Assembly: GCA_002350105.1 (NCBI GenBank)
Contig: DEDT01000041.1
Span: 4,408 to 68,407, forward strand
Reading direction: 5' to 3'
From: Selenomonadaceae bacterium UBA2897
GTDB taxonomy: Bacteria; Bacillota; Negativicutes; Selenomonadales; Selenomonadaceae
DNA length: 64,000 nt
Shown here: positions 1-64,000 of the stretch, in pieces
Layout of the letters: each line of letters opens with the position of its first letter
Numbering within the stretch: the first letter of the stretch is position 1
Notes under the pieces: model-generated
What the model saw: the letters and a program-made list of their open reading frames with translations, nothing else
Told to the model about the DNA's origin: nothing
The model's database searches: none
Translations under genes and position numbers: made by a program

Positions 1-1432
1 CGTAACGCATTTCCTGAATGTAGAGATAATTGCGCGCGTGCTCCACTTCCTGCTTCACGGAAATGATTTCCCGCCCGTGCGAAAGACCGATGCGGAAGAA
101 ATTCGCCAGCGCCATGATCATCTTGCTCGCATCTTCGTTCAGGCCCATGTCACAGAGGCCCTTGATCGCGAAGAGCGTATTATAGAGGAAATGCGGATGC
201 ACCTGCATCTGCACGACGGAAAGCTCCAGCTCGCGCTGCAATTCCTGATCCTTCTTGACCTGAGCCATGAGCTCATTGACATGGCCCATGAGGTCATCGA
301 CACCGTGTCCGAGAAGCTCCACCTCGTTGACGCGGCCCGGACGCTTTCCCCTCTGCGCTTCCTCCTGCTTCGCCGGCGTAATGCGCTGCTGGCGCATGGC
401 CTCCATGCGGGCGATCAGCTGGGAAAGCGGGCGCATGATGTAGCCCGACAAGCGGTTCGTGAGCACGACAGCCAGCACCATGAGCACGAGAATGATGGCC
501 ACCGTCATATATTTGATGTAGACGATCTTGCCCAGCAGTGCATCGTAGCGCAGTACAGCTACCATCTTCCACTGATTCGTGCTCAGCGTATCGTAGACGG
601 CCACGAGCTGCTCACCATTCGTACGGCTGCGGAACTCGATAAACCCCGTTTCCTGACCGGACTGGCGGATGCGCTCCAGCGTGGCCGAGTCGGGCTGGAA
701 CTCAGCGGACATCGTGCCAAACAAGCTGGCATCATCCGTGCTCAGCAGCGTCATGCCCCCCTGCCCGCTCAGCAACTGCTGTTCCAAAAGGCCGCTGAAA
801 AACTCCTTGCGCAGGCGGAATACCAGCAGTCCCTGTTTCTCAGACTGCCCATCTCCGATGCTTTTTACCAGATCGAGCGTGCTCACGTCACCGCCACGCA
901 GCGGACGCACCATACGCCACTCGATGTCCTTCTCCCCCACCTGCGTCCAGACGCGCTCATTCTGGTAGTGCTGCACCACCGAGCCGTAATCATCGTCGCC
1001 ACGGAAGAACGTAAACGCGCCATGATTCAGGTTGATATAGACGGTATCGATAATCGAGCTGTTATAGAGGCGGATCGTATCCACATGGGACTGCGCGGCC
1101 AGGTATGTCTGCGGATCGATATCCTCCGCCTGCAAATTCAGCGTGCGCAGAATAACCGGATCATCCGCCAGGGCCGTCATCTGCTCCAGCACAGATTGGA
1201 AACGGTTATCTGTATAAATACAGTTCTGGTGCACGAGGTTCTCAATCTCGTGCCGCGCACTCTCCTCTACCTGGCGCATCGCCAGAATATAGGAAGATGT
1301 ACCTGTCACAAGGATGAACGCGATAATGACCGGGATGTAAAAACTCAGTACCGTTGAGCGGAACGTAGACAGAAAATGCCGCAGGAAAAAGGCGCGCAGC
1401 CGCTCTGTCAGGTGCTGCAGCTGAAAGAGCAT
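1..1432 (-). CDS. Sensor histidine kinase, YesM/LytS-type (partial; 3' end lies beyond window start)
   Basis: Absent from the ORF track because it runs off the window. Manual minus-strand translation from ATG 1432 gives MLFQLQHLTERLRAFF... It has two TM segments flanking a ~270-aa extracytoplasmic domain, a HAMP-like linker, then the His_kinase-type motif QMQVHPHFLYNTLFAIKGL...EVEHARNYLYIQEMRY. The 38..1357 plus-strand ORF is its antisense shadow. Confidence 0.85.
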   Translation of the reverse strand, partial: MLFQLQHLTERLRAFFLRHFLSTFRSTVLSFYIPVIIAFILVTGTSSYILAMRQVEESARHEIENLVHQNCIYTDNRFQSVLEQMTALADDPVILRTLNLQAEDIDPQTYLAAQSHVDTIRLYNSSIIDTVYINLNHGAFTFFRGDDDYGSVVQHYQNERVWTQVGEKDIEWRMVRPLRGGDVSTLDLVKSIGDGQSEKQGLLVFRLRKEFFSGLLEQQLLSGQGGMTLLSTDDASLFGTMSAEFQPDSATLERIRQSGQETGFIEFRSRTNGEQLVAVYDTLSTNQWKMVAVLRYDALLGKIVYIKYMTVAIILVLMVLAVVLTNRLSGYIMRPLSQLIARMEAMRQQRITPAKQEEAQRGKRPGRVNEVELLGHGVDDLMGHVNELMAQVKKDQELQRELELSVVQMQVHPHFLYNTLFAIKGLCDMGLNEDASKMIMALANFFRIGLSHGREIISVKQEVEHARNYLYIQEMRY

Positions 1433-1782
1433 AACTCCACCTCACCTCATAGCCCCAGGGAAACACCGATTATATCGCCAGCTCAGGGAATCAGCATTTC
1501 TCTAAATATTTTACCGTGACTATTTTAGCATAAATTACGTGCAAATGCACATCAAAGGCGCGTCTTCCCATCGAAAACCTGTCTAAACAAGAAAATTATT
1601 TTTCTACAAACTACCATAAAGGACAATCCGCTGCTTGTTGTACGGGACTTCAGCCTGTTCAAGCGAAAGATTTTCAGAAATACGGTTAAATTTGCAAATA
1701 CCAGCAGGTTTTTTGCCTGACAGCGCGAATAGAGTATAAGGAGAGGGATAATGAACCCGAAATCCGCAAAGGAGGGATTACT

Positions 1783-2847
1783 TTGAGAGCCGTTTCCGTA
1801 GAGGACCTGAAACCGGGCATGATTCTGGCCCGCACGATTGTCAATCCGGACATGGTCGTGGTGCTTTCCGAAGATACGTTGCTGACCAAAGCACATATCA
1901 CGCGCCTGACCTTTCTCAATATACCCGTAGTCTACATCAAGGATGAGTACGAGCTCAACCAGAACTATCAGGCAGTCTCAGCCATCTTCAACCGCAGCAA
2001 TGCCTTCGTCAAGGATTACGAAGGCGTGGTCAGCGTCGCCGAGGATATTTTCCGCGAGACGGACAAAAATGGCCACGTGCCGCTGCAGAAGACGCAGCAG
2101 GTAGTCAAGGATAACATCATGCCGCTCACGAAGAACAGCGGCGTCATCGACTACCTCTATGAGCTGAACCATCTGTCTGCCAATGTCTACAACCATTCCC
2201 TGCGCGTCTCCGTGCTGAGCGGCGTCATTGCCAAGTGGATGCGCTGCAGCCGGAAGGAGACCCGCGAGATTATCCTCGCCGGTTTCCTGCACGACATCGG
2301 CAAGACGAAGTTCGAACAGCGCCTGCTGGACAAGGACATTGAGAACCTGCAGGGCGCCGACTATGAGGCCTATATCCAGCACACCGTGGATGGTCATCAT
2401 ATGCTGAATAACGAGCCAGGTCTCAGCGAGGGCGTCAAGCTCACGGCCCTGCAGCATCACGAGCGCATGGATGGCACCGGCTTCCCCTTTGGCAGCAGTG
2501 GCGACGATATCCATAAATACGCCCGCATCGTCATGGTCGCCGATATCTACGACAACATCACAACGGAGAAAGAGGGCAAGGTCAAGCAGACGCCGTTCTC
2601 GGCCATCGCCTACCTCACGCAGAACATGTTCAGCACGCTGGACCCGGAAGTCTGCGTGCCGATGCTCACGCGCATCAAGGATGCCTTCCTCGGCTCACGC
2701 GTCATCCTCAACAACGGGCAGAAGGGCACGATTGCAGCCTATCCCAACGACTATGCGGCACATCCGGTCATCGAGATCACGCCGAAAGAGCTCATCAACC
2801 TCAACGATCACCCGGAGCTTACGATTACCGAATACAATCCAAAATAA
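1783..2847 (+). CDS. HD-GYP domain protein (probable c-di-GMP phosphodiesterase)
   Basis: TTG start 7 nt after AAGGAGGG. HD motif FLHDIGK and HHERMDGTGFP (GYP-type) are present, with an N-terminal regulatory region. Confidence 0.85.
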   Translation: MRAVSVEDLKPGMILARTIVNPDMVVVLSEDTLLTKAHITRLTFLNIPVVYIKDEYELNQNYQAVSAIFNRSNAFVKDYEGVVSVAEDIFRETDKNGHVPLQKTQQVVKDNIMPLTKNSGVIDYLYELNHLSANVYNHSLRVSVLSGVIAKWMRCSRKETREIILAGFLHDIGKTKFEQRLLDKDIENLQGADYEAYIQHTVDGHHMLNNEPGLSEGVKLTALQHHERMDGTGFPFGSSGDDIHKYARIVMVADIYDNITTEKEGKVKQTPFSAIAYLTQNMFSTLDPEVCVPMLTRIKDAFLGSRVILNNGQKGTIAAYPNDYAAHPVIEITPKELINLNDHPELTITEYNPK

Positions 2848-2863
2848 AATAGCATTTATGCCA

Positions 2864-2910
2864 ATAAGGTGGCAGTTCCTCGTGAACCGCCACCTTATTT
2901 TTTTGCTTTT
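2864..2910 (+). terminator. Rho-independent terminator after the HD-GYP gene
   Basis: Stem aataaggtggc / gccaccttatt followed by a T7 run. Confidence 0.75.
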
Positions 2911-2922
2911 TTCCTGTACCGC

Positions 2923-4140
2923 TTACTCGTAGCGCAGGGCCTCGATAGGATCGAGTTTCGCCGCCTTACGCGCTGGATAGATGCCAAAAAAGAGGCCTAT
3001 CCCCACAGAGAAACCAAACGATACGATAATGGGCAATGCCGTGATCACCGTCGTAAAATTTCCAAACTGCGAAATAATCTTTGATGCGGCACAACCAAGA
3101 CCGATGCCGATGATGCCACCGATAATGCCGATAACCATCGACTCGATGAGGAACTGCATCATGATATTCATGAACGTCGCCCCCAATGCCTTACGGATGC
3201 CGATCTCGCGCGTGCGCTCCGTAACGGAGACCATCATGATGTTCATGATGCCGATGCCGCCGACTAGCAGCGAAATCCCTGCGATGGAACCGAGCAGAAG
3301 CGTGAGCATAGAGGTAGACTGATTGACGGTCTCCATGAGGCTCGTGAGATTCCGCACATGGAAGTCATCGTCCTTGCCATTTGTGATATGGTGGCGCTCC
3401 CGCAGGAGCTGCTCCACCTCCGCCTGCACCTGATCCATCTTGCCTGAATCCGATACCTGCAGATTGATCGACTGGACATAAGTAATGCCAAGCATACGCT
3501 CCTGCGCCGTCGTAAGGGGGATATAGACCATATCATCCTGATCCTGTCCCATGGAGGACTGTCCTTTGCTCTTGAGCAGCCCGATTACCTTGAACGGCTG
3601 GTTCTTGATGCGGATGGTCTGGCCAACCGGGTTTTGATTCTCAAAGAGATTCTCTGCCACCGTCGTACCGATGACACAGACGCGATTGCGCTTGTCGAGA
3701 TCATTCGTAGAGATAAAGGAACCATAGTCAATCTCCAACGAGCGAATCGCGAGGAATTCCGGCGTCACACCCTGCACGCTGCAATTCCAGTTCATATTGC
3801 CGTTGACCAGCTGATAAGATGAGCTGACCGTGGGCGAGACGTAATCAATATTCTTGATTTTCGTCTGAATTGCCTTGGCGTCATCGTATTTCAGCGTCTG
3901 CATGGAGCCGGCTGCACCGCGCACGCCGCCCCGATTCGAGGAGCCGGGAGAAACGATGAGCATATTGGAGCCCAGGCTCGCGATAGAGCTCGTGACATTG
4001 CTGCGCACGCCCATACCGACGGAGACCAAGGCGATGACCGCGCCCACACCAATGATAATGCCGAGCATCGTCAGGAGCGTGCGCATCTTATTCGCATAGA
4101 GCGAGGTCAGGGCCATGGAGAAGCTCTCACTAAACAACAT
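2923..4140 (-). CDS. MacB-type ABC efflux permease (FtsX-like domain)
   Basis: Track ORF trimmed to ATG 4140 (ATGTTGTTTAG overlap with the upstream ATPase stop). It has an N-terminal TM (RTLLTMLGIIIGVGAVIALVS), a large periplasmic domain and a C-terminal 3-TM FtsX bundle (REIGIRKALGA). Confidence 0.9.
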   Translation of the reverse strand: MLFSESFSMALTSLYANKMRTLLTMLGIIIGVGAVIALVSVGMGVRSNVTSSIASLGSNMLIVSPGSSNRGGVRGAAGSMQTLKYDDAKAIQTKIKNIDYVSPTVSSSYQLVNGNMNWNCSVQGVTPEFLAIRSLEIDYGSFISTNDLDKRNRVCVIGTTVAENLFENQNPVGQTIRIKNQPFKVIGLLKSKGQSSMGQDQDDMVYIPLTTAQERMLGITYVQSINLQVSDSGKMDQVQAEVEQLLRERHHITNGKDDDFHVRNLTSLMETVNQSTSMLTLLLGSIAGISLLVGGIGIMNIMMVSVTERTREIGIRKALGATFMNIMMQFLIESMVIGIIGGIIGIGLGCAASKIISQFGNFTTVITALPIIVSFGFSVGIGLFFGIYPARKAAKLDPIEALRYE

Positions 4141-4858
4141 CCATGACCACCCCCTTGCCCTCATCGCGCGTGATTTTGCCATCGCGCACCAACAGTTGGC
4201 GGCTCGCACAGGCTGCAATCTCCGGTTCATGGGTGACGAGGATGACCGTGCGCCCCTCATCGTGGAGCTGCTCAAAGATCTGCATGATCTCCTTCGTCGA
4301 CTTCGTATCGAGGTTGCCCGTCGGTTCATCAGCCATGATGATGTGCGGATCGTTCACGAGGGCTCGCGCGATGGCCACGCGCTGCCGCTGACCGCCCGAG
4401 AGCTCGTTGGGCTGATGATCGGCGCGATCCGCAAGGCCCACGGCCTCGAGAAAGTGCATGGCGCGCTCATTGCGCTCACGCCGTCCTACGCCCGCGTAGA
4501 CGAGGGGCAGCGCCACATTCTCCAGCGCCGAGATGCGCGAGAGCAGGTTGAAGTTCTGGAACACAAAGCCGATTTTCGCGTTGCGCGTATGCGCGAGCGC
4601 ATCGTCGCTGAGGTGTGCCACCTCTTCATCGTCGAGCTTGTAGGAGCCCGTCGTGGGACGATCGAGGCAGCCGAGGATATTCATGAGCGTCGACTTGCCC
4701 GAGCCGGACGGCCCCATGAGTGCGGCAAACTCCCCTTTGTGGATATCGAGATCGATGCCATCGAGGGCCGCGAGCTCCTGCTCACCGATATGATAGATTT
4801 TTTTGATGCCACGCAGCTTGATGGTGGCATAACGCGTCTCCTGGCTATGATCTTTCAT
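4130..4858 (-). CDS. MacB-type ABC transporter ATP-binding protein
   Basis: Walker [10 protein letters not shown], signature LSGGQRQR, Walker [13 protein letters not shown]. Start trimmed to ATG 4858 (MKDHSQETRYATIKLRGIKKIY). Confidence 0.9.
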   Translation of the reverse strand: MKDHSQETRYATIKLRGIKKIYHIGEQELAALDGIDLDIHKGEFAALMGPSGSGKSTLMNILGCLDRPTTGSYKLDDEEVAHLSDDALAHTRNAKIGFVFQNFNLLSRISALENVALPLVYAGVGRRERNERAMHFLEAVGLADRADHQPNELSGGQRQRVAIARALVNDPHIIMADEPTGNLDTKSTKEIMQIFEQLHDEGRTVILVTHEPEIAACASRQLLVRDGKITRDEGKGVVMDVV

Positions 4859-4874
4859 GGCGTTCACCTGCCTT

Positions 4875-6023
4875 TTACATCGGTGGCGGACCGCCGCGAT
4901 CGTTCTTGCTGCTCGACGAGGAGGAACTCTTCTTCGCCGTATAGGTCGAAACGACTTCCTCGCCCTCCTCGAGGCCGGAGAGGATCTCCACGTACTCATC
5001 GCTATAAATACCCGTGGTCACATAGCGATTCTCCTGCGAACCATCCGCATTGCGCACGATGACGTAGGAGCCATTCGTATCGGTCTTCAGGGTGGAGATG
5101 GGCAGCGTCAGGGCATCGGGCTTGTCTGCCGTGTTAATCTCCACACGCGCCGTCATGGCCGGCAGCAATACGTTGTCAGGATCATCGACATCAAGAGTCA
5201 CATAGTAGTAAATGACACTTGCCGAAGAATTGGAACTGCTCGAACTGCTGGAGCTCGTCGTATCCCAGGTATTACTCGTATCCGTCTGCGAAATTTTTGA
5301 AACATGCGCCGTGAACTTGCGATTCGTATAGGTATCGACGGTAAAGACGGCTTCCTGCCCCACTTTGATGTTGCCGATATCCGTCTCATCGACCTTCGCC
5401 ATAATCTGCTTGCTGGAGAGATCCGCGATGCGCATGATAACCGTCGGGTTGTCTGAGCCCTGCGTTGCCATGGAGCCCGCCGTCTTGGGCTCGCCGACGA
5501 CCACGCCGTCCATGGGGGCCGTAATGACGGTCTCCGCGAGATCCGATTCCGTCTCGGCCAGCGAGGATTGCGCGGTATCGTAGTTGAACACCGCATCCTC
5601 ATACTGCTCCTGCGTATCCGCACCGATGGAGTAGAGGTAGCTCACACGGTCGAGCTTGGCCTTCGTATTCGTGACCTTATACTGGGCCTGATCCCTTTTT
5701 GACTCGTAGTCCTTGCCATCGAGGATGGCGACGGTCTGGCCCGCCTTCACCTCGTCATTCTCCTTGACGAGAACCTCCTTGATGCGTGCGGTGATCTTCG
5801 AGCTGACCTCGACCGAATTGACCGGACGAATCGTTCCCGTCGCCGATACGGTGGACTTCAGGTCACGGCGCGTCACCATCGTCGTCTCGACAGCCGCCTG
5901 CTGCTTGGCCGCCTGCTGCCCCTGATAATACTGCCAACCGCCGAAACCAGCTGCCGCGAGCAGGATGACGACCATGCCGATTTTGCCCGCGAGAGGAATT
6001 TTCGGTATCTTCATCGATCTCAC
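4875..6023 (-). CDS. HlyD/MacA-family periplasmic adaptor (membrane fusion protein)
   Basis: N-terminal TM anchor, coiled-coil hairpin and beta-barrel segments typical of the family. ATGA overlap with the tolC-like stop. Two poly-Ser tracts. Confidence 0.85.
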   Translation of the reverse strand: MRSMKIPKIPLAGKIGMVVILLAAAGFGGWQYYQGQQAAKQQAAVETTMVTRRDLKSTVSATGTIRPVNSVEVSSKITARIKEVLVKENDEVKAGQTVAILDGKDYESKRDQAQYKVTNTKAKLDRVSYLYSIGADTQEQYEDAVFNYDTAQSSLAETESDLAETVITAPMDGVVVGEPKTAGSMATQGSDNPTVIMRIADLSSKQIMAKVDETDIGNIKVGQEAVFTVDTYTNRKFTAHVSKISQTDTSNTWDTTSSSSSSSSNSSASVIYYYVTLDVDDPDNVLLPAMTARVEINTADKPDALTLPISTLKTDTNGSYVIVRNADGSQENRYVTTGIYSDEYVEILSGLEEGEEVVSTYTAKKSSSSSSSKNDRGGPPPM

Positions 6024-7561
6024 TGCTCCTTATCCTGTGCCAACGCTGCGACAGTAGCCTGAGCATCAGCCTGTACATTCTGCGCTGCGGCCGTTGTTTT
6101 TTGCTCCACCGGCACCTTCGCTGGAGACGCTGACTTCACCGCCCCGGCCTTTGCCTTTTTCTTCGTTTTCTTGTCAGGCACCACCGATGCCTGCTCCTGT
6201 GCCGTCACCGGAATGGGCGCATTCTGCACGACCTTGCTCACGTCGGTCTGCAGCCCCGCTGCGGACAGCCTCTCGCCCTCCGTGAGGCCGATGCCCATGG
6301 CATTTTCTACCTGGGCCTTATAACGCGCATAGTCATACTGGGCGCTGATATGGTTCAGGCGAGCCGTGGAGAGAGCAAGCTGGGCATCGATGATGTCGAG
6401 CATGAGGCCCTCGCCCGCGCGGTACTTCTCGCGCGCGATGTAATAATCCTGCTCGGCCTGGCCCACGGCATCCGATGTCGAGGTGAAGCGTTTCTCCGCC
6501 TCGCGCATATTGTAGTAAGCTTGACGCAGGTTGAGATCGATGCTCTCCTTGTCCTTCATTACCTGCAGCTTGGCGACATCACGCTGGTTCTCCGCCTCCT
6601 TGATCTTAGCCTTCGTCACGCCGCTGTCAAAGATATTCCAGGATAGGCCGACCCCCGCCGAGTAGGCTGGCTTGCCGCTGCTCTTACTGTCATCCCAATC
6701 GATGCTCCAGTTGGGTTTCACCGCACCATCCAGCGTGAGGCTCGGGCCATTGCCGGCCTTTTCCTCTTTAATGCCCAGCTCTTTTTGCTGCAAGGTATAG
6801 AGATCGATCTGCAGGTCCTTGCGGTTGCGATAGGCATAGTTCACGCAGTCATCCATACTGATCGCGAATTTATCATAGGTAAAATCCGTTGTCAGATTCA
6901 ACGGCTCGCTGCGATCCACATTGAGCAGATTCCGCAGCGTCGCGAGATCCACCTCATAGGCATTTTGGGCCTTGATGAGTTTCTGCCGTGCATTGGATAA
7001 CTCGACCGAGGAACGCAGCACGTCGATTTTCGCCTTGGAACCGGCAGAATAGAGCTGATTGACGTTCGTGTAATGCGCCTCATAGTTGTTTACCGACTCC
7101 TGATCGACGTCGATGGTCTTGCGCGCCTCCAGCGCATCGTAGTATGCCTTGATGACGGAGAGCTTCAGATCCTCGCGTTCGCGCTCGGTTTTCAGGCGCG
7201 CTGCATCGACGCCGAGCTCACCGCTCTTGATGGCTGCCTCATTCGCGCCACCGGAATACAGGGGAAGGCTGGCTGACACGCCGCTCCACGACGAGGAGGA
7301 CTGCCAGTCCTGCCCCTGATTTTTCTCCGTGCTGAACACATTGGCCGACGTGGTCACCTTGACATTGTTACTGCCCTTGGCGCGTGCGAGCGTCGACGCT
7401 GCCGTATCCTCGCCCTTCTGCGTGATGAGCAGCCCCGTATTCTGCGCCAGCGCCAGATTGATGGCGTCCTGCAGCGACAAATCTGCCGCATAGCTCGTCG
7501 GTGCAGCCCCCAGCAAACAGACCGAGAGTACCACCACCAGACCTTTCCAATTGTATCGCAT
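6020..7561 (-). CDS. TolC-family outer membrane efflux protein
   Basis: Start trimmed to ATG 7561 behind GGAGGAGG. Signal peptide ...APTSYA|AD. Two OEP repeats with long coiled coils. About 90 aa of Lys/Ala/Gln-rich C-terminal tail. Confidence 0.85.
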   Translation of the reverse strand: MRYNWKGLVVVLSVCLLGAAPTSYAADLSLQDAINLALAQNTGLLITQKGEDTAASTLARAKGSNNVKVTTSANVFSTEKNQGQDWQSSSSWSGVSASLPLYSGGANEAAIKSGELGVDAARLKTEREREDLKLSVIKAYYDALEARKTIDVDQESVNNYEAHYTNVNQLYSAGSKAKIDVLRSSVELSNARQKLIKAQNAYEVDLATLRNLLNVDRSEPLNLTTDFTYDKFAISMDDCVNYAYRNRKDLQIDLYTLQQKELGIKEEKAGNGPSLTLDGAVKPNWSIDWDDSKSSGKPAYSAGVGLSWNIFDSGVTKAKIKEAENQRDVAKLQVMKDKESIDLNLRQAYYNMREAEKRFTSTSDAVGQAEQDYYIAREKYRAGEGLMLDIIDAQLALSTARLNHISAQYDYARYKAQVENAMGIGLTEGERLSAAGLQTDVSKVVQNAPIPVTAQEQASVVPDKKTKKKAKAGAVKSASPAKVPVEQKTTAAAQNVQADAQATVAALAQDKEQ

Positions 7562-7615
7562 CAGAGATTCCTCCTCCGAAATATGATCGATCCTTGCGTG
7601 CCTATACACTGTTTT

Positions 7616-7645
7616 ATTATACATTTTTCGCCTCATAGCACGCAA
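7616..7645 (-). promoter_or_regulatory. Candidate sigma70-type promoter of the tolC-macA-macB operon
   Basis: Minus strand reads TTGCGT-18 nt-TATAAT, about 55 nt upstream of ATG 7561. Confidence 0.4.
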
Positions 7646-7724
7646 CTACTACCATAAAGTTTTACAGCTATGATAGAATAAGGTAGTTGTCCAGCGCTTA
7701 GCTTGTAATTAGGAGTTTGTAAAA

Positions 7725-9503
<1,779 letters not shown>

Positions 9504-9513
9504 GATATGCACA

Positions 9514-9552
9514 AAAACCGCAGCCCTGCCCCTTCGGCAAGGCTGCGGTTTT
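9514..9552. terminator. Bidirectional terminator between convergent recQ and ssb
   Basis: Perfect 12-bp stem aaaaccgcagcc / ggctgcggtttt. A/T runs on both sides. Confidence 0.8.
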
Positions 9553-9605
9553 GCTATAGTAAAATCCCTGACGATACGATGCGGAAAAATCCACTCACGT
9601 AGCCG

Positions 9606-10022
9606 CTAGAACGGAATCTCTTCCTCCGACTGCTGACCGAAAGCGTTGGCGGACTGACCATAAGACCGGGCGGCACCATGCGTTGTGCCGGGCTTCGGGC
9701 CCATGAACTCGATACTGCTTACGACCACCTCCGTGACGTTGCGCTTCGCGCCATCCTTCGCCTGATAGCTGCGCGTCTGCAGCCGCCCCTCAACGAGAAT
9801 CGGACTGCCCTTCTGCAGGTATTTATGCACAAAGTCCGCGTGCTGCGCCCAGGCGACGCAGCTGAAAAAATCCGCCGTGGGCTGCTCGCTCCCCTGCGCC
9901 TCGCCCCGGCGGCCGTAGCCGCGGTCAACAGCGAGGCTGAAAGCCGCCACATTCTTGCCCGTCTGCGTCGTGCGCAGCTCCGGGTCGCGCGTGAGCCTGC
10001 CCGTGAGAAAAATTTTATTCAT
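9606..10022 (-). CDS. ssb: Single-stranded DNA-binding protein
   Basis: OB-fold N-terminus MNKIFLTGRLTRDPELR, Gly/Gln-rich linker, acidic tail EEEIPF. Confidence 0.95.
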   Translation of the reverse strand: MNKIFLTGRLTRDPELRTTQTGKNVAAFSLAVDRGYGRRGEAQGSEQPTADFFSCVAWAQHADFVHKYLQKGSPILVEGRLQTRSYQAKDGAKRNVTEVVVSSIEFMGPKPGTTHGAARSYGQSANAFGQQSEEEIPF

Positions 10023-10105
10023 TCGTGTTATGCCTCCATAACAGCTGACAGAAGCCAGCCGCAGTTACACCGGCCTGCGCGCAAATGACCGATGACATTT
10101 GTCCA

Positions 10106-10117
10106 TAACAGCTGTTA
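10106..10117. promoter_or_regulatory. Perfect 12-bp palindrome TAACAGCTGTTA (candidate operator at the ssb promoter)
   Basis: Lies immediately downstream of the predicted -10. The string CCATAACAGCTG recurs at 10036..10047 next to the ssb SD. Confidence 0.35.
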
Positions 10118-10122
10118 CTGTC

Positions 10123-10151
10123 AGTATATTACGTACCATTGTTTATGTCAA
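10123..10151 (-). promoter_or_regulatory. Candidate sigma70-type promoter of ssb
   Basis: Minus strand reads TTGACA-17 nt-TATACT. Confidence 0.55.
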
Positions 10152-10183
10152 TAGCACATTTTGCAGGAGACATTGCTTCATAC

Positions 10184-11344
10184 TTATGAAGCCAGCTTTT
10201 CCTTCATGACCTCAATAGCCTTTTGCAGCTGGGTATCCCCGGTAGCTCCCTGCTGCAGGTCAGCTTCAACGTCCGGCTCGATACCTGTGCCGTCGATACA
10301 GCGTCCGGATGGCGTGTAGTAGCGGGCAATCGTGAGCTTCAGACCGTCGTGGTGCAGGAGCGGCAGCACGACCTGTACCGAGCCCTTGCCGTAGGATTTC
10401 GTGCCCACGAGCGTGCCCGCGCCCGTATCCTGCAGCGCGCCGGCGAGAATCTCCGATGCGCTGGCACTGTTGCCGTCGATGAGTACGACGATGGGGTACT
10501 TATTCTCCGCCAGTTCGGAGTCGTGTTCCTCCGTCGAGCCGTCGCGCTGTTTCACCGAGACGATAGGGCCGGCCGGCACGACGCGCTGGGCGATGGCGAC
10601 GACAGAGGTGATGAGGCCGCCGCCGTTCTCGCGCAGATCAATGATGAGGCCTTTCATATTATCGCTCTCCAGCTCATCGAGCGCCTGATTGAATTCGTCC
10701 GCCGTATTCTCCGAGAAGGAGGCGATGCGGATGTAGCCGATGTGGTCCGTATCCGGCAGCATCTTGCCTTTGGCAGTCGGCACGTGGATGAGATCACGCG
10801 TGATCTCCACTTCGAAATCGTCCTGCCCCTCGCGGTGCAGCGTCAGCGTGACCTGCGTGCCCACATCGCCGCGGATGTGCAGCGCGACCTCGTCTGGCTG
10901 ATATTCGCTGACCGGTGTACCGTCAACGGCCAGGATTTCATCGCCCGCCTTGATGCCTGCCCCCTCGCCCGGCGTCCCCTCGAGCACGGAGATAACCGTG
11001 ACCTTGTCGTCCTTGAAGCCCATGGTCACGCCAATGCCGCCGAAGCTCGCCATCGTGTGGTCCTGCAACGCCTTGAACTGCTTCGCTGGCATGTAGAGCG
11101 AGTGCGGGTCGCCGAGGCTCCTGACCATACCGCCGACAGCACCATCGAGCAGCGTTGCGCTATCCACAGGCTCCACATAGCGCGCCTCGATGAATTTCTT
11201 CACGCCGACGAAGCGCGCCCAGTCGCTGACATCCCTGACACTATGCAAATCCAGCAGCCAGCCCAGGCCACCGAGCGTAAGCACCGAACCCGTCACCAGC
11301 GAACCGGCGATGATAGCGGCTAATTTCTTTTTATTCAAAAACAT
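10184..11344 (-). CDS. Carboxy-terminal processing protease (peptidase S41, Ctp)
   Basis: N-terminal TM, PDZ region (GDEILAVDG), S41 catalytic region (GNSASASEILAGAL ... KGSVQ). Confidence 0.9.
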   Translation of the reverse strand: MFLNKKKLAAIIAGSLVTGSVLTLGGLGWLLDLHSVRDVSDWARFVGVKKFIEARYVEPVDSATLLDGAVGGMVRSLGDPHSLYMPAKQFKALQDHTMASFGGIGVTMGFKDDKVTVISVLEGTPGEGAGIKAGDEILAVDGTPVSEYQPDEVALHIRGDVGTQVTLTLHREGQDDFEVEITRDLIHVPTAKGKMLPDTDHIGYIRIASFSENTADEFNQALDELESDNMKGLIIDLRENGGGLITSVVAIAQRVVPAGPIVSVKQRDGSTEEHDSELAENKYPIVVLIDGNSASASEILAGALQDTGAGTLVGTKSYGKGSVQVVLPLLHHDGLKLTIARYYTPSGRCIDGTGIEPDVEADLQQGATGDTQLQKAIEVMKEKLAS

Positions 11345-11358
11345 AAAGCTTTTCCTCT

Positions 11359-12489
11359 TTACAGATAACTGTACGGCGAGACAGGCTCGCCGTTGGCACG
11401 TACCTCGAAGTGGCAGTGCGGTCCCGTGGAATTGCCCGTGGAGCCACAGTAGGCGATGGTCTCACCCTGGCTCACGCTCTGCCCCACGCTCACGGCCAGG
11501 GACTGGTTATGCCCGTAGAGTGTCGTGACGCCGCCGCCATGATCGATGATGACCGCGTTGCCGTAGCCCGAGATCCAGCCCGCATAGGTGACGGTGCCGC
11601 TCTGCGCCGCATGGATGGGCATGCCGTAGTCGCCGCCGATATCGAGGCCGCTATGGAAGCGCTGATCGCCCGTAATCGGATGCGTGCGCCAACCGAATTC
11701 CGAAGTAACCGGCCCCGAGATCGGCCAGATCATCGCGCCGCTGCCCGTGACCGGCACATCGGCGTGGCTGTTCCTGATCATGCGCTCGACCTCTTTCGAG
11801 GCGGCCATGAGCTCATCGTACTCCCGGTCGAAGACGGCCTTATCGGACTTCATCTTGTCGATGAGATCCTGGCGCTTCTTCACCTTCTGCTCCATGATCT
11901 CGCGGGCCTTGCGCGCCTTGAGCTCCTGCTCCGCCTGCTTGTCCTTATCCTCGGCGAGTTCCTTCTGCGCCTGCTCGATATCCTTTTTCTCCTGAAAGAC
12001 CGTCTGCACGAGGTCATAGTCCTGCTTGATGACGCGCTTCAAAAGATCCATGCGCGTGAGGAAATCCGAGAAATCCTTCGCGCCAAAGAGTACGTCGAGA
12101 TAGGAAATCTGGCCGTTGATGTAGATGTCGCGCACGCGCTTGCCGAGGCGCTTGCTCTTCACCTCGTACTCGCCCTGCGCCACGCTGAGCTTCGCCTCGT
12201 TGTCCGCCATACGGGCGAGCGTTTCGTCGAGCGCTGCCTTTGCCTCTTTGTGGTCATTGATGGCCGCATCGGCCTGCTCATCAAGTGCACGCTTTTCCTC
12301 GGAAATCGTCGCGATACGCCGCTGGATCTCATTGCTCTTCTTCTGCTTCTCCGCCGCGCGGTTCTCGTAGTCGGCCTTTTGGTCATCGAGCGAATCCGCC
12401 CATACCGTGATAGAAGAACTGCCAAAAAGGAGCGCTGCCAGCACCGCCGCCACGAGCTTTTTACCTAAAAATTGCTGCATCAGGCTCAC
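11359..12489 (-). CDS. M23/LytM-family murein endopeptidase with coiled-coil N-terminal half (EnvC-like)
   Basis: Signal peptide, about 230 aa of coiled coil, M23 motifs HSGLDIGG and HCHFEV. Overlaps the ftsX stop. Confidence 0.9.
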   Translation of the reverse strand: MSLMQQFLGKKLVAAVLAALLFGSSSITVWADSLDDQKADYENRAAEKQKKSNEIQRRIATISEEKRALDEQADAAINDHKEAKAALDETLARMADNEAKLSVAQGEYEVKSKRLGKRVRDIYINGQISYLDVLFGAKDFSDFLTRMDLLKRVIKQDYDLVQTVFQEKKDIEQAQKELAEDKDKQAEQELKARKAREIMEQKVKKRQDLIDKMKSDKAVFDREYDELMAASKEVERMIRNSHADVPVTGSGAMIWPISGPVTSEFGWRTHPITGDQRFHSGLDIGGDYGMPIHAAQSGTVTYAGWISGYGNAVIIDHGGGVTTLYGHNQSLAVSVGQSVSQGETIAYCGSTGNSTGPHCHFEVRANGEPVSPYSYL

Positions 12490-13362
12490 ACTTTCAGGAA
12501 ACGCTTCAACGAGACGGTACTGCCCGTCGCACCGATGGCCATGCCGGCCAGGAGCAGCGCCAGCGTCACGTAATTCATGAAGGGATACTGCGGCATGAGC
12601 GGAAAGAACGCCAGCGTGCTGTAGATCTTCGCCGCCATGGCCGCGTAGAAGCTGCGCAGCGCCAGTGCCGCGAGGATGCCGCCCACGAAGCCGAGCACGA
12701 TACCCTCCAGCAGGAACGGCCAGCGAATGAACCAGTCCGTTGCGCCCACATACTTCATGATAGCCACTTCCTTACGCCGCGCGTAGACCGTGAGGCGAAT
12801 CGTATTCGCGATGATGAATACGGTCGCCGCGGCCAGCAACAGCATGAGCGCCACGCCGAAGATGCGCATGAGGCGCGTGATATCAAAGAGATGCTGCACG
12901 ACATCCTGCCCGTAGCGCGTCGACTCGATGCCTGGGAACTCCCCGATGGCCTTGGCCGCCGTCTCCACCATGTCCGGCTGCGTGACCGTGACCTCGAAGG
13001 AGTCCGGCAGGGGATTCGTATCGCCGAGCGCATCGAGTAAATATTTCTGGTCACCGAGACGCTCTGCCAGCCGCGCTTTCGCCTCATCGCGGCTCACGTA
13101 ATCCACATGCGCGATGCCCTGCAGATTGCGGATATCATGCTCGAGGCCGCGCCGGTCGACATCCGACACGCTGTCCTCAAGGTAGACGGAAATCTGCACC
13201 TGCGACTCCAGCATGCTGGCCATGCGGTTCATGTTCAGCACGAGAATGAGGAATACGCCCAGCACGAAGAGCGAGACGGCCACGGTACCCACCGAGGCCA
13301 GCGACATCCAGGTATTGCGCCGCAGGGAGTGCGCGACCTCCGTGATGAAATACTCACTGGTT

Positions 13363-13373
<11 letters not shown>
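12486..13373 (-). CDS. ftsX: Cell-division ABC transporter permease FtsX
   Basis: Start trimmed to ATG 13373 (11-nt overlap with ftsE). 4-TM FtsX topology with a large first extracellular loop. Confidence 0.9.
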
Positions 13374-14049
<676 letters not shown>

Positions 14050-14105
14050 GAAAGCTTTTCACCCCTTGCAAATTACACATCTTCCATTGTAGCATAGGCG
14101 GCTGA

Positions 14106-14143
14106 AAGAAAAAAGAGACCGGACGCTGACGCGCCCGGTCTCC
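14106..14143 (-). terminator. Rho-independent terminator after csaB
   Basis: Minus strand stem ggagaccgg / ccggtctc followed by TTTTTTC. Confidence 0.75.
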
Positions 14144-14158
14144 GGGATGATTCCTTCT

Positions 14159-15256
14159 TTATTTTTGCAACAGCTGCAATGCCAGTTCCGCATTGGAAGC
14201 GGCCTTCCCGCGCAGTTCGCTCAGCAGTGCCTGATGACGGGTCTGCTTATTCTGCGTCTGCCGCGCATGCCATTTCTGGCGCACCGCCGTCATGAGCTCC
14301 TCCACGGTCACGTCCTGCAGACGCCCCACCGGCTGCTCGCCGACCGAGGCGAGGAAACGGTCAATCTTCGGGTCATAAGAGATGCCGAGCATCGGCACGC
14401 CCATGACGCCCGCGAAGATCAGCGCATGCAGGCGGATGCCCAGCACAAGCTCCATGTTGCCCACGAGGGAGAGGAACTCTGTCGTTGAGTATTCATCTTC
14501 CAGCACCGTGCAGGACTCCTGGGTGAGCGCGGCCACGGACTGTGCCGCCTTCACATCTTCAGGATACTGCATGGGAAGGAAAACGACGCGCGCGCCGAGC
14601 TCGCGGATCATCTGGTCCGCCGTCGCCGCGATGACCTCTTTGTAATGGTGCCACCCCTGCCAGTCGCGCACGGAGATGCCGACGACCGGCTTCGCGCCGT
14701 CCGCATGGTAGGCATGCAGGATGGCGCGGCCCAATGCCCGGTCCACAGGATGAATCGCGAGCACGGGATCCGCCGTGCAGACAATCTGCGGCCGCGTGAT
14801 GCCCATATCCGCCAGCTCATCGAGCGAGCCTTCATCGCGCACCGTGATGAGGCTCACGCGATTGCCGAGCCAGCGCATGAGGCGCCGCGGCAAATGGCCG
14901 CGGATGGGGCCGATGCCCTGTGCATAGAGCATGACCTTCAGCCCCGCCATGAACGCGAGGAAGATGATGCCCATGTAGTAATAGAGGCTGCGGCGGCTCG
15001 TGACATTCTGCAGCAGGCTGCCGCCGCCGCTGATCAGCAGGTCGGACTGGCGCATCACGCGCCAGATGCCCGGCAGATCCAGCCAGGAGACTGCCTCCAC
15101 TCCATGACGCTTTGCCGTATCCGCGGGGTTCGCCGAGATGACCGTAATATGCAGTTTTGGGTCCAGATCACCGAGCACCTCCAGCATGGCTGCCAGCATG
15201 GCTTCATCGCCAGCATTCTTGGAGCCATAGTAGCCCGATACGACAATTCTGCTCAT
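14159..15256 (-). CDS. csaB: Polysaccharide pyruvyl transferase CsaB
   Basis: N-terminus VSGYYGSKNAGDEAML and GGGSLLQN motifs of the PS_pyruv_trans family. Length is typical of CsaB. Confidence 0.8.
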   Translation of the reverse strand: MSRIVVSGYYGSKNAGDEAMLAAMLEVLGDLDPKLHITVISANPADTAKRHGVEAVSWLDLPGIWRVMRQSDLLISGGGSLLQNVTSRRSLYYYMGIIFLAFMAGLKVMLYAQGIGPIRGHLPRRLMRWLGNRVSLITVRDEGSLDELADMGITRPQIVCTADPVLAIHPVDRALGRAILHAYHADGAKPVVGISVRDWQGWHHYKEVIAATADQMIRELGARVVFLPMQYPEDVKAAQSVAALTQESCTVLEDEYSTTEFLSLVGNMELVLGIRLHALIFAGVMGVPMLGISYDPKIDRFLASVGEQPVGRLQDVTVEELMTAVRQKWHARQTQNKQTRHQALLSELRGKAASNAELALQLLQK

Positions 15257-15265
15257 GAGTAAAGA

Positions 15266-17329
15266 TTACGCTCCTTTTTTCTCCTCTGCCGTCGCGCGCG
15301 CCATGACCAGCTGCCACAACTGCACGAGCACCATGCAGGCCGCACCGATGAGGCCGCCCAGAACGATGCCGCCGATACCGCGCATCATCGACATATAGAC
15401 CGGCGTGCGCATATGCGCGAACGTCTCCACCATGGAGCCCTGGCCGATCGTGGCCACGAGCACCAGCGCGAAGAACACCATGGTCGGCCACTTGCGCCAG
15501 AAAGTCAGCGCCGCCAGCATGAAGGCCGGATGGCCGATCAAGAGCTCCTTCGAACGCGGACGCGCGTAGAAGGCCTGCTCCAGCATCGCTCGGAAATGCA
15601 GCTCGGCCTGCGGCACAGGCATGCCCGAAGTATGGCCGCTGCGCGCGACGAAGACAACGCCCGCAAGAGCCACGAAGGCGAGACCGATCAGAGTCTTGAT
15701 CTTCACGGGCATATCGAGCAACAGCTTCAGCTGCTCCTTGACGCCGGAGGTATTATCCATTTTCCCGTCAAACACATCGAAGCGCTGCAGGAAACCAATG
15801 GCCACCAGGATGAGCGGCAGCACGAACGTCAGCTTGATGCCGCGGAAAATCTGCGCTTCCAGCAGATACTCCACGTCGGCCAGCGAGCCGGAAATATAGG
15901 CCGCACCGAAATAGGACAGCAGGCCCGTGCCCAACAGAGCCACGAAAGCCGTCACCACGAGCCGCGGGAACGAGATATGCAGGCTGCCCTGGTGCTTGCG
16001 CACGCAGTCGAGCTGCGCGAGCACGGCGATGGCCGGGAATACATTCGCGCTCGCGAGCGCCGCCAGCACGCGGATCTTCGTACCGTTGCCCATGAGCATC
16101 GGCACGGCGGCACAGAGGCCGAACACAAGCCAGAGGATGAACTGCATGCGGCGGTTTGCGTTGAGTCGCGGTATGACCAGCGACAGATAGAGCACGACCG
16201 CTGCCGCTACGCCCAGCATCACGATGGCGCGCAGGGTTTTCTGCGGATAGAAAGCGGCAAAACGGTCGGCCGGGCCCACGGTGAATCCGTGTGCAATGAG
16301 CTGATCATGCGTGTCACGGAAATACTTCATATTCGTTTCCATGAGCGTCATGTTCGGCGACGGCTTGTCGTAGGAACGCAACAGGTCGATGCGGATATTG
16401 CGCTCCTGGTCGGTATTCGACCAGCGCTCCACCAGCGTATCGATCTTGAGCTTCGGCTGCTCATCCTTCGGCACGGAATAGAGACGCGCCACCCGATCGT
16501 AGCCGAGTCGCTTGGTCACGACATCCAAACCCGTCTGCGGATAGAACTGCAGTTGCGTGACCGCTTCGATGAGACCGAGGGTGATGTTGCGCTCCTTCAG
16601 CTCGTCGATGGTCGGCTGCATGGTCTTCGGCGCACCGAGCATTTCCTTGCCCGAGAAAACGATCTCCGAAATCTTGAAGCCATCGAGGCGCTGGAATACC
16701 GCATGCACGTCGTCTGGCGTGCACTCTGCATAGTTGCTCGGCCGTGCAAGCACGTAGAAGCCCGCATCATTGACCGTCTGCATCTCGTCCGTCGGCATGC
16801 CGAGATTCATCTTGATGAAATCGTTATAGAAGGCTTTGACGGCCAGGACTTCCTCGCCGCCCACGTCGAGCTTCTCGACACGATCCTCGCCCAGACGGCG
16901 CACGATGTCCTCTTTCAGCTCGCGCCAGGTCTGGGGATCGTGGCCCGTCACGTAGACCTCCGTGCCCACGATCTTGCCGCTGGCCGCGAGCTCGCGCCAT
17001 GCGGGATCTGTCAGCGCACCTTTATGGTAGGCAGCCAGCAGATCACTGCCCGCAACGGCTGAGGCCTTGCCATTGGCATTGAGCTTGCGGAACGTCGTCT
17101 CATAGACGGCCAGCGAAGTGATGCCGGCCTCTTTCGCCTGCTGCAGCACATAGCTCTCGGGCAGGCCCTCGCGCTGCGCCAGCGCCTGCAGGTCCTCATA
17201 GTCGATGGCCATGTCCACCTGACGGTTGGCCTGCTCGACCTGATGGCGCTGCCAGCTGATGACGAGCGCCGCCACGAGTCCGATGATGATCATGCCGATC
17301 AGGAACTTATTGTACTTGAATCTCTGCAT
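15266..17329 (-). CDS. Large polytopic membrane protein of unknown function (DUF5693-like, csaB-associated)
   Basis: N-terminal TM, ~330-aa extracytoplasmic domain, then ~10 TM helices. Only a 9-nt gap to csaB. The family assignment is from recollection only. Confidence 0.55.
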   Translation of the reverse strand: MQRFKYNKFLIGMIIIGLVAALVISWQRHQVEQANRQVDMAIDYEDLQALAQREGLPESYVLQQAKEAGITSLAVYETTFRKLNANGKASAVAGSDLLAAYHKGALTDPAWRELAASGKIVGTEVYVTGHDPQTWRELKEDIVRRLGEDRVEKLDVGGEEVLAVKAFYNDFIKMNLGMPTDEMQTVNDAGFYVLARPSNYAECTPDDVHAVFQRLDGFKISEIVFSGKEMLGAPKTMQPTIDELKERNITLGLIEAVTQLQFYPQTGLDVVTKRLGYDRVARLYSVPKDEQPKLKIDTLVERWSNTDQERNIRIDLLRSYDKPSPNMTLMETNMKYFRDTHDQLIAHGFTVGPADRFAAFYPQKTLRAIVMLGVAAAVVLYLSLVIPRLNANRRMQFILWLVFGLCAAVPMLMGNGTKIRVLAALASANVFPAIAVLAQLDCVRKHQGSLHISFPRLVVTAFVALLGTGLLSYFGAAYISGSLADVEYLLEAQIFRGIKLTFVLPLILVAIGFLQRFDVFDGKMDNTSGVKEQLKLLLDMPVKIKTLIGLAFVALAGVVFVARSGHTSGMPVPQAELHFRAMLEQAFYARPRSKELLIGHPAFMLAALTFWRKWPTMVFFALVLVATIGQGSMVETFAHMRTPVYMSMMRGIGGIVLGGLIGAACMVLVQLWQLVMARATAEEKKGA

Positions 17330-18043
17330 TTACGCTTTATCTCCTCCGGCCTGAGACGGCAGGACCGCCGTAATGATAATCGCGCCGTCCGTCTGCTGCA
17401 CATCGTCGAAGCGCAGGCCAAGCGGCAGCTTGTCGCGCTTCGCCAGGGTGATGTTGCCAAACATCTCGCCCAGTTTCGCCGTTCCCAGACGCGCGTTGTG
17501 AATGTTCAGCCGCGTCATATCGAAATAGATACCATCGTAGTCGCCGCGCACGACGCCTTCGAGCTCGATGTCCGCCATCTTGCCCATGATCTTCGCCTGC
17601 GCCGTGACGAGCACGCGCTCGGAACTAATATCCACCTGCACGTTCTCCAGCTTGTCGTTGGCCCCGGCGATGGCGCGCCGCATGCCCTCGGCATCGATGA
17701 TGCCGCGCAGTTCCAGACTGTTCGCCCGGCGAATCTGCAACTGATTGCTGGTAAGCATAGCGGGAATATCCGCCATGACGTGCGTGCCCTCCAGCGTCAC
17801 TTCACTGAGCGACGCCTTGCCGACCTGTGCGTGGTGGGCGATGATGTGCATCTTGTCCACCTGGCCGAGCACGAGCACGCACGTCGGCATACTCGCGAGC
17901 TCCACCTGCACATCGTTTGTCGCGAGCTTCTGCGTCAGGCGCGTCTGCAGCGTGGCTGTCACCAGCCAGGGCAGCAGTGTGAAGCTGGACACGACTAATA
18001 TTATGCAAAACACGACCAAAATAGTCAAGCCTTTTCGCACCAT
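17330..18043 (-). CDS. Membrane-anchored protein, DUF2993/LmeA-like
   Basis: Start trimmed to ATG 18043 (MVRKGLTILVVFCIILVV...). Single TM then a beta-rich domain. Its stop abuts the start of the next gene. Confidence 0.5.
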   Translation of the reverse strand: MVRKGLTILVVFCIILVVSSFTLLPWLVTATLQTRLTQKLATNDVQVELASMPTCVLVLGQVDKMHIIAHHAQVGKASLSEVTLEGTHVMADIPAMLTSNQLQIRRANSLELRGIIDAEGMRRAIAGANDKLENVQVDISSERVLVTAQAKIMGKMADIELEGVVRGDYDGIYFDMTRLNIHNARLGTAKLGEMFGNITLAKRDKLPLGLRFDDVQQTDGAIIITAVLPSQAGGDKA

Positions 18044-18104
18044 ATTACCCCCACGGAAAAAGGCCTCCCCGGGGAGGCCCATATGATATCCGACCTGACT
18101 GCAA

Positions 18105-19211
18105 TCAGATTTCGTGGTTGGCTTTTGCCGCCAGATAAGCACGGATGAACGGATCGAGCTCACCATCCATCACGGCCTGTACATTACCCGTCTCGCAGTT
18201 CGTGCGATGATCCTTGACCATCGTGTAGGGCTGGAAAACGTAGGAGCGGATCTGGCTGCCCCACTCGATCTTCTTTTGGTCGCCCTCGAGCTTCGCGAGC
18301 TCGGCTTCCTTCTTCTCCTGCTCCAGCTCAAAGAGCTTGGCGCGCAGCATCTTCAGGCACTGCTCGCGGTTCTGCAGCTGGGAACGCTCGTTCTGGCACT
18401 GCACGACGATGCCCGTCGGCTCATGCGTCATGCGCACGGCCGAAGACGTCTTGTTGATGTGCTGGCCGCCGGCGCCCGAAGCGCGGTACGTATCGACACG
18501 CACCTCCGCCATGTTGATGTTGACCTCCACGGCGTCGTCGAGCTCCGGCATGACATCGCAGGCCGAGAACGACGTATGACGGCGCGCATTCGCATCGAAC
18601 GGCGAAATGCGCACGAGGCGGTGAATGCCCTTCTCCGACTTCAGGAAGCCATAGGCATTGTGCCCCTTGATGAAGAGCGTCGCCGACTTCACGCCGGCTT
18701 CATCGCCCGGCAGCAGATCTGCCGTCTCGACGTTGAAGCCGTGGCGCTCAGCCCAGCGGCCGTACATCCTGAGCAGCATCTGCGTCCAGTCCTGTGCCTC
18801 CGTGCCACCCGCACCGGCGTGCAGCGTGAGAATCGCGTTGTTGGCATCGTAAGGACCCGAGAGCAGCACTTCCAGCTGCAGCGCCTCATAGCCATCGACC
18901 ACATCCTGAATGGCGGTCTTGATCTCTTCCTCCATGTCCGCGTCTTCTTCCTCCACGGCCATTTCGTACAGCGTCTCCGCATCCTCGTACTTCTCAACGA
19001 GGTGCTTGTACTTGTCGACACTGATCTTGACGTCATTCAGTTCCTGATTGATCTTCTGGGCTTTCTCGGCGTCATCCCAGAACGTGGGTTCGCCCATCTT
19101 GTATTCCAGCTCGGCAATCTTTTCTTCCTTAGCCGGGACTTCCAGCGAGACCTCCATCTGGTCCAGCTTCGTTTTTAAGTCCGTCAGCTGAGGTTTCAAA
19201 TCTTCCAGCAT
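18105..19211 (-). CDS. prfB: Peptide chain release factor 2
   Basis: SPF motif (RISPFDANARRHTSF) and GGQ motif (SGAGGQHINKT). A single uninterrupted 368-codon ORF with no in-frame UGA frameshift site. Confidence 0.95.
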   Translation of the reverse strand: MLEDLKPQLTDLKTKLDQMEVSLEVPAKEEKIAELEYKMGEPTFWDDAEKAQKINQELNDVKISVDKYKHLVEKYEDAETLYEMAVEEEDADMEEEIKTAIQDVVDGYEALQLEVLLSGPYDANNAILTLHAGAGGTEAQDWTQMLLRMYGRWAERHGFNVETADLLPGDEAGVKSATLFIKGHNAYGFLKSEKGIHRLVRISPFDANARRHTSFSACDVMPELDDAVEVNINMAEVRVDTYRASGAGGQHINKTSSAVRMTHEPTGIVVQCQNERSQLQNREQCLKMLRAKLFELEQEKKEAELAKLEGDQKKIEWGSQIRSYVFQPYTMVKDHRTNCETGNVQAVMDGELDPFIRAYLAAKANHEI

Positions 19212-19266
19212 GTTTTTACACCTTTATTTCTTACAGTTATTGCTCCGGCTCGCTGAAAAGCTGAGG

Positions 19267-21903
<2,637 letters not shown>

Positions 21904-22021
21904 ACAAAATCAACTCCTCACATCAAGAGAGCTCTCCACGGCTCCCATAGTATCGCTACCTTACAATATTAACAGACCCTATGATAGAAGTCAAACCGTC
22001 CGCCCCTGCATTCTGCCTGGC

Positions 22022-22062
22022 AAATATAAAACAGCTCCGCAGCATGGTCGCTGCGAAGCTGT
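22022..22062 (-). terminator. Rho-independent terminator closing the iron-uptake operon
   Basis: Minus strand stem acagcttcgcagc / gctgcggagctgt (one G-U pair) followed by TTTATATTT. Confidence 0.7.
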
Positions 22063-22077
22063 TATGGGGTTGCAAAA

Positions 22078-22689
22078 TCACAACCACGCCGCGTGGCTCT
22101 CGACGAGGGAGCAGCACTCCTCCATGTCGGTGAGGATGCGGTCGGTGCGCTGGGTGAAGTATGCGTGGATGATGAGGGCGAGGATGGCGACGCAGAGGCC
22201 GAAGGCCGTGGCCACGAGAGCCTCGCCGACGCCGCCCGTGATGGCGCTGGATTGCGCGGACTGCACGTTGAAGACGCTGAACGCCGAGATCATGCCGCTG
22301 ATGGTGCCGAGCAGGCCCAGAAGCGGCGCCAGCGTAACGATGACCGAGAGGTAATAGAGCCGGTCACGCAGGCGCGCAAGGATGAGGCCCGACTGGATCT
22401 CCAGATAAGCATGGATATCCCTGCCCTCCGACGCGCGCTGCATGGCCTGCGTGAGCAGCGCGGGCAGTGCACCAGCGGTCTTCTTCGCCAATGCTGTCGC
22501 GCTCTGCCAATCCTCCTGCTCCGCCTTTGCTGCAAAGTCAGCGGCGAAGCTCCTACCCGCGTCCATGCGGCGGAAATACTGCCAGCGCTCCACGCCCGTC
22601 GCAACGACGAAAAGCGAGCAGAGCAGCAATACGTACATGATGACGCCGCCCTTCTGGAAAAGCGCGACACCCGCCATGATATTCTCCAT
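22078..22689 (-). CDS. exbB: MotA/TolQ/ExbB-family proton channel
   Basis: 3 TM. Signature LLGLLGTISGMISAF ... GGVGEALVATAFGL. Confidence 0.85.
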   Translation of the reverse strand: MENIMAGVALFQKGGVIMYVLLLCSLFVVATGVERWQYFRRMDAGRSFAADFAAKAEQEDWQSATALAKKTAGALPALLTQAMQRASEGRDIHAYLEIQSGLILARLRDRLYYLSVIVTLAPLLGLLGTISGMISAFSVFNVQSAQSSAITGGVGEALVATAFGLCVAILALIIHAYFTQRTDRILTDMEECCSLVESHAAWL

Positions 22690-22727
22690 AAATTTCCCTC
22701 CAACATCTTCCTGCAGCCAACCAGCCC

Positions 22728-23759
22728 TCAGTCCAGCCGCCGCGCTTCGCGGCGCAACAGATAGAGAAAATACGGCGCGCCGATGAAAGCCGTCATGATG
22801 CCCACTCGAATCTCCATCCCCGGCAGTACGATGCGACCCAGCGCATCGCAGAGTACGAGGAAGGCAGCGCCCGCCAGCAGGCTCGCGGGCAGCAGCAGCC
22901 GGTGGTCAGGCCCTAAAAGCAGCCGCAGCATATGCGGCACGACGAGGCCGACGAAACCGATATTACCGCTCACACAGACGCCCGTCGCGGTCGTCAGCGA
23001 GGCGAGCAGCAAAAAAAGCAGGCGATAGCGCTGCACGGCCATGCCAACGGCCCGTGCCTCCATTTCCCCCATGGCCAGCACATTGAGCTGGCGGGCGAGC
23101 AGCAGCATGATGCCGATGCCCACGGCCATCGGCGGGACGGCGAGGAACACATGCTCCCAGCGCCGGTAATCGAGGCTGCCGATGGTCCAGAAGAAATACG
23201 CCTGCACCTTGCTCGCATCGAGCACCGTGAGGACGGCTGCGGTCACGGCCGCGAGGAACATGCCGACGACGACGCCAGCCAGGAGCAGTGTCAGCACGGG
23301 CACGCGGCCATGGCGCATGGCGAGCAGCACCGTACAGCCGACCGCGAGCAACGCCCCCAGCAGCGCACAGAACGGCAGTGCATAGAGACTGAAGCCCGTA
23401 ATCCCCGCCGCAATGGCGAAGATAGCGCCGACCGAAGCGCCGCTGGAAATACCAATGATGCCCGGGTCCGCCAGAGGATTGGCAAAAATCCCCTGCAGCA
23501 CAGCACCAGAAATGCCGAGTCCCGCACCGACCATGAGGCCGACGAGCGTGCGCGGCAGACGAATCTGCCAGAGCACAGCCGCCTCATCCGCCGGCACTCG
23601 CACCCCGTGAAAGAAGGGCAGCCCTATTCCCTGCGAGAGGGAGGCGATGACGTAATGAAACGGAATCGCCATCTGCCCCCAGGCCAGTGATAGCAAGGTG
23701 GCGGCAGCGACGAGCAGGACGAGCAGCGGCAGTGCCAGCCGCCGGTCAAGGCTCTTCAT
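22728..23759 (-). CDS. FecCD/BtuC-family iron-chelate ABC permease
   Basis: Start trimmed to ATG 23759 (overlaps the ATPase stop). About 9-10 TM. C-terminal GIMTAFIGAPYFLYLL. Confidence 0.9.
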   Translation of the reverse strand: MKSLDRRLALPLLVLLVAAATLLSLAWGQMAIPFHYVIASLSQGIGLPFFHGVRVPADEAAVLWQIRLPRTLVGLMVGAGLGISGAVLQGIFANPLADPGIIGISSGASVGAIFAIAAGITGFSLYALPFCALLGALLAVGCTVLLAMRHGRVPVLTLLLAGVVVGMFLAAVTAAVLTVLDASKVQAYFFWTIGSLDYRRWEHVFLAVPPMAVGIGIMLLLARQLNVLAMGEMEARAVGMAVQRYRLLFLLLASLTTATGVCVSGNIGFVGLVVPHMLRLLLGPDHRLLLPASLLAGAAFLVLCDALGRIVLPGMEIRVGIMTAFIGAPYFLYLLRREARRLD

Positions 23760-24597
23760 CCATCGTCCCCCTTCCAAACAGCAGTGTCCGCAGCTGCGGC
23801 TTCTCTTCACGTATCACCTGCGGCGGCACGAAGATATCGAAATGCCCCGTAACCGGTGACTGCTCCACCGCGATGGGCGCGCCATAGGCCGCACTGAGCC
23901 GTGCTGACGTCAACACCGCCTGCGGCTTGCCGTCCGCGAGCAGCTTTCCCTGCCCCACGAGCAGCAGCCGCGAACAGAACCGCGCCGCAAGGCCGAGCTC
24001 ATGCACGACCATGAGCACCGTGCGCCCCGCCGCGCAGCTCTCCCGGCAAAAGCGGAAAAGCTCCTCCTGATAAATGAGGTCCAGCCCTGTGGCTGGTTCA
24101 TCGAGCAGCAGCACGGGCGCTTGCTGGGCCAGTACGCGCGCGAAAAAGGCCCGCTGCCGCTGCCCGCCCGAAAGCTCACGCAGCGGCCGATCGGCCAGCT
24201 CCGCCATGCCGACGAAGGCGAGGCTCGCGTCCACGATGGCCATATCCTGCGCACTTTCCCGCTGCCACCAGGCAAGATAGGGATACCTGCCCGTGCGCAC
24301 GACATCCCGCACCGTATAGGCGAAGGGAATCTCCGTGTTTTGGGCCAGATAGGCCGCCTGCTGAGCAAAAGTGCGCGGCGCAAGCTCGCGGATATCCCTG
24401 CCCAGCAGCTGCACGCTGCCCCCCAGCGCGGGCACGAGCCCCCGCAGGGTCTTCACCAGCGTGCTCTTTCCTGCACCATTGGCCCCGACGAGTCCAACGA
24501 ACTCACCGGGGCCAATGGTAAAGGAAACGTCCGCAAGAACCGCACGCTGCGCATAGCCCACCGTCAGATTTATCCCTTGCAAAACCGTTTCATTCAT
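23746..24597 (-). CDS. Iron-chelate ABC transporter ATP-binding protein
   Basis: Walker A GANGAGKST, LSGGQRQR, Walker B LLLDEPATGLD. Confidence 0.9.
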   Translation of the reverse strand: MNETVLQGINLTVGYAQRAVLADVSFTIGPGEFVGLVGANGAGKSTLVKTLRGLVPALGGSVQLLGRDIRELAPRTFAQQAAYLAQNTEIPFAYTVRDVVRTGRYPYLAWWQRESAQDMAIVDASLAFVGMAELADRPLRELSGGQRQRAFFARVLAQQAPVLLLDEPATGLDLIYQEELFRFCRESCAAGRTVLMVVHELGLAARFCSRLLLVGQGKLLADGKPQAVLTSARLSAAYGAPIAVEQSPVTGHFDIFVPPQVIREEKPQLRTLLFGRGTMDEEP

Positions 24598-24624
24598 ATT
24601 CAGATTCTCATATTGATTCCGTCA

Positions 24625-26502
24625 TCAGAACGCATACGTTGCACCGATTTGGAAGAAGCGTCCCGGTGCGGGATACTGCCAGCCAACGTAACGCGAGTAG
24701 GCCTGATTCGTGAAATTCATAGCCTTCGCATAGATCGTCAACTGCTCCGTCGCCGCATAGCTCGTATTGAAATCGAAAATGGCGAAGCGGTTGTCACCGT
24801 AGGTGGCTTTATCAAGCCCCGTGCCCATGCGGCTCGTGAGGTTTGCCTTCCAGGCACCCTCTGTATAGTGCAGGCCAAAGCGGTAGGCATTCGGCATGCT
24901 GTTATATTTGAGATATTTCGCCGTTGATGAAGAATTCGTATCATCGGTCTCCGTATGCGTATACGTGTAGCCGAGATCATAGTTCCACTGCGGGGAAAGC
25001 TTCTGCTTCCACGTCAAAGAAACGCCGTGCTTTTTCTCCCGATTCAGGTTCAACGGCGTCCACACGCCCGTCGCATCAGGACCCCAGGCAATCGCGTCAT
25101 GCAGAACAGAGTGGAAATAGCTCAGGTCTACAGAAGCTGCAGGCGTAACGACATGGCTGATGCCAACATTTTCCACATGACCGGACTCTGGATCGAGGTT
25201 CGGATTACCATGCGTATATGCATCTACATAATACATATCATCCGCCGTCGGAGCCTTAAACACACGTCCCCACGATGCATACACCTTCGTGTTCTGCTCC
25301 GGACGATAGTTCAGCGCCGCCTTTGGAGACCAATGCGTGCCAAAGGCGTCATGATGATCCATGCGCACGCCCGGGATAAAGACCCATTTATCCGCAAGGC
25401 GCATGGAATCCTGCAAGTAGACTGCCGTCGTCGTGATCTTCTTATCCTCATAGCCGGACTTCTTGTTCGAGGAATTGCTCTCGTGCCATTCCGCGCCCGC
25501 GACGAGCTTGTTGTTCGCATCAAGGCGCCAGCCATCCTGATAGTCGATACCCTGCATGCGCGTCTTGAATTTTCCGCTGAAATCTGACGATTTATAATGG
25601 TTGAAATAGCGCAGATAGCCTGGCAGCTTCGTATCTTCCTTGAAGCGATACGTCAGGGATACATCATTCATATTCTGCTTCTGCACATCAGAATAGAAAG
25701 CATGACGTACCCAGTCATCGTAGGCTGGCGCGCCACCGTTCATCGTACGATGTGCATAGCGCAGGGCAAGAGACTGGTCATCCGCAATCTGCTGGCGCAG
25801 GTTCAAGGACAGGCCATTGTTGTCATGATCGCTGCCGACCATGCGCTTCGAATCGCCCTGCTGATCCTTATAGTCAAAGAAGCCCTGCTTCTGGATGCCA
25901 GCGGCCAGTGTCCAGCTCAGACCCTTCTCCGAGCCCTGATTGTAGAGCTCGTAGTTATGCGTATGCCATGAGCCCGTATTGAGATCGACCTGCGTCTTAT
26001 TCTCCTTGGCCTGCTTCGTGATGATGTTGATGACGCCGCCGATTGCATCGCTGCCGTAGAGAGCCGAGCCCGCGCCTTTAACCACCTCGATACGTTCGAT
26101 GTCCTTGACGGACGGGATGCGCGTAAGCGTGGCACCAGCACGCGTCATGGAGCCCTGATCATCGTTCAGGCGCTCGCCGTCGACAAGCACGACCACGCGC
26201 TCCTCGCCGTTGATGCGCACGACCTGATCGTTGCCGCTATTGCCGTTCGTCATGACAATGCCGTCGACGTGGTTCAGCGCCTCAGCGACATCGGCGTAGT
26301 GGTTCGCCTCGATCTCAGCCGCGCTGATCACCGTCACATCTGCCGGCGTGTTCATGTTCTGCGACGGCACGCGCTCGGCCGTGACGACCGTCTCACCGAG
26401 GTCGGTGGGCTGATCGCTGGCGGCTGCCGCCGTACCCGTGATAGAGAATGTCCCGACCGCCAGTGCGGACAGGATGGTAAGCGTGAGCTTCTGGTTCTGC
26501 AT
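24625..26502 (-). CDS. TonB-dependent outer-membrane receptor
   Basis: Start trimmed to ATG 26502 behind AAGGAAAGGGAG. Signal peptide ...GTAAA|AS. TonB-box-like ETVVTA. Plug motif VKGAGSALYGSDAIGGVINIIT. Beta-barrel with terminal ...GATYAF. Confidence 0.9.
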   Translation of the reverse strand: MQNQKLTLTILSALAVGTFSITGTAAAASDQPTDLGETVVTAERVPSQNMNTPADVTVISAAEIEANHYADVAEALNHVDGIVMTNGNSGNDQVVRINGEERVVVLVDGERLNDDQGSMTRAGATLTRIPSVKDIERIEVVKGAGSALYGSDAIGGVINIITKQAKENKTQVDLNTGSWHTHNYELYNQGSEKGLSWTLAAGIQKQGFFDYKDQQGDSKRMVGSDHDNNGLSLNLRQQIADDQSLALRYAHRTMNGGAPAYDDWVRHAFYSDVQKQNMNDVSLTYRFKEDTKLPGYLRYFNHYKSSDFSGKFKTRMQGIDYQDGWRLDANNKLVAGAEWHESNSSNKKSGYEDKKITTTAVYLQDSMRLADKWVFIPGVRMDHHDAFGTHWSPKAALNYRPEQNTKVYASWGRVFKAPTADDMYYVDAYTHGNPNLDPESGHVENVGISHVVTPAASVDLSYFHSVLHDAIAWGPDATGVWTPLNLNREKKHGVSLTWKQKLSPQWNYDLGYTYTHTETDDTNSSSTAKYLKYNSMPNAYRFGLHYTEGAWKANLTSRMGTGLDKATYGDNRFAIFDFNTSYAATEQLTIYAKAMNFTNQAYSRYVGWQYPAPGRFFQIGATYAF

Positions 26503-26548
26503 GCAATACTCCCTTTCCTTCATCAATTTGATTTGAAAACATCTATTA

Positions 26549-27601
26549 TCAATCATCCACAGCGGAAAGATGCTCGCCAGCCTCTTGATGGAAAGCATCG
26601 CCGTAGACGCGATAAGCAATCTCCTGCACGCCGAAGACAAAGTCCTGCGAGCAGTTGTAAATATAAGCCTCATCCGGCTCCATGAGGTGTTCCTCCCGAA
26701 TCGCCCGCAGCGTCTGCAGGGACGGATCGGAGAGGTATCGGTCACGGGCCGAGGCAACATCGTAATTGCCGTGATTGTTATAGGTCGGCAGGAACAGTAC
26801 ATCGGGGTTGATGGCGACGAGCTGTTCCTTGCTCATTTCCTGCCCGTCGCGGATGCCCGCCCGAGCCCGGCCATTGATGACGCCCGCATACTTGCAGGCG
26901 TCATCAAAGGAGCTGCCACTGCCGCCATAGGTGCTCATGAGCGAGAGCAGGACGACGGATTTGCGCTCGTTCTCAGGAATCGCCTTGACCTTCTCCTGAA
27001 TCGCCGCGAGCTTTTCCTCCATCATGCCTACGAGCTTATCGCCACGCTCCGGTTCCCCCACAGCCCGGGCGATGAGACGCACGGTCTCCTCGATTTCCGC
27101 GAGGTTGCGCGCGCCCTTGCAGACGACCACAGGGATGCCGAGGTCGCGCAGCGAGGCCACGCGCGTGAGGTCACCCCAGTCCGGCACAATCACGAGGTCT
27201 GGCTGCAGCGCCGCGATTTCTTCCACCGAAGGATCCTTGATGCGTCCCTTGACCTGCCGGGCCAGCGGCACGACATTCGAGCTCACGGGATCATCGAGCA
27301 AGTCATTCACCGCGGCCATCTTGTCTGGCGGCACGAGACCGAGCACCGTTTCATCCGTGCTCATGGAGAGCGTCAGGATGCGCTGGGGCTTCGCCGGCAT
27401 TTTCACGACCGTACCCTGTGCATCCGTAACCTCATAGGCCGTATCCTGCTCTGTTGCCGCCTGCCGTATATCACGACAGCCCGCCAGCATAAAGGTGAGC
27501 AGGCAGACCAGCAGCAGGCCGCAAATCGGCAGCAGGCGGGTCCGGTTAACACGCTGAAATCCTCTCAAACTGTGCTCCTTTTCTCTCCAGGTATGCAGCA
27601 T
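26549..27601 (-). CDS. Periplasmic iron-chelate binding lipoprotein (Peripla_BP_2 type)
   Basis: Lipobox ...FMLAGC. Cluster A (class III) SBP-like sequence. The start is ambiguous: either TAATG coupling with the tonB stop at 27601, or TTG 27568 behind AAAGGAG. Confidence 0.8.
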   Translation of the reverse strand: MLHTWREKEHSLRGFQRVNRTRLLPICGLLLVCLLTFMLAGCRDIRQAATEQDTAYEVTDAQGTVVKMPAKPQRILTLSMSTDETVLGLVPPDKMAAVNDLLDDPVSSNVVPLARQVKGRIKDPSVEEIAALQPDLVIVPDWGDLTRVASLRDLGIPVVVCKGARNLAEIEETVRLIARAVGEPERGDKLVGMMEEKLAAIQEKVKAIPENERKSVVLLSLMSTYGGSGSSFDDACKYAGVINGRARAGIRDGQEMSKEQLVAINPDVLFLPTYNNHGNYDVASARDRYLSDPSLQTLRAIREEHLMEPDEAYIYNCSQDFVFGVQEIAYRVYGDAFHQEAGEHLSAVDD

Positions 27602-28431
27602 TACCAATCATCGCCGCCCCGCAACTCGAAGCGGTATGTCGTGCGGTAGCGGCCCGGATGGCCGTTCATCTGGAAGCGGCAGGCCCAGCCCGCCGCCACG
27701 GCGGCCGCATCGAGCGCGGCGTGACCCGACGAGCGGATGACGGAGACATCCGTCACGGCACTCGCGGGCGAGACCGTGATGAGCACGGTCACGCTTCCCT
27801 GTGCGCCCGCCTGAATCATGGCAGGAGGATAGGCGGGCGTGGCACGATAGATGCAATAGGCCGCAGCATCGACAGGCGTTGCCGACGCCTGCGCGTCACC
27901 GCCCGTCTGTCCGCTGCCATTACCATGGCCAGTGCCCTGCCCATCACCGCCTGACACGCCCGCACCAGACCCGCTTCCCTGACCGCCGCCTGCGCCATCC
28001 GCCCTGCCCTTGTCCGTGCCAACTGCCGTCGCATCGCCATTGGCTGCCGGATTCGACGTAGCCGCGGACCTGGCAGCTTCAGCCTGCTCCGCCTTGTGCT
28101 GCTGGCGATAGGCCTGCTGCGTCTGCGGCTCTTTCGTATAGGTTTCGGCGATTTCCGGCAGCCTGGAGGCAGGTGGCAGCGTGACGACGGGGGCCGCTGG
28201 TGCAGCCCCGGCGGACGGTCCGGCAGGAGCACTGCCCCCGTCACCGCCGCCCGCATCGCCTGCAAGCAGCGCGATATCCACGACGTCCTCTTCCGATGTG
28301 GCTGGCCTGGCCTGCATGAGCAGGAAAAAGCCCGAAGCTCCGAGCAGCAGGAACAGCACGAAATGCACCGCGAGCGAGAGGCCCCAGGCGCGCAGCTTCT
28401 CCGCCCGCCGCACCTGCTTTGGCGCGCGCAT
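27601..28431 (-). CDS. tonB: TonB-family energy transducer
   Basis: Start trimmed to ATG 28431 behind GGAGGG. N-terminal TM LSLAVHFVLFLLL. The spacer is Gly/Ala-rich rather than Pro-rich. C-terminal TonB_C-like YPPAMIQAGAQGSVTVLITV. Confidence 0.85.
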   Translation of the reverse strand: MRAPKQVRRAEKLRAWGLSLAVHFVLFLLLGASGFFLLMQARPATSEEDVVDIALLAGDAGGGDGGSAPAGPSAGAAPAAPVVTLPPASRLPEIAETYTKEPQTQQAYRQQHKAEQAEAARSAATSNPAANGDATAVGTDKGRADGAGGGQGSGSGAGVSGGDGQGTGHGNGSGQTGGDAQASATPVDAAAYCIYRATPAYPPAMIQAGAQGSVTVLITVSPASAVTDVSVIRSSGHAALDAAAVAAGWACRFQMNGHPGRYRTTYRFELRGGDDW

Positions 28432-28432
28432 C

Positions 28433-28849
28433 TTATTGCCCTCCTGCAGCTGCCGCGAGGCCGATATGGCTGATGCCATGCTGCTTGAATTTATCCAGCA
28501 GGCCTACGACCATGCCGTAGTCGAGGCCCTGATCCGCACGCACGACGACGGAGAACTTCGTATTGCGCTGATTCTCCGCCGCCGCTTGGGCGAGCAGGGC
28601 CTGTTCCGTGATGGGCTGATCCTCCAGATAGAGCGAGCCATCGCGCTTCATCGTCACCACATAGGAGACCGCGAGCTGCGTCTCCGCGCCCGCCGCCTGC
28701 GGCATATCGACATCGACGGTTCTGACCTGCACCATGTAGAGCGTGCTCATCATGAAGAATACAAGCAGGAAGAACATGATGTCAATCATCGGGATGATGT
28801 TGAGCTCCGGTTTCTGCCAGGCTCTCCGCTCTCGCAAACGCATACACAC
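28433..28849 (-). CDS. exbD: ExbD/TolR-family biopolymer transport protein
   Basis: Single TM ELNIIPMIDIMFFLLVFFM, then an ExbD periplasmic domain. Confidence 0.85.
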   Translation of the reverse strand: MCMRLRERRAWQKPELNIIPMIDIMFFLLVFFMMSTLYMVQVRTVDVDMPQAAGAETQLAVSYVVTMKRDGSLYLEDQPITEQALLAQAAAENQRNTKFSVVVRADQGLDYGMVVGLLDKFKQHGISHIGLAAAAGGQ

Positions 28850-28910
28850 CCCGCCTTTGGCCTGATCACTGAAAAATTTATGGAACCTTATGAAATAATG
28901 TTTTCATTCT

Positions 28911-28939
28911 ATCATAATCTTTTCCCCGGCTCAAGTCAA
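28911..28939 (-). promoter_or_regulatory. Candidate promoter of the exbD-tonB-...-exbB operon with an adjacent A/T-rich Fur-box-like stretch
   Basis: Minus strand reads TTGACT-17 nt-TATGAT. The -10 runs into GATTATGATAGAATGAAAACATTATTTCA (to ~28886), which only loosely resembles GATAATGATAATCATTATC. Confidence 0.45.
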
Positions 28940-28959
28940 CGGCACAAATCACAGGCAGA

Positions 28960-28992
28960 CAAAAAGAACTGCCGCCAAAATGGCGGCAGTTC
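28960..28992 (-). terminator. Rho-independent terminator after hpf
   Basis: Perfect 11-bp stem gaactgccgcc / ggcggcagttc followed by TTTTTG on the minus strand. Confidence 0.85.
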
Positions 28993-29023
28993 CCTGTTTA
29001 CCCATTCATTGAATTATCAGCGA

Positions 29024-29572
29024 TTAATTGCCGGACTCGATGAGACCGTAGTTCCCGTCAGTGCGGCGGTAAACGACGTTGACATCCTCCGTCTGTGCAT
29101 CGCGGAACACGAAGAAGTTGTGGTTCAGCATGTTCATCTGCACGATAGCTTCCTGCACATCCATGGGCTTGACCACGAAGTGCTTCGTCTTGACGATAGG
29201 ATATTCCTCGCTCGCGTCCCGTTTATCCGCAAACGGCACATCATTCTTGAACAGATCCGTCTTCAGACCGCCATTGCGGAAGCGGCGGGCCAGCTTCGTC
29301 TTATGCTTATGAATCTGGCGCTCCAGTTTCTCTACCACCAGGTCAATGGACGTATACATATCCATGGTAGCTTCTTCACCGCGGAGCAGGAAACCGCCTT
29401 CGACCGGCACCGTGACCTCAACGATATGGCGGCCCTTCGTGACCGTCAGCAGGACCTTGATGTCGCCCACTTTGTCGAAGTACTTCGTTACCTTGCCAAT
29501 GCGCTTCTCTACATATTCGCGCAGGGACGGGGTAATCTCGATATTCTTGCCTCTTACCGTGAATGTTGCCAT
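29024..29572 (-). CDS. hpf: Ribosome hibernation promoting factor, long form
   Basis: Start trimmed to ATG 29572 (MATFTVRGKNIEITPSLREYVEKR). C-terminal dimerisation domain KPMDVQEAIVQMNMLNHNFFVFRD. Confidence 0.95.
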   Translation of the reverse strand: MATFTVRGKNIEITPSLREYVEKRIGKVTKYFDKVGDIKVLLTVTKGRHIVEVTVPVEGGFLLRGEEATMDMYTSIDLVVEKLERQIHKHKTKLARRFRNGGLKTDLFKNDVPFADKRDASEEYPIVKTKHFVVKPMDVQEAIVQMNMLNHNFFVFRDAQTEDVNVVYRRTDGNYGLIESGN

Positions 29573-29662
29573 AAGACACATCCCCTTTCTTGTTTATATT
29601 GGTTATATTCGGCACAGGCCATAAAATCCCTTCTTTTTCCCGCAAAAAAGAAAAATTTATGT

Positions 29663-29694
29663 AAAAAAACATCCCGCTCGAAACGAACGGGATG
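29663..29694 (-). terminator. Rho-independent terminator after amino-acid ABC operon 1
   Basis: Minus strand stem catcccgttcg / cgagcgggatg followed by T7. Confidence 0.8.
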
Positions 29695-29717
29695 CAATGG
29701 CATACATATTTCTTAGC

Positions 29718-30443
29718 TCAAAGGACTTTCGACAGGAAGGTCTGCGTGCGCTCCTGCTGCGGATGGTCGAAGACCTGCTCCGGCGTGCCCTGCTCCAGAA
29801 TGACGCCCTGATCGACAAAGAGGATGCGGTCGGCCACTTCGCGGGCAAAGCCCATCTCATGGGTGACGACCACCATCGTCATGCCGCTTTCGGCGAGCTG
29901 GCGCATGACGTCGAGCACCTCGCCGACCATCTCCGGGTCAAGCGCCGAGGTCGGCTCATCGAAGAGCATGACCTTCGGCTTCATGGCCAAGGCGCGAGCG
30001 ATGGCCACGCGCTGCTGCTGGCCACCGGAGAGCTGATTCGGCCAAGCATCGGCCTTGTCGGCCAGCCCCACGCGCTTCAGCAGCTGACGAGCCGTCTGCT
30101 CCGTCTCCGCCTTGTCGGCGTGACGCACCTTGAGCGGCGCGAGCATGATGTTCTGCAGCACCGTCATGTGCGGGAAGAGGTTAAAGCGCTGGAAGACCAT
30201 GCCCACCTCTTCGCGCACCTTGTTGATGTCGGCCTCGTTGAGCACGATGCCGTCCACGCTGACCATCCCGGACGTCGGCTGCTCCAGATAGTTCATGCAG
30301 CGCAGCAGCGTGCTCTTGCCCGAGCCCGAAGGCCCGATGATAGCCACGACTTCCTTTTCTTTGACGTCGAGGTCGATGCCCTTGAGCACCTCATTGCTGC
30401 CAAAGGATTTATGCAGTTTCTCAATGTTGATCATCCGTAGCAA
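29718..30443 (-). CDS. Polar amino-acid ABC transporter ATP-binding protein (GlnQ-like)
   Basis: [35 protein letters not shown]. Confidence 0.9.
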
Positions 30444-31095
30444 ACCTCCGCTCCAGATAAGCGACGAAACGCGAAATCGTCAGCGTCATCACGAGGTAGA
30501 CGATGGCGACACTGATCCAAATCTCCAGCGAACCATACGTCTTGGCGATGATAAGCTGGCCGCGACGCGTGAGTTCCTCGAAGCCGATGACCGACACGAG
30601 GGAGGAATCCTTCAGCAGGGCGATGAACTCATTGCCCAGCGGCGGAATCACGCGCTTGAACGCCTGCGGCACGATGATGTAACGCATCGTCTGTACCCAG
30701 GTCATGCCCAGCGAGCGGCCGGCCTCCATCTGACCTTCGTCGATGGACTGAATGCCCGCGCGGAAAATCTCCGCCACATACGCGCCGGAGTTGATGCCGC
30801 AGGCACCGACCGCCGCCACGTACGGATCAATGCGCTGGCCCGTGATGACCGGCAGCGCGAAATAGACGAGGAAGATCTGTACCAAAAGCGGTGTGCCGCG
30901 GAAAAAATCCACGTACACAGCTGCGACGAAACGCAGCGGCTTGAAGTGACAGATTCTTGCAATACCGACGAACAGGCCGATGATGACACCGAGTGCCACC
31001 GACATGGCCGTAATCTTGATGGTAACGCCAGCACCGACCAGCAGGAGCGGGAAGGAATTGACGACCAAATCCCAGTTGAACTGCATAAAACTCAC
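30421..31095 (-). CDS. Polar amino-acid ABC transporter permease (HisM/GlnP-like)
   Basis: 5-TM BPD_transp_1 fold. EAA-type loop [28 protein letters not shown]. Confidence 0.9.
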
Positions 31096-31118
31096 CTAAT
31101 CATATTGCGCTTGCGTAC

Positions 31119-31922
31119 TTACTTCTTCTGCTCGCCGAACCATTTCGCGAAGATCTTGTCGTACTCGCCATTCTCATGCAGCTTCTTCAGCGCGTCGTTG
31201 ATCTTCTGCTGCAGCTCCGTGTTGTCCTTGCCGATGGCGATGCCGTACTGCTCCGCCGTCAGTTTCTCCGGGAGAGCCTTGACGCCCGTAGCGCCCGTCT
31301 TCTGGATGTAGTAGTCGTTGACCGGGCGATCGTTGACGACTGCATCGACGCCGCCAGCTTTCAGCTCCATGAAGCAGTCAGCCGGCGTGTTCAGCTCCTT
31401 GACCTCAACGCCTTCGATCTTCTTGACCTCTTCAGCGCTCGTCGTACCGATCTGGACGGCGACTTTCTTGCCCTTCAGATCCTGGAACTTCTGGATGCTC
31501 TGCTCATCCTCGCGGACGACCATCGTCAGGCCGGAATCATAGTACGGATCGGAGAACAGCACGTTCTGCTTGCGGTCGTCGTTGATCGTCATGCCGGAGA
31601 TGACGACATCGACCTGCTTGCCCTGCAGGGCCGGAATCAGGCCATCGAAGCCGAGGTTCTGGATCTCGGCCTCGCTGCCCATCTCCTTGGCAATCGCGCG
31701 GATCAGATCCATATCGAAGCCCTGATACTCCTTCTGGCTCTCATCCTGGAACTCGAACGGCGCAAAGTCGATGGACGAACCGACCTTCAGCGTCTTGGGC
31801 GCCGAGCCGGAGCCCGATGAGCTGGAGCTCGTGCCGGCACCGCCGCCGCAACCCGCGAAAGCAGCTACGGCGAAGCTCATAGCCGCGACAACAGCGAGAA
31901 TCTTCTTGAATTTCATAGTCAT
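31119..31922 (-). CDS. Polar amino-acid ABC substrate-binding lipoprotein
   Basis: Lipobox AAFAGC, Ser/Gly linker, SBP_bac_3-type sequence (FAPFEF ... GFDMDL ... DVVISGMTI). Confidence 0.9.
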   Translation of the reverse strand: MTMKFKKILAVVAAMSFAVAAFAGCGGGAGTSSSSSGSGSAPKTLKVGSSIDFAPFEFQDESQKEYQGFDMDLIRAIAKEMGSEAEIQNLGFDGLIPALQGKQVDVVISGMTINDDRKQNVLFSDPYYDSGLTMVVREDEQSIQKFQDLKGKKVAVQIGTTSAEEVKKIEGVEVKELNTPADCFMELKAGGVDAVVNDRPVNDYYIQKTGATGVKALPEKLTAEQYGIAIGKDNTELQQKINDALKKLHENGEYDKIFAKWFGEQKK

Positions 31923-31950
31923 TCCCTCACTTTGATAAAATAGTTTTTAA

Positions 31951-31994
31951 CAAAAAAAGCCCAGGGCTGTACAGTGTCATTGTACTCCCGGGCT
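31951..31994 (-). terminator. Terminator/attenuator hairpin between a promoter and the SD of ABC operon 1
   Basis: Minus strand stem agcccggg / ccctgggct (one G-U pair) with an inner gtaca/tgtac hairpin, then T7. Its tail ends about 30 nt before ATG 31922. Confidence 0.6.
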
Positions 31995-32026
31995 CCATTG
32001 CCTGTACATGCTAACTATTATAGCAC

Positions 32027-32054
32027 GCATTCATATATATGCAAGTTTCTTGCA
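32027..32054 (-). promoter_or_regulatory. Candidate promoter upstream of the 31951..31994 hairpin
   Basis: Minus strand reads TTGCAT-16 nt-TATAAT. The -35 lies inside the palindrome at 32043..32071. Confidence 0.45.
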
Positions 32055-32071
32055 TATATATTTCAGTATCT
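32043..32071. repeat. Perfect 13-bp-arm A/T-rich palindrome ATATATATGCAAG-ttt-CTTGCATATATAT
   Basis: Read directly from the sequence. Overlaps the -35 of the candidate promoter, so it is a candidate operator or hairpin. Confidence 0.8.
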
Positions 32072-32082
32072 GATTTTAAAAA

Positions 32083-32373
32083 TTAACCGCGGGCTGCGCG
32101 ATGCTTCGCGAAGCAGTCACGGCAATATACCGGACGGTCATCTTTCGGCTCGAACGGAACTTCCGTCTCCTTGCCGCAGTCAGCGCAGATCACTTTGTAC
32201 ATCTTGCGCTCCTCGCCGCCCTCACGGCTGCGTTTGCGTTTCTCACGGCAGTCGCGGCAGCGTGCCGGTGCGTTCTCGAAACCTTTCTCAGCGTAGAACT
32301 CCTGCTCACCAGCAGTCCATACGAACTCTTTGCCACAGTCCTTGCATACGAGTGTCTTGTCTTCAAATGCCAT
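32083..32373 (-). CDS. Small double zinc-ribbon protein (4 x CxxC)
   Basis: CKDC-x25-CRDC, a basic linker (REKRKRSREGGEERK), then CADC-x17-CRDC. Resembles the CxxC-x17-CxxC zinc-ribbon family. Confidence 0.7.
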   Translation of the reverse strand: MAFEDKTLVCKDCGKEFVWTAGEQEFYAEKGFENAPARCRDCREKRKRSREGGEERKMYKVICADCGKETEVPFEPKDDRPVYCRDCFAKHRAARG

Positions 32374-32472
32374 AAGATAATCCCCTTAAAAAGCAGAAAA
32401 ACGATTATTAGATGTCCCATCTCGTACACTTCAGCTAGCAATGTGACTGAGAAAAAAGAACGTCCAGTGATT

Positions 32473-32501
32473 ATTATAGCGAATATACTTGCGAAAAGCA
32501 A
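32473..32501 (-). promoter_or_regulatory. Candidate promoter of the zinc-ribbon gene
   Basis: Minus strand reads TTGCTT-17 nt-TATAAT, about 100 nt upstream of ATG 32373. Confidence 0.4.
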
Positions 32502-32538
32502 GTATTATTATTCTTACTTTCTCTACTTTTCCTATTAC

Positions 32539-34260
32539 TCACTCCGCGCAATAACGACGCCAGACCTCTTTGTAAGCAGACTCCAATTCCTTCATATACT
32601 GCTTCTCGTTCATCAATGCCGACTTGCGCAGCTGCTCGCGCAGGGCACCGTGATAGGCGTTGATGAGCTTCGGCGATTTGCCCAGTTGCACGGCGCGGCG
32701 CAGGTAGTTGAGGTCATTCTCGACCAGCAGTTCCTGCACGCCCGCGTTCTTCAGGATGGAGGCGCCGAAGCGCGCACCATGGGTGCGGCCGCGGATGCTG
32801 ATGACGGGCACGCCCATGCATAGCGCTTCGCATGTGGTGAGGCCGCCGTTGTAGGGTGCCGTGTCCAGCGCCACGTCGATATCGCGGTACTGCTCCAGAT
32901 AGTCGGGGCTGTAGGGGCGCAGCTCCACGCGCTGCACATCGAAGTTCAGCCGTTGCAGGCGCTTTTTCACAATGTCGCAGCCCGAGGGCACGCTGCATAC
33001 CTTGCCCTTGATTACGAGCTTCGCATCCTTCACGCTATCGAGGATACCGCGCCAGAGGAGCAGCATCTCATCCGTGACCTTGTTGAAATCATTGAAGCTG
33101 CCGAAGGTGACGAAACCGTTGCGCACGGAGGGCGCCTCGGGCAGAAGGTCCGGCAGGCGGCGCACGACGCGCGGCGAATAGCAGAGATGGCTGTGTGGCA
33201 GGCGGATGATCTGCTCCGTGAAGGCGCTGGCCGCGATCTCGTCGCCCGTCGGCAGGCAGGTCTCATCCGATAGGAAGTAGTCGATGGCGGGCAGGCCCGT
33301 CGTATTCATGTAGCCAATGCCCGCGATCTGCACGGGTGCCGGCTTATAGGCCATGATGGGCAGGCAGCTGCCCTGCGTATGGCCGGAAAGGTCGACGAGG
33401 ATATCGATCTTGTCCTCATCGATGATGCGCGCGGCCGTGCGCGGCGAGCGCCCCTGCAGATCGCGCCAGTTCACGTGGTTCTTGTGCAGTCGCCTGGTCA
33501 CATCGTCCTCGCGGCCCGTGGCGTAGACGTACACCTGAAAGTTCTTCCGGTCGAACGCGGCCAGAAGCGGCGTCACGAAGGAAGCCACGGCGTGCTCGCG
33601 CCAGTCCGGCGAAAGGTAGCCGATGCGCAGCCGCTTGTCGGGAATCTTGCGCGCGGCGGCGTGCTGGTACGGCTTCACGGGGCAGATGGCTGCCCAATCC
33701 TCGGCCCGCTGACGGCTCTCCGCCGGGGCGAGCTCACGGTAATTATCCATGAAAAGCGCCTTGCTGGTGAATATCGCCCGCTGCTCCGGCGTCACCGCGA
33801 ACCGCGCGCAGGTCCTGAGCGCTTCTGCCGCCTGCTCAGGACGCCCTGCGAGATAGAGCATGTCCGCCATCCAGCCCTGCGCCTTGCGCACGACATTCTG
33901 CAGCGTCGCGTAATAGGCATCGGAACTGTCGAGCGCCTTCAGCTTGCGCATCGCCTCCTCCACCACGTCGTGCAGCCCCGGCAGCGCCGCATCGAGCCGG
34001 AACTCGCGCGCGGCTACGCCCGCGCTCACAAGGCGCGCGCGCAGATGCTGCGGCTCGGACTGCAGCACGCCGTCCGCCAGCGAAGCCGCCTCGTCGAGGT
34101 CGCCACCGTAGAGCGCGGCCTCGGCCATGACGGCCGCGCCCTCCAGCTTGCTGCGGGCGTCGCTCTCCCAAAGCTCACGCGCACAGGCCCGCATGCCCTG
34201 CGGGTCTCCGTCGGCCGCAAATTTATCGGCCAGATTCAGCCAGTTGACCGTTTCGGACAT
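32539..34260 (-). CDS. TPR-repeat O-GlcNAc-transferase-like glycosyltransferase (GT41, SPINDLY/OGT family)
   Basis: N-terminal TPR-like helices. C-terminal half has GT41 hallmarks (RIGYLSPDWREHAV ... DILVDLSGHT ... FGSFNDFNKV ... LDTAPYNGGLTTCEALCMGVPV). Confidence 0.8.
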   Translation of the reverse strand: MSETVNWLNLADKFAADGDPQGMRACARELWESDARSKLEGAAVMAEAALYGGDLDEAASLADGVLQSEPQHLRARLVSAGVAAREFRLDAALPGLHDVVEEAMRKLKALDSSDAYYATLQNVVRKAQGWMADMLYLAGRPEQAAEALRTCARFAVTPEQRAIFTSKALFMDNYRELAPAESRQRAEDWAAICPVKPYQHAAARKIPDKRLRIGYLSPDWREHAVASFVTPLLAAFDRKNFQVYVYATGREDDVTRRLHKNHVNWRDLQGRSPRTAARIIDEDKIDILVDLSGHTQGSCLPIMAYKPAPVQIAGIGYMNTTGLPAIDYFLSDETCLPTGDEIAASAFTEQIIRLPHSHLCYSPRVVRRLPDLLPEAPSVRNGFVTFGSFNDFNKVTDEMLLLWRGILDSVKDAKLVIKGKVCSVPSGCDIVKKRLQRLNFDVQRVELRPYSPDYLEQYRDIDVALDTAPYNGGLTTCEALCMGVPVISIRGRTHGARFGASILKNAGVQELLVENDLNYLRRAVQLGKSPKLINAYHGALREQLRKSALMNEKQYMKELESAYKEVWRRYCAE

Positions 34261-34263
34261 AGC

Positions 34264-34962
34264 TCACACCTCCGGATGGAGTTCCTGCCCATACTCACGC
34301 AGGAATACTTTCTGATAGCCCTTGTACTCTCTTGCCAGCGGTTTTTCCTTCGGGCAATGGATGCACCAGAAATCCTCGCTCTGGTTCGGCACGACCACAC
34401 GGCGGCCGCGCCGCTGCATCTCCTTGCACATCGAGGTGTCGTAGAGATGCCAGCCCGTGAAAAGATCCTCACGCCAGGGGATATCATACTGCGTCGCGAG
34501 GAAAAGCCCATCGACGGCCTCGACTTCCTGATAGGCCCCTGCTGGCTCCATGCAGTGCGAATCCACGACGCACTCCGGCTCGCAGGCGTGCAGCACCCGG
34601 CCGTAGGTGCGCATGCCGTCCCACCAGATGCCGCTCTCAGGCAGGCAGCGGCAGCCGATGACGCCCACGAGGCCGATCCCCGGGTCGGCAAAGAGTCGCA
34701 GCAGGTCGGCCACGAGATTCTTATTGACCACCAGCGTATCCTGATGCAGGTAGACCTTGTACTTCGCATCCGTCTGCCGGCAACCTGCGTTATAGCCCGC
34801 ACACATCGAGGTCGCACCGCGCACGGGGATGTACTCTGCCGTAAAGCCCGCGGGTAGCGCGAGGCTCGCCAGATAGCGGCGGCATTCGCTGTACCAGTCT
34901 TCCTGATTCACGCAGGTGATGAAAGCTACTTTTTGTGGATTCAGCTGTTTTGCTTCAGGCAT
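34264..34962 (-). CDS. Glycosyltransferase-like family protein (Glyco_tranf_2_5 type)
   Basis: Start trimmed to ATG 34962 (ATGCCTGA overlap with the upstream stop). Motifs VAFITCVNQEDWYSEC ... AKYKVYLHQDTLV. Confidence 0.7.
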   Translation of the reverse strand: MPEAKQLNPQKVAFITCVNQEDWYSECRRYLASLALPAGFTAEYIPVRGATSMCAGYNAGCRQTDAKYKVYLHQDTLVVNKNLVADLLRLFADPGIGLVGVIGCRCLPESGIWWDGMRTYGRVLHACEPECVVDSHCMEPAGAYQEVEAVDGLFLATQYDIPWREDLFTGWHLYDTSMCKEMQRRGRRVVVPNQSEDFWCIHCPKEKPLAREYKGYQKVFLREYGQELHPEV

Positions 34963-35872
34963 CGTCTTCGCCTCCCTGCGCGAGCTCTCCCGTGGGATGC
35001 GCTGCGATTTCCGCCGCCCGGATAGCCGCGATTTCCTCCCCATGCGTCCCCGCATACTGCTCCAGATGCTGGAAGAAGCGCGTAATATGGAACACGGTCT
35101 CATGGATGAACGCCGCCACGTAGTCGGGGAAAAGTCCCAGCCGCGCGTAAAACGCCCAAAAGGCCGCACATTGCCGTTCCGTATCGACATCATACTCGAT
35201 GCGGTGCAGCAGCCAGGCGAGTTCCTGCCTGTCTTCCTTCGTATACATCGACTTCAGGAGCGCCAGTTCCGGCATGGAACGGTCGGCCTTCACCAGCCAG
35301 AATTCCGTCTCCAGATCATCATGCAGATTCTCGAAGCCCGCCGCCTCCAGCTTCGCAAGCAGGCCCTCCGGCGCCTTGCGGCGCTGCGGCCGGAGGTGCA
35401 CGTCTTTATAGTACGAGGCATAGAGCAGTTTCTCGAACTCCGGCTTGGCATAGAGGCGCGCAGCCACATGATAGTAGTGCCCCTCCATGATATTCCGGAT
35501 TTCCGACCAGTGCCGCAAATTGCGGAAGCTCGTGAGCCAGCTGCCTGTCTCCTTGAGATAGGTCGAGAAGCCGGCCGCGATATCCTGCGGGTTGCCCGCC
35601 TGCTCCAGCGTGAGGTCCGAGATGATGTAGTCGAAGGATGCACGCGGATATGGAAGCGGCTCGCTGAGATAGTCGCAGACCGTGAGCTCCGCCCCCGTCG
35701 CCGCATAGGCGGACAGGCGGTCTTTGTCAGCGGCTGCACCATAGAGCTCAGCGATGGGGAACATCTGCCGCAACCGGGGCAGGTAATGGAGATCCTCCAC
35801 GACGAGCACGCGCAGCGGCAGCGCGGCGGGCTGCAGGAACTGCAGCAGGGCCGGCTTGATTTTCTCAGACAT
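34955..35872 (-). CDS. Hypothetical protein, methyltransferase-like fold with degenerate SAM motif
   Basis: VLVVEDLHY replaces the usual ExGxGxG motif. FDYIISDLTLEQAGNPQD ... LKETGSWL resembles the post-II/III motifs of class I methyltransferases. The assignment is weak. Confidence 0.4.
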   Translation of the reverse strand: MSEKIKPALLQFLQPAALPLRVLVVEDLHYLPRLRQMFPIAELYGAAADKDRLSAYAATGAELTVCDYLSEPLPYPRASFDYIISDLTLEQAGNPQDIAAGFSTYLKETGSWLTSFRNLRHWSEIRNIMEGHYYHVAARLYAKPEFEKLLYASYYKDVHLRPQRRKAPEGLLAKLEAAGFENLHDDLETEFWLVKADRSMPELALLKSMYTKEDRQELAWLLHRIEYDVDTERQCAAFWAFYARLGLFPDYVAAFIHETVFHITRFFQHLEQYAGTHGEEIAAIRAAEIAAHPTGELAQGGEDDA

Positions 35873-35885
35873 GGCGCACCTCCCT

Positions 35886-35925
35886 ATACAAAAGGCTGCA
35901 CATAAATTCCCATCTATGTGCAGCC
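35886..35925 (-). terminator. Rho-independent terminator after smpB
   Basis: Minus strand stem ggctgcacat / atgtgcagcc followed by TTTTGT. Confidence 0.75.
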
Positions 35926-35950
35926 CATGCAGTAAGTAATTTAATAGCGA

Positions 35951-36424
35951 TTAATAGCGCTGGCGGTCTTTCAGAGCCCGCTCCATTTCACGCTTAGCCG
36001 TTTTGGCCTGCAGATCCTGTCGTTTATCGTAGTTGTGCTTGCCGGAAGCCAGCGCGAGCTCCAGCTTCGCGCGGCCCCGCTTGAAATAAATCTTCAGCGG
36101 AATCAGCGTATAGCCCTTCTCGCGCGTCTTGCTGAACAGCTTGATAATCTCCGCCTTGTGCATCAGCAGACGGCGCGTCCTGAGCGGGTCATGGTTAAAG
36201 ATATTCCCCTGTTCGTAGGGGCTGATATGCATGTGCTCGATGAAGATCTCGCCGTTGCGGATATTACAGTAGCTGTCCTTGAGGTTGGCACGGCCCGCCC
36301 GCAGGGACTTTACCTCGGTGCCCTGCAGCTCCAGGCCGGCCTCAAACGTCTCGTGGATAAAGTAATCATGCCGTGCCTTGCGGTTCTCGCAGGCAATCTT
36401 GATGCCCGCATTCTTTTTCCCCAA
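35951..36424 (-). CDS. smpB: SsrA-binding protein SmpB
   Basis: [10 protein letters not shown] ... GTEVKSLR ... motifs. Start placed at TTG 36424 behind AGAGGGAG; the longer track ORF has no SD. Confidence 0.9.
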
Positions 36425-36484
36425 GCCAATCTCCCTCTTTTCCCAAAACGTGAACAAGGAGCTGCTGCCCCGCGTCACGTCGTT

Positions 36485-39154
36485 TTAGTTCTTTGCGTTG
36501 CCCGTGCTGCCCTCGGTCTTGCTGTGGCCGTGATGACTGCGCTGCGGGGCCTGCTTGCGCGGCTTCTCCGCCTGCATGGCCTCCTGGCGCTGTTTGCGCT
36601 CGTGGTATCCCGGCGGATCCGGCCACACGGCCTTGTTGAGGCCCGTCACGCGTACATGATGATAGTCGTCACGATCGCGCTTCTCGTCCTTGCGGCCAAA
36701 ACCCGTGCTGTTCTTGCGCTCGGCCGGGCGGTGATGGTCGTCACGATGGGGCAGCTTCTCGCCCGAAGGGCCGCGGCGCCCCTTGCCCTTGCCCTTGCCG
36801 TTGCGGTGGTGCTTCGGCTCGCCCTCGTGTGCCTTGGCATCGAGGAAGGCCTCAGCGAGGATGGAGCTGCCGCCCTCGCTCTTCCGCTCGCGGCGGCCAC
36901 CGCGCTCACCACGTCTGCCGCCGCGCTCCTTCTTCTCCTTGTCATCACGGCCGCCCTGCGGCTTGCCCGGCTTGCGGCCGCCGCGCACGGCGTTGGCCAT
37001 GGCCTTCGGATCATAGGCACCGTTGTCCTTGAGCACGAAGTCGAGGTTGCGCTCCTCGATGTTGGCGCGCACGAGCAGGATATCGACCTCGTCGCCGAGG
37101 CGGTAGCGCTGCTGCGTACGCTCGCCGACCATCGCGAACTGCTCCTCTTTGTACTCATAGAAGTCGTTGACCATCGTGGAGACATGCACGAGGCCCTCCA
37201 CGCCATTGTCGAGCTCGACGAAGATACCGAAAGCCGTGACGCCCGAGATAATGCCGTGGAACTCCTCGCCCACGAACTGCGCCATATACTCGATTTTCTT
37301 CATGTCCGTCGTCTCGCGCTCCGCCTCGATGGCGACGCGCTCGCGCTCGGACGCATGGTCCGCGATCTCCGGCAGCAGGCTGCGCAGTTTCTCCTGACGC
37401 GCGCCCGGCATCGTGCCCGTCGCGAACGTCTCGCGCAGCAGACGGTGCACGATGAGGTCCGGGTAGCGGCGAATCGGCGAGGTGAAGTGCGTGTAGTAGC
37501 GCGCCGCCAGGCCGAAATGACCGAGGCTCTCCGGCGAATAGCGGGCCTGCTGCATCGAGCGCAGGGCGACCGTCGAGAGCAGGCGCTCCTCCGGTTTGCC
37601 CTCGACCTTCGCGAGGACTTTCTGGATATCCATGGGCTTCACGTGGCCCATCTCGTCGGAGCGCACGAAAAGGCCGAAAGCCGCGAGCACGTTGTTCAGG
37701 CGCTCCAGCTTCTCCTCGCTCGGCTGCTCATGCACGCGGTACATGAACGGCAGATGCTTCGTATCCATGTGGCGGGCCACGGTCTCATTCGCGGCCAGCA
37801 TGCACTCCTCGACGATGGACTCGGAGAGCGAGCCCACGCGCTTGATGAGGGCGATCGGATGACCTTCCGCATCCAGCTTGACCTTGACCTCCGGGATCTC
37901 GAAGTCGATGGAGCCGCGGCGATGGCGCTTCGCCTTGAGAATGTCGCGCAGGTCGCGCAGCGTCTCCAGCATCTCGCGGATATCCGCATTATCAGAGACA
38001 TACGGCTCCTCGTGATCGACGAGTACCTTGTTCACGATGTTGTACGTCAAGCGGCGGTGCACATGGATGACCGTCGGCACGATTTCGTAGCTCGTGACCT
38101 CGCCCTCTGGGGAAATCTGCATCTCGCAGGCCATGGAGAGGCGGTCGACGCCCGCATTCAGCGAGCAGATGCCATTGGAAAGCTCCTTCGGCAGCATCGG
38201 GATCACGCGGTCCACGAGGTAGACACTCGTACCGCGCTCGCGCGCCTCGCGGTCCAGCGGCTCGTTCTCGCGCACATACCAGCTCACATCGGCGATGTAG
38301 ACGCCGAGGAAATAGGATCCATCGGCGTTCTTCTTCGCATAGACGCCGTCGTCGAGGTCCTTGGAATCATCGCCATCGATGGTGACGATGGACAGATCGC
38401 GGCGGTCGCGGCGGCCCTCATATTCCTCAGGGCTCGGATTCTCCTCGCAGGCCGTGGCCGCAGCCTGTACATCCTCGGGGAAGGTCTCTGAGAGGTCGTA
38501 CTGCTTCATCACGGAGAGGATATCGACGCCCGGGTCGCCCTTCATGCCGATGATTTCCGTGACCTTGCCCTCGGCGTTGTGGCGGCCCGTCGGCCATTTC
38601 GTGATTTCCACGACGACTTTTGCGCCCGTCTTCGCACCGTGCGCGGCCTTTTTCGGGATAAAGATATCGTTGTTCAGTTTCGTATTGTCCGGCGTCACGA
38701 AACCGAAGGTGCGGCTGCTCTCATACGTGCCCACGATGCGCTCGTTCGCGCGCTCGAGCACGCGGATGATTTCGCCCTCGCGGGAGCGGCCCGGTTCCTG
38801 CGACGGCGTGACGCGAGCCACGACGCGGTCGCCGTGCATAGCCGAATTCAGGCTGACACCCGGCACGAATACGTCCGTCTCCTCCTCGGTCTCGCGCACG
38901 TCGGGGATGATGAAGCCGAAGCCCTTGGCCGTCATGGAGAGCTTGCCCACGACGAGGTGCATGCGCGCCGGCGTGCCGTAGAGGTCGCTGCGGTTGCGGA
39001 TGATTGCGCCCTCCTGCTCCAGTGCCTCCAGGGCCTGCGGGAACCCCACCTGCTCCTCCGGCGTCAGCTGCATGGCCTCGGCTAAGTCCCCGGCCAGCAG
39101 CGGTTTATATGCTTCTTCGCGCATATAAGCTAAAATCCGTTCTTTTAAATCCAT
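36485..39154 (-). CDS. rnr: Ribonuclease R
   Basis: Cold-shock/OB N-terminal domains, RNB catalytic domain (TIDGDDSKDLDDGV), S1 domain (GIISGVTAFGIFVEL), long Arg/Gly/Lys-rich tail. Confidence 0.95.
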   Translation of the reverse strand: MDLKERILAYMREEAYKPLLAGDLAEAMQLTPEEQVGFPQALEALEQEGAIIRNRSDLYGTPARMHLVVGKLSMTAKGFGFIIPDVRETEEETDVFVPGVSLNSAMHGDRVVARVTPSQEPGRSREGEIIRVLERANERIVGTYESSRTFGFVTPDNTKLNNDIFIPKKAAHGAKTGAKVVVEITKWPTGRHNAEGKVTEIIGMKGDPGVDILSVMKQYDLSETFPEDVQAAATACEENPSPEEYEGRRDRRDLSIVTIDGDDSKDLDDGVYAKKNADGSYFLGVYIADVSWYVRENEPLDREARERGTSVYLVDRVIPMLPKELSNGICSLNAGVDRLSMACEMQISPEGEVTSYEIVPTVIHVHRRLTYNIVNKVLVDHEEPYVSDNADIREMLETLRDLRDILKAKRHRRGSIDFEIPEVKVKLDAEGHPIALIKRVGSLSESIVEECMLAANETVARHMDTKHLPFMYRVHEQPSEEKLERLNNVLAAFGLFVRSDEMGHVKPMDIQKVLAKVEGKPEERLLSTVALRSMQQARYSPESLGHFGLAARYYTHFTSPIRRYPDLIVHRLLRETFATGTMPGARQEKLRSLLPEIADHASERERVAIEAERETTDMKKIEYMAQFVGEEFHGIISGVTAFGIFVELDNGVEGLVHVSTMVNDFYEYKEEQFAMVGERTQQRYRLGDEVDILLVRANIEERNLDFVLKDNGAYDPKAMANAVRGGRKPGKPQGGRDDKEKKERGGRRGERGGRRERKSEGGSSILAEAFLDAKAHEGEPKHHRNGKGKGKGRRGPSGEKLPHRDDHHRPAERKNSTGFGRKDEKRDRDDYHHVRVTGLNKAVWPDPPGYHERKQRQEAMQAEKPRKQAPQRSHHGHSKTEGSTGNAKN

Positions 39155-39223
39155 AATTTTTCTTTTCTCCGTTTTCGCTTTCTTTTCTTCTTCGCTAATA
39201 CGATAGTTCGCCTGTTGCCGGAC

Positions 39224-39970
39224 TCATTCGGCAGCAGCCTGCAGGAACCGGGCGGTGCGGGCAAAGACCTGCTCGCGCTCCTCCGTCAGAGGCAACAGAT
39301 GGCCGCCGCGTTCCAGCCAAAAGATTTCCTTGTGAGTCGTAGCCAGATGATTGTAGATGTAGACGGCGCTGCGAGGATCCGCCGTATGGTCGTCCTGTGC
39401 CTGCACGATGAGGCATGGCACTTCGATGTGTGCGAGCTCACCCTTGACCACCTCGATGACGTCGAGCAGCTCGTGCACGCTGATGAGCGGCATCTTGCGG
39501 TAGGTATGATTCGCCGCAGGGGGGACGTTCTTCAGACGGCGGCGCGCCTTGGGCACAAAGACGCCCACCGAAACACTGCGCGGCGGCAGCAGGCCAATGC
39601 CCCTCTCCTGGGCGATGTAGATGGGCGCCGCGAGCGGCACGACCCGGTCCACCTCGTACTCCGCCGCCGCGAGCAGCGCCAGCAGGCCGCCCATGGAGTG
39701 ACCGACGACGCTGATGTGCTCGCAGGCCCCGCCGAGCACGGCCAGGCCGTCACGTACCGAGTCATACCAATTCTCCCATACCATATGACTCATATCCTCG
39801 GCCGTCGTGCCATGACCGGCCAGCCGCACGCCGAGCACCGTGAAGCCCTGCTGCTGCAGGTACTGCCCCATGAGCAGGAGCTCCGCTGGCAGGCCCGTGA
39901 ATCCATGGATGAGCAACACGCCCTGCGGTCCGCCCGGCAGGAAGAAAGGCTCCGCTCCCGGCAAAATCAT
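39224..39970 (-). CDS. Alpha/beta-hydrolase carboxylesterase (Est/YvaK-like)
   Basis: HGFTG oxyanion motif and GHSMGG nucleophile elbow. Sits in the conserved secG-est-rnr position. Confidence 0.85.
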   Translation of the reverse strand: MILPGAEPFFLPGGPQGVLLIHGFTGLPAELLLMGQYLQQQGFTVLGVRLAGHGTTAEDMSHMVWENWYDSVRDGLAVLGGACEHISVVGHSMGGLLALLAAAEYEVDRVVPLAAPIYIAQERGIGLLPPRSVSVGVFVPKARRRLKNVPPAANHTYRKMPLISVHELLDVIEVVKGELAHIEVPCLIVQAQDDHTADPRSAVYIYNHLATTHKEIFWLERGGHLLPLTEEREQVFARTARFLQAAAE

Positions 39971-39987
39971 GCAGCATCCCCCTAACG

Positions 39988-40022
39988 CGAAAAACGTCCC
40001 CTGCCCTACAGGACAGAGAACG
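39988..40022 (-). terminator. Candidate terminator after secG
   Basis: Minus strand 12-bp stem (3 G-U pairs) cgttctctgtcc / gggcaggggacg followed by TTTTCG. Confidence 0.5.
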
Positions 40023-40038
40023 TCAATGCCTTACCGTA

Positions 40039-40278
40039 TCAGTTCGTCATCCGGGCAATCACGATGGTAATAACCCCGAAGGCTATCGCCAGTACAACGG
40101 TCACGCGAGCCAGCAGCGCATCCATGCCACGGGCCTTGCTCGAAAATACCGTGTCGGCACCGCCGCCCATGCCGCCCATGCCCGCGGACTTCGCTTCCTG
40201 TCCGAGCACCGCAGCAATGAGTGCAATGCAGATGATGGCATCGAGTATCATCAAAAGTGTCAGTAACAAAATAGCCAC
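40039..40278 (-). CDS. secG: Preprotein translocase subunit SecG
   Basis: 79 aa, two TM helices separated by a Gly-rich loop (SAGMGGMGGGADTVF). Confidence 0.85.
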   Translation of the reverse strand: MAILLLTLLMILDAIICIALIAAVLGQEAKSAGMGGMGGGADTVFSSKARGMDALLARVTVVLAIAFGVITIVIARMTN

Positions 40279-40361
40279 TCCTTCACACCAATAAAAAGTC
40301 TACACCACATTTTATCATATACCGCCGCCATTGACAACACAGGTTTCACATCCGCTTTTAC

Positions 40362-40390
40362 TTGTAAGCGCTCGGTCGAAATGGTATAAT
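40362..40390 (+). promoter_or_regulatory. Orphan near-consensus promoter facing the small toxin ORF (candidate antisense/antitoxin RNA promoter)
   Basis: TTGTAA-17 nt-TATAAT with an extended -10 (TGgTATAAT). No credible plus-strand ORF lies downstream for about 4.5 kb. Confidence 0.5.
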
Positions 40391-40401
40391 TATCGTAACA
40401 A

Positions 40402-40649
40402 GAGCAGCTGGTGTCTGGAACCATCAGCTCGCCCTTCGATATTACTAGAACGAGAAGGGGCTTCGGCTCGACACGTGTCAGCATCACCCTTTCCGGATCG
40501 GCTTCTTCACTTCATCCGTAGCTGCGAACTACTTCCGAAGTTGCAGAATGCCAATCACGATCTCCACGAACGCCAGTACAAGGCTGAGCTTTTCGTAAGT
40601 GCTCATGACATTCACCTCCCCATTCAGGGAGAGCTGATGTCAGCTGCTC
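40402..40649. repeat. Split inverted repeat (9+9 bp, perfect) bracketing the small toxin ORF
   Basis: gagcagctg (40402-40410) pairs with cagctgctc (40641-40649). catcagctc (40422-40430) pairs with gagctgatg (40631-40639). Confidence 0.85.
40529..40606 (-). CDS. 25-aa hydrophobic peptide, holin-like toxin (Hol-Tox) family candidate
   Basis: Not in the ORF track. ATG 40606 lies 6 nt after GGGAGGTG. The peptide is MSTYEKLSLVLAFVEIVIGILQLRK, one TM with a basic C-terminus, and matches my recollection of the Hol-Tox pattern MS.YE.L.L..F. Confidence 0.55.
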   Translation of the reverse strand: MSTYEKLSLVLAFVEIVIGILQLRK

Positions 40650-40657
40650 TCACGTAA

Positions 40658-40666
40658 AGTATAGCA
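40658..40666 (-). promoter_or_regulatory. Extended -10 element (TGcTATACT) upstream of the toxin ORF
   Basis: Read on the minus strand about 50 nt upstream of ATG 40606. The -35 is weak. Confidence 0.4.
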
Positions 40667-40693
40667 TGTACTGGTGTTTTTGTATACCGTACT

Positions 40694-41047
40694 TTATTTC
40701 TTCCTGAAGATGTCCGCCAGGCTGCCGTCGCGCTCCTGCGCGAGCGTGGCGATGCCCGTATTGTAGAAAATGTCGTTGGGCAGAGCCACGATGGCCTCCA
40801 GCAAATCAGGCTCCAGCAGGTAGCGGCGGATTTCCGAAGGGCCGCTGCCCGCATCGCCCGTAAAGAGCGGCGAGCCGTTGTGGATGATGGCCACGCGGCT
40901 GCCCTCCCGCTTCATCTTGCTCACGGCCGTCTCGAGGAACAGCATCTGGCTGTCGCCGATGGCCGGCACGCCCGCGCCGAAACGTCCGGCATAGCCCAGA
41001 TCAGGTCCGCTTTCTCCTTGACATTTACAGCTAAACTCACGTTCCAT
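40694..41047 (-). pseudogene. Remnant of a type I restriction-modification methylase gene (hsdM fragment)
   Basis: Encodes only an internal/C-proximal block, ...[26 protein letters not shown] ... [45 protein letters not shown]. The N-terminal SAM-binding and NPPF/Y regions and the C-terminus are missing. No hsdR or hsdS gene is nearby. Confidence 0.6.
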
Positions 41048-41166
41048 CCCTCGTTTATCTTCAGTATTTTCCTATCTAGTATAACACGCCAGGGGGGACA
41101 TCCTATAGCCTGGCGAGGCAAATTTATGGAAAGCCGCCAGGAAGGATATACGATAGAGCATCGTGC

Positions 41167-42009
41167 TCACAGCGCGTCGTACTGCTGCTGGATGAAGGTA
41201 CGTGTAGCTTCGGCGTTGTCGGGGGTCGTGTTCTCCAACGTGGCGTGAATGTAGGGCTTGCGCGTCTTGATAAAGCGCAGGATATCCGTGTAGTCCATCT
41301 CGCCCTGGCCACAGGCCACGGAGCGCAGTTTGCCATCGGCACCGCGCTGGAAATCCTTGAGATGCACGACCGCCACATAGTCGCCGAGGTCCTCGATGGC
41401 CTGACGGATAACTTCATCGCGCCGGTCCACATTGTGCGGGCCGAGCAGATTTACGGGGTCGAGGATAATTTGCAGGTTCGGCGAGTCGATGGCGCGCAAC
41501 ACCGCGAGTGCGCGTTGGGAGTCATAGACGATATGGCGGCAGACCGGCTCAATGGCGAGGATGACGCCGAATCGCTCCGCGCACGCCACGACGGGGCGCA
41601 GGTTGTGGATGAACGTGCCCAGCGCCGCCTCCGTCTTGCTCTCCGGCGTGTCCTCGATATAGTCCACATTCGGTGCGCCCGTCTCCGTGCCCACGACACC
41701 CGCGCCGAGCATGGCCGCGAAACGGATATTCTCATAGTAGCCCTGCTGGATGGCGGCAAGCTGCGCGGGGTCGGGATTGGCGAGGTTCTTGTAGTTGCCG
41801 AGCACGGCCACGTCGAGGCGATATCTGGCGAACAGCTTGCGCAGATACATCGCGAACCCCGGTGTGAGCGCCTGATTGCCCGGATAGTCCTTCAGCATCT
41901 TCGTGAGTGCCAGATGGCCGCAGGCAAAGCCCTGCTCCTCGGCGATGGCCAGTCTTTCCTCGATGGTGCCCGGCGCAATGTCGTGCAGGCGAATCCCTAA
42001 TTGCATCAT
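41167..42009 (-). CDS. Sugar phosphate isomerase/epimerase (xylose-isomerase-like TIM barrel)
   Basis: Start trimmed to ATG 42009 behind AAAGGGGA (MMQLGIRLHD...). AP_endonuc_2-like pattern. Confidence 0.75.
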   Translation of the reverse strand: MMQLGIRLHDIAPGTIEERLAIAEEQGFACGHLALTKMLKDYPGNQALTPGFAMYLRKLFARYRLDVAVLGNYKNLANPDPAQLAAIQQGYYENIRFAAMLGAGVVGTETGAPNVDYIEDTPESKTEAALGTFIHNLRPVVACAERFGVILAIEPVCRHIVYDSQRALAVLRAIDSPNLQIILDPVNLLGPHNVDRRDEVIRQAIEDLGDYVAVVHLKDFQRGADGKLRSVACGQGEMDYTDILRFIKTRKPYIHATLENTTPDNAEATRTFIQQQYDAL

Positions 42010-42065
42010 AAATCCCCTTTCTCGTCTATAGAAACCGGTTAATAACTCTTTCTTTATTTTAGCAC

Positions 42066-42101
42066 AAACAAAAACCATCCGCTACAAAAAGCGGATGGTT
42101 T
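42066..42101 (-). terminator. Rho-independent terminator after pyk
   Basis: Stem aaccatccgc / gcggatggtt followed by TTTTGTTTG on the minus strand. Confidence 0.8.
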
Positions 42102-42144
42102 CGTTGTATTTGCTTTTGTTGTTACAGCTCCGGCTGCAACGCGA

Positions 42145-43563
42145 TTACTCGTGCAACGTATAGACGCGGATGGAGCTCGTATTGCCCTCGCTGAGCTGGA
42201 TGCCGGAGGTCACGATCGTCATGTCGCCGATCTCGACCAGGCCATGATCCAGGGCGCAGGTCGTCGCGGAGCCCGTCATCTCATCCACCGTATGCCAGGA
42301 ACGGCCCTTCAGCGGATAGACACCCCAGCGGAGGTTCAGATGGCGTGCCACCTTATCGGACGGCGTGTAGGCGGCGATGCAGGCCTTCGGGCGATACTTC
42401 GAAACGACCTTCGTCGTGTAGCCGGAGATCGTCGGCGTGATGATTGCCTTGGCATCAAGCTCATAGGCCAGCTCAACCGTAGCATGCGCGATGGCGTCCG
42501 TCGTGGACGGCTGATGCTCAAAGCCCTTGCGCGCGAAGATCTTCTTATAGTCGAGGGACTCCTCGATGCGCAGTGCGATGCGGTTCATCGTCGCCACAGC
42601 CTCGACCGGATAGTCACCGCTGGCCGTCTCACCGGACAGCATGATGGCATCCGTGCCATCGAGGATGGCGTTGCCGACATCGGAGACCTCGGCACGCGTC
42701 GGGCGCGGGTTGTTCGTCATGGACTCCAGCATCTGCGTGGCAACGATGACCGGCTTGCCGGCCTTGTTGCACTTCTTGATGATCTCCTTCTGGATCAGGG
42801 GCACATCCTCCGCCGGAATCTCAACGCCGAGATCGCCACGGGCAACCATGATGCCATCGGAAACCTCGAGGATGCTGTCGAAGTTCTTGACGCCTTCGAG
42901 GTTCTCGATCTTCGGGATGATCTCCATGTGGCCGTTGTGCTCCTGGATGAGCTTGCGGATGGCCAGCACATCGGAAGCGCGCTGAATGAAGGAAGCGGCG
43001 ACGAAGTCCATGTCGTTCTCGCAGCCGAAGATGATGTCCTTCTCATCCTGCTCGGAGATGGGCGGCAGGCCCAGCGACACGCCCGGTACAGCCACGCGCT
43101 TGCGCGTGCTCATCTTGCCGCTGTTCAGGATCGTCGTGATAATATCCTTGCCCTTGATCTCGTCGACCTTCAGCTCAACGAGGCCATCGGAGAGCAGCAG
43201 CTTGTCGCCCGGCTTGACCTCGGTGTAGAGGCCCTTGTGGTTGATGGAGACATGCGTCTCATCGCCCGGCTCATCCTTGTAGGTCAGCGTGAACTTCTTG
43301 CCCTTCTCCAGCATGACCTTGCCGTCCTTGAACTCGCCCAGACGCATCTCCGGTCCCTTCGTATCAAGGATGAAGGAGATGACCTTGCGCGTCTTCCTGG
43401 CAGCCTCGCGCACCGCCTGGATACGTGCCAGATGCTCGGCGTGATCACCATGCGAGAAGTTGAAGCGAGCGCAGTTCATGCCGTTCTCGATCAACTTTTC
43501 CACGACACCCGGTTTCTCCGTGCTCGGGCCCTGCGTGCAGATGATCTTCGTTTTTTTCAACAT
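42145..43563 (-). CDS. pyk: Pyruvate kinase
   Basis: MLKKTKIICTQGPS ... NFSHG ... MVARGDLGVEIP ... canonical PK motifs. 472 aa. Confidence 0.97.
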   Translation of the reverse strand: MLKKTKIICTQGPSTEKPGVVEKLIENGMNCARFNFSHGDHAEHLARIQAVREAARKTRKVISFILDTKGPEMRLGEFKDGKVMLEKGKKFTLTYKDEPGDETHVSINHKGLYTEVKPGDKLLLSDGLVELKVDEIKGKDIITTILNSGKMSTRKRVAVPGVSLGLPPISEQDEKDIIFGCENDMDFVAASFIQRASDVLAIRKLIQEHNGHMEIIPKIENLEGVKNFDSILEVSDGIMVARGDLGVEIPAEDVPLIQKEIIKKCNKAGKPVIVATQMLESMTNNPRPTRAEVSDVGNAILDGTDAIMLSGETASGDYPVEAVATMNRIALRIEESLDYKKIFARKGFEHQPSTTDAIAHATVELAYELDAKAIITPTISGYTTKVVSKYRPKACIAAYTPSDKVARHLNLRWGVYPLKGRSWHTVDEMTGSATTCALDHGLVEIGDMTIVTSGIQLSEGNTSSIRVYTLHE

Positions 43564-43603
43564 TTGCTATTACCCCCATCAAGAATCCTTTACTATGAAC
43601 CTC

Positions 43604-43632
43604 ATTCTACACCCTTTATTCGCCACGCTCAA
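43604..43632 (-). promoter_or_regulatory. Candidate promoter of pyk
   Basis: Minus strand reads TTGAGC-17 nt-TAGAAT. Confidence 0.4.
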
Positions 43633-43787
43633 GCCAAAATCCCCCTTATACGGGAAAGAAATTATTTTCAGAAAAATTCATGTTATTTATTGCTTTTGCT
43701 ATAGCGTATAAGTAATGTTTATCGGCTTACACTACGTGCCATTGCGCGAAAAGTGATAATTCCCCCTGCTGGCATCATTCCCCGCCA

Positions 43788-43819
43788 AACAAAAAAACTG
43801 CCCGCAAAAATGCAGGCAG
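43788..43819 (-). terminator. Rho-independent terminator after the FliD-like gene
   Basis: Minus strand stem ctgcctgc / gcgggcag followed by T7. Confidence 0.75.
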
Positions 43820-43825
43820 CAGAAA

Positions 43826-44704
43826 TCAAAACATGAAATTGAGCAAATTGCCTACCGAGGCATATGTCGTCATGCCCTGAAGGGCCTTACCTGTGTAGAG
43901 CGACGCGACCTCCATCTCGCCGCCGATCATCTGCTTCATCGAGGGAAACAGCTTGCTGCGCTGATGGTTGGCCTGCTCGATGTGCGTCTCCGCCTTGCCG
44001 GCGAGGCCGCTGCGTCCCAGCGTATACTCGGTGGCATCGCTGTTCTCCGTCAGGGCCTTGGCCAGCTTGTCCTCATCGAGCGACAGCGCACCGGTCTTCG
44101 TATCAACCGTAATGCCCACCGTGCTGTACTGGCCAGCGTGATAGGTCGTATCCGCGAAGTTGCTGCTCAGTGCCTTCATGCGGTCACTGACCTCCGCGTT
44201 GTCGCTGGTGAACTGCAGCGCATCGTTGTAGGCCGAGACGAGATTGCTGACGTTCTTGATGGCCGCCTTGAGCCCACTGCTGTAGGTCTTCGTGCCATCG
44301 GCATTAGTCGTGATATCGTCTTTGCCGAAGTCGAAATTCATATACTTGACGGTGCTCGCCGCATCTTTCAGATCCGACATCGTGCTGTCGTACTCCGCAT
44401 AAAATGCCTTGTTCGTCGAGGTATAGGAACTCATGAGGCCCTGGATACCCGACTTGATGCTCGTGAGCGTCTTCATGTCCTCCGACGCCTGCGTAGCCGC
44501 ATTCTTCCAGCTGTTGACGATAGCCTCCGAGCTGGACTTCGCGTTGCTGCTGATGCTCGAAAGCGACGTCGAACTCGTGGCAGACGATGTGCTCTTCGCC
44601 GTACTGGTACTGCTCGTACTCGAGCCGAACAGTGACAGGCCATTATTCTGCGCCATCTTGTACATGGCGTAGGTGTTGTTGGCCATTGCCGAAATCGTAG
44701 CCAT
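43826..44704 (-). CDS. Ser/Thr-rich protein with a FliD (flagellar cap)-like central/C-terminal region
   Basis: Start trimmed to ATG 44704 behind GGGAGG. No signal peptide. STSSTSTAKSTSSATSSTSLSSISS tract. LVSAYNDALQF and VGITVDTKTGALSLDEDKLAKAL resemble FliD motifs. The assignment is by eye only. Confidence 0.4.
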   Translation of the reverse strand: MATISAMANNTYAMYKMAQNNGLSLFGSSTSSTSTAKSTSSATSSTSLSSISSNAKSSSEAIVNSWKNAATQASEDMKTLTSIKSGIQGLMSSYTSTNKAFYAEYDSTMSDLKDAASTVKYMNFDFGKDDITTNADGTKTYSSGLKAAIKNVSNLVSAYNDALQFTSDNAEVSDRMKALSSNFADTTYHAGQYSTVGITVDTKTGALSLDEDKLAKALTENSDATEYTLGRSGLAGKAETHIEQANHQRSKLFPSMKQMIGGEMEVASLYTGKALQGMTTYASVGNLLNFMF

Positions 44705-44838
44705 AATATTTCCTCCCTTCCCTGGTAATGCAGGATCCACTCTTCCACCTATATTATCGTCTATTTTCCCTTAAAAATAAAGCCCCCCGCGCAAATAATC
44801 CGCCCGCTCGCCACCGCGCAAAAACTGTAACGAAAATT

Positions 44839-44923
44839 TTACAGTATCGCAAAATCGTCTAAATCATAAAATTCTCTTTACAGTTTTCTTGATTTTGCAA
44901 TACCATAACCATATAATTACAGT
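44839..44923 (+). repeat. Three TTACAGT motifs spaced exactly 39 bp apart (44839, 44878, 44917)
   Basis: Counted directly from the sequence. The third copy starts at the last base of the -10 of the downstream promoter. An inverted copy, CTGTAA, lies at 44825-44830. Confidence 0.7.
44889..44917 (+). promoter_or_regulatory. Candidate promoter of the AAA ATPase gene
   Basis: TTGATT-17 nt-TATAAT, 33 nt upstream of ATG 44950. Confidence 0.5.
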
Positions 44924-44949
44924 ATGAAGGTATAGAGGAGGTCGCTCGC

Positions 44950-46161
44950 ATGGTAAAACGTGAACTATATCTACGTCGTATACGTCCCTTTTACGATTCT
45001 GAACTGGTCAAGGTTATCACCGGCATCCGCCGCTGCGGCAAATCGACCCTGATGCTGCAGATTGTCGAGGAAATCCGGTCAAAGGGTGTGCCTGAAGACC
45101 ACATTCTGGTCATCAATTTCGAAATCTATAAATTCCGGTCGCTGCTGTCCCCTGACAAGTTCAATGATTATGTCGAGTCACGCATCACCGATACGCAGAA
45201 ATACTACCTGTTCTTCGATGAGATCCAGAACGTAACGGACTTTGAGCTGGTCGTAAACTCTTTCCGCGCCGGCCATAACGTGAGCATCTTCCTGACCGGC
45301 TCAACCTCAAAACTGCTGTCCGGCGAGCTGGCTTCACATCTCGGTGGGCGCACGCTCTCTTTCCGTGTCATGCCCTTTACCTTCAGCGAAGTCACGGAAC
45401 TGCTGCGCGAGCAGGGGCAGGACAGTGACCGTATGCAGATGTTCCGTGACTACTGCCGCTGGGGCGGCTTTCCCCTCGTCTGGTCGGTACCTGCCGACGA
45501 AGAGCGCACCTTCATCCTCACGAACCTCTACGATTCCATTGTGCTCAAGGATATCGTTCTGCGCAACAGCATCAAGTCACCTTTGATTCTGGAGAAGATT
45601 CTCAACTATACTATAGCCAACTCATCTACCACTTTCTCGGGCAATCGCATCGCCGGTGTTCTCACCAGCCAGGCCATGAAAGTCTCTGCGCCCGTGGTGA
45701 ACAACTACCTGAAGGCCATCCTCGATGCCTGCATCATCAACCAGGTCGAACGCTACGACATTCGCGGCAGCAAACTGCTGGCCTACGAGGCCAAGCTCTA
45801 CGTCTGCGACCTCGGCATCTTCCAGCTAAAAAAGAACCGCGTCAAGGATGAATACAATTTCATGGTAGAAACCATCATCTACAACGAACTCATCGCCCGC
45901 GGCTATCACGTCTACGTCGGCAAAACGCCCAAAGGCGAAATCGACTTCGTCGTGACGCACAACCAGCAAAAATGCTATATCCAGGCCGCCTACATGCTCT
46001 CCACTCCCGAGACCCGTGCCCGCGAGTTTGGCGCCTTCGCCCCCATCAAGGACGCTTATCCCCGCTACGTCATCACCATGGACCCCATCACCCAGGACGA
46101 GAACGGCATCCGGCATCTAAATTTGCTGGACTTCCTCATGGACGAAAACTCTCTTGGCTAA
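44950..46161 (+). CDS. AAA-family ATPase with C-terminal DUF4143-like domain
   Basis: Walker A GIRRCGKST and Walker B YLFFDEIQ. The C-terminal region has a restriction-endonuclease-like pattern (GEIDFVV ... IQAAY). G+C is lower than the flanks by eye. Confidence 0.8.
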   Translation: MVKRELYLRRIRPFYDSELVKVITGIRRCGKSTLMLQIVEEIRSKGVPEDHILVINFEIYKFRSLLSPDKFNDYVESRITDTQKYYLFFDEIQNVTDFELVVNSFRAGHNVSIFLTGSTSKLLSGELASHLGGRTLSFRVMPFTFSEVTELLREQGQDSDRMQMFRDYCRWGGFPLVWSVPADEERTFILTNLYDSIVLKDIVLRNSIKSPLILEKILNYTIANSSTTFSGNRIAGVLTSQAMKVSAPVVNNYLKAILDACIINQVERYDIRGSKLLAYEAKLYVCDLGIFQLKKNRVKDEYNFMVETIIYNELIARGYHVYVGKTPKGEIDFVVTHNQQKCYIQAAYMLSTPETRAREFGAFAPIKDAYPRYVITMDPITQDENGIRHLNLLDFLMDENSLG

Positions 46162-46255
46162 AATCGCGGCTCTTTGCTGCAATCTTTACCGCTGGCATTC
46201 AGTTGTGCTTCTGCATCTCATCTAATATCTGCAAACGCCTGCTATAATGGCACGC

Positions 46256-46687
46256 TCAAAAATACCCGCACACCCCGGCGGCACAGACGATGGCTATGAC
46301 GAGCGCCACGACGGCAACGCCGAAGCAGGTGCCGCTGTCGTCGTCCTGCGGGGCATACTGGCCGACGTAGGACTTCGCTGGATTGGCCGGATCGTAGTGG
46401 ACTTCTTCTTCGTTCCACGGTTCCATACCGGTATCGGTCTTTGCCTGATAGGTCACGCCGTCCACTTCGTAAACAAAGGTCGCCCTGTAATAACTGACAC
46501 GTTTGATGTAGTATTTAATATACCTCTCCTGCGCTATTTTCTTTCCCTTCGTTTCACCCGTATACACTTCCTCGAGCGCATCTGCGGCCGCACCGCCGCG
46601 GTTCCATTCCTGCACGCCGGCCCACGCGTAATAAACAAATACACCCGCCGAAATCAACGCCAGGAGCAAATATATCAGTCTTCGCAT
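46256..46687 (-). CDS. Small membrane protein, DUF3592-like
   Basis: N- and C-terminal TM helices flank a beta-rich domain (ATFVYEVDGVTYQAKTD ... VHYDPANPAKS). Confidence 0.55.
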   Translation of the reverse strand: MRRLIYLLLALISAGVFVYYAWAGVQEWNRGGAAADALEEVYTGETKGKKIAQERYIKYYIKRVSYYRATFVYEVDGVTYQAKTDTGMEPWNEEEVHYDPANPAKSYVGQYAPQDDDSGTCFGVAVVALVIAIVCAAGVCGYF

Positions 46688-46818
46688 CTTTCCCGCCCCC
46701 TTCCAGAATTTACGCCTGCTCTCTCTGCAGCAACCATATAGAACACCTTTGTCTCAGCAAAATTATACCATATTAAGTTCGTATCCGTCTGGTCATACAT
46801 AAAAATCGTTACGATATA

Positions 46819-46847
46819 TTGACATTGCATATAAATTTATTTACAAT
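46819..46847 (+). promoter_or_regulatory. Candidate promoter of the dinJ-like gene
   Basis: TTGACA-17 nt-TACAAT. Confidence 0.55.
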
Positions 46848-46886
46848 GAAGGTAATAAACTATGCGCAAAAAAGGAGTGAAACCCT

Positions 46887-47171
46887 ATGCCAAGTGCTAA
46901 TATCAACATCCGCATGGATACCGACTTGAAGAATCAATTTGATGCCTTTTGCAAAGAGGTTGGTCTGACGATGACCGCAGCTTTTAATGTCTTTGCTAAG
47001 AAAACTGTAGCTGAGCAACGCATCCCCTTCTCCATTGGCAGAGATGTACCAAACACAGAGACACTGGAGGCCTTGGCTGAGGTGAAAAAAATGAAAGCCG
47101 CCCCGAATTACGGCAAGCGCTACAAAGATGTAGATGCCATGATGAAGGAGCTGCTATCTGATGTTCAATAA
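46887..47171 (+). CDS. RelB/DinJ-family type II antitoxin (orphan; no adjacent toxin gene)
   Basis: NINIRMDTDLKNQFDAFCKEVGLTMTAAFNVFAKKTVAEQRIPF is the ribbon-helix-helix DinJ pattern. SD AAGGAG. The terminator follows directly. Confidence 0.8.
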   Translation: MPSANINIRMDTDLKNQFDAFCKEVGLTMTAAFNVFAKKTVAEQRIPFSIGRDVPNTETLEALAEVKKMKAAPNYGKRYKDVDAMMKELLSDVQ

Positions 47172-47224
47172 GAAAGCTCTGCGGCTAAGGCAAACTTGCC
47201 TGAACCGTAGAGCTTTCTTTTTTA
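47170..47224. terminator. Terminator shared by convergent dinJ-like and panD genes
   Basis: 15-bp stem aagaaagctctgcgg / ccgtagagctttctt followed by T6 on the plus strand. Confidence 0.8.
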
Positions 47225-47231
47225 TTCGCTA

Positions 47232-47627
47232 TTATCCGCGCTCCCCGTGGTGTTCCCCGTGGTGTTCGAGGTGGCGGATTTCTTTGACTTTGTTCTGCGC
47301 GTCCACCATGACCACGGTGGGGCGATAGGTCCGGGCCTCGTCGCCGGTGAAGAAGGCGTAGGCCATGATGATGACGATGTCGCCGGGCTGGGCGAGGCGG
47401 GCGGCGGCGCCGTTGAGGCAGATGACGCCCGAGCCGCGCTCACCGGGGATGACATAGGTCTCGAGTCGCGCGCCGTTGTTGTTGTCGACGACCTGCACGC
47501 GCTCGTTCTCGAGGATACCGGCCGCGTCCATGAGGTCGCGGTCAATGGTGATGCTGCCCATGTACTGCAGGTTCGCCTCCGTCACCGTAGCGCAATGAAT
47601 CTTGGACTTCAGCATATGTAAAATCAT
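47232..47627 (-). CDS. panD: Aspartate 1-decarboxylase
   Basis: [25 protein letters not shown] with the processing site G-S. His-rich C-terminal tail. Confidence 0.95.
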
Positions 47628-47672
47628 GTTTGTTCCTTTCCAAATGATGACCGAGGCTGAACTGCCTGTACC

Positions 47673-48527
47673 TCAGCCCAGAATGATGTTATCGATGAGG
47701 CGCGTCTTGCCGATGTAGACGGCAATGGCCAGCAGGCACGGCTCCGTGACGTTGTCCGTCGCCTGCAGCGCCGGATAAGTGTAGAGGTCGACGTAGTCGA
47801 TCTTCGCCAGCGGCTCTTTGGCCAGCTCGTCCGCCGTGACCTTTTTCAGCACCTCAGCCCTGCACTCGCCCTGCTCATAGGCCGCCCGGGCCGCCCGCAG
47901 GCTGCGCGAGAGCACGAGGGCTGCCTTTTTCTCCTCTGCGCTCATATAGGCGTTGCGGGAGCTGCGTGCGAGGCCGCTCTCCTCGCGGCAGATGGGCACC
48001 ATATTGACCTCGACGGGGAGGTTCAGATCCGCGACGAAACGGCGCACCACCGCGACCTGCTGCGCATCCTTCTGGCCAAAGAAAGCCTTGTCGGCGCGCG
48101 TGATGTTCATGAGCTTCGTCACGACCGTGGCCACGCCGCGGAAATGGCCGGGACGGCGCGCGCCGCAGAGCACGTCCGTGATGCCGTTTTCCACCGTGAT
48201 GTAGGTGCCATAGCCCTCGGGGTACATCTCCTGCGGCTCCGGATGGAACACCGCATCGACGCCCTCGGCCTGCAGCTTCTCGCAGTCGGCGGGGAACTGG
48301 CGCGGGTACTTGTCATAGTCCTCGTTCGGGCCAAACTGCACGGGGTTGACGAAGACCGAGGCAATGACGACGTCGCAGGCCTTGCGCGCCGCGCGCATGA
48401 GCGTCATGTGGCCCTCATGCAGGGCACCCATGGTCGGGCAAAGGCCGATGGTTTTGCCCGCCGCATGCTGCGCCGCCGCATAAGCCTGCATCTCTTTGAC
48501 CGTGGTGAAAACTTTTAACTCTTTCAT
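47673..48527 (-). CDS. panC: Pantoate--beta-alanine ligase
   Basis: PTMGALHEGHMTLM (HIGH-type), FVNPVQFGPNEDY and GHFRGVATVV motifs. Confidence 0.95.
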   Translation of the reverse strand: MKELKVFTTVKEMQAYAAAQHAAGKTIGLCPTMGALHEGHMTLMRAARKACDVVIASVFVNPVQFGPNEDYDKYPRQFPADCEKLQAEGVDAVFHPEPQEMYPEGYGTYITVENGITDVLCGARRPGHFRGVATVVTKLMNITRADKAFFGQKDAQQVAVVRRFVADLNLPVEVNMVPICREESGLARSSRNAYMSAEEKKAALVLSRSLRAARAAYEQGECRAEVLKKVTADELAKEPLAKIDYVDLYTYPALQATDNVTEPCLLAIAVYIGKTRLIDNIILG

Positions 48528-49471
48528 TCTATGACAACCTCTTTTTCTTCCATTTTCGCGTCACGACGCGCATAGTAGTTGGCGACCAGGGAACCGGAAA
48601 TATTGTGCCAGACGGAGAAAATCGCGCCCGGAATCGCGGCGACCGGATCGAAATACAGCACGGCCAGCGCCGCTGCCAGACCCGAGTTCTGCATGCCAAC
48701 CTCGATGGAGACCGTGCGCGCCCGCTGGCTGTCCATGTGGCAGAGGTGCGCGAGGCCATAGCCCAGCGCGAGCCCCAGCACGTTGTGCAGCACGACGATG
48801 AGCACCAGCAGCGGACCGACCGTGAACAGCTTCTCCGCCGAGAGCGAGACGACGCCGCCCACGAGCAGCACGATGCAGATGACGGAAAGGAGCGGCAGCG
48901 CCGGTTCAATACGCGCGAGCCTCTCGCCCAGTGCATGGTGCACGATGAGACCAAGCACGATAGGCGCCAGTACCATCTCTGCAATCGAGATCATCATGGA
49001 CGATGCCGATACCGCGATATGCGCATCGGCATAGAGCAGCGTCAGCGCGGGCGTCACCAGCGGCGCTAAAAGCGTCGTCACCATCGTCATCGAGACGGAA
49101 AGCGCCACGTCGCCGCGCGCGAGATACGAAATCACGTTCGAGGCCGTACCGCCCGGGCACGTACCCACGAGAATCACGCCGATGGCGAGCTCCGGCGACA
49201 GGCCAAAGGCCTTGACGAGACCGAAGGCCACCAGCGGCATGATGAGGAACTGGGCAAAGACACCGATAGCCACGTTGCGCGGCTGACGCAGCACGTTGCG
49301 GAAATCATCCACCGAGAGCGTCATGCCCATGCCGAACATCACGAGCCCGAGCATCCAGCTCACGTAGCCGCCGACCCAGTGCAGGAGCTCCGGGTGCCAT
49401 GCACCGAGCACGCCCGCAGCCACGACGAAGAGCGCCATGTTGTCCACGAGAAATTTAGCAAACTTGCGCAA
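48524..49471 (-). CDS. Bile acid:sodium symporter (BASS)-family transporter, possible pantoate/ketopantoate importer (PanS-like)
   Basis: About 9-10 TM. SBF-type motifs (GVILVGTCPGGTASN). TTG start behind AAGGAGG. ATGA-type overlap with panC. Confidence 0.75.
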   Translation of the reverse strand: MRKFAKFLVDNMALFVVAAGVLGAWHPELLHWVGGYVSWMLGLVMFGMGMTLSVDDFRNVLRQPRNVAIGVFAQFLIMPLVAFGLVKAFGLSPELAIGVILVGTCPGGTASNVISYLARGDVALSVSMTMVTTLLAPLVTPALTLLYADAHIAVSASSMMISIAEMVLAPIVLGLIVHHALGERLARIEPALPLLSVICIVLLVGGVVSLSAEKLFTVGPLLVLIVVLHNVLGLALGYGLAHLCHMDSQRARTVSIEVGMQNSGLAAALAVLYFDPVAAIPGAIFSVWHNISGSLVANYYARRDAKMEEKEVVIE

Positions 49472-49562
49472 AAAAAGACCTCCTTTTGCTACAGTTCGGG
49501 AAAGGCGAATCGAACGATTGTATCCGCATTTCCCTGATAAACGACATGCAGCAAAAGAACGT

Positions 49563-49597
49563 CATACAAAACGCGCCAGGCACAAAAGCCTGACGCG
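49563..49597 (-). terminator. Terminator-like hairpin inside the pan operon leader
   Basis: Minus strand stem gcgtcaggc / gcctggcgc (one G-U pair), loop ttttgt, then GTTTTGTAT. It ends about 90 nt upstream of the panS-like start. Confidence 0.5.
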
Positions 49598-49640
49598 TAA
49601 ATTTCCTGATTTCCATCATGCAAAACACAGACGGTAACCC

Positions 49641-49673
49641 CCGCCGTCCTGTCCGCAAAAGCGGTACAGGCGG
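49641..49673 (-). promoter_or_regulatory. Conspicuous G+C-rich hairpin with two bulged A residues in the pan leader
   Basis: Minus strand ccgcc-tgt-A-ccgc tttt gcgg-aca-gg-A-cgg. Resembles my recollection of the 'pan' RNA motif. Confidence 0.35.
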
Positions 49674-49718
49674 CCCGGCGCGCCCGCGCAGCATGATGCC
49701 GAAAAAGTACAACCCGCT

Positions 49719-49752
49719 AAGGAAACACTGACGATTTAGTCAGCGTTTCCTT
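49719..49752 (-). terminator. Hairpin after amino-acid ABC operon 2
   Basis: 13-bp stem aaggaaacgctga / tcagtgtttcctt (one G-U pair). The T run is displaced by about 12 nt, so terminator function is uncertain. Confidence 0.45.
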
Positions 49753-49817
49753 AAAGTGGTGTCATCTTTTGCTACGCTCTCCATGCTAGCACATTGCACG
49801 GAGAAAAGCAACTCGGG

Positions 49818-50549
49818 TCAAATCGGGTGCAGCACGCTGTTGAGGAATTTTTTCGTGCGCTCGTTCTGAGGGTGCTCGAAAAGGTCTTTCGGCTTGCCCT
49901 CCTCGATGATTACGCCATCGCCCATGAAAATCACGCGGTCGGCGACCTCGCGCGCGAAGCCCATCTCGTGCGTGACGATGACCATGGTCATGCCCTGCTG
50001 GGCCAGCTGCTTCATGACGCCGAGTACCTCGCCGACCATCTCGGGGTCGAGCGCACTCGTCGGCTCATCGAACAGCATGATTTTCGGATTCATCTCGAGC
50101 GCCCGCGCAATGGCGATGCGCTGCTTCTGCCCGCCCGACAGCTGCGAAGGATAGGCGTCGCGCTTGTCGGCAAGGCCGACCATCTGCAGGAGTTCCATGC
50201 CGCGCTTCTCGGCCTCGGCTTTGGTCATTTTCTTCAGCTCGACCGGCGCCAGCGTGATATTGTCCATGACCGTATAATTGGGGAACAGATTGAACATCTG
50301 GAACACCATGCCGATCTGCTCGCGGAAACTGTCGATGTCCTTCGTATGGCGCACATCCGTACCAAAGACTTTGACCGTCCCTCCCTGCGCCTCCTCGAGA
50401 CGGTTCAGGCAACGCAGCAGCGTGCTTTTGCCCGAGCCGCTGGGACCGATGATGCAGACGACCTCGCCCTCAGCGACGTGGAACGAAATATCCTTCAGGA
50501 CCTCATTCGTGCCAAAGGACTTCACCATGTGCTCAACTTCAATTATCAT
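49818..50549 (-). CDS. Polar amino-acid ABC transporter ATP-binding protein (second copy)
   Basis: [35 protein letters not shown]. Confidence 0.9.
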
Positions 50550-51198
50550 GCTGGAGCCTCCTCTCTACGACCTTCGACAGCAGCGACAAGCCGACAATGA
50601 CCACGAGATACAGCAGCGCCGCGAAGGAATACACCTCGAAGGGCATATAGGTGCGCGCGATAATGATCTGCGAGTTCATCGTGAGCTCACGTACGCTGAT
50701 GACCGAGAGGATGGAGGTATCCTTCAGCGTCGTGATGAACTGGTTGATAATCGGCGGAATCATGATTTTGATGGCCTGCGGCAGCACGACTTTCTGCAAG
50801 GTCTTGAAATAGCCAAGGCCCAGGCTGCGCGCCGCCTCGACCTGCCCGACATCCACGGCCTGGATACCGCCGCGGAAAATCTCCGCTAGATAGGCACTCG
50901 CATTGATCGTCAGCGTGACGATGGCCGCAAAGAGCGGATTGAACTTCACATGCAGCAGTGCGCCGACACCGAAGAAGAGGAACAGCGCGAAAATCATCAC
51001 CGGCACGCCGCGCACGACGTACAGATAAAGCGTGTAAAAAGCCCGCAGTGCCCTGATATGGGAAAGTCCCATGACGGCGAGTACAATGCCGAGGAAAAAC
51101 GCGCAGAAAAGGGAGGTGACCGCCATGATGAGCGTAACCTCCAAGCCTGCGAACAGACTCGGCCAGCACTCGGCCCAGACCGCAAGATATTGTTCCAT
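50539..51198 (-). CDS. Polar amino-acid ABC transporter permease (second copy)
   Basis: Start trimmed to ATG 51198 ([11 protein letters not shown]...). EAA-type loop [28 protein letters not shown]. Confidence 0.9.
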
Positions 51199-51293
51199 GA
51201 AAAAATTCCCCCAAATTAGAAACAAGGAAAGAAGCAGCCAACCTGTCTCTTTCCTTGCCTACATCCCTGGATGTGACTGAAGCGGTAAATGCG

Positions 51294-52100
51294 TTACTTC
51301 TTGGAGATATACTGACCGACAATCTTGTCGTACGTGCCGTTCTCCTTGATTTTCTTCAGACCCTCATTGAACTTCTTCAGCAGTTCCGCGTTGGCGCCCT
51401 TCTTGACGGCAAAGCCATAGGATGGCGGATCAATGACGGAGTCCACAGCGATACGCAGTTTCGCCTGCTCGCCGATCTTGATCTGATAGTTGATGACCGG
51501 ATAATCCTCCATGAGGAAGTCCGCATTGCCGTTGGCCACGGCGAGCATCATGCTCGGCGAATCATCGTAGTAGTTGATGGTCAGGCCGTATTTATCCTTG
51601 TTGTCCTCGGCGAACTTCGCACCCGTCGTGCCCTTTTTGACGGCGGCCGTCTTGCCCTTGAGGTCCTCGACCTTGTTGATGCTCGTGTTATCCTTATTCA
51701 CGACCACCGCGAGGCCGGACTGGATATAGCCATCCGAGAAATCAACTTTCTGCTTGCGCTCATCCGTGATGTTCATACCCGCAATCGCGCCATCGATCTG
51801 ATCGGAAACGAGAGCCGGAATGATGCCCGAGAAATCCATCGGCTTCAGCTCGTAATCGATGCCCTCTTCTTTGGCAATCGCGTCGAGCAATTCCACGTCG
51901 ATGCCTTTATATTTGCCATTCTCCTCCATCGAGAACGGAGCATATTTGGCGTCGCAGGCAATCACGAATTTTTTGGCCTGACCGGCAGACGAAGACGAGC
52001 TGCTGGAATCCGTCTTCTCCGCTACAGCACCACAGCCGGCGGCCACAGCCATCACGCCAACCAGAGCGACGGCCAGCAATTTTTTCCAAGGTTTCATCAT
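51294..52100 (-). CDS. Polar amino-acid ABC substrate-binding lipoprotein (second copy)
   Basis: Start trimmed to ATG 52100 behind GGGAGGGA. Lipobox VAAGCG, poly-Ser linker, SBP_bac_3-type body. Confidence 0.9.
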   Translation of the reverse strand: MMKPWKKLLAVALVGVMAVAAGCGAVAEKTDSSSSSSSAGQAKKFVIACDAKYAPFSMEENGKYKGIDVELLDAIAKEEGIDYELKPMDFSGIIPALVSDQIDGAIAGMNITDERKQKVDFSDGYIQSGLAVVVNKDNTSINKVEDLKGKTAAVKKGTTGAKFAEDNKDKYGLTINYYDDSPSMMLAVANGNADFLMEDYPVINYQIKIGEQAKLRIAVDSVIDPPSYGFAVKKGANAELLKKFNEGLKKIKENGTYDKIVGQYISKK

Positions 52101-52113
52101 CGAATATCCCTCC

Positions 52114-52161
52114 CAAAACAAAAACGGTGCCAAAGGAAGACTATCCTTCCCTCGGCACCGT
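52114..52161 (-). terminator. Terminator/attenuator hairpin abutting the SD of ABC operon 2
   Basis: Minus strand stem acggtgcc / ggcaccgt with an inner ggaagg/ccttcc-type hairpin, then TTTTTGTTTT running straight into GGGAGGG. Confidence 0.6.
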
Positions 52162-52213
52162 TGCCATCAGAACATAACGCTATGGTGAATGTTCGTCCTC
52201 TTGTTATGCATCT

Positions 52214-52242
52214 ATTCTAGTCAACAAACGTTCTAGCGTCAA
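52214..52242 (-). promoter_or_regulatory. Candidate promoter upstream of the 52114..52161 hairpin
   Basis: Minus strand reads TTGACG-17 nt-TAGAAT, just downstream of the usp stop. Confidence 0.5.
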
Positions 52243-52265
52243 TAGAACTTTCGATGTAGAAACCG

Positions 52266-52826
52266 TTATCGCCCCAGATCGCCGAGGAAATTATCCTCAT
52301 CGGCCCAGTCATCTGGCATCCCCTTGACGACCAGAACCGGGCAATGCGCCTGCGCCAGTACCTGGCTGGAAACGCTGCCCATGAGCAGGCGGCGGAACGT
52401 GCCAAAGCCACGGCTGCCCATGACGATGAGGTCACTCTCCTCTTCCTCAGCGATATCGAGCACGGTCTCGGCGGGGTCGCCCACCTCCACGCGCGTATGT
52501 GCGCGCACATGGCGCGGGATCACATGCATGAGATCCGCCAGGAACTGAAAAGCCGCAATCTTGAGCTCAGCCGGCACGTAACCGCTGAGACTGACCTGCT
52601 CAAAGGCAGCCACATTTTTATTGTAATCCACAACCATGAGCAACGTAAGCTCCGCACCCGTGGCCTCCGCGAGCTGAATCGCTTCGCCCACGGCCTTGAA
52701 TGCCGTTCCCGAGCCATCCGTCGGCACGAGGATACGATGGCATTTGACATGCCTTGCCGGCTCGCCCTGCCGCTCCTGAATCACCGCCACGACTTTGGCG
52801 GCCTGCATTTCTGCCTGTTCTGACAT
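52266..52826 (-). CDS. Universal stress protein (UspA family)
   Basis: ILVPTDGS ... DLIVMGSRGFGTFRRLLMGSVSSQVLAQAHCPVLVV is the canonical Usp ATP-binding pattern. Confidence 0.85.
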   Translation of the reverse strand: MSEQAEMQAAKVVAVIQERQGEPARHVKCHRILVPTDGSGTAFKAVGEAIQLAEATGAELTLLMVVDYNKNVAAFEQVSLSGYVPAELKIAAFQFLADLMHVIPRHVRAHTRVEVGDPAETVLDIAEEEESDLIVMGSRGFGTFRRLLMGSVSSQVLAQAHCPVLVVKGMPDDWADEDNFLGDLGR

Positions 52827-52876
52827 CTGCTCTGCCTCTTTTCTTGAAAAGCCTATGCGGGCCTCATTCCACGAAC

Positions 52877-54064
52877 TTACTCAGCCTCCGCAGCCAGCTT
52901 CTGCATCTCTGCCTCACGGCGCTGGTCAGCGACCTGACGCTGCTGGAGCTGCTGCTTGCTGCGGTAGAACTTCACGCAGAACAGCACCGCCACCACGCCG
53001 ATATAGATGAGAAATGCGCCGATCTCTTTCGAGATATCCGCCAGTCCCGCCCCACGCAGGATGATGTCCCGCGTGAAATGGAACTCCCAGGTCAGGGGAA
53101 AGACATGCGAAAGGTTCAGCACCCAGTCCGGATAAAATGCCGTCGGGCCCGTCGGGCCGCCAAAGATGAAGCCGCCCGGGATGAACAGGATCATACGCGA
53201 GGAGGCAATACCCGGATTGGCTGCCGTCCAGCCGAAGAGCAAGCTCAGCATGCCCACGGTCATCACGTAAAAGGCCTGAATGAGCAGGAATGCAGCGAGG
53301 TGCCCGGAGAAAGTCATATCCCCGAGTACCCGCAACAAGGCCATACCAACGACAAAGGACACGGCGAGACATGCACCATAGGGCAGGATGCGCAGGATGA
53401 GATCCCACGGCGTGCCCTCCAGCAGGATGCGGTCGAGCTGATGCGTGAGCCGCAGACGTGGAATCATGCCGATGGTCGCAAAGGTGAAGAACATCGAACC
53501 GAAGAAGAACAGGAAGCCCTGTACCTCCACGTTGTAGTTCGAGCCGTTCGGGTTGAAGAGGTTGCGGTCGGCGAGGCCGATGGTGCCGCGCAGGCTGTCG
53601 TTCGTACTGCCCGGATCGCCCTGTGCAGCAGCATTATCGAGCCCGACAAGCTCATTGAGTGCCACCTTGATCTCCGAGCTTTGCGCCGTGTTGGTATTAT
53701 CATAGAACACACCGATATTCGCGGCCTCGCCCGTATAGCGGCTCTTCTCGAGATCCGGCGGGAAATACACCACCGCGATGGCCTGATCGCGATAGAAAAG
53801 CGTCTGCGGATCCGTCGGCGTATTGATGACCGCCGTGACGTGCATGAACTCCGAGGCATTGATGCGGTTCGTCATCTCATGGCTGTAGGCTGAGTTATCG
53901 AGGTCGATGACGGCAACCGGTGCATCGGCAGCGATATTGCTGCTGAGCATCGTGCCGAGCACGAGCGCGATGACCGTGGCCACCATGATGCAGACTTTCT
54001 CATAGGGCATGCCCTGACCGGAGAATAGAAAGCGGATTTCATCTTTTAGCGAATTCACTGTCAT
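52877..54064 (-). CDS. ABC-2-type transporter permease (YhhJ-like)
   Basis: N-terminal TM, a large extracytoplasmic domain, then 5 C-terminal TM helices. Overlaps the HlyD gene end. The start is uncertain (alternative ATG at 54010). Confidence 0.7.
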   Translation of the reverse strand: MTVNSLKDEIRFLFSGQGMPYEKVCIMVATVIALVLGTMLSSNIAADAPVAVIDLDNSAYSHEMTNRINASEFMHVTAVINTPTDPQTLFYRDQAIAVVYFPPDLEKSRYTGEAANIGVFYDNTNTAQSSEIKVALNELVGLDNAAAQGDPGSTNDSLRGTIGLADRNLFNPNGSNYNVEVQGFLFFFGSMFFTFATIGMIPRLRLTHQLDRILLEGTPWDLILRILPYGACLAVSFVVGMALLRVLGDMTFSGHLAAFLLIQAFYVMTVGMLSLLFGWTAANPGIASSRMILFIPGGFIFGGPTGPTAFYPDWVLNLSHVFPLTWEFHFTRDIILRGAGLADISKEIGAFLIYIGVVAVLFCVKFYRSKQQLQQRQVADQRREAEMQKLAAEAE

Positions 54065-55160
54065 TCACCCCGATCGTCATGCCTGGCATCACGCCATCCT
54101 GTGGATCGATGAAGATACGCACCTGGAACCCTGTAAGATCCGCCTGTCCCTTTTCGCGGGACTGCTTGAGATCGGCAAAGCCCGGCGCCTTCGTCAGCAG
54201 GCGGATTGTGCCCGTGACTTTCTTTTCTCCGGCCACAGTCGTGCCCGTGATGGTGTCGCCCTCGCTGAGGCCCCTGGCCTGCTGCTCGCTGATATAGATA
54301 TCGTAGTAGGCACGGTCACTCTCCAGCAGCACCACCGGCGTCGAGGGGGCGATCATCTCGCCCTCTTTGGCGAGGACTTTCAGCACTTTGCCATCCTCCG
54401 GCGCGCGCAGCGTGAGGCGTTCCTTCTGCACCTGCAGCTGCTTGAGCTGGACTTCCAGCGCCTGCTTCTGCTGGGCAAGGGCGTCGATGTCATTGCTCAT
54501 GTTGCTTGCGGCCTGACGCTGCTGTGCAATGGTCGGCAGATTCAGGCTGTCCGTATTGCCCGTATCCTGCGCACCCACGAGCAATTTATCGAGGAGCTGC
54601 TGCTGCTGTTCCACATTGGCCTGCGCCACATTCAAGGCCATGGTTGCATCGTCGAGCTGGGACTGTGCCACCGCACCGGCGGACACGAGTGCCGCCTTGC
54701 GCTGATAGTCGATCTGGCTGTTCTTCAACGTAGCCGCAGCTGCTGAGACGGCTGCGCGCTGCTGGTCAATCTGGCGGAAGCTCTGCGTCTCATCGTTATC
54801 CGCCTTCATGTAGTTCACGACCTGCGTGCCGCCCTGCGAGCGGATCTGCGCATCGAGCTGCGCAATCTGAGCCTGCAATTTCTCTATGGCGAGATCCGTA
54901 TCGGTCGCGTCAATCTCCATGATGACATCGCCCTTTTTGACCTCATCGCCCTCTTTGACATGCACGCTCAAAAGACGGCCGCTCACGCTATCAAAGGACA
55001 TCTTGACCTGCTCGGCCGTGAGGATGCCTTCCTTTTTCTCCATGCCCAATGCGATGGCATCGTGCCCCTTGTACATGAGGAGCAACCCGCCGATAAAGAG
55101 CAAGGCAATAAAGACCGCCCCCACACGCAACGCTTTCTTCCTCGTATTGACCTTCTGCAT
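54039..55160 (-). CDS. HlyD-family secretion/adaptor protein
   Basis: N-terminal TM, biotinyl-lipoyl-like GDEVKKGDVIMEID, long coiled coil, C-terminal beta-barrel. Confidence 0.85.
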   Translation of the reverse strand: MQKVNTRKKALRVGAVFIALLFIGGLLLMYKGHDAIALGMEKKEGILTAEQVKMSFDSVSGRLLSVHVKEGDEVKKGDVIMEIDATDTDLAIEKLQAQIAQLDAQIRSQGGTQVVNYMKADNDETQSFRQIDQQRAAVSAAAATLKNSQIDYQRKAALVSAGAVAQSQLDDATMALNVAQANVEQQQQLLDKLLVGAQDTGNTDSLNLPTIAQQRQAASNMSNDIDALAQQKQALEVQLKQLQVQKERLTLRAPEDGKVLKVLAKEGEMIAPSTPVVLLESDRAYYDIYISEQQARGLSEGDTITGTTVAGEKKVTGTIRLLTKAPGFADLKQSREKGQADLTGFQVRIFIDPQDGVMPGMTIGVNDSEFAKR

Positions 55161-55254
55161 CGTTCTCCTTTTCCCGGACTAACCCAATCCGTACGCCTGC
55201 ACAATTGTGCCTATAAGCATTTTTGCAGGACGATTTTTCCTTCTTATATGTCAT

Positions 55255-55737
55255 TCAGCTGCCCAGCTTGTGCAACAGGCGAATTAGTTCTTTCTGCTCC
55301 GCTTCGGTCAGCTTCTCCATGAGCCGCGTGACACGCAGGTAATGCGGCGGCAGGATTTCATCCATAAAGGCAACCCCCCGCGCGGTGAGACACACGACCT
55401 TGCCCCGCCCGTCCCCGGCGGCGGGGACGACATCCACCATGCCCTCGCGCGCGAGGCGCTGCAGCATATTGCTGATGGTCGCGCGCGTCACGCCGACCTT
55501 CGCAGCCAGCTGCGAAGGCGCCACGCCCACGCGGTTCTGATGCAGCACGATAAGGGCACAGAAGCGCCCCTCTGACAGATGATATTCCCGCTGTAATACA
55601 TCGAGAATCTCCTGCTGCACATCCTCACCGGCCTGTTTGATGCCCAGCATCGCGATGACCGCCGCCGGATTGATCTCCGGCACTAATTTTTTATGACGTT
55701 CCAATTCTTCCCAGGTCGGGATCATTTCCCGTTTCAA
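55255..55737 (-). CDS. MarR-family transcriptional regulator
   Basis: Winged helix LAAKVGVTRATISNMLQRLAREGMV ... DGRGKVV. TTG start behind GAGGTG. Confidence 0.9.
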   Translation of the reverse strand: MKREMIPTWEELERHKKLVPEINPAAVIAMLGIKQAGEDVQQEILDVLQREYHLSEGRFCALIVLHQNRVGVAPSQLAAKVGVTRATISNMLQRLAREGMVDVVPAAGDGRGKVVCLTARGVAFMDEILPPHYLRVTRLMEKLTEAEQKELIRLLHKLGS

Positions 55738-55754
55738 ATTCTCACCTCGCTATA

Positions 55755-55772
55755 TAGTTAGCTTGCTAACTA
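55755..55772. promoter_or_regulatory. Candidate MarR operator: palindrome TAGTTAGC-tt-GCTAACTA
   Basis: Perfect 8-bp arms between the predicted -10 and the marR SD. Confidence 0.55.
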
Positions 55773-55783
55773 ATTACTTGCTT

Positions 55784-55812
55784 ATTATAGGAGGATTCCT
55801 CGCCATCGTCAA
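55784..55812 (-). promoter_or_regulatory. Candidate promoter of the marR-hlyD-ABC-2 operon
   Basis: Minus strand reads TTGACG-17 nt-TATAAT. Confidence 0.55.
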
Positions 55813-55819
55813 GCATAAC

Positions 55820-55853
55820 AACAAAAAAATCCTGTTCCCCAAAGGAACAGGAT
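55820..55853 (-). terminator. Rho-independent terminator closing the exported-protein operon
   Basis: Perfect 10-bp stem atcctgttcc / ggaacaggat followed by T7 on the minus strand. Confidence 0.85.
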
Positions 55854-55879
55854 GAAAGATATTCAATCCGAAAGAAAAA

Positions 55880-56857
55880 TCAGCGTACAAATACGACGCT
55901 CGTGTTATCGAGGAAGTGCGTAGCACCGTTCTCGATGAGCACGCGGTTCGCATCTGCCGTGCTCAGCACCGGATTGCCATTGTGGTTGTCCAGCGAAACA
56001 GCCTTGACCACCAGCGGGTTGCTGCCAGCACGGGCAGCCTGGCCCATATCCGACGTGTAGGATGCCATGCCCTGCTTGACGATCAGGTCATAATTGAGGT
56101 TCTTGTACCCATAGATGGGGTTGCCCTCAGCGTTCTTGATGACCGGGCTCATGACCGGACGCAGGCCGAGGCCGCGGCAGTCAACGATGAGGCCCGTGTA
56201 GTTGCCAACCGCCTGGCCAACGGGAGCCGGAGCAGCCGAGCTGGCAGGAACGGATGGGGCAGCAGGCGTAGCGGCCGACTGCTGCGGAGCAGCCGGAGTC
56301 TGAGACTGCTGCGGGGTCGGGGTATTGACCTTTACCTCAACATTAACCGACGTCGAGGGAGCTGGTGCCGGAGCTACCGAAGCAACGGGCTGCGGGAACG
56401 GCTCCTTTACCGTCGGCTGCGGCAGAACGGCTTTCGCGATAGACGAAGTCACGCCGAACATCGGCACCTCCATCGTGACCGTGTAAGCGCCATCCTTGTC
56501 AAAGGACTCGCTGACGACGCGAGCGCCCTTAATCGTAGCAGACATATGCGCCTTCACGACATCACTCGTCGTCATGTTCATCTCGACCGTCGTATCAGAA
56601 TCGATCTGAACACCTTTTACCGTCTCAGCGAGCTGACGCCAGCCATCGACGATAGCAGCACGACGCGCCAGAATCTTGCCCTGAGCCAGATTGACGGCCT
56701 GCGGCGGCATAACGCCCATACCCACAGCGCGAACGACACCCTTCTCGTAGTCGATCTCGCCCGTGCCGTTACCCATGGCAAAGGCACTGGCTGCTGACAT
56801 GACGACCATGGCCGCAGCGACCATAGCCGTCGTCAGCAATCTCACATACTTATTCAT
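55880..56857 (-). CDS. Exported protein: LPP20/FlgP-like N-domain, Pro/Ala/Gln linker, unknown C-domain
   Basis: Start trimmed to ATG 56857 (6 nt after AAGGAGGA). Signal peptide ...SAASAFA|M. LPP20-like AQGKILARRAAIVDGWRQLAETVKGVQIDSDT. Confidence 0.7.
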   Translation of the reverse strand: MNKYVRLLTTAMVAAAMVVMSAASAFAMGNGTGEIDYEKGVVRAVGMGVMPPQAVNLAQGKILARRAAIVDGWRQLAETVKGVQIDSDTTVEMNMTTSDVVKAHMSATIKGARVVSESFDKDGAYTVTMEVPMFGVTSSIAKAVLPQPTVKEPFPQPVASVAPAPAPSTSVNVEVKVNTPTPQQSQTPAAPQQSAATPAAPSVPASSAAPAPVGQAVGNYTGLIVDCRGLGLRPVMSPVIKNAEGNPIYGYKNLNYDLIVKQGMASYTSDMGQAARAGSNPLVVKAVSLDNHNGNPVLSTADANRVLIENGATHFLDNTSVVFVR

Positions 56858-56903
56858 GTCCAATCCTCCTTAATCAGAACACTTCGTTGTGAAGCACAAC
56901 TTT

Positions 56904-56932
56904 ATTATAAAGACGTGTCTCATTTTTGACAA
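56904..56932 (-). promoter_or_regulatory. Candidate internal promoter in front of the last gene of the exported-protein cluster
   Basis: Minus strand reads TTGTCA-17 nt-TATAAT in the 125-nt gap. Confidence 0.45.
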
Positions 56933-56982
56933 GTCTTATGTCCTATTTTTCTAAAAAGAACAACCCGGAATCGTCTGTCCCA

Positions 56983-57843
56983 TCAGTGCTGCTGCCAATA
57001 GGCAGCCACCTTATCCGCCAAGGCCCGTGCGGAGTTCAAGCCCGCCTTGTCGAGCACGCGCTGCCCCGTCAGCCGTTTCTCCTCCAGCACGAGCTGGTAG
57101 GAGTCCCGGTACTCGCCGATGACGCGGCGCCCGTTATAAATATCCACTGCGCGCACGATAACATCTCCCTGACAGGTATGCCCGGTCGCATCATCCGTTA
57201 CCGGACGGATACTGACCTCGCCGATGATCGCCAGCGGCACATCCTGATGGTCAGTCTCAATTCTTTGTGAGAGGCTCTGACAGAAGGTTTCAAACGGCTG
57301 ACGGTTATCCATGATGGAACGGCTCAAATCTGCCTGATCGGCCATCTGAAATCCCAGACGCTCGAAAACATCCTTATAGACCGTCGCGAGCTGGGACTGA
57401 CTGCTCTGGAAATGCGCCGCATCCATCGCCATGCCATTGACGCGAATCAGGCAGTAAAAAGCCTTATCATCATGGCGCTCTGTCTGTGCCGCATTCACCT
57501 GGCCGATACGTGCTGTCAGTTTGTCCATGTCGACCGTGACTTTGCTGTAAAGGAGCAGTTTGCTCCCATCCTTTTGCTGATTGAAGACCTGGGGCTGCGC
57601 CGTGTACTGCTCATACTCCCCCATGAGCTGACGAAACAGCGGATTTTGCGGTGTTATCAGGTAGCGAAGTGCCTTGAACATCGCTTTCTTCCGTGCATTC
57701 GCGATCGCTCCCTGCTCACTGCCCTGCGAGGAAACCCCGCAAACCGTCATCGTCGTTGGGGCCGCCTGTACGGCAGCCATCGGCAGAAAGAAGAGTGAGC
57801 AGAACGCGGCTGCCAGCAGAATACGCCCCAACCCCCGTATCAT
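56983..57843 (-). CDS. Exported protein of unknown function (LPP20-like start, CsgG/TolB-N-like signature near C-terminus)
   Basis: Start trimmed to ATG 57843 (7 nt after GGAGGTG). Signal peptide ...PMAAVQA|A. GAIANARKKAMFKALRYL. VIVRAVDIYNGRRVIG. Confidence 0.65.
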   Translation of the reverse strand: MIRGLGRILLAAAFCSLFFLPMAAVQAAPTTMTVCGVSSQGSEQGAIANARKKAMFKALRYLITPQNPLFRQLMGEYEQYTAQPQVFNQQKDGSKLLLYSKVTVDMDKLTARIGQVNAAQTERHDDKAFYCLIRVNGMAMDAAHFQSSQSQLATVYKDVFERLGFQMADQADLSRSIMDNRQPFETFCQSLSQRIETDHQDVPLAIIGEVSIRPVTDDATGHTCQGDVIVRAVDIYNGRRVIGEYRDSYQLVLEEKRLTGQRVLDKAGLNSARALADKVAAYWQQH

Positions 57844-57867
57844 AAGCAACCACCTCCAGACAAGGCA

Positions 57868-59019
57868 TCAAAATGAAAAGATCATCTTGCCTCCGGCAGA
57901 TTCACCGGGTACCGCGTTTGGCAGTCTCTGCTGAATGGCATTCGAGAAATCGCCCGGCGTGCTATACCCCATAGCATCGACAAAAATCTGCAACGCTCCC
58001 GTGCTGGAGAATCCCATACGGACGATCCGGCAGGTCATCCCCTGCAAAGCCTGCACGATCGCATTTTTCTGATTGACACGATCCGTGATGTTCTGGAAGA
58101 CAAGTAACGTCTTGATATGACGTACCCCACCGCGCGTATCGCGCTGCTCTGTCAGGAGTGCCTTCTGCGAAAGGGATTCGACCGCCTTGCGTGCCGCCAG
58201 ATTCTGCGCTTTCAGAACCGCCGCATTCGCATCGTTACCCACGGCAGTAAAATAATCCGCAAAGGAATTTACCGCATTATTGTCAAGCCCCACCATGCTG
58301 AAGGAAGCCTGCACAACAGCTGAAACCCCCTGTCGCCCCGGGTTAATCTGAATGGTGGAGAACACGCCATAGAGCACGGCATGGGCATCGCCGCGCTCTT
58401 CCATAGACGAGGCGATGGCGCGAATCTGTGTGGCCGACAGTGGCTGGCCACTGCGAACCTGGTTCTGGACATAGTCGTTTAACCGGGAGCTTTCCCCTAC
58501 TGCAAAGCCGCCATCTTCCAGCCTGCTGCGTACGTAGGTAGAGACATCATCCTGACTGCCAAAGATACCCGTCTTACCTGCCAGTGCCACGAGAACACCG
58601 TGGCGGTTAGACTGATCACTCAGTGCCGAGATGCGATCCTTCAGTTTTCCCATCTCGGTCTCAATCGCGTGCGTGCTGACCTCCGCATCGATTGACAGAA
58701 TGTACATCCCGTCCTCCTGATGCTCATCAAAGACCCGGTTCAGCTTCACATAGCCGTTGGAATTCGACATGATGCGGTCGGTCAGCACGACGTTCTTGTC
58801 CACCAGCGTCGTGCCCGAAACCTGCACGCCGACCCTGGCCTCGACCAGCGTACGCTCAGCATCCTGAATCGCCTGCTCCCTAGCACGCACCGTATCACCA
58901 TCTGTGATAACCGCGCGCCCCTGCTGAATCTCCGCCTGGCAGACCGATGCCTGCCCCCAAAAACTGCACGCCGCTACCGCGACGGCTGCCAAGGCCAGTC
59001 GTATATCGGTTCTCCTCAT
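57868..59019 (-). CDS. Exported (possibly lipo-)protein, FlgT-like domain order (LPP20-like N-domain plus TolB-N/CsgG-like middle)
   Basis: SD GAGGAGAAGG. Possible lipobox AVAAC. AREQAIQDAERTLVEARVGVQVSGTT ... GMYILSIDAEV. Middle region HGVLVALAGKTG ... LEDGGFAV. Confidence 0.65.
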   Translation of the reverse strand: MRRTDIRLALAAVAVAACSFWGQASVCQAEIQQGRAVITDGDTVRAREQAIQDAERTLVEARVGVQVSGTTLVDKNVVLTDRIMSNSNGYVKLNRVFDEHQEDGMYILSIDAEVSTHAIETEMGKLKDRISALSDQSNRHGVLVALAGKTGIFGSQDDVSTYVRSRLEDGGFAVGESSRLNDYVQNQVRSGQPLSATQIRAIASSMEERGDAHAVLYGVFSTIQINPGRQGVSAVVQASFSMVGLDNNAVNSFADYFTAVGNDANAAVLKAQNLAARKAVESLSQKALLTEQRDTRGGVRHIKTLLVFQNITDRVNQKNAIVQALQGMTCRIVRMGFSSTGALQIFVDAMGYSTPGDFSNAIQQRLPNAVPGESAGGKMIFSF

Positions 59020-59034
59020 ATGACAACCTTCTCC

Positions 59035-60273
59035 TCACTTTTTGCGCTTCTGCTGTGCCAGTTCATTAGACAAATCATAAAAGAGTGACGTAAAGGCATA
59101 ATACTCTGTCTGCTGCTTCTTCGCCAGACGATCCTGCTCTGACAGAGCTTTATCTGCCTCCGGCACATCGATCAGGATCAGATGCTTCGTCAGTGGCTCC
59201 GCCGGTGCCGCTGCCTGTCCATTTGCATCGATTTCCTGCTGCGTGAGCCATGCCTTGTACATATGATGCTCCGTGGCCGCCTTGCCCGGATCCATGACTC
59301 CGTCATTAACCCCATACACATCCAGCGTAATCTTATTTGTCGGCTGTTCCCAGGACAATTCCTGCTCACCCAACGGTGTATTGATCCGCATGCGGTTGAT
59401 GTTTTGGTCCAATGCGTCATTACCGAACACGCTCGGCAGGACGACCTGATTATGTGCCTGCTGGAAAGCCGCAGTATACACGCTCGCGAGCAGCTGTTGC
59501 AGCTTCTGTCCTTTCTCTCCTGGGAAAATTTCATTCTTCGCGCGCGGGGAACGGAATGTCACACCGGTAACCTGATACGTCCTAAAAGTATTATCGGAAT
59601 TTCCGCCCGGCTTTAAAGCCTTCTCGACAAATTTATGAAAATCCTCGACCTTTGCCCGGAATACCATCTGCGTCGCAATAGCCTGCTCCGTAATATCCTC
59701 ATAGATGGCACGCTTGGTCTCGATACTGACCGGCTGCCCAATGGACTGCTTCGGTTCAAGTGTCCTGGCACCCATGGGGAGAATCGAAAGGAGGCGCATG
59801 CTCTTCTTTCCATCCGCTGCCATCACGTCTTCGCTTTCACTTACCATAGTCGTGCGGCTGACCAATGCCAGATTCAGGCCGCTGACGACCGTAGAAGCAT
59901 AATAGTCCACGCCCTGAGCGCGGGCATGGACATCAAAAGCCCGGTCGAGCGTAACAATCGGCATCAGCTCCAGCGAAAAATCGTTGGCAAAACTATGATC
60001 CGAACCCGTACTGTCCTGCAAGACCAACTGAAAGGGCAGCTCTCCATTCCCCTGCATACGGAGCAACTGATTCTTGATTTTCTGGTAAACGGCTAATTGC
60101 ACATCGCCACTCAATAATTCCTGACCGTCCGCTGCGCCCGGCATAGTAGCAAGAAAAGGTGCCAATGTAACCGGGACAAGCGATTGTTCCGCCGCCCGTG
60201 CTACACCAGCACCCTCCAGCATCCATACAGCACAGCATAAAACCGTCAGGCAGTAGGTGAGTAATCTCTTCAC
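59035..60273 (-). CDS. Exported protein of unknown function (412 aa)
   Basis: GTG start 7 nt after AGGAGGA. Signal peptide ...GAGVARA|AEQ. I recognise no motifs. Confidence 0.65.
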   Translation of the reverse strand: MKRLLTYCLTVLCCAVWMLEGAGVARAAEQSLVPVTLAPFLATMPGAADGQELLSGDVQLAVYQKIKNQLLRMQGNGELPFQLVLQDSTGSDHSFANDFSLELMPIVTLDRAFDVHARAQGVDYYASTVVSGLNLALVSRTTMVSESEDVMAADGKKSMRLLSILPMGARTLEPKQSIGQPVSIETKRAIYEDITEQAIATQMVFRAKVEDFHKFVEKALKPGGNSDNTFRTYQVTGVTFRSPRAKNEIFPGEKGQKLQQLLASVYTAAFQQAHNQVVLPSVFGNDALDQNINRMRINTPLGEQELSWEQPTNKITLDVYGVNDGVMDPGKAATEHHMYKAWLTQQEIDANGQAAAPAEPLTKHLILIDVPEADKALSEQDRLAKKQQTEYYAFTSLFYDLSNELAQQKRKK

Positions 60274-60321
60274 GATATTTCCTCCTGCCTTTGCACCAGC
60301 CTATACCATGACAGGCCTGAA

Positions 60322-61128
60322 TTACTGCGCAATCCCCATTTTCTGATCGAAGGCCTGCTCCTCAGCCTTGGAGACCTTGCCCGCATCCTTGAACTTCTTG
60401 TCCGCCGCCTGCTGCAGCTGCGCACGGGCTTTGGATGCCTGTTTCTGTGCATTGAGCAGAGACTGCGCCGCCTGCGCATAGGACATCAGTTCTTTTACGG
60501 TACTGACCTTGTCGCCCAGGCTGCTCGGATTAGCCAATGCCTTGGTGGACTGGCCGATAATCATCGAGGCATCACGCAGGGCCAGCGCGTTGTAGAACGC
60601 TGCACGGTTGCGGGAGACTTTGGCCTCATGCTGCAACGCTTTCGTCTGCTCCGTGATATCGGACTCCTTCATCTGATTGATCTGGTCCAGCATCATCTGC
60701 GTCTGATCCTTCGTCTCAATCGATCCAGACAAAGAAGTCTTCATGCCCTCCAGCGCCTTCGGCGTCAAGGAGCCCACATTGCCTAAGAGTGCCTGCTTCT
60801 GTTTCAGGTCAGCATTCCACTGGGCAAGGTTCGGATCCTTCACCAGTGTATGCAGCTGCACCGCCGAGTACTGCTCACAGTAAGCAGCGCGTACCAGATT
60901 GAGCAGCATATCCTGTTTCTTATTGGACATGGCTCCGAGATCCACATTGAGCTGCTGACCTATCGCCTGCTTAAGCGCTCCACCAAGATTGCCGAGCCCG
61001 AACGCCTCAGCAGACTGCATCCCCAATGTCGATGTCTGCGGCGACGTAATCCCTGCAGGATTCACGAACTGGCCACCGATCCCCAGCATGACGGCCATAG
61101 CAACGCTTGCCATTCCTTTTCTCTGCAT
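60322..61128 (-). CDS. Exported all-helical Gln/Lys/Ala-rich protein of unknown function
   Basis: SD AAAGGAAAGGA. Hydrophobic N-terminus with ...QSAEA|FG. The remainder looks like long amphipathic helices. Confidence 0.6.
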   Translation of the reverse strand: MQRKGMASVAMAVMLGIGGQFVNPAGITSPQTSTLGMQSAEAFGLGNLGGALKQAIGQQLNVDLGAMSNKKQDMLLNLVRAAYCEQYSAVQLHTLVKDPNLAQWNADLKQKQALLGNVGSLTPKALEGMKTSLSGSIETKDQTQMMLDQINQMKESDITEQTKALQHEAKVSRNRAAFYNALALRDASMIIGQSTKALANPSSLGDKVSTVKELMSYAQAAQSLLNAQKQASKARAQLQQAADKKFKDAGKVSKAEEQAFDQKMGIAQ

Positions 61129-61272
61129 AAAAATCCTTTCCTTTCTCTAAAATCCACCCTATAAAAATCTAATCCTCCTTTATTTTACTCCCGTTCAACA
61201 CAGCGCGTCAAGACACATGTCCCATTTTGCAACATATAACCATGCTTCAAAAAGAGACCACACCGTACATGT

Positions 61273-61988
61273 TCAACGTTTGCCAAACCACTGTGCCCAA
61301 TAATGGTGGCTGTTATCATCGGCTTTGTACACATAGGCTAATCCCATAACATTGTAATCTGGATAAAGGATATTGGCCTTGTGCGTAGGAGAAAGCATCC
61401 AGTTCGCCACTACCGTAACAGGCGAATTCGCTCCCCGCTGAAGATTTTCTCCCAGCTCAGCAAACTTACCGGCCTGACCGGATGGCACAATCGTATTGAA
61501 ATCACTGCCATCCGGACGCTGATGTGAATAATATTTCGCCGCTTCCTGCACGCGGAGCTCTGCATAATGATTGAGCTCGTCGTCCAAACGCAACGGTTTC
61601 AGACCCGCTTTTTCCCGCTCCTGGTTCACCAGATCCAGCACATCCTGGCGATAATATTTCTGATCAACGGCATTCTCGTCCGAGACCGCACCCAGAATAT
61701 GGAAAATCAGGCGATAAACCAGCGGCTCTTGTCCGGGATCCTGAAAGACGGCCCTGACCTCCACATCGCCCGGCTCCTTGAAGCGCAGGCGGTACTCCCC
61801 GTTCTTATAGCGGAATTCCTCTGCTACACGGGGGTTACTGACGATAAAGCGCACATTCTCCCCCGGATAGGCCCATACCTTTCCCGTCGTGCGAGTATAC
61901 TCACCCTTGAACTGCTCCGCCGCAAAACACTGCCAACGTTCAGCAGGCACAGACACACAACCAGAACCATCATAAACCATCTGCGCAT
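61273..61988 (-). CDS. CAP/SCP (YkwD-like) domain exported protein, interrupted by a 1-nt frameshift between signal peptide and mature part
   Basis: CAP motifs ... NQEREKAGLKPLRLDDEL ... HSHQRPDG ... SPTHKANIL ... The SD GGAGGA (61996-62001) serves ATG 61988, which opens a signal peptide in the +1 frame. The main frame runs 61273..61980. Confidence 0.7.
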
Positions 61989-62050
61989 AATATCGTCCTC
62001 CTCTCTTTTTGGGTTCTTATCCCCATCGTCCCTAAATGATTCCCCACCCA

Positions 62051-63307
62051 TTAATCCACTTTGACGCCAATGCTCCGCTCAACGTCGCGATAGAAATCAT
62101 TGAATACACTGCGCAGGGCATTGCCGAATCGTTCGGTATCATCAGCCGCATAATGATGCTGAAATATCGTCTGGCCTGTTGAGGCATCGACCAGGCGCAA
62201 TGAAGCTCCTACCTTATACCAAAAGGTATAATAGCCATAATAATCGTGGACGGATGTCTTATAATATTCCCGCTTGCCCTCATGGGAATTGCCATCCGCA
62301 TCGGTCCAGGTGAACTTTTTCGTTTCATCCAGATACGTACTGGTATCAGCATAGGGCGGATGCCACGTCTGTCCGCGCTGGTAGGTATCCACCGTACCGG
62401 TAACGTAATATTGCCCTGCATTCGGCGTATAATCTACCTTCACGCCTTTCATCCTGTCACCAGCCGCATCCTTGTAGGCATAGTAAATCGTCTTGATCGA
62501 GTATTCATCACGCCCCGCAGATGCCGGGAGGTTCAGGTTCCGAAAGCCAAGCGTCGGTGCGCCTGCTGCTGCCTCCTGCGGCTTATCGCGACGCAGGCGG
62601 CTCCAGTCCCCCGTGAAATTCTTGAAAATCTGATTGAGTGCGTGCTCCGTACTCCGCTCGTAATCCCGGTAATAGTCGATCAGCGTCAGCGTCTTGTTTC
62701 CCTCACGATCCAAAAGGGAAAAATCCATATCGAGCATGCGCAGGTTACTATCATGTGCGGGAATCAGATGACTCTCGTGCCACGAATGATAATTCAGCTT
62801 ATCCCGGTTGCCTTTCGGCCCATTTTTCTCATCATAATACGTCTCGATCTTCACCGTTGTCCATGTCGCAGGAGAATGATCGACGCGCACCTGATCCCAG
62901 CGGACATGCGGCAGCAGATATCCATCCGCTGCCGTCGCATCATAGACAGCCGCCGCCCGCTCCTTTTCCGTCGCAAAATGATCGCGCAGATGATCATACT
63001 TCGGGTTATCCCGCAGGATATGCTTCTTCTCCTCCAGCATAGGAGAGAACCCCATCCAATTCACACCCTTGCCGCGTTTGTTCAGGCGATCTAAAAGCAT
63101 CTTGTTATATTTCGGTGCAGTCTCATAATTGCCATCCTGCTCCTGAAGGTAACGGATGGGATAAACCACTACTTTCTTGTACTGGTATGGGAGGATCTCC
63201 GCATTCTCATCCATCCAGATATTCCCCTCTGCCGATGCCTGACCACTCCATGCCGTCAGGCACAGCGCTGCCCCTAACAGAAATGCGCCTATTTTCCCGC
63301 GCTTCAT
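62051..63307 (-). CDS. Exported Tyr/Trp/Asp-rich protein of unknown function with a CsgG-like C-terminal signature
   Basis: Start trimmed to ATG 63307 (MKRGKIGAFLLGAALCLTAWSGQASA|EG). C-terminal GASLRLVDASTGQTIF. Confidence 0.65.
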   Translation of the reverse strand: MKRGKIGAFLLGAALCLTAWSGQASAEGNIWMDENAEILPYQYKKVVVYPIRYLQEQDGNYETAPKYNKMLLDRLNKRGKGVNWMGFSPMLEEKKHILRDNPKYDHLRDHFATEKERAAAVYDATAADGYLLPHVRWDQVRVDHSPATWTTVKIETYYDEKNGPKGNRDKLNYHSWHESHLIPAHDSNLRMLDMDFSLLDREGNKTLTLIDYYRDYERSTEHALNQIFKNFTGDWSRLRRDKPQEAAAGAPTLGFRNLNLPASAGRDEYSIKTIYYAYKDAAGDRMKGVKVDYTPNAGQYYVTGTVDTYQRGQTWHPPYADTSTYLDETKKFTWTDADGNSHEGKREYYKTSVHDYYGYYTFWYKVGASLRLVDASTGQTIFQHHYAADDTERFGNALRSVFNDFYRDVERSIGVKVD

Positions 63308-63338
63308 CCCATCATCCCCCGTCTTTACCTTCCAATCT

Positions 63339-63947
63339 TCAGGCCGCCTTCTTGAATTTAGCCGCCAAATTCGTCGCTGCAATGCTAAGTGCTTTCTGTA
63401 CCGCATCATCTTCGCCACTATCATTTCTGGTTAAAATGGCGTTATACTTCAACTCGCTTTTGCGCCGCGAATCCGCCGTGGCGATAAATACGACCCTGCC
63501 TGTATGTGCATCGACAACGCGCATGCTCAGCTCCAGGTCAACCGTCTTATCCTTGCCTTTGAGCCCCAGCGCTCCACTCTGCGCCTTGATGCTGCTGATG
63601 TTCGTCAAATACCCATAGATGAGAAAATCCGCCTTTTTTTGCAACGCCGGATCAATCCTGCCATTCCCCAAATCATTGAACAGCCGAATCTCTTCCATGC
63701 GATGCTGTGTCGTTGCATCCGAAAGATCCTTGACCTCAAACGGAAAGGCCGGATCATTTAACTCAGTATACAAGACCCCAACCGGTATTCCGAGCATTTC
63801 ATCCTGCTCGATGTTCACATTTGTATCTGACACACGGCTCTGAAAGCCGACAATCGCCACGACCGGTTTCGCCGCATAGGCTGGTGTGCTGGCCACCAGA
63901 CAGAGCCAGCCCAAAAGCACCAGCAGGCCAAAGCATGCTTTCTTCAT
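63339..63947 (-). CDS. Exported CsgG/FlgO/LpoB-fold-like protein
   Basis: Start trimmed to ATG 63947 (6 nt after GAGGTG; ATGA overlap with an upstream reading frame that leaves the window). Signal peptide ...STPAYA|A. KPVVAIVGFQS ... ADFLIYGYLTNI ... LSMRVVDAHTGRVVF. Confidence 0.7.
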   Translation of the reverse strand: MKKACFGLLVLLGWLCLVASTPAYAAKPVVAIVGFQSRVSDTNVNIEQDEMLGIPVGVLYTELNDPAFPFEVKDLSDATTQHRMEEIRLFNDLGNGRIDPALQKKADFLIYGYLTNISSIKAQSGALGLKGKDKTVDLELSMRVVDAHTGRVVFIATADSRRKSELKYNAILTRNDSGEDDAVQKALSIAATNLAAKFKKAA

Positions 63948-64000
63948 ATGTCGCACCTCACGATTTCACCGCTGGAAACCCATTCTGGCAAAAATCCTTT

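Follow-up and report, generated by a model that had tools for sequence, protein, structure and literature searches.

The window (the whole 64,000-nt stretch of DNA analysed here, from a gut/rumen Selenomonadaceae bacterium) ends in a cluster of genes which, judging from their sequences, encodes a conserved set of exported proteins related to the components that build rings in flagellar disks and curli channels. All of its products are annotated as hypothetical. Profile and structure matches agree with the first-pass annotation in that these exported proteins are composed of FlgP/LPP20/FlgT_N-type and CsgG/FlgT-M/PelC-type modules. As to their function, the explanation that we favor, tentatively and with somewhat less than even confidence, is a periplasmic ring or lattice scaffold, which would be free of lipid anchors and independent of the flagellum. 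The portion of the cluster within the window includes the following features:

63958..64000, minus strand: 3′ end of U2 (module A), with the in-frame translation KDFCQNGFPAVKS*
63339..63947, minus strand: G1 (module A), 202-aa exported protein with a CsgG/LpoB-like α/β domain
62051..63307, minus strand: G2, signature protein of module A, 418-aa exported protein with a predicted tandem CsgG/PelC/FlgT-M-like fold
61273..61988 (61273-61980/61988), minus strand: G3, CAP/SCP-domain protein, frameshifted in the window
61924..61927, minus strand: T4 homopolymer in G3, a 1-nt deletion versus T5
61182..61211, minus strand: promoter-like site TTGACG-18-TAAAAT in the 144-nt G3-G4 gap, a consensus match only (10/12)
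60322..61128, minus strand: G4, first gene of module B, 268 aa, mostly helical, Gln/Lys/Ala-rich
59035..60273, minus strand: G5 (module B), 412-aa exported protein with no known fold matched
57868..59019, minus strand: G6, exported, 383 aa, composed of an FlgT_N/FlgP-like SHS2 domain, a U1-like middle and a small C-terminal domain
56983..57843, minus strand: G7 (module B), 286-aa exported protein, weakly U1/G6-like
56904..56932, minus strand: promoter-like site TTGTCA-17-TATAAT in the 125-nt G7-G8 gap, a consensus match only (11/12)
55880..56857, minus strand: G8, final gene of the cluster, exported, 325 aa, FlgP/LPP20 domain joined through a linker to a Tp0624-D2-like domain
55829..55853, minus strand: intrinsic terminator closing the cluster, with an 11-bp stem, a 3-nt loop and T7

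The ORF list bears out the eight co-directional minus-strand ORFs described initially; the gaps between them measure 15-144 nt (14-144 nt had been claimed), a GGAGG-like Shine-Dalgarno sequence is found upstream of all eight starts, and the closing terminator, a strong one, has a stem of 11 rather than 10 bp, with T7, at 55853-55829. Also as described, CAP is the only enzyme domain in the cluster, and neither an ATPase nor a polytopic membrane protein is encoded there. Instead of an eight-gene unit, however, the locus comprises at least ten genes, arranged as two separately conserved modules plus a CAP gene, and, as had been suspected, it continues past the end of the window: the gene for U2, a 276-aa exported protein, lies mostly past base 64000, and it is preceded by U1 (301 aa, FlgT_N+CsgG), which lies beyond that base, with complete U1 and U2 genes found in same-species contigs L002-L006 and L012. 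U2, which ends in ...GFPAVKS* at 63958-63960, 10 nt ahead of the G1 ATG, is the real upstream gene, and the partner in the ATGA overlap proposed for the G1 start is a spurious open frame. In a comparison of two lineages, dN/dS is 0.05-0.21 in all ten genes, indicating that they are real and under purifying selection. G+C content is indeed lower, at 53.3% over 56983-64000 versus 58.3% in the remaining window, and GC3 is 0.56-0.70 versus about 0.75-0.85; nevertheless, the view of the cluster as a strain-level accessory island is not supported by sequence comparison, since the low-GC G1 and G2 belong to a core conserved throughout the family. Of the two promoter-like sites, the one at 56904..56932 is a possible candidate for an internal promoter of G8, and the other falls at the boundary between module A plus CAP and module B.

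The gene-neighborhood check that had been proposed shows that the genes are co-conserved as blocks across Selenomonadaceae. Module A, (TPR)-U1-U2-G1-G2, is syntenic from U1 to G2 in Mitsuokella multacida, M. jalaludinii and about 10 Selenomonadaceae MAGs, and G1 is found next to U2 and G2 in 12 or more Selenomonadaceae loci. Module B, G4-G5-G6-G7-G8, from which module A is separated by the CAP gene, keeps its gene order in four rumen contigs, L032, L046, L050 and L068 (27-43% identity), where it is headed by G4 orthologs (19-35% identity); orthologs of G5 (26-31%) and G7 (30-39%) likewise keep their positions. In one rumen contig (L032 plus L042) the order is B-G8-TPR-A-G8, as opposed to A-CAP-B-G8 in the window, and this reversal indicates that the modules travel together, which argues for a functional link between them. 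CAP genes recur beside G8 homologs (L065, L097, L105-107). Homologs of G8 are present at 80 metagenome loci, and in the Mitsuokella-like contigs L044 and L085 they stand alone among housekeeping-looking genes, so that G8 may also work independently. In Deinococcota-like MAGs, a G8-like gene is paired with a CsgG-like lipoprotein gene; this pair adjoins rph/rdgB-like ORFs, as identified by eye.

The CsgG-type module is present in U1, which matches Pfam CsgG (52.7 bits, profile positions 5-182 of 210) and FlgT_N (32.1 bits), both above cut-off. U1, G6 and G1 are mutually related. G1, while sub-threshold in Pfam (CsgG E=0.006, LpoB E=0.03), is connected to the CsgG-like domain of U1 by hhalign at 95.6%; the match of U2 to U1 is weak (48%). 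Sequence searches with G2 yielded no Pfam or PDB match, and its family numbers 105 representatives among 1.84e9 proteins. Its AlphaFold2 model (pLDDT 87.2, pTM 0.78) has as top Foldseek matches the 8z5n LPHT-ring chain, CsgG, FlgT 3w1e, HpaA, PelC and GNA1162, and in this model G2 consists of two tandem copies of a CsgG/PelC/FlgT-M-like fold, with β-hairpins that are long and polar. The CsgG-type module postulated for G1 and G2 is upheld by these hhalign and Foldseek results.

Such matches raise the question of a type VIII-like secretion apparatus, in which an outer-membrane channel made of U1 and G1, perhaps together with G2, would carry co-encoded substrates, for instance G4, G8 or the CAP protein, to the surface. 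In favor of such a channel, U1 can be aligned to E. coli CsgG across the TM1 hairpin, and conservation is high in the hairpins of both U1 and G1. The nearly invariant mature N-terminus of G2, GNIWMD, is reminiscent of plug or adaptor peptides like CsgF, and the TPR protein ahead of U1 has a parallel in the PelB TPRs found with PelC. However, the hairpin of U1 that corresponds to TM1 is 6 residues shorter than in CsgG, with R, E and K on each of its faces, and the long strands of G2, with one exception, have negative mean hydropathy on both faces; by these sequence heuristics a membrane pore is unlikely. Moreover, neither U1 nor G1 has a lipobox, profile searches detected no amyloid-type repeat protein, CsgE/F homolog or polysaccharide synthesis genes, and the Lol pathway, on which CsgG-type lipoproteins depend, is reportedly absent from Negativicutes (PMC5007114). 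The secretion channel, which had been among the options named at the outset, is weakened by the missing lipoboxes and the short or polar hairpins to the point of being quite improbable.

Every in-frame product carries an N-terminal export signal, with cleavage sites such as ...TPAYA|AKP in G1, ...VARA|AEQ in G5 and ...AVQA|APT in G7. The claim of a signal peptide on each protein thus stands for the in-frame products, but not for the CAP gene, where it is out of frame, and the N-terminal hydrophobic segment of G4 could be either a signal peptide or a signal anchor. A canonical lipobox is absent from all products, except possibly G6, in which the suggested VAAC is present as AVAACS; this near-absence fits the reported lack of LolA/LolB in Negativicutes (PMC5007114; PMC5491611). 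The host is a diderm Firmicute, as had been surmised: it belongs to Selenomonadaceae, and the window has a TonB-dependent receptor and a TolC-type OEP.

Modules of the second type are found in G8 and G6, in agreement with the initial assignment. G8 matches Pfam LPP20 with 32.1 bits (cut-off 25.9), and its C-terminal domain is homologous to D2 of the OmpA-domain envelope protein Tp0624 (5jir_B residues 132-260, E=1.2e-9), the two parts being connected by a 72-aa Pro/Ala/Gln/Ser-rich linker (87.5% P/A/Q/S/T/V). G6 matches FlgT_N with E=6e-6 and 27.1 bits, just under the 28.8 cut-off, as do 6/6 of its orthologs, and is aligned with U1 by hhalign at 97.9% (U1 1-280 / G6 6-329). The FlgT domain order proposed for G6 holds for this N-terminal domain and the U1-like middle, but not beyond, as there is no FlgT_M, FlgT_C or FlgT PDB match and the AlphaFold model is poor (pLDDT 47). 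The attribution of both module types to G7 fared less well, with hhalign values of 39% to U1 and 30% to G6 and no match in Pfam or PDB. G4 (no relative in Pfam, PDB or PHROG) and G5 (none in Pfam, PDB or hhalign) are, by such searches, orphans.

FlgO, FlgP and FlgT form the Vibrio H-ring, and FlgP the Campylobacter basal disk. An analog of either structure around selenomonad flagellar LP-rings would agree with the matches of G8, U1 and G6 to C. jejuni FlgP 9hmf_C (E=3.4e-15, 7e-6 and 2e-7, respectively) and to Pfam FlgT_N, and with the best Foldseek match of G2, a chain of the Vibrio LPHT ring. In the G8-FlgP alignment, the stretch following the SHS2 helix is interrupted by a gap of just 1 residue, and a β-hairpin insert in that part of FlgP has been identified as the ring-forming element (PMC12222027). 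The window organism may well be flagellated, given a FliD_C-like ORF at 43826-44740, 12 kb away, and L009/L010 have a YjfB_motility gene some 3 kb upstream of module A. On the other hand, module A is kept in M. multacida and M. jalaludinii, and the former species is described as non-motile (PMC13518439), making an obligatory flagellar role unlikely. In none of its versions does the locus have flagellar genes next to it, the G8-like/CsgG-like pair occurs in Deinococcota-like MAGs, FlgT_M, FlgT_C and FlgO matches as well as lipid anchors are missing, and the fold family is a broad one, whose members are for the most part non-flagellar (CsgG, PelC, LpoB, Lpp20, HpaA). The flagellar accessory considered in the first-pass annotation is weakened accordingly and appears unlikely, with lineage-specific flagellar use of module B being possible.

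G3 matches Pfam CAP with E=3.6e-19 and has an extra N-terminal domain of about 90 aa. The signal peptide, MRRWFMMVLVVCLCLLNVGSV (ATG 61988), and the body of the protein are in different frames, owing to a run of T4 in place of the T5 of sister contigs: in the DNA alignment, T4 is present in the window and L002, and T5 in L003, L004 and L029, with the intact 238-aa form found in L003-L006 and L029. Matches to the NCBIfam YkwD and DalA models are far below their cut-offs. The CAP domain covers DalA model positions 41-165 of 169 (E=5e-9), and DalA is a divisome-associated peptidoglycan binder (PMC10470522); a peptidoglycan link of the cluster through the G3 CAP and G8 C-terminal domains is plausible on this homology. 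Pfam LpoB matches U1 (E=2e-5) and its Mitsuokella homolog (E=3e-12), in L009 module A is located a few kb from an ftsEX / PcsB-like M23 / CtpB cluster, and G8 lies near an FtsZ-like ORF (identified by eye) in Mitsuokella-like contigs. The proteins might then be loose periplasmic regulators of peptidoglycan synthesis or division, namely LpoB-like activators and a DalA-like CAP scaffold acting singly or in small complexes with no supramolecular structure. We regard this as unlikely: independent regulators would not readily account for at least ten paralogous genes that stay together in two rigid syntenic blocks, LpoB and DalA are matched at the domain level only (36 bits versus a cut-off of 200 for DalA), and no version of the locus is linked to a gene for a penicillin-binding protein or an L,D-transpeptidase.

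In the periplasmic scaffold that we prefer, the Sec-exported, lipid-anchor-free products would come together as an oligomeric ring or lattice beneath the outer membrane, with paralogous copies of two fold types as building blocks: SHS2 domains of the FlgP/FlgT_N/LPP20 type in U1, G6, G8 and perhaps G7, and α/β domains of the CsgG/PelC/FlgT-M/LpoB type in U1, G1, G2 (twice) and G6, and perhaps in U2 and G7. Module A (TPR-U1-U2-G1-G2) would provide the core ring or rings, and module B (G4-G8) a helical, possibly inner-membrane-anchored G4 and further ring subunits. G8, with its ring domain, Pro/Ala/Gln-rich spacer and Tp0624-D2-like domain, and the CAP protein G3 would be the likeliest to connect the assembly with peptidoglycan or some other layer of the envelope.

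Profile, structure and literature searches found no characterized system corresponding to the cluster, as initially supposed, and no description of it in the searchable literature. The same folds are also found in monomeric regulators (LpoB) and adhesins (HpaA, Lpp20), so that the fold alone does not dictate a ring; characterized relatives of both folds assemble into homo-oligomeric rings on the inner side of the outer membrane.

The eight co-directional minus-strand ORFs that the first-pass annotation described between 63947 and 55880 are present as claimed, separated by gaps of 15-144 nt and each preceded by a GGAGG-like Shine-Dalgarno sequence, and the terminator reported at the end of the unit, an 11-bp stem followed by T7 (55853-55829), closes the cluster. 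The upstream edge had to be redrawn: the partner of the first ATG in the proposed ATGA overlap at 63947 is a spurious frame, and the gene truly lying upstream has its C-terminus ...GFPAVKS* at 63958-63960. Looking up the exact sequence of G1, the first gene of the set, yielded the same locus on many public contigs, where two further genes, U1 and U2, precede G1.

Genes of the cluster (window positions unless a locus is named; L002 is the locus of the window's strain on a public contig)
U1: beyond the window end; 301 aa, above the gathering scores of Pfam CsgG and FlgT_N
U2: L002 1270-2100, its last 14 codons being window 63958-63999; 276 aa, family-less
G1: 63339-63947, minus strand; 202 aa, paralogue of the U1 CsgG-like domain
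G2: 62051-63307, minus strand; 418 aa, predicted tandem CsgG/PelC-like fold
G3: 61273-61980 (to 61988 from the signal-peptide ATG), minus strand; 235 aa as an ORF, CAP protein
G4: 60322-61128, minus strand; 268 aa, Gln/Lys/Ala-rich
G5: 59035-60273, minus strand; 412 aa
G6: 57868-59019, minus strand; 383 aa, putative U1-like protein
G7: 56983-57843, minus strand; 286 aa
G8: 55880-56857, minus strand; 325 aa, FlgP/LPP20 domain, linker and Tp0624-D2 domain

In two sister lineages (loci L001 and L029), an exported TPR protein is encoded ahead of U1, and additional proteins of the SHS2 type, the fold of FlgP, FlgT_N and LPP20 domains, follow G8. The 350 nt upstream of U1 in the window's strain (L002 1-360, about 2.1-2.4 kb past window base 64000) contain a terminator-like hairpin and a TATAAT, and on the other strand a divergent ORF starting MSRTRRHFTAKFKSDL, which we take from its appearance to be a transposase. 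Most public contigs of this strain stop upstream of U1, the TPR gene of L001 and L029 being missing there, and the divergent transposase-like ORF probably explains these assembly breaks. After G8, L001 (18280-20609) and L029 (11648-12491) encode a 367-aa protein with a FlgT_N-like N-terminus and a coiled-coil-looking remainder, followed in the sister lineages by a 737-aa protein with an N-terminus 39% identical to it; in the window, genes for a MarR regulator and an efflux operon (ABC-2 permease, membrane-fusion protein) stand in place of both. No cis-regulatory RNA emerged from Rfam scans covering the locus and the sequence ahead of it in L002, L029 and L032, where all matches were at chance level, and a phage or defence origin was rejected on zero PHROG matches. 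All products are named “hypothetical protein” at NCBI except U1, which appears as “FlgT N-terminal domain-containing” or “CsgG/HfaB family”.

The drop in G+C content noted earlier is real (53.3% over 56983-64000 versus 58.3% in the rest of the window, with GC3 lower too), but the accessory island deduced from it is rejected, because the lowest-GC genes, G1 and G2, belong to the family-wide core. Signal peptides, likewise claimed for every product, are found in seven of the eight (charged n-region, hydrophobic core, AxA-type site), but not in frame in G3. Elsewhere in the window there are genes for a TonB-dependent receptor, a TolC-type OEP, SecA, FtsEX and CsaB, in keeping with a diderm Firmicute.

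U1 (P0004) matches Pfam CsgG (PF03783) at 52.7 bits against a cut-off of 20.8, over profile positions 5-182 of 210, and its Mitsuokella homologue P0064 does so at 56.3 bits; U1 also passes the cut-off of Pfam FlgT_N (PF16548) at 32.1 bits. G1 scores 16.4 bits with Pfam CsgG, under the 20.8 cut-off, and is tied to the family as a paralogue through its profile-profile alignment with the CsgG-like domain of U1 (hhalign probability 95.6%). The signal peptides of U1 and G1 end ...LGQAAFA|QEV and ...TPAYA|AKP, respectively, with the [LVI][ASTVI][GAS]C motif in neither.

G8 is a member of Pfam LPP20 (PF02169; SHS2 fold), scoring 32.1 bits against a cut-off of 25.9. In a PDB profile search it matched Campylobacter jejuni FlgP (9hmf_C) at E=3.4e-15 and further FlgP chains at E=0.004-0.17, with G8 40-130 aligned to FlgP 69-158 through a single 1-residue gap. 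This N-terminal domain is followed by a 72-residue linker, 87.5% of which is P/A/Q/S/T/V, and by a C-terminal domain that matches D2 of Treponema pallidum Tp0624 (5jir_B; E=1.2e-9, G8 185-300 to residues 132-260). Similarity of the N-terminal domain to Tp0624 D1 is weak (i-E=14), and G8 differs from Tp0624 (5JIR), with which it shares a homologous D2 domain, in having no OmpA-like D3, a long low-complexity interdomain linker, and an N-domain that is clearly FlgP/LPP20-like. D1-D2 units without an OmpA domain were described in about 50 proteins from various bacteria by Parker et al. in the Tp0624 paper. The G8 signal peptide ends ...SAASAFA|MGNG with no Cys near the cleavage site, and hence gives no lipoprotein signal.

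G6 falls just under the FlgT_N cut-off (27.1 versus 28.8 bits), while all six of its orthologues searched match FlgT_N, the best at E=7e-8, and it matches C. jejuni FlgP at E=2e-7 (G6 32-118 to FlgP 73-163, with one 4-residue gap before the helix). With regard to the ring-forming subgroup of FlgP, the gaps in the G8 and G6 alignments to FlgP are at most small or lie ahead of the helix, so that the post-helix segment is of equal length. The G6 profile aligns with that of U1 at 97.9% over U1 1-280 and G6 6-329, and G6 is therefore predicted to be a U1-like two-domain protein with an extra C-terminal domain. The FlgT-like domain order proposed for it holds in part: FlgT_N is matched by the orthologues, with G6 itself just short of the cut-off, and a middle domain is supported by U1, but G6 does not match FlgT_M or FlgT_C at E<=1, and the PDB profile search with G6 returned no FlgT chain. 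The AlphaFold2 model of G6, built from a mixed alignment of 7 sequences, reached a pLDDT of 47 and was kept out of the fold search.

No significant match was obtained for G2 in the PDB sequence-profile search, leaving it with no sequence relative of known structure, and its family, which has no Pfam model, is tiny: a search of 1.84 billion representatives gave 105 members at E<=1e-3. Its AlphaFold2 model, built from 37 homologues (pLDDT 87.2, pTM 0.78), consists of two tandem alpha/beta domains with four strands of 16-17 residues apiece. Foldseek neighbours of the model include the Vibrio LPHT-ring chain 8Z5N_0, CsgG, FlgT, HpaA, PelC and GNA1162, with per-target TM-scores of 0.45-0.67 at 6-15% identity, the best being those for PelC (0.57-0.67) and GNA1162 (0.59). 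The mature N-terminus of G2, GNIWMD (window ~63220-63240), which follows the predicted cleavage site, is invariant or nearly so across the 37 homologues. Mature N-termini are seldom so conserved, and this one may serve as a peptide for docking or strand insertion.

Similarity to CsgG raises the question of whether these proteins form a pore. Judged by a sequence heuristic, the U1 segment aligned with TM1 of Escherichia coli CsgG falls 6 residues short of it and has charged residues (R, R, E, K and R) on both faces, and the TM2-equivalent has no clean alternation; in G2, mean hydropathy is negative on both faces of all long strands but one. Because the U1 hairpin is short and charged and the G2 strands are polar, a membrane-inserted CsgG-type barrel appears unlikely. 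No Pfam or NCBIfam match to csgE-, csgF-, csgA- or csgB-type genes was found among the cluster proteins scanned, and we consider a CsgG-type secretion channel, despite the Pfam CsgG match of U1, quite improbable.

G3 belongs to the CAP superfamily (PF00188; 70.2 bits, cut-off 21.1, E=3.6e-19). Its CAP domain aligns with almost the entire models of DalA (NF052539; E=5e-9, 36.2 versus a cut-off of 200) and Bacillus YkwD (TIGR02909; E=6e-24, 84.4 versus 171), but it stays far under these equivalog/subfamily cut-offs and has an extra N-terminal beta-rich domain. DalA is a divisome-associated, peptidoglycan-binding outer-membrane lipoprotein of Rhodobacter sphaeroides, whereas G3 has an ordinary signal peptide and no lipobox. 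That the locus encodes regulators of peptidoglycan or division that act independently, in the manner of LpoB or DalA, for which the near-complete DalA alignment could speak and to which the sub-cut-off score can be opposed, strikes us as unlikely. The signal peptide of G3 (ATG 61988) lies in another frame than the CAP body owing to a 1-nt deletion: a run of T4 at 61924-61927 (minus strand) in the window and L002 corresponds to T5 in L003, L004 and L029. The deletion could have arisen in assembly, mark the gene as a pseudogene or be due to phase variation.

G4 is mostly helical-looking and Gln/Lys/Ala-rich, and a hydrophobic segment located ~20 residues ahead of its AEA|FG site may act as a signal anchor. 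No relative of G4 was detected with Pfam, PDB profiles or PHROG, nor of G5 with Pfam, PDB profiles or hhalign, and PDB sequence-profile searches with U2, G1, G4, G5 and G7 returned nothing significant. By hhalign, G7 is weakly related to U1 (39%) and G6 (30%), and U2 aligns with U1 at 48%. Orthologues of U2 share an invariant TNExGRH ... HMDAIxxGH signature (H87, H103, D105, H111), a possible metal-binding or catalytic motif; if it is real, the cluster would include an enzyme after all.

To assess conservation, we scanned 185,579 species genomes with the U1 profile and obtained 17 loci. The full matches are all from Selenomonadaceae, including Mitsuokella multacida DSM 20544, M. jalaludinii, Selenomonas and “Veillonellaceae” MAGs, and at least 12 of these matches keep the order U1-U2-G1-G2 (module A). 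Mitsuokella has two genes in place of U1, one for a U1 paralogue of 288 aa and one for a CsgG/HfaB protein of 222 aa. A first search with G6, which yielded 3 clusters of homologues, had made G3-G7 look strain-specific; this was overturned by a metagenome scan anchored on the G8 profile, which yielded 80 rumen and gut loci. G4-G5-G6-G7-G8 (module B) stays together in L032, L046, L050 and L068, where identity is 27-43%, and in part in L040, L048 and L097. A metagenome scan for G5 gave no matches, as it relies on exact heptapeptide patterns. Module A followed by a G8 paralogue of its own occurs in L018, L034, L042 and L073, and contig Ga0256406_1004716 (L032 plus L042) has the arrangement B-G8-TPR-A-G8, the opposite of A-CAP-B-G8 in the window. 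CAP genes again lie beside G8 homologues in L065, L097 and L105-107, and on Mitsuokella-like human-gut contigs (L044, L085) G8 stands alone among housekeeping-looking genes; as most metagenome contigs are short, these solitary G8 arrangements may be truncated.

Between the window's strain (L002) and L001, dN/dS is 0.05-0.21 in all ten genes, and they are therefore functional coding genes. The dS values form a mosaic (~0 for U2 and G1, 0.16-0.20 for U1 and G2, and 0.7-1.4 for G3-G8), which suggests either that the U2-G1 segment recombined recently or that the MAG contig is chimeric. A 4.7-kb contig filed as “uncultured Jutongia sp.” (L012, CAZFFA010000215.1) encodes U1, U2, G1 and G2 products 100% identical to those of the window's strain; Jutongia is a genus of Lachnospiraceae, and the contig is probably mis-binned.

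A six-gene cluster of another kind, encoding exported CsgG-like paralogues, is present in other Selenomonadaceae (L021 9941-14449, L022 698-5185). Several of the paralogues start with a strand of the CsgG/LpoB type, “HPTVGVMNFEN” or “VAIVSVGF”, and the cluster adjoins ORFs that we take by eye to be alaS and hisZ/hisG. Multi-paralogue CsgG-like operons seem to be a family trait of Selenomonadaceae. In Deinococcota-like MAGs (L025 6881-8934, L026 7326-9430, L027 143-2276), a CsgG-like lipoprotein with a canonical lipobox (FVGC, LTGC) is directly followed by a full-length G8 homologue of ~25% identity, beside ORFs presumably corresponding, by eye, to rph and rdgB; the pair may represent a module of two genes that two lineages of diderm Terrabacteria have from a common ancestor. 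At a distance of about 40 kb from the cluster, the window contains a csaB (polysaccharide pyruvyl transferase)-ftsE-ftsX-PcsB-like M23-CtpB-like S41 block (10184-17329, minus strand) with a DUF5693 gene beside csaB; in a Selenomonas MAG (L009 1397-6532), the same csaB-CtpB block, with no DUF5693 match, lies a few kb upstream of module A.

The FlgP and FlgT_N homologies would agree with a flagellar accessory, but module A is present in M. multacida, described as non-motile (PMC13518439), the Deinococcota-like CsgG/G8 pair exists, and no flagellar genes adjoin the cluster in the window or in loci L001-L029, so that a flagellar role looks doubtful. Elsewhere in the window, a 304-aa ORF isolated beside pyruvate kinase (43826-44740, minus strand) matches FliD_C (flagellar cap) at E=3e-7, and a GT41 plus GT2_5 glycosyltransferase pair occupies 32539-35193 (minus strand). 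Both hint at a flagellum, present or past, in this organism; no connection with the cluster was detected, and G4 bears no resemblance to the FliD_C-like ORF.

The proteobacterial relatives of these folds (CsgG, PelC, FlgT, FlgP, Lpp20) are outer-membrane lipoproteins. The cluster proteins have no canonical lipobox, possible exceptions being the VAAC of G6 and the LAGSC of the TPR protein. This fits with the reported absence of LolA/LolB in Negativicutes and with reports that no acylated outer-membrane proteins were detected in Veillonella (PMC5007114, PMC5491611). Our best, still tentative, reading is a periplasmic assembly without lipid anchors under the outer membrane. The analysis shows which genes are present and in what conserved order, that they are under selection, and which export signals and homologies their products have; co-assembly, geometry and attachment are what we infer beyond this: rings or a lattice would be built from the SHS2 and CsgG/PelC-type subunits, G4 could provide an inner-membrane-proximal helical element, and G8 (ring domain, spacer and D2 domain) and the CAP protein would be the likely links to peptidoglycan, because DalA binds peptidoglycan (PMC10470522) and Tp0624 is an OmpA-domain envelope protein. 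A more specific picture, on which we place somewhat less confidence, is a hitherto unseen, flagellum-independent, lipid-free ring or disk in the periplasm of Selenomonadaceae, which apparently are unable to deliver lipoproteins to their outer membrane; in it, soluble descendants of the FlgP/FlgT/CsgG/PelC folds, encoded by the co-inherited modules A and B, would be tied to the wall by the CAP protein and the G8 spacer protein.

No description of this system turned up in full-text literature searches that combined CsgG, FlgP or LPP20 with Negativicutes or Selenomonas, and the V. parvula outer-membrane proteome paper (PMC5491611) contains no mention of a CsgG, LPP20, FlgT or curli protein. What is new is the occurrence of ring-protein folds in a genomic system that is non-flagellar and lipid-free, comprises multiple paralogues and is restricted to Selenomonadaceae, together with the definition of several protein families without a curated model (G2, U2, G4, G5 and G7), including G2 with its confident tandem CsgG-like model. 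The diderm-Firmicute envelope is central to the debate on the relation of one- and two-membrane bacteria. Diderm Firmicutes are not known to have Lpp, Pal or the Lol pathway, and for this reason their outer-membrane-associated machinery is poorly known; in Proteobacteria, the folds in question are known always as outer-membrane lipoprotein rings. In abundant gut and rumen selenomonads, the CsgG, PelC, FlgT, FlgP and Lpp20 folds have been kept and multiplied, with their lipid anchors stripped. If the assembly is as proposed, it would show how a ring scaffold can be attached beneath the outer membrane without lipoproteins, and would be a non-flagellar relative of basal-disk and H-ring proteins, bearing on the recruitment of those flagellar add-ons. 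The locus bears on how diderm Firmicutes organise the sub-outer-membrane space without outer-membrane lipoproteins, and on the ancestry of flagellar-disk proteins.

Comparison with known systems shows that the locus is most like the FlgT/FlgP/FlgO proteins of the H-ring and basal disk and the PelC and CsgG rings. With the Vibrio H-ring (FlgT/FlgP/FlgO) and the C. jejuni basal-disk FlgP (3W1E, 8Z5N, 9HMF) it shares SHS2 domains (G8, U1, G6), the post-helix segment of which aligns with that of FlgP with one short gap at most, as well as TolB-N/CsgG-like middle domains as in FlgT, and the joint encoding of several such exported proteins. In contrast to that set, it lies outside a flagellar gene cluster, has many more paralogues and also unrelated partners (U2, G4, G5, CAP, TPR), no window protein matches the FlgT_M, FlgT_C or FlgO profiles, and the lipoprotein signal of FlgP and FlgO is missing. 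In the case of the CsgG curli channel (PF03783; 4UV3, 6L7A), U1 and the Mitsuokella homologue pass the Pfam threshold, G1 is paralogous, the G2 model superposes, and a conserved “xRxVD..TG.vv” strand motif is shared with CsgG, yet the cluster proteins have no lipobox, a shorter and charged TM1-equivalent, no csgA/B/E/F-like genes beside them, an extra N-terminal SHS2 domain in U1 and a tandem duplication in G2. PelC is a dodecameric lipoprotein ring under PelB, with a fold found also in the ring lipoproteins GNA1162/DUF799, HpaA, LptE and DUF330; the G2 model resembles it in fold only, and while the TPRs of PelB partner PelC and a TPR protein heads the cluster in L001 and L029, there are no pel, polysaccharide or LPS-transport genes and no lipid anchor. 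The cluster is a member of none of the FlgT/FlgP/FlgO, PelC and CsgG systems, because the lipid anchors and the partner genes (flagellar, csgEF/AB, pel) are absent, as are the transmembrane hairpins in the case of CsgG and the M and C domains in that of FlgT. At the level of domains, U1 is a member of Pfam CsgG and FlgT_N, G8 is an LPP20 member and a homologue of Tp0624 D2, and G3 is a member of CAP.
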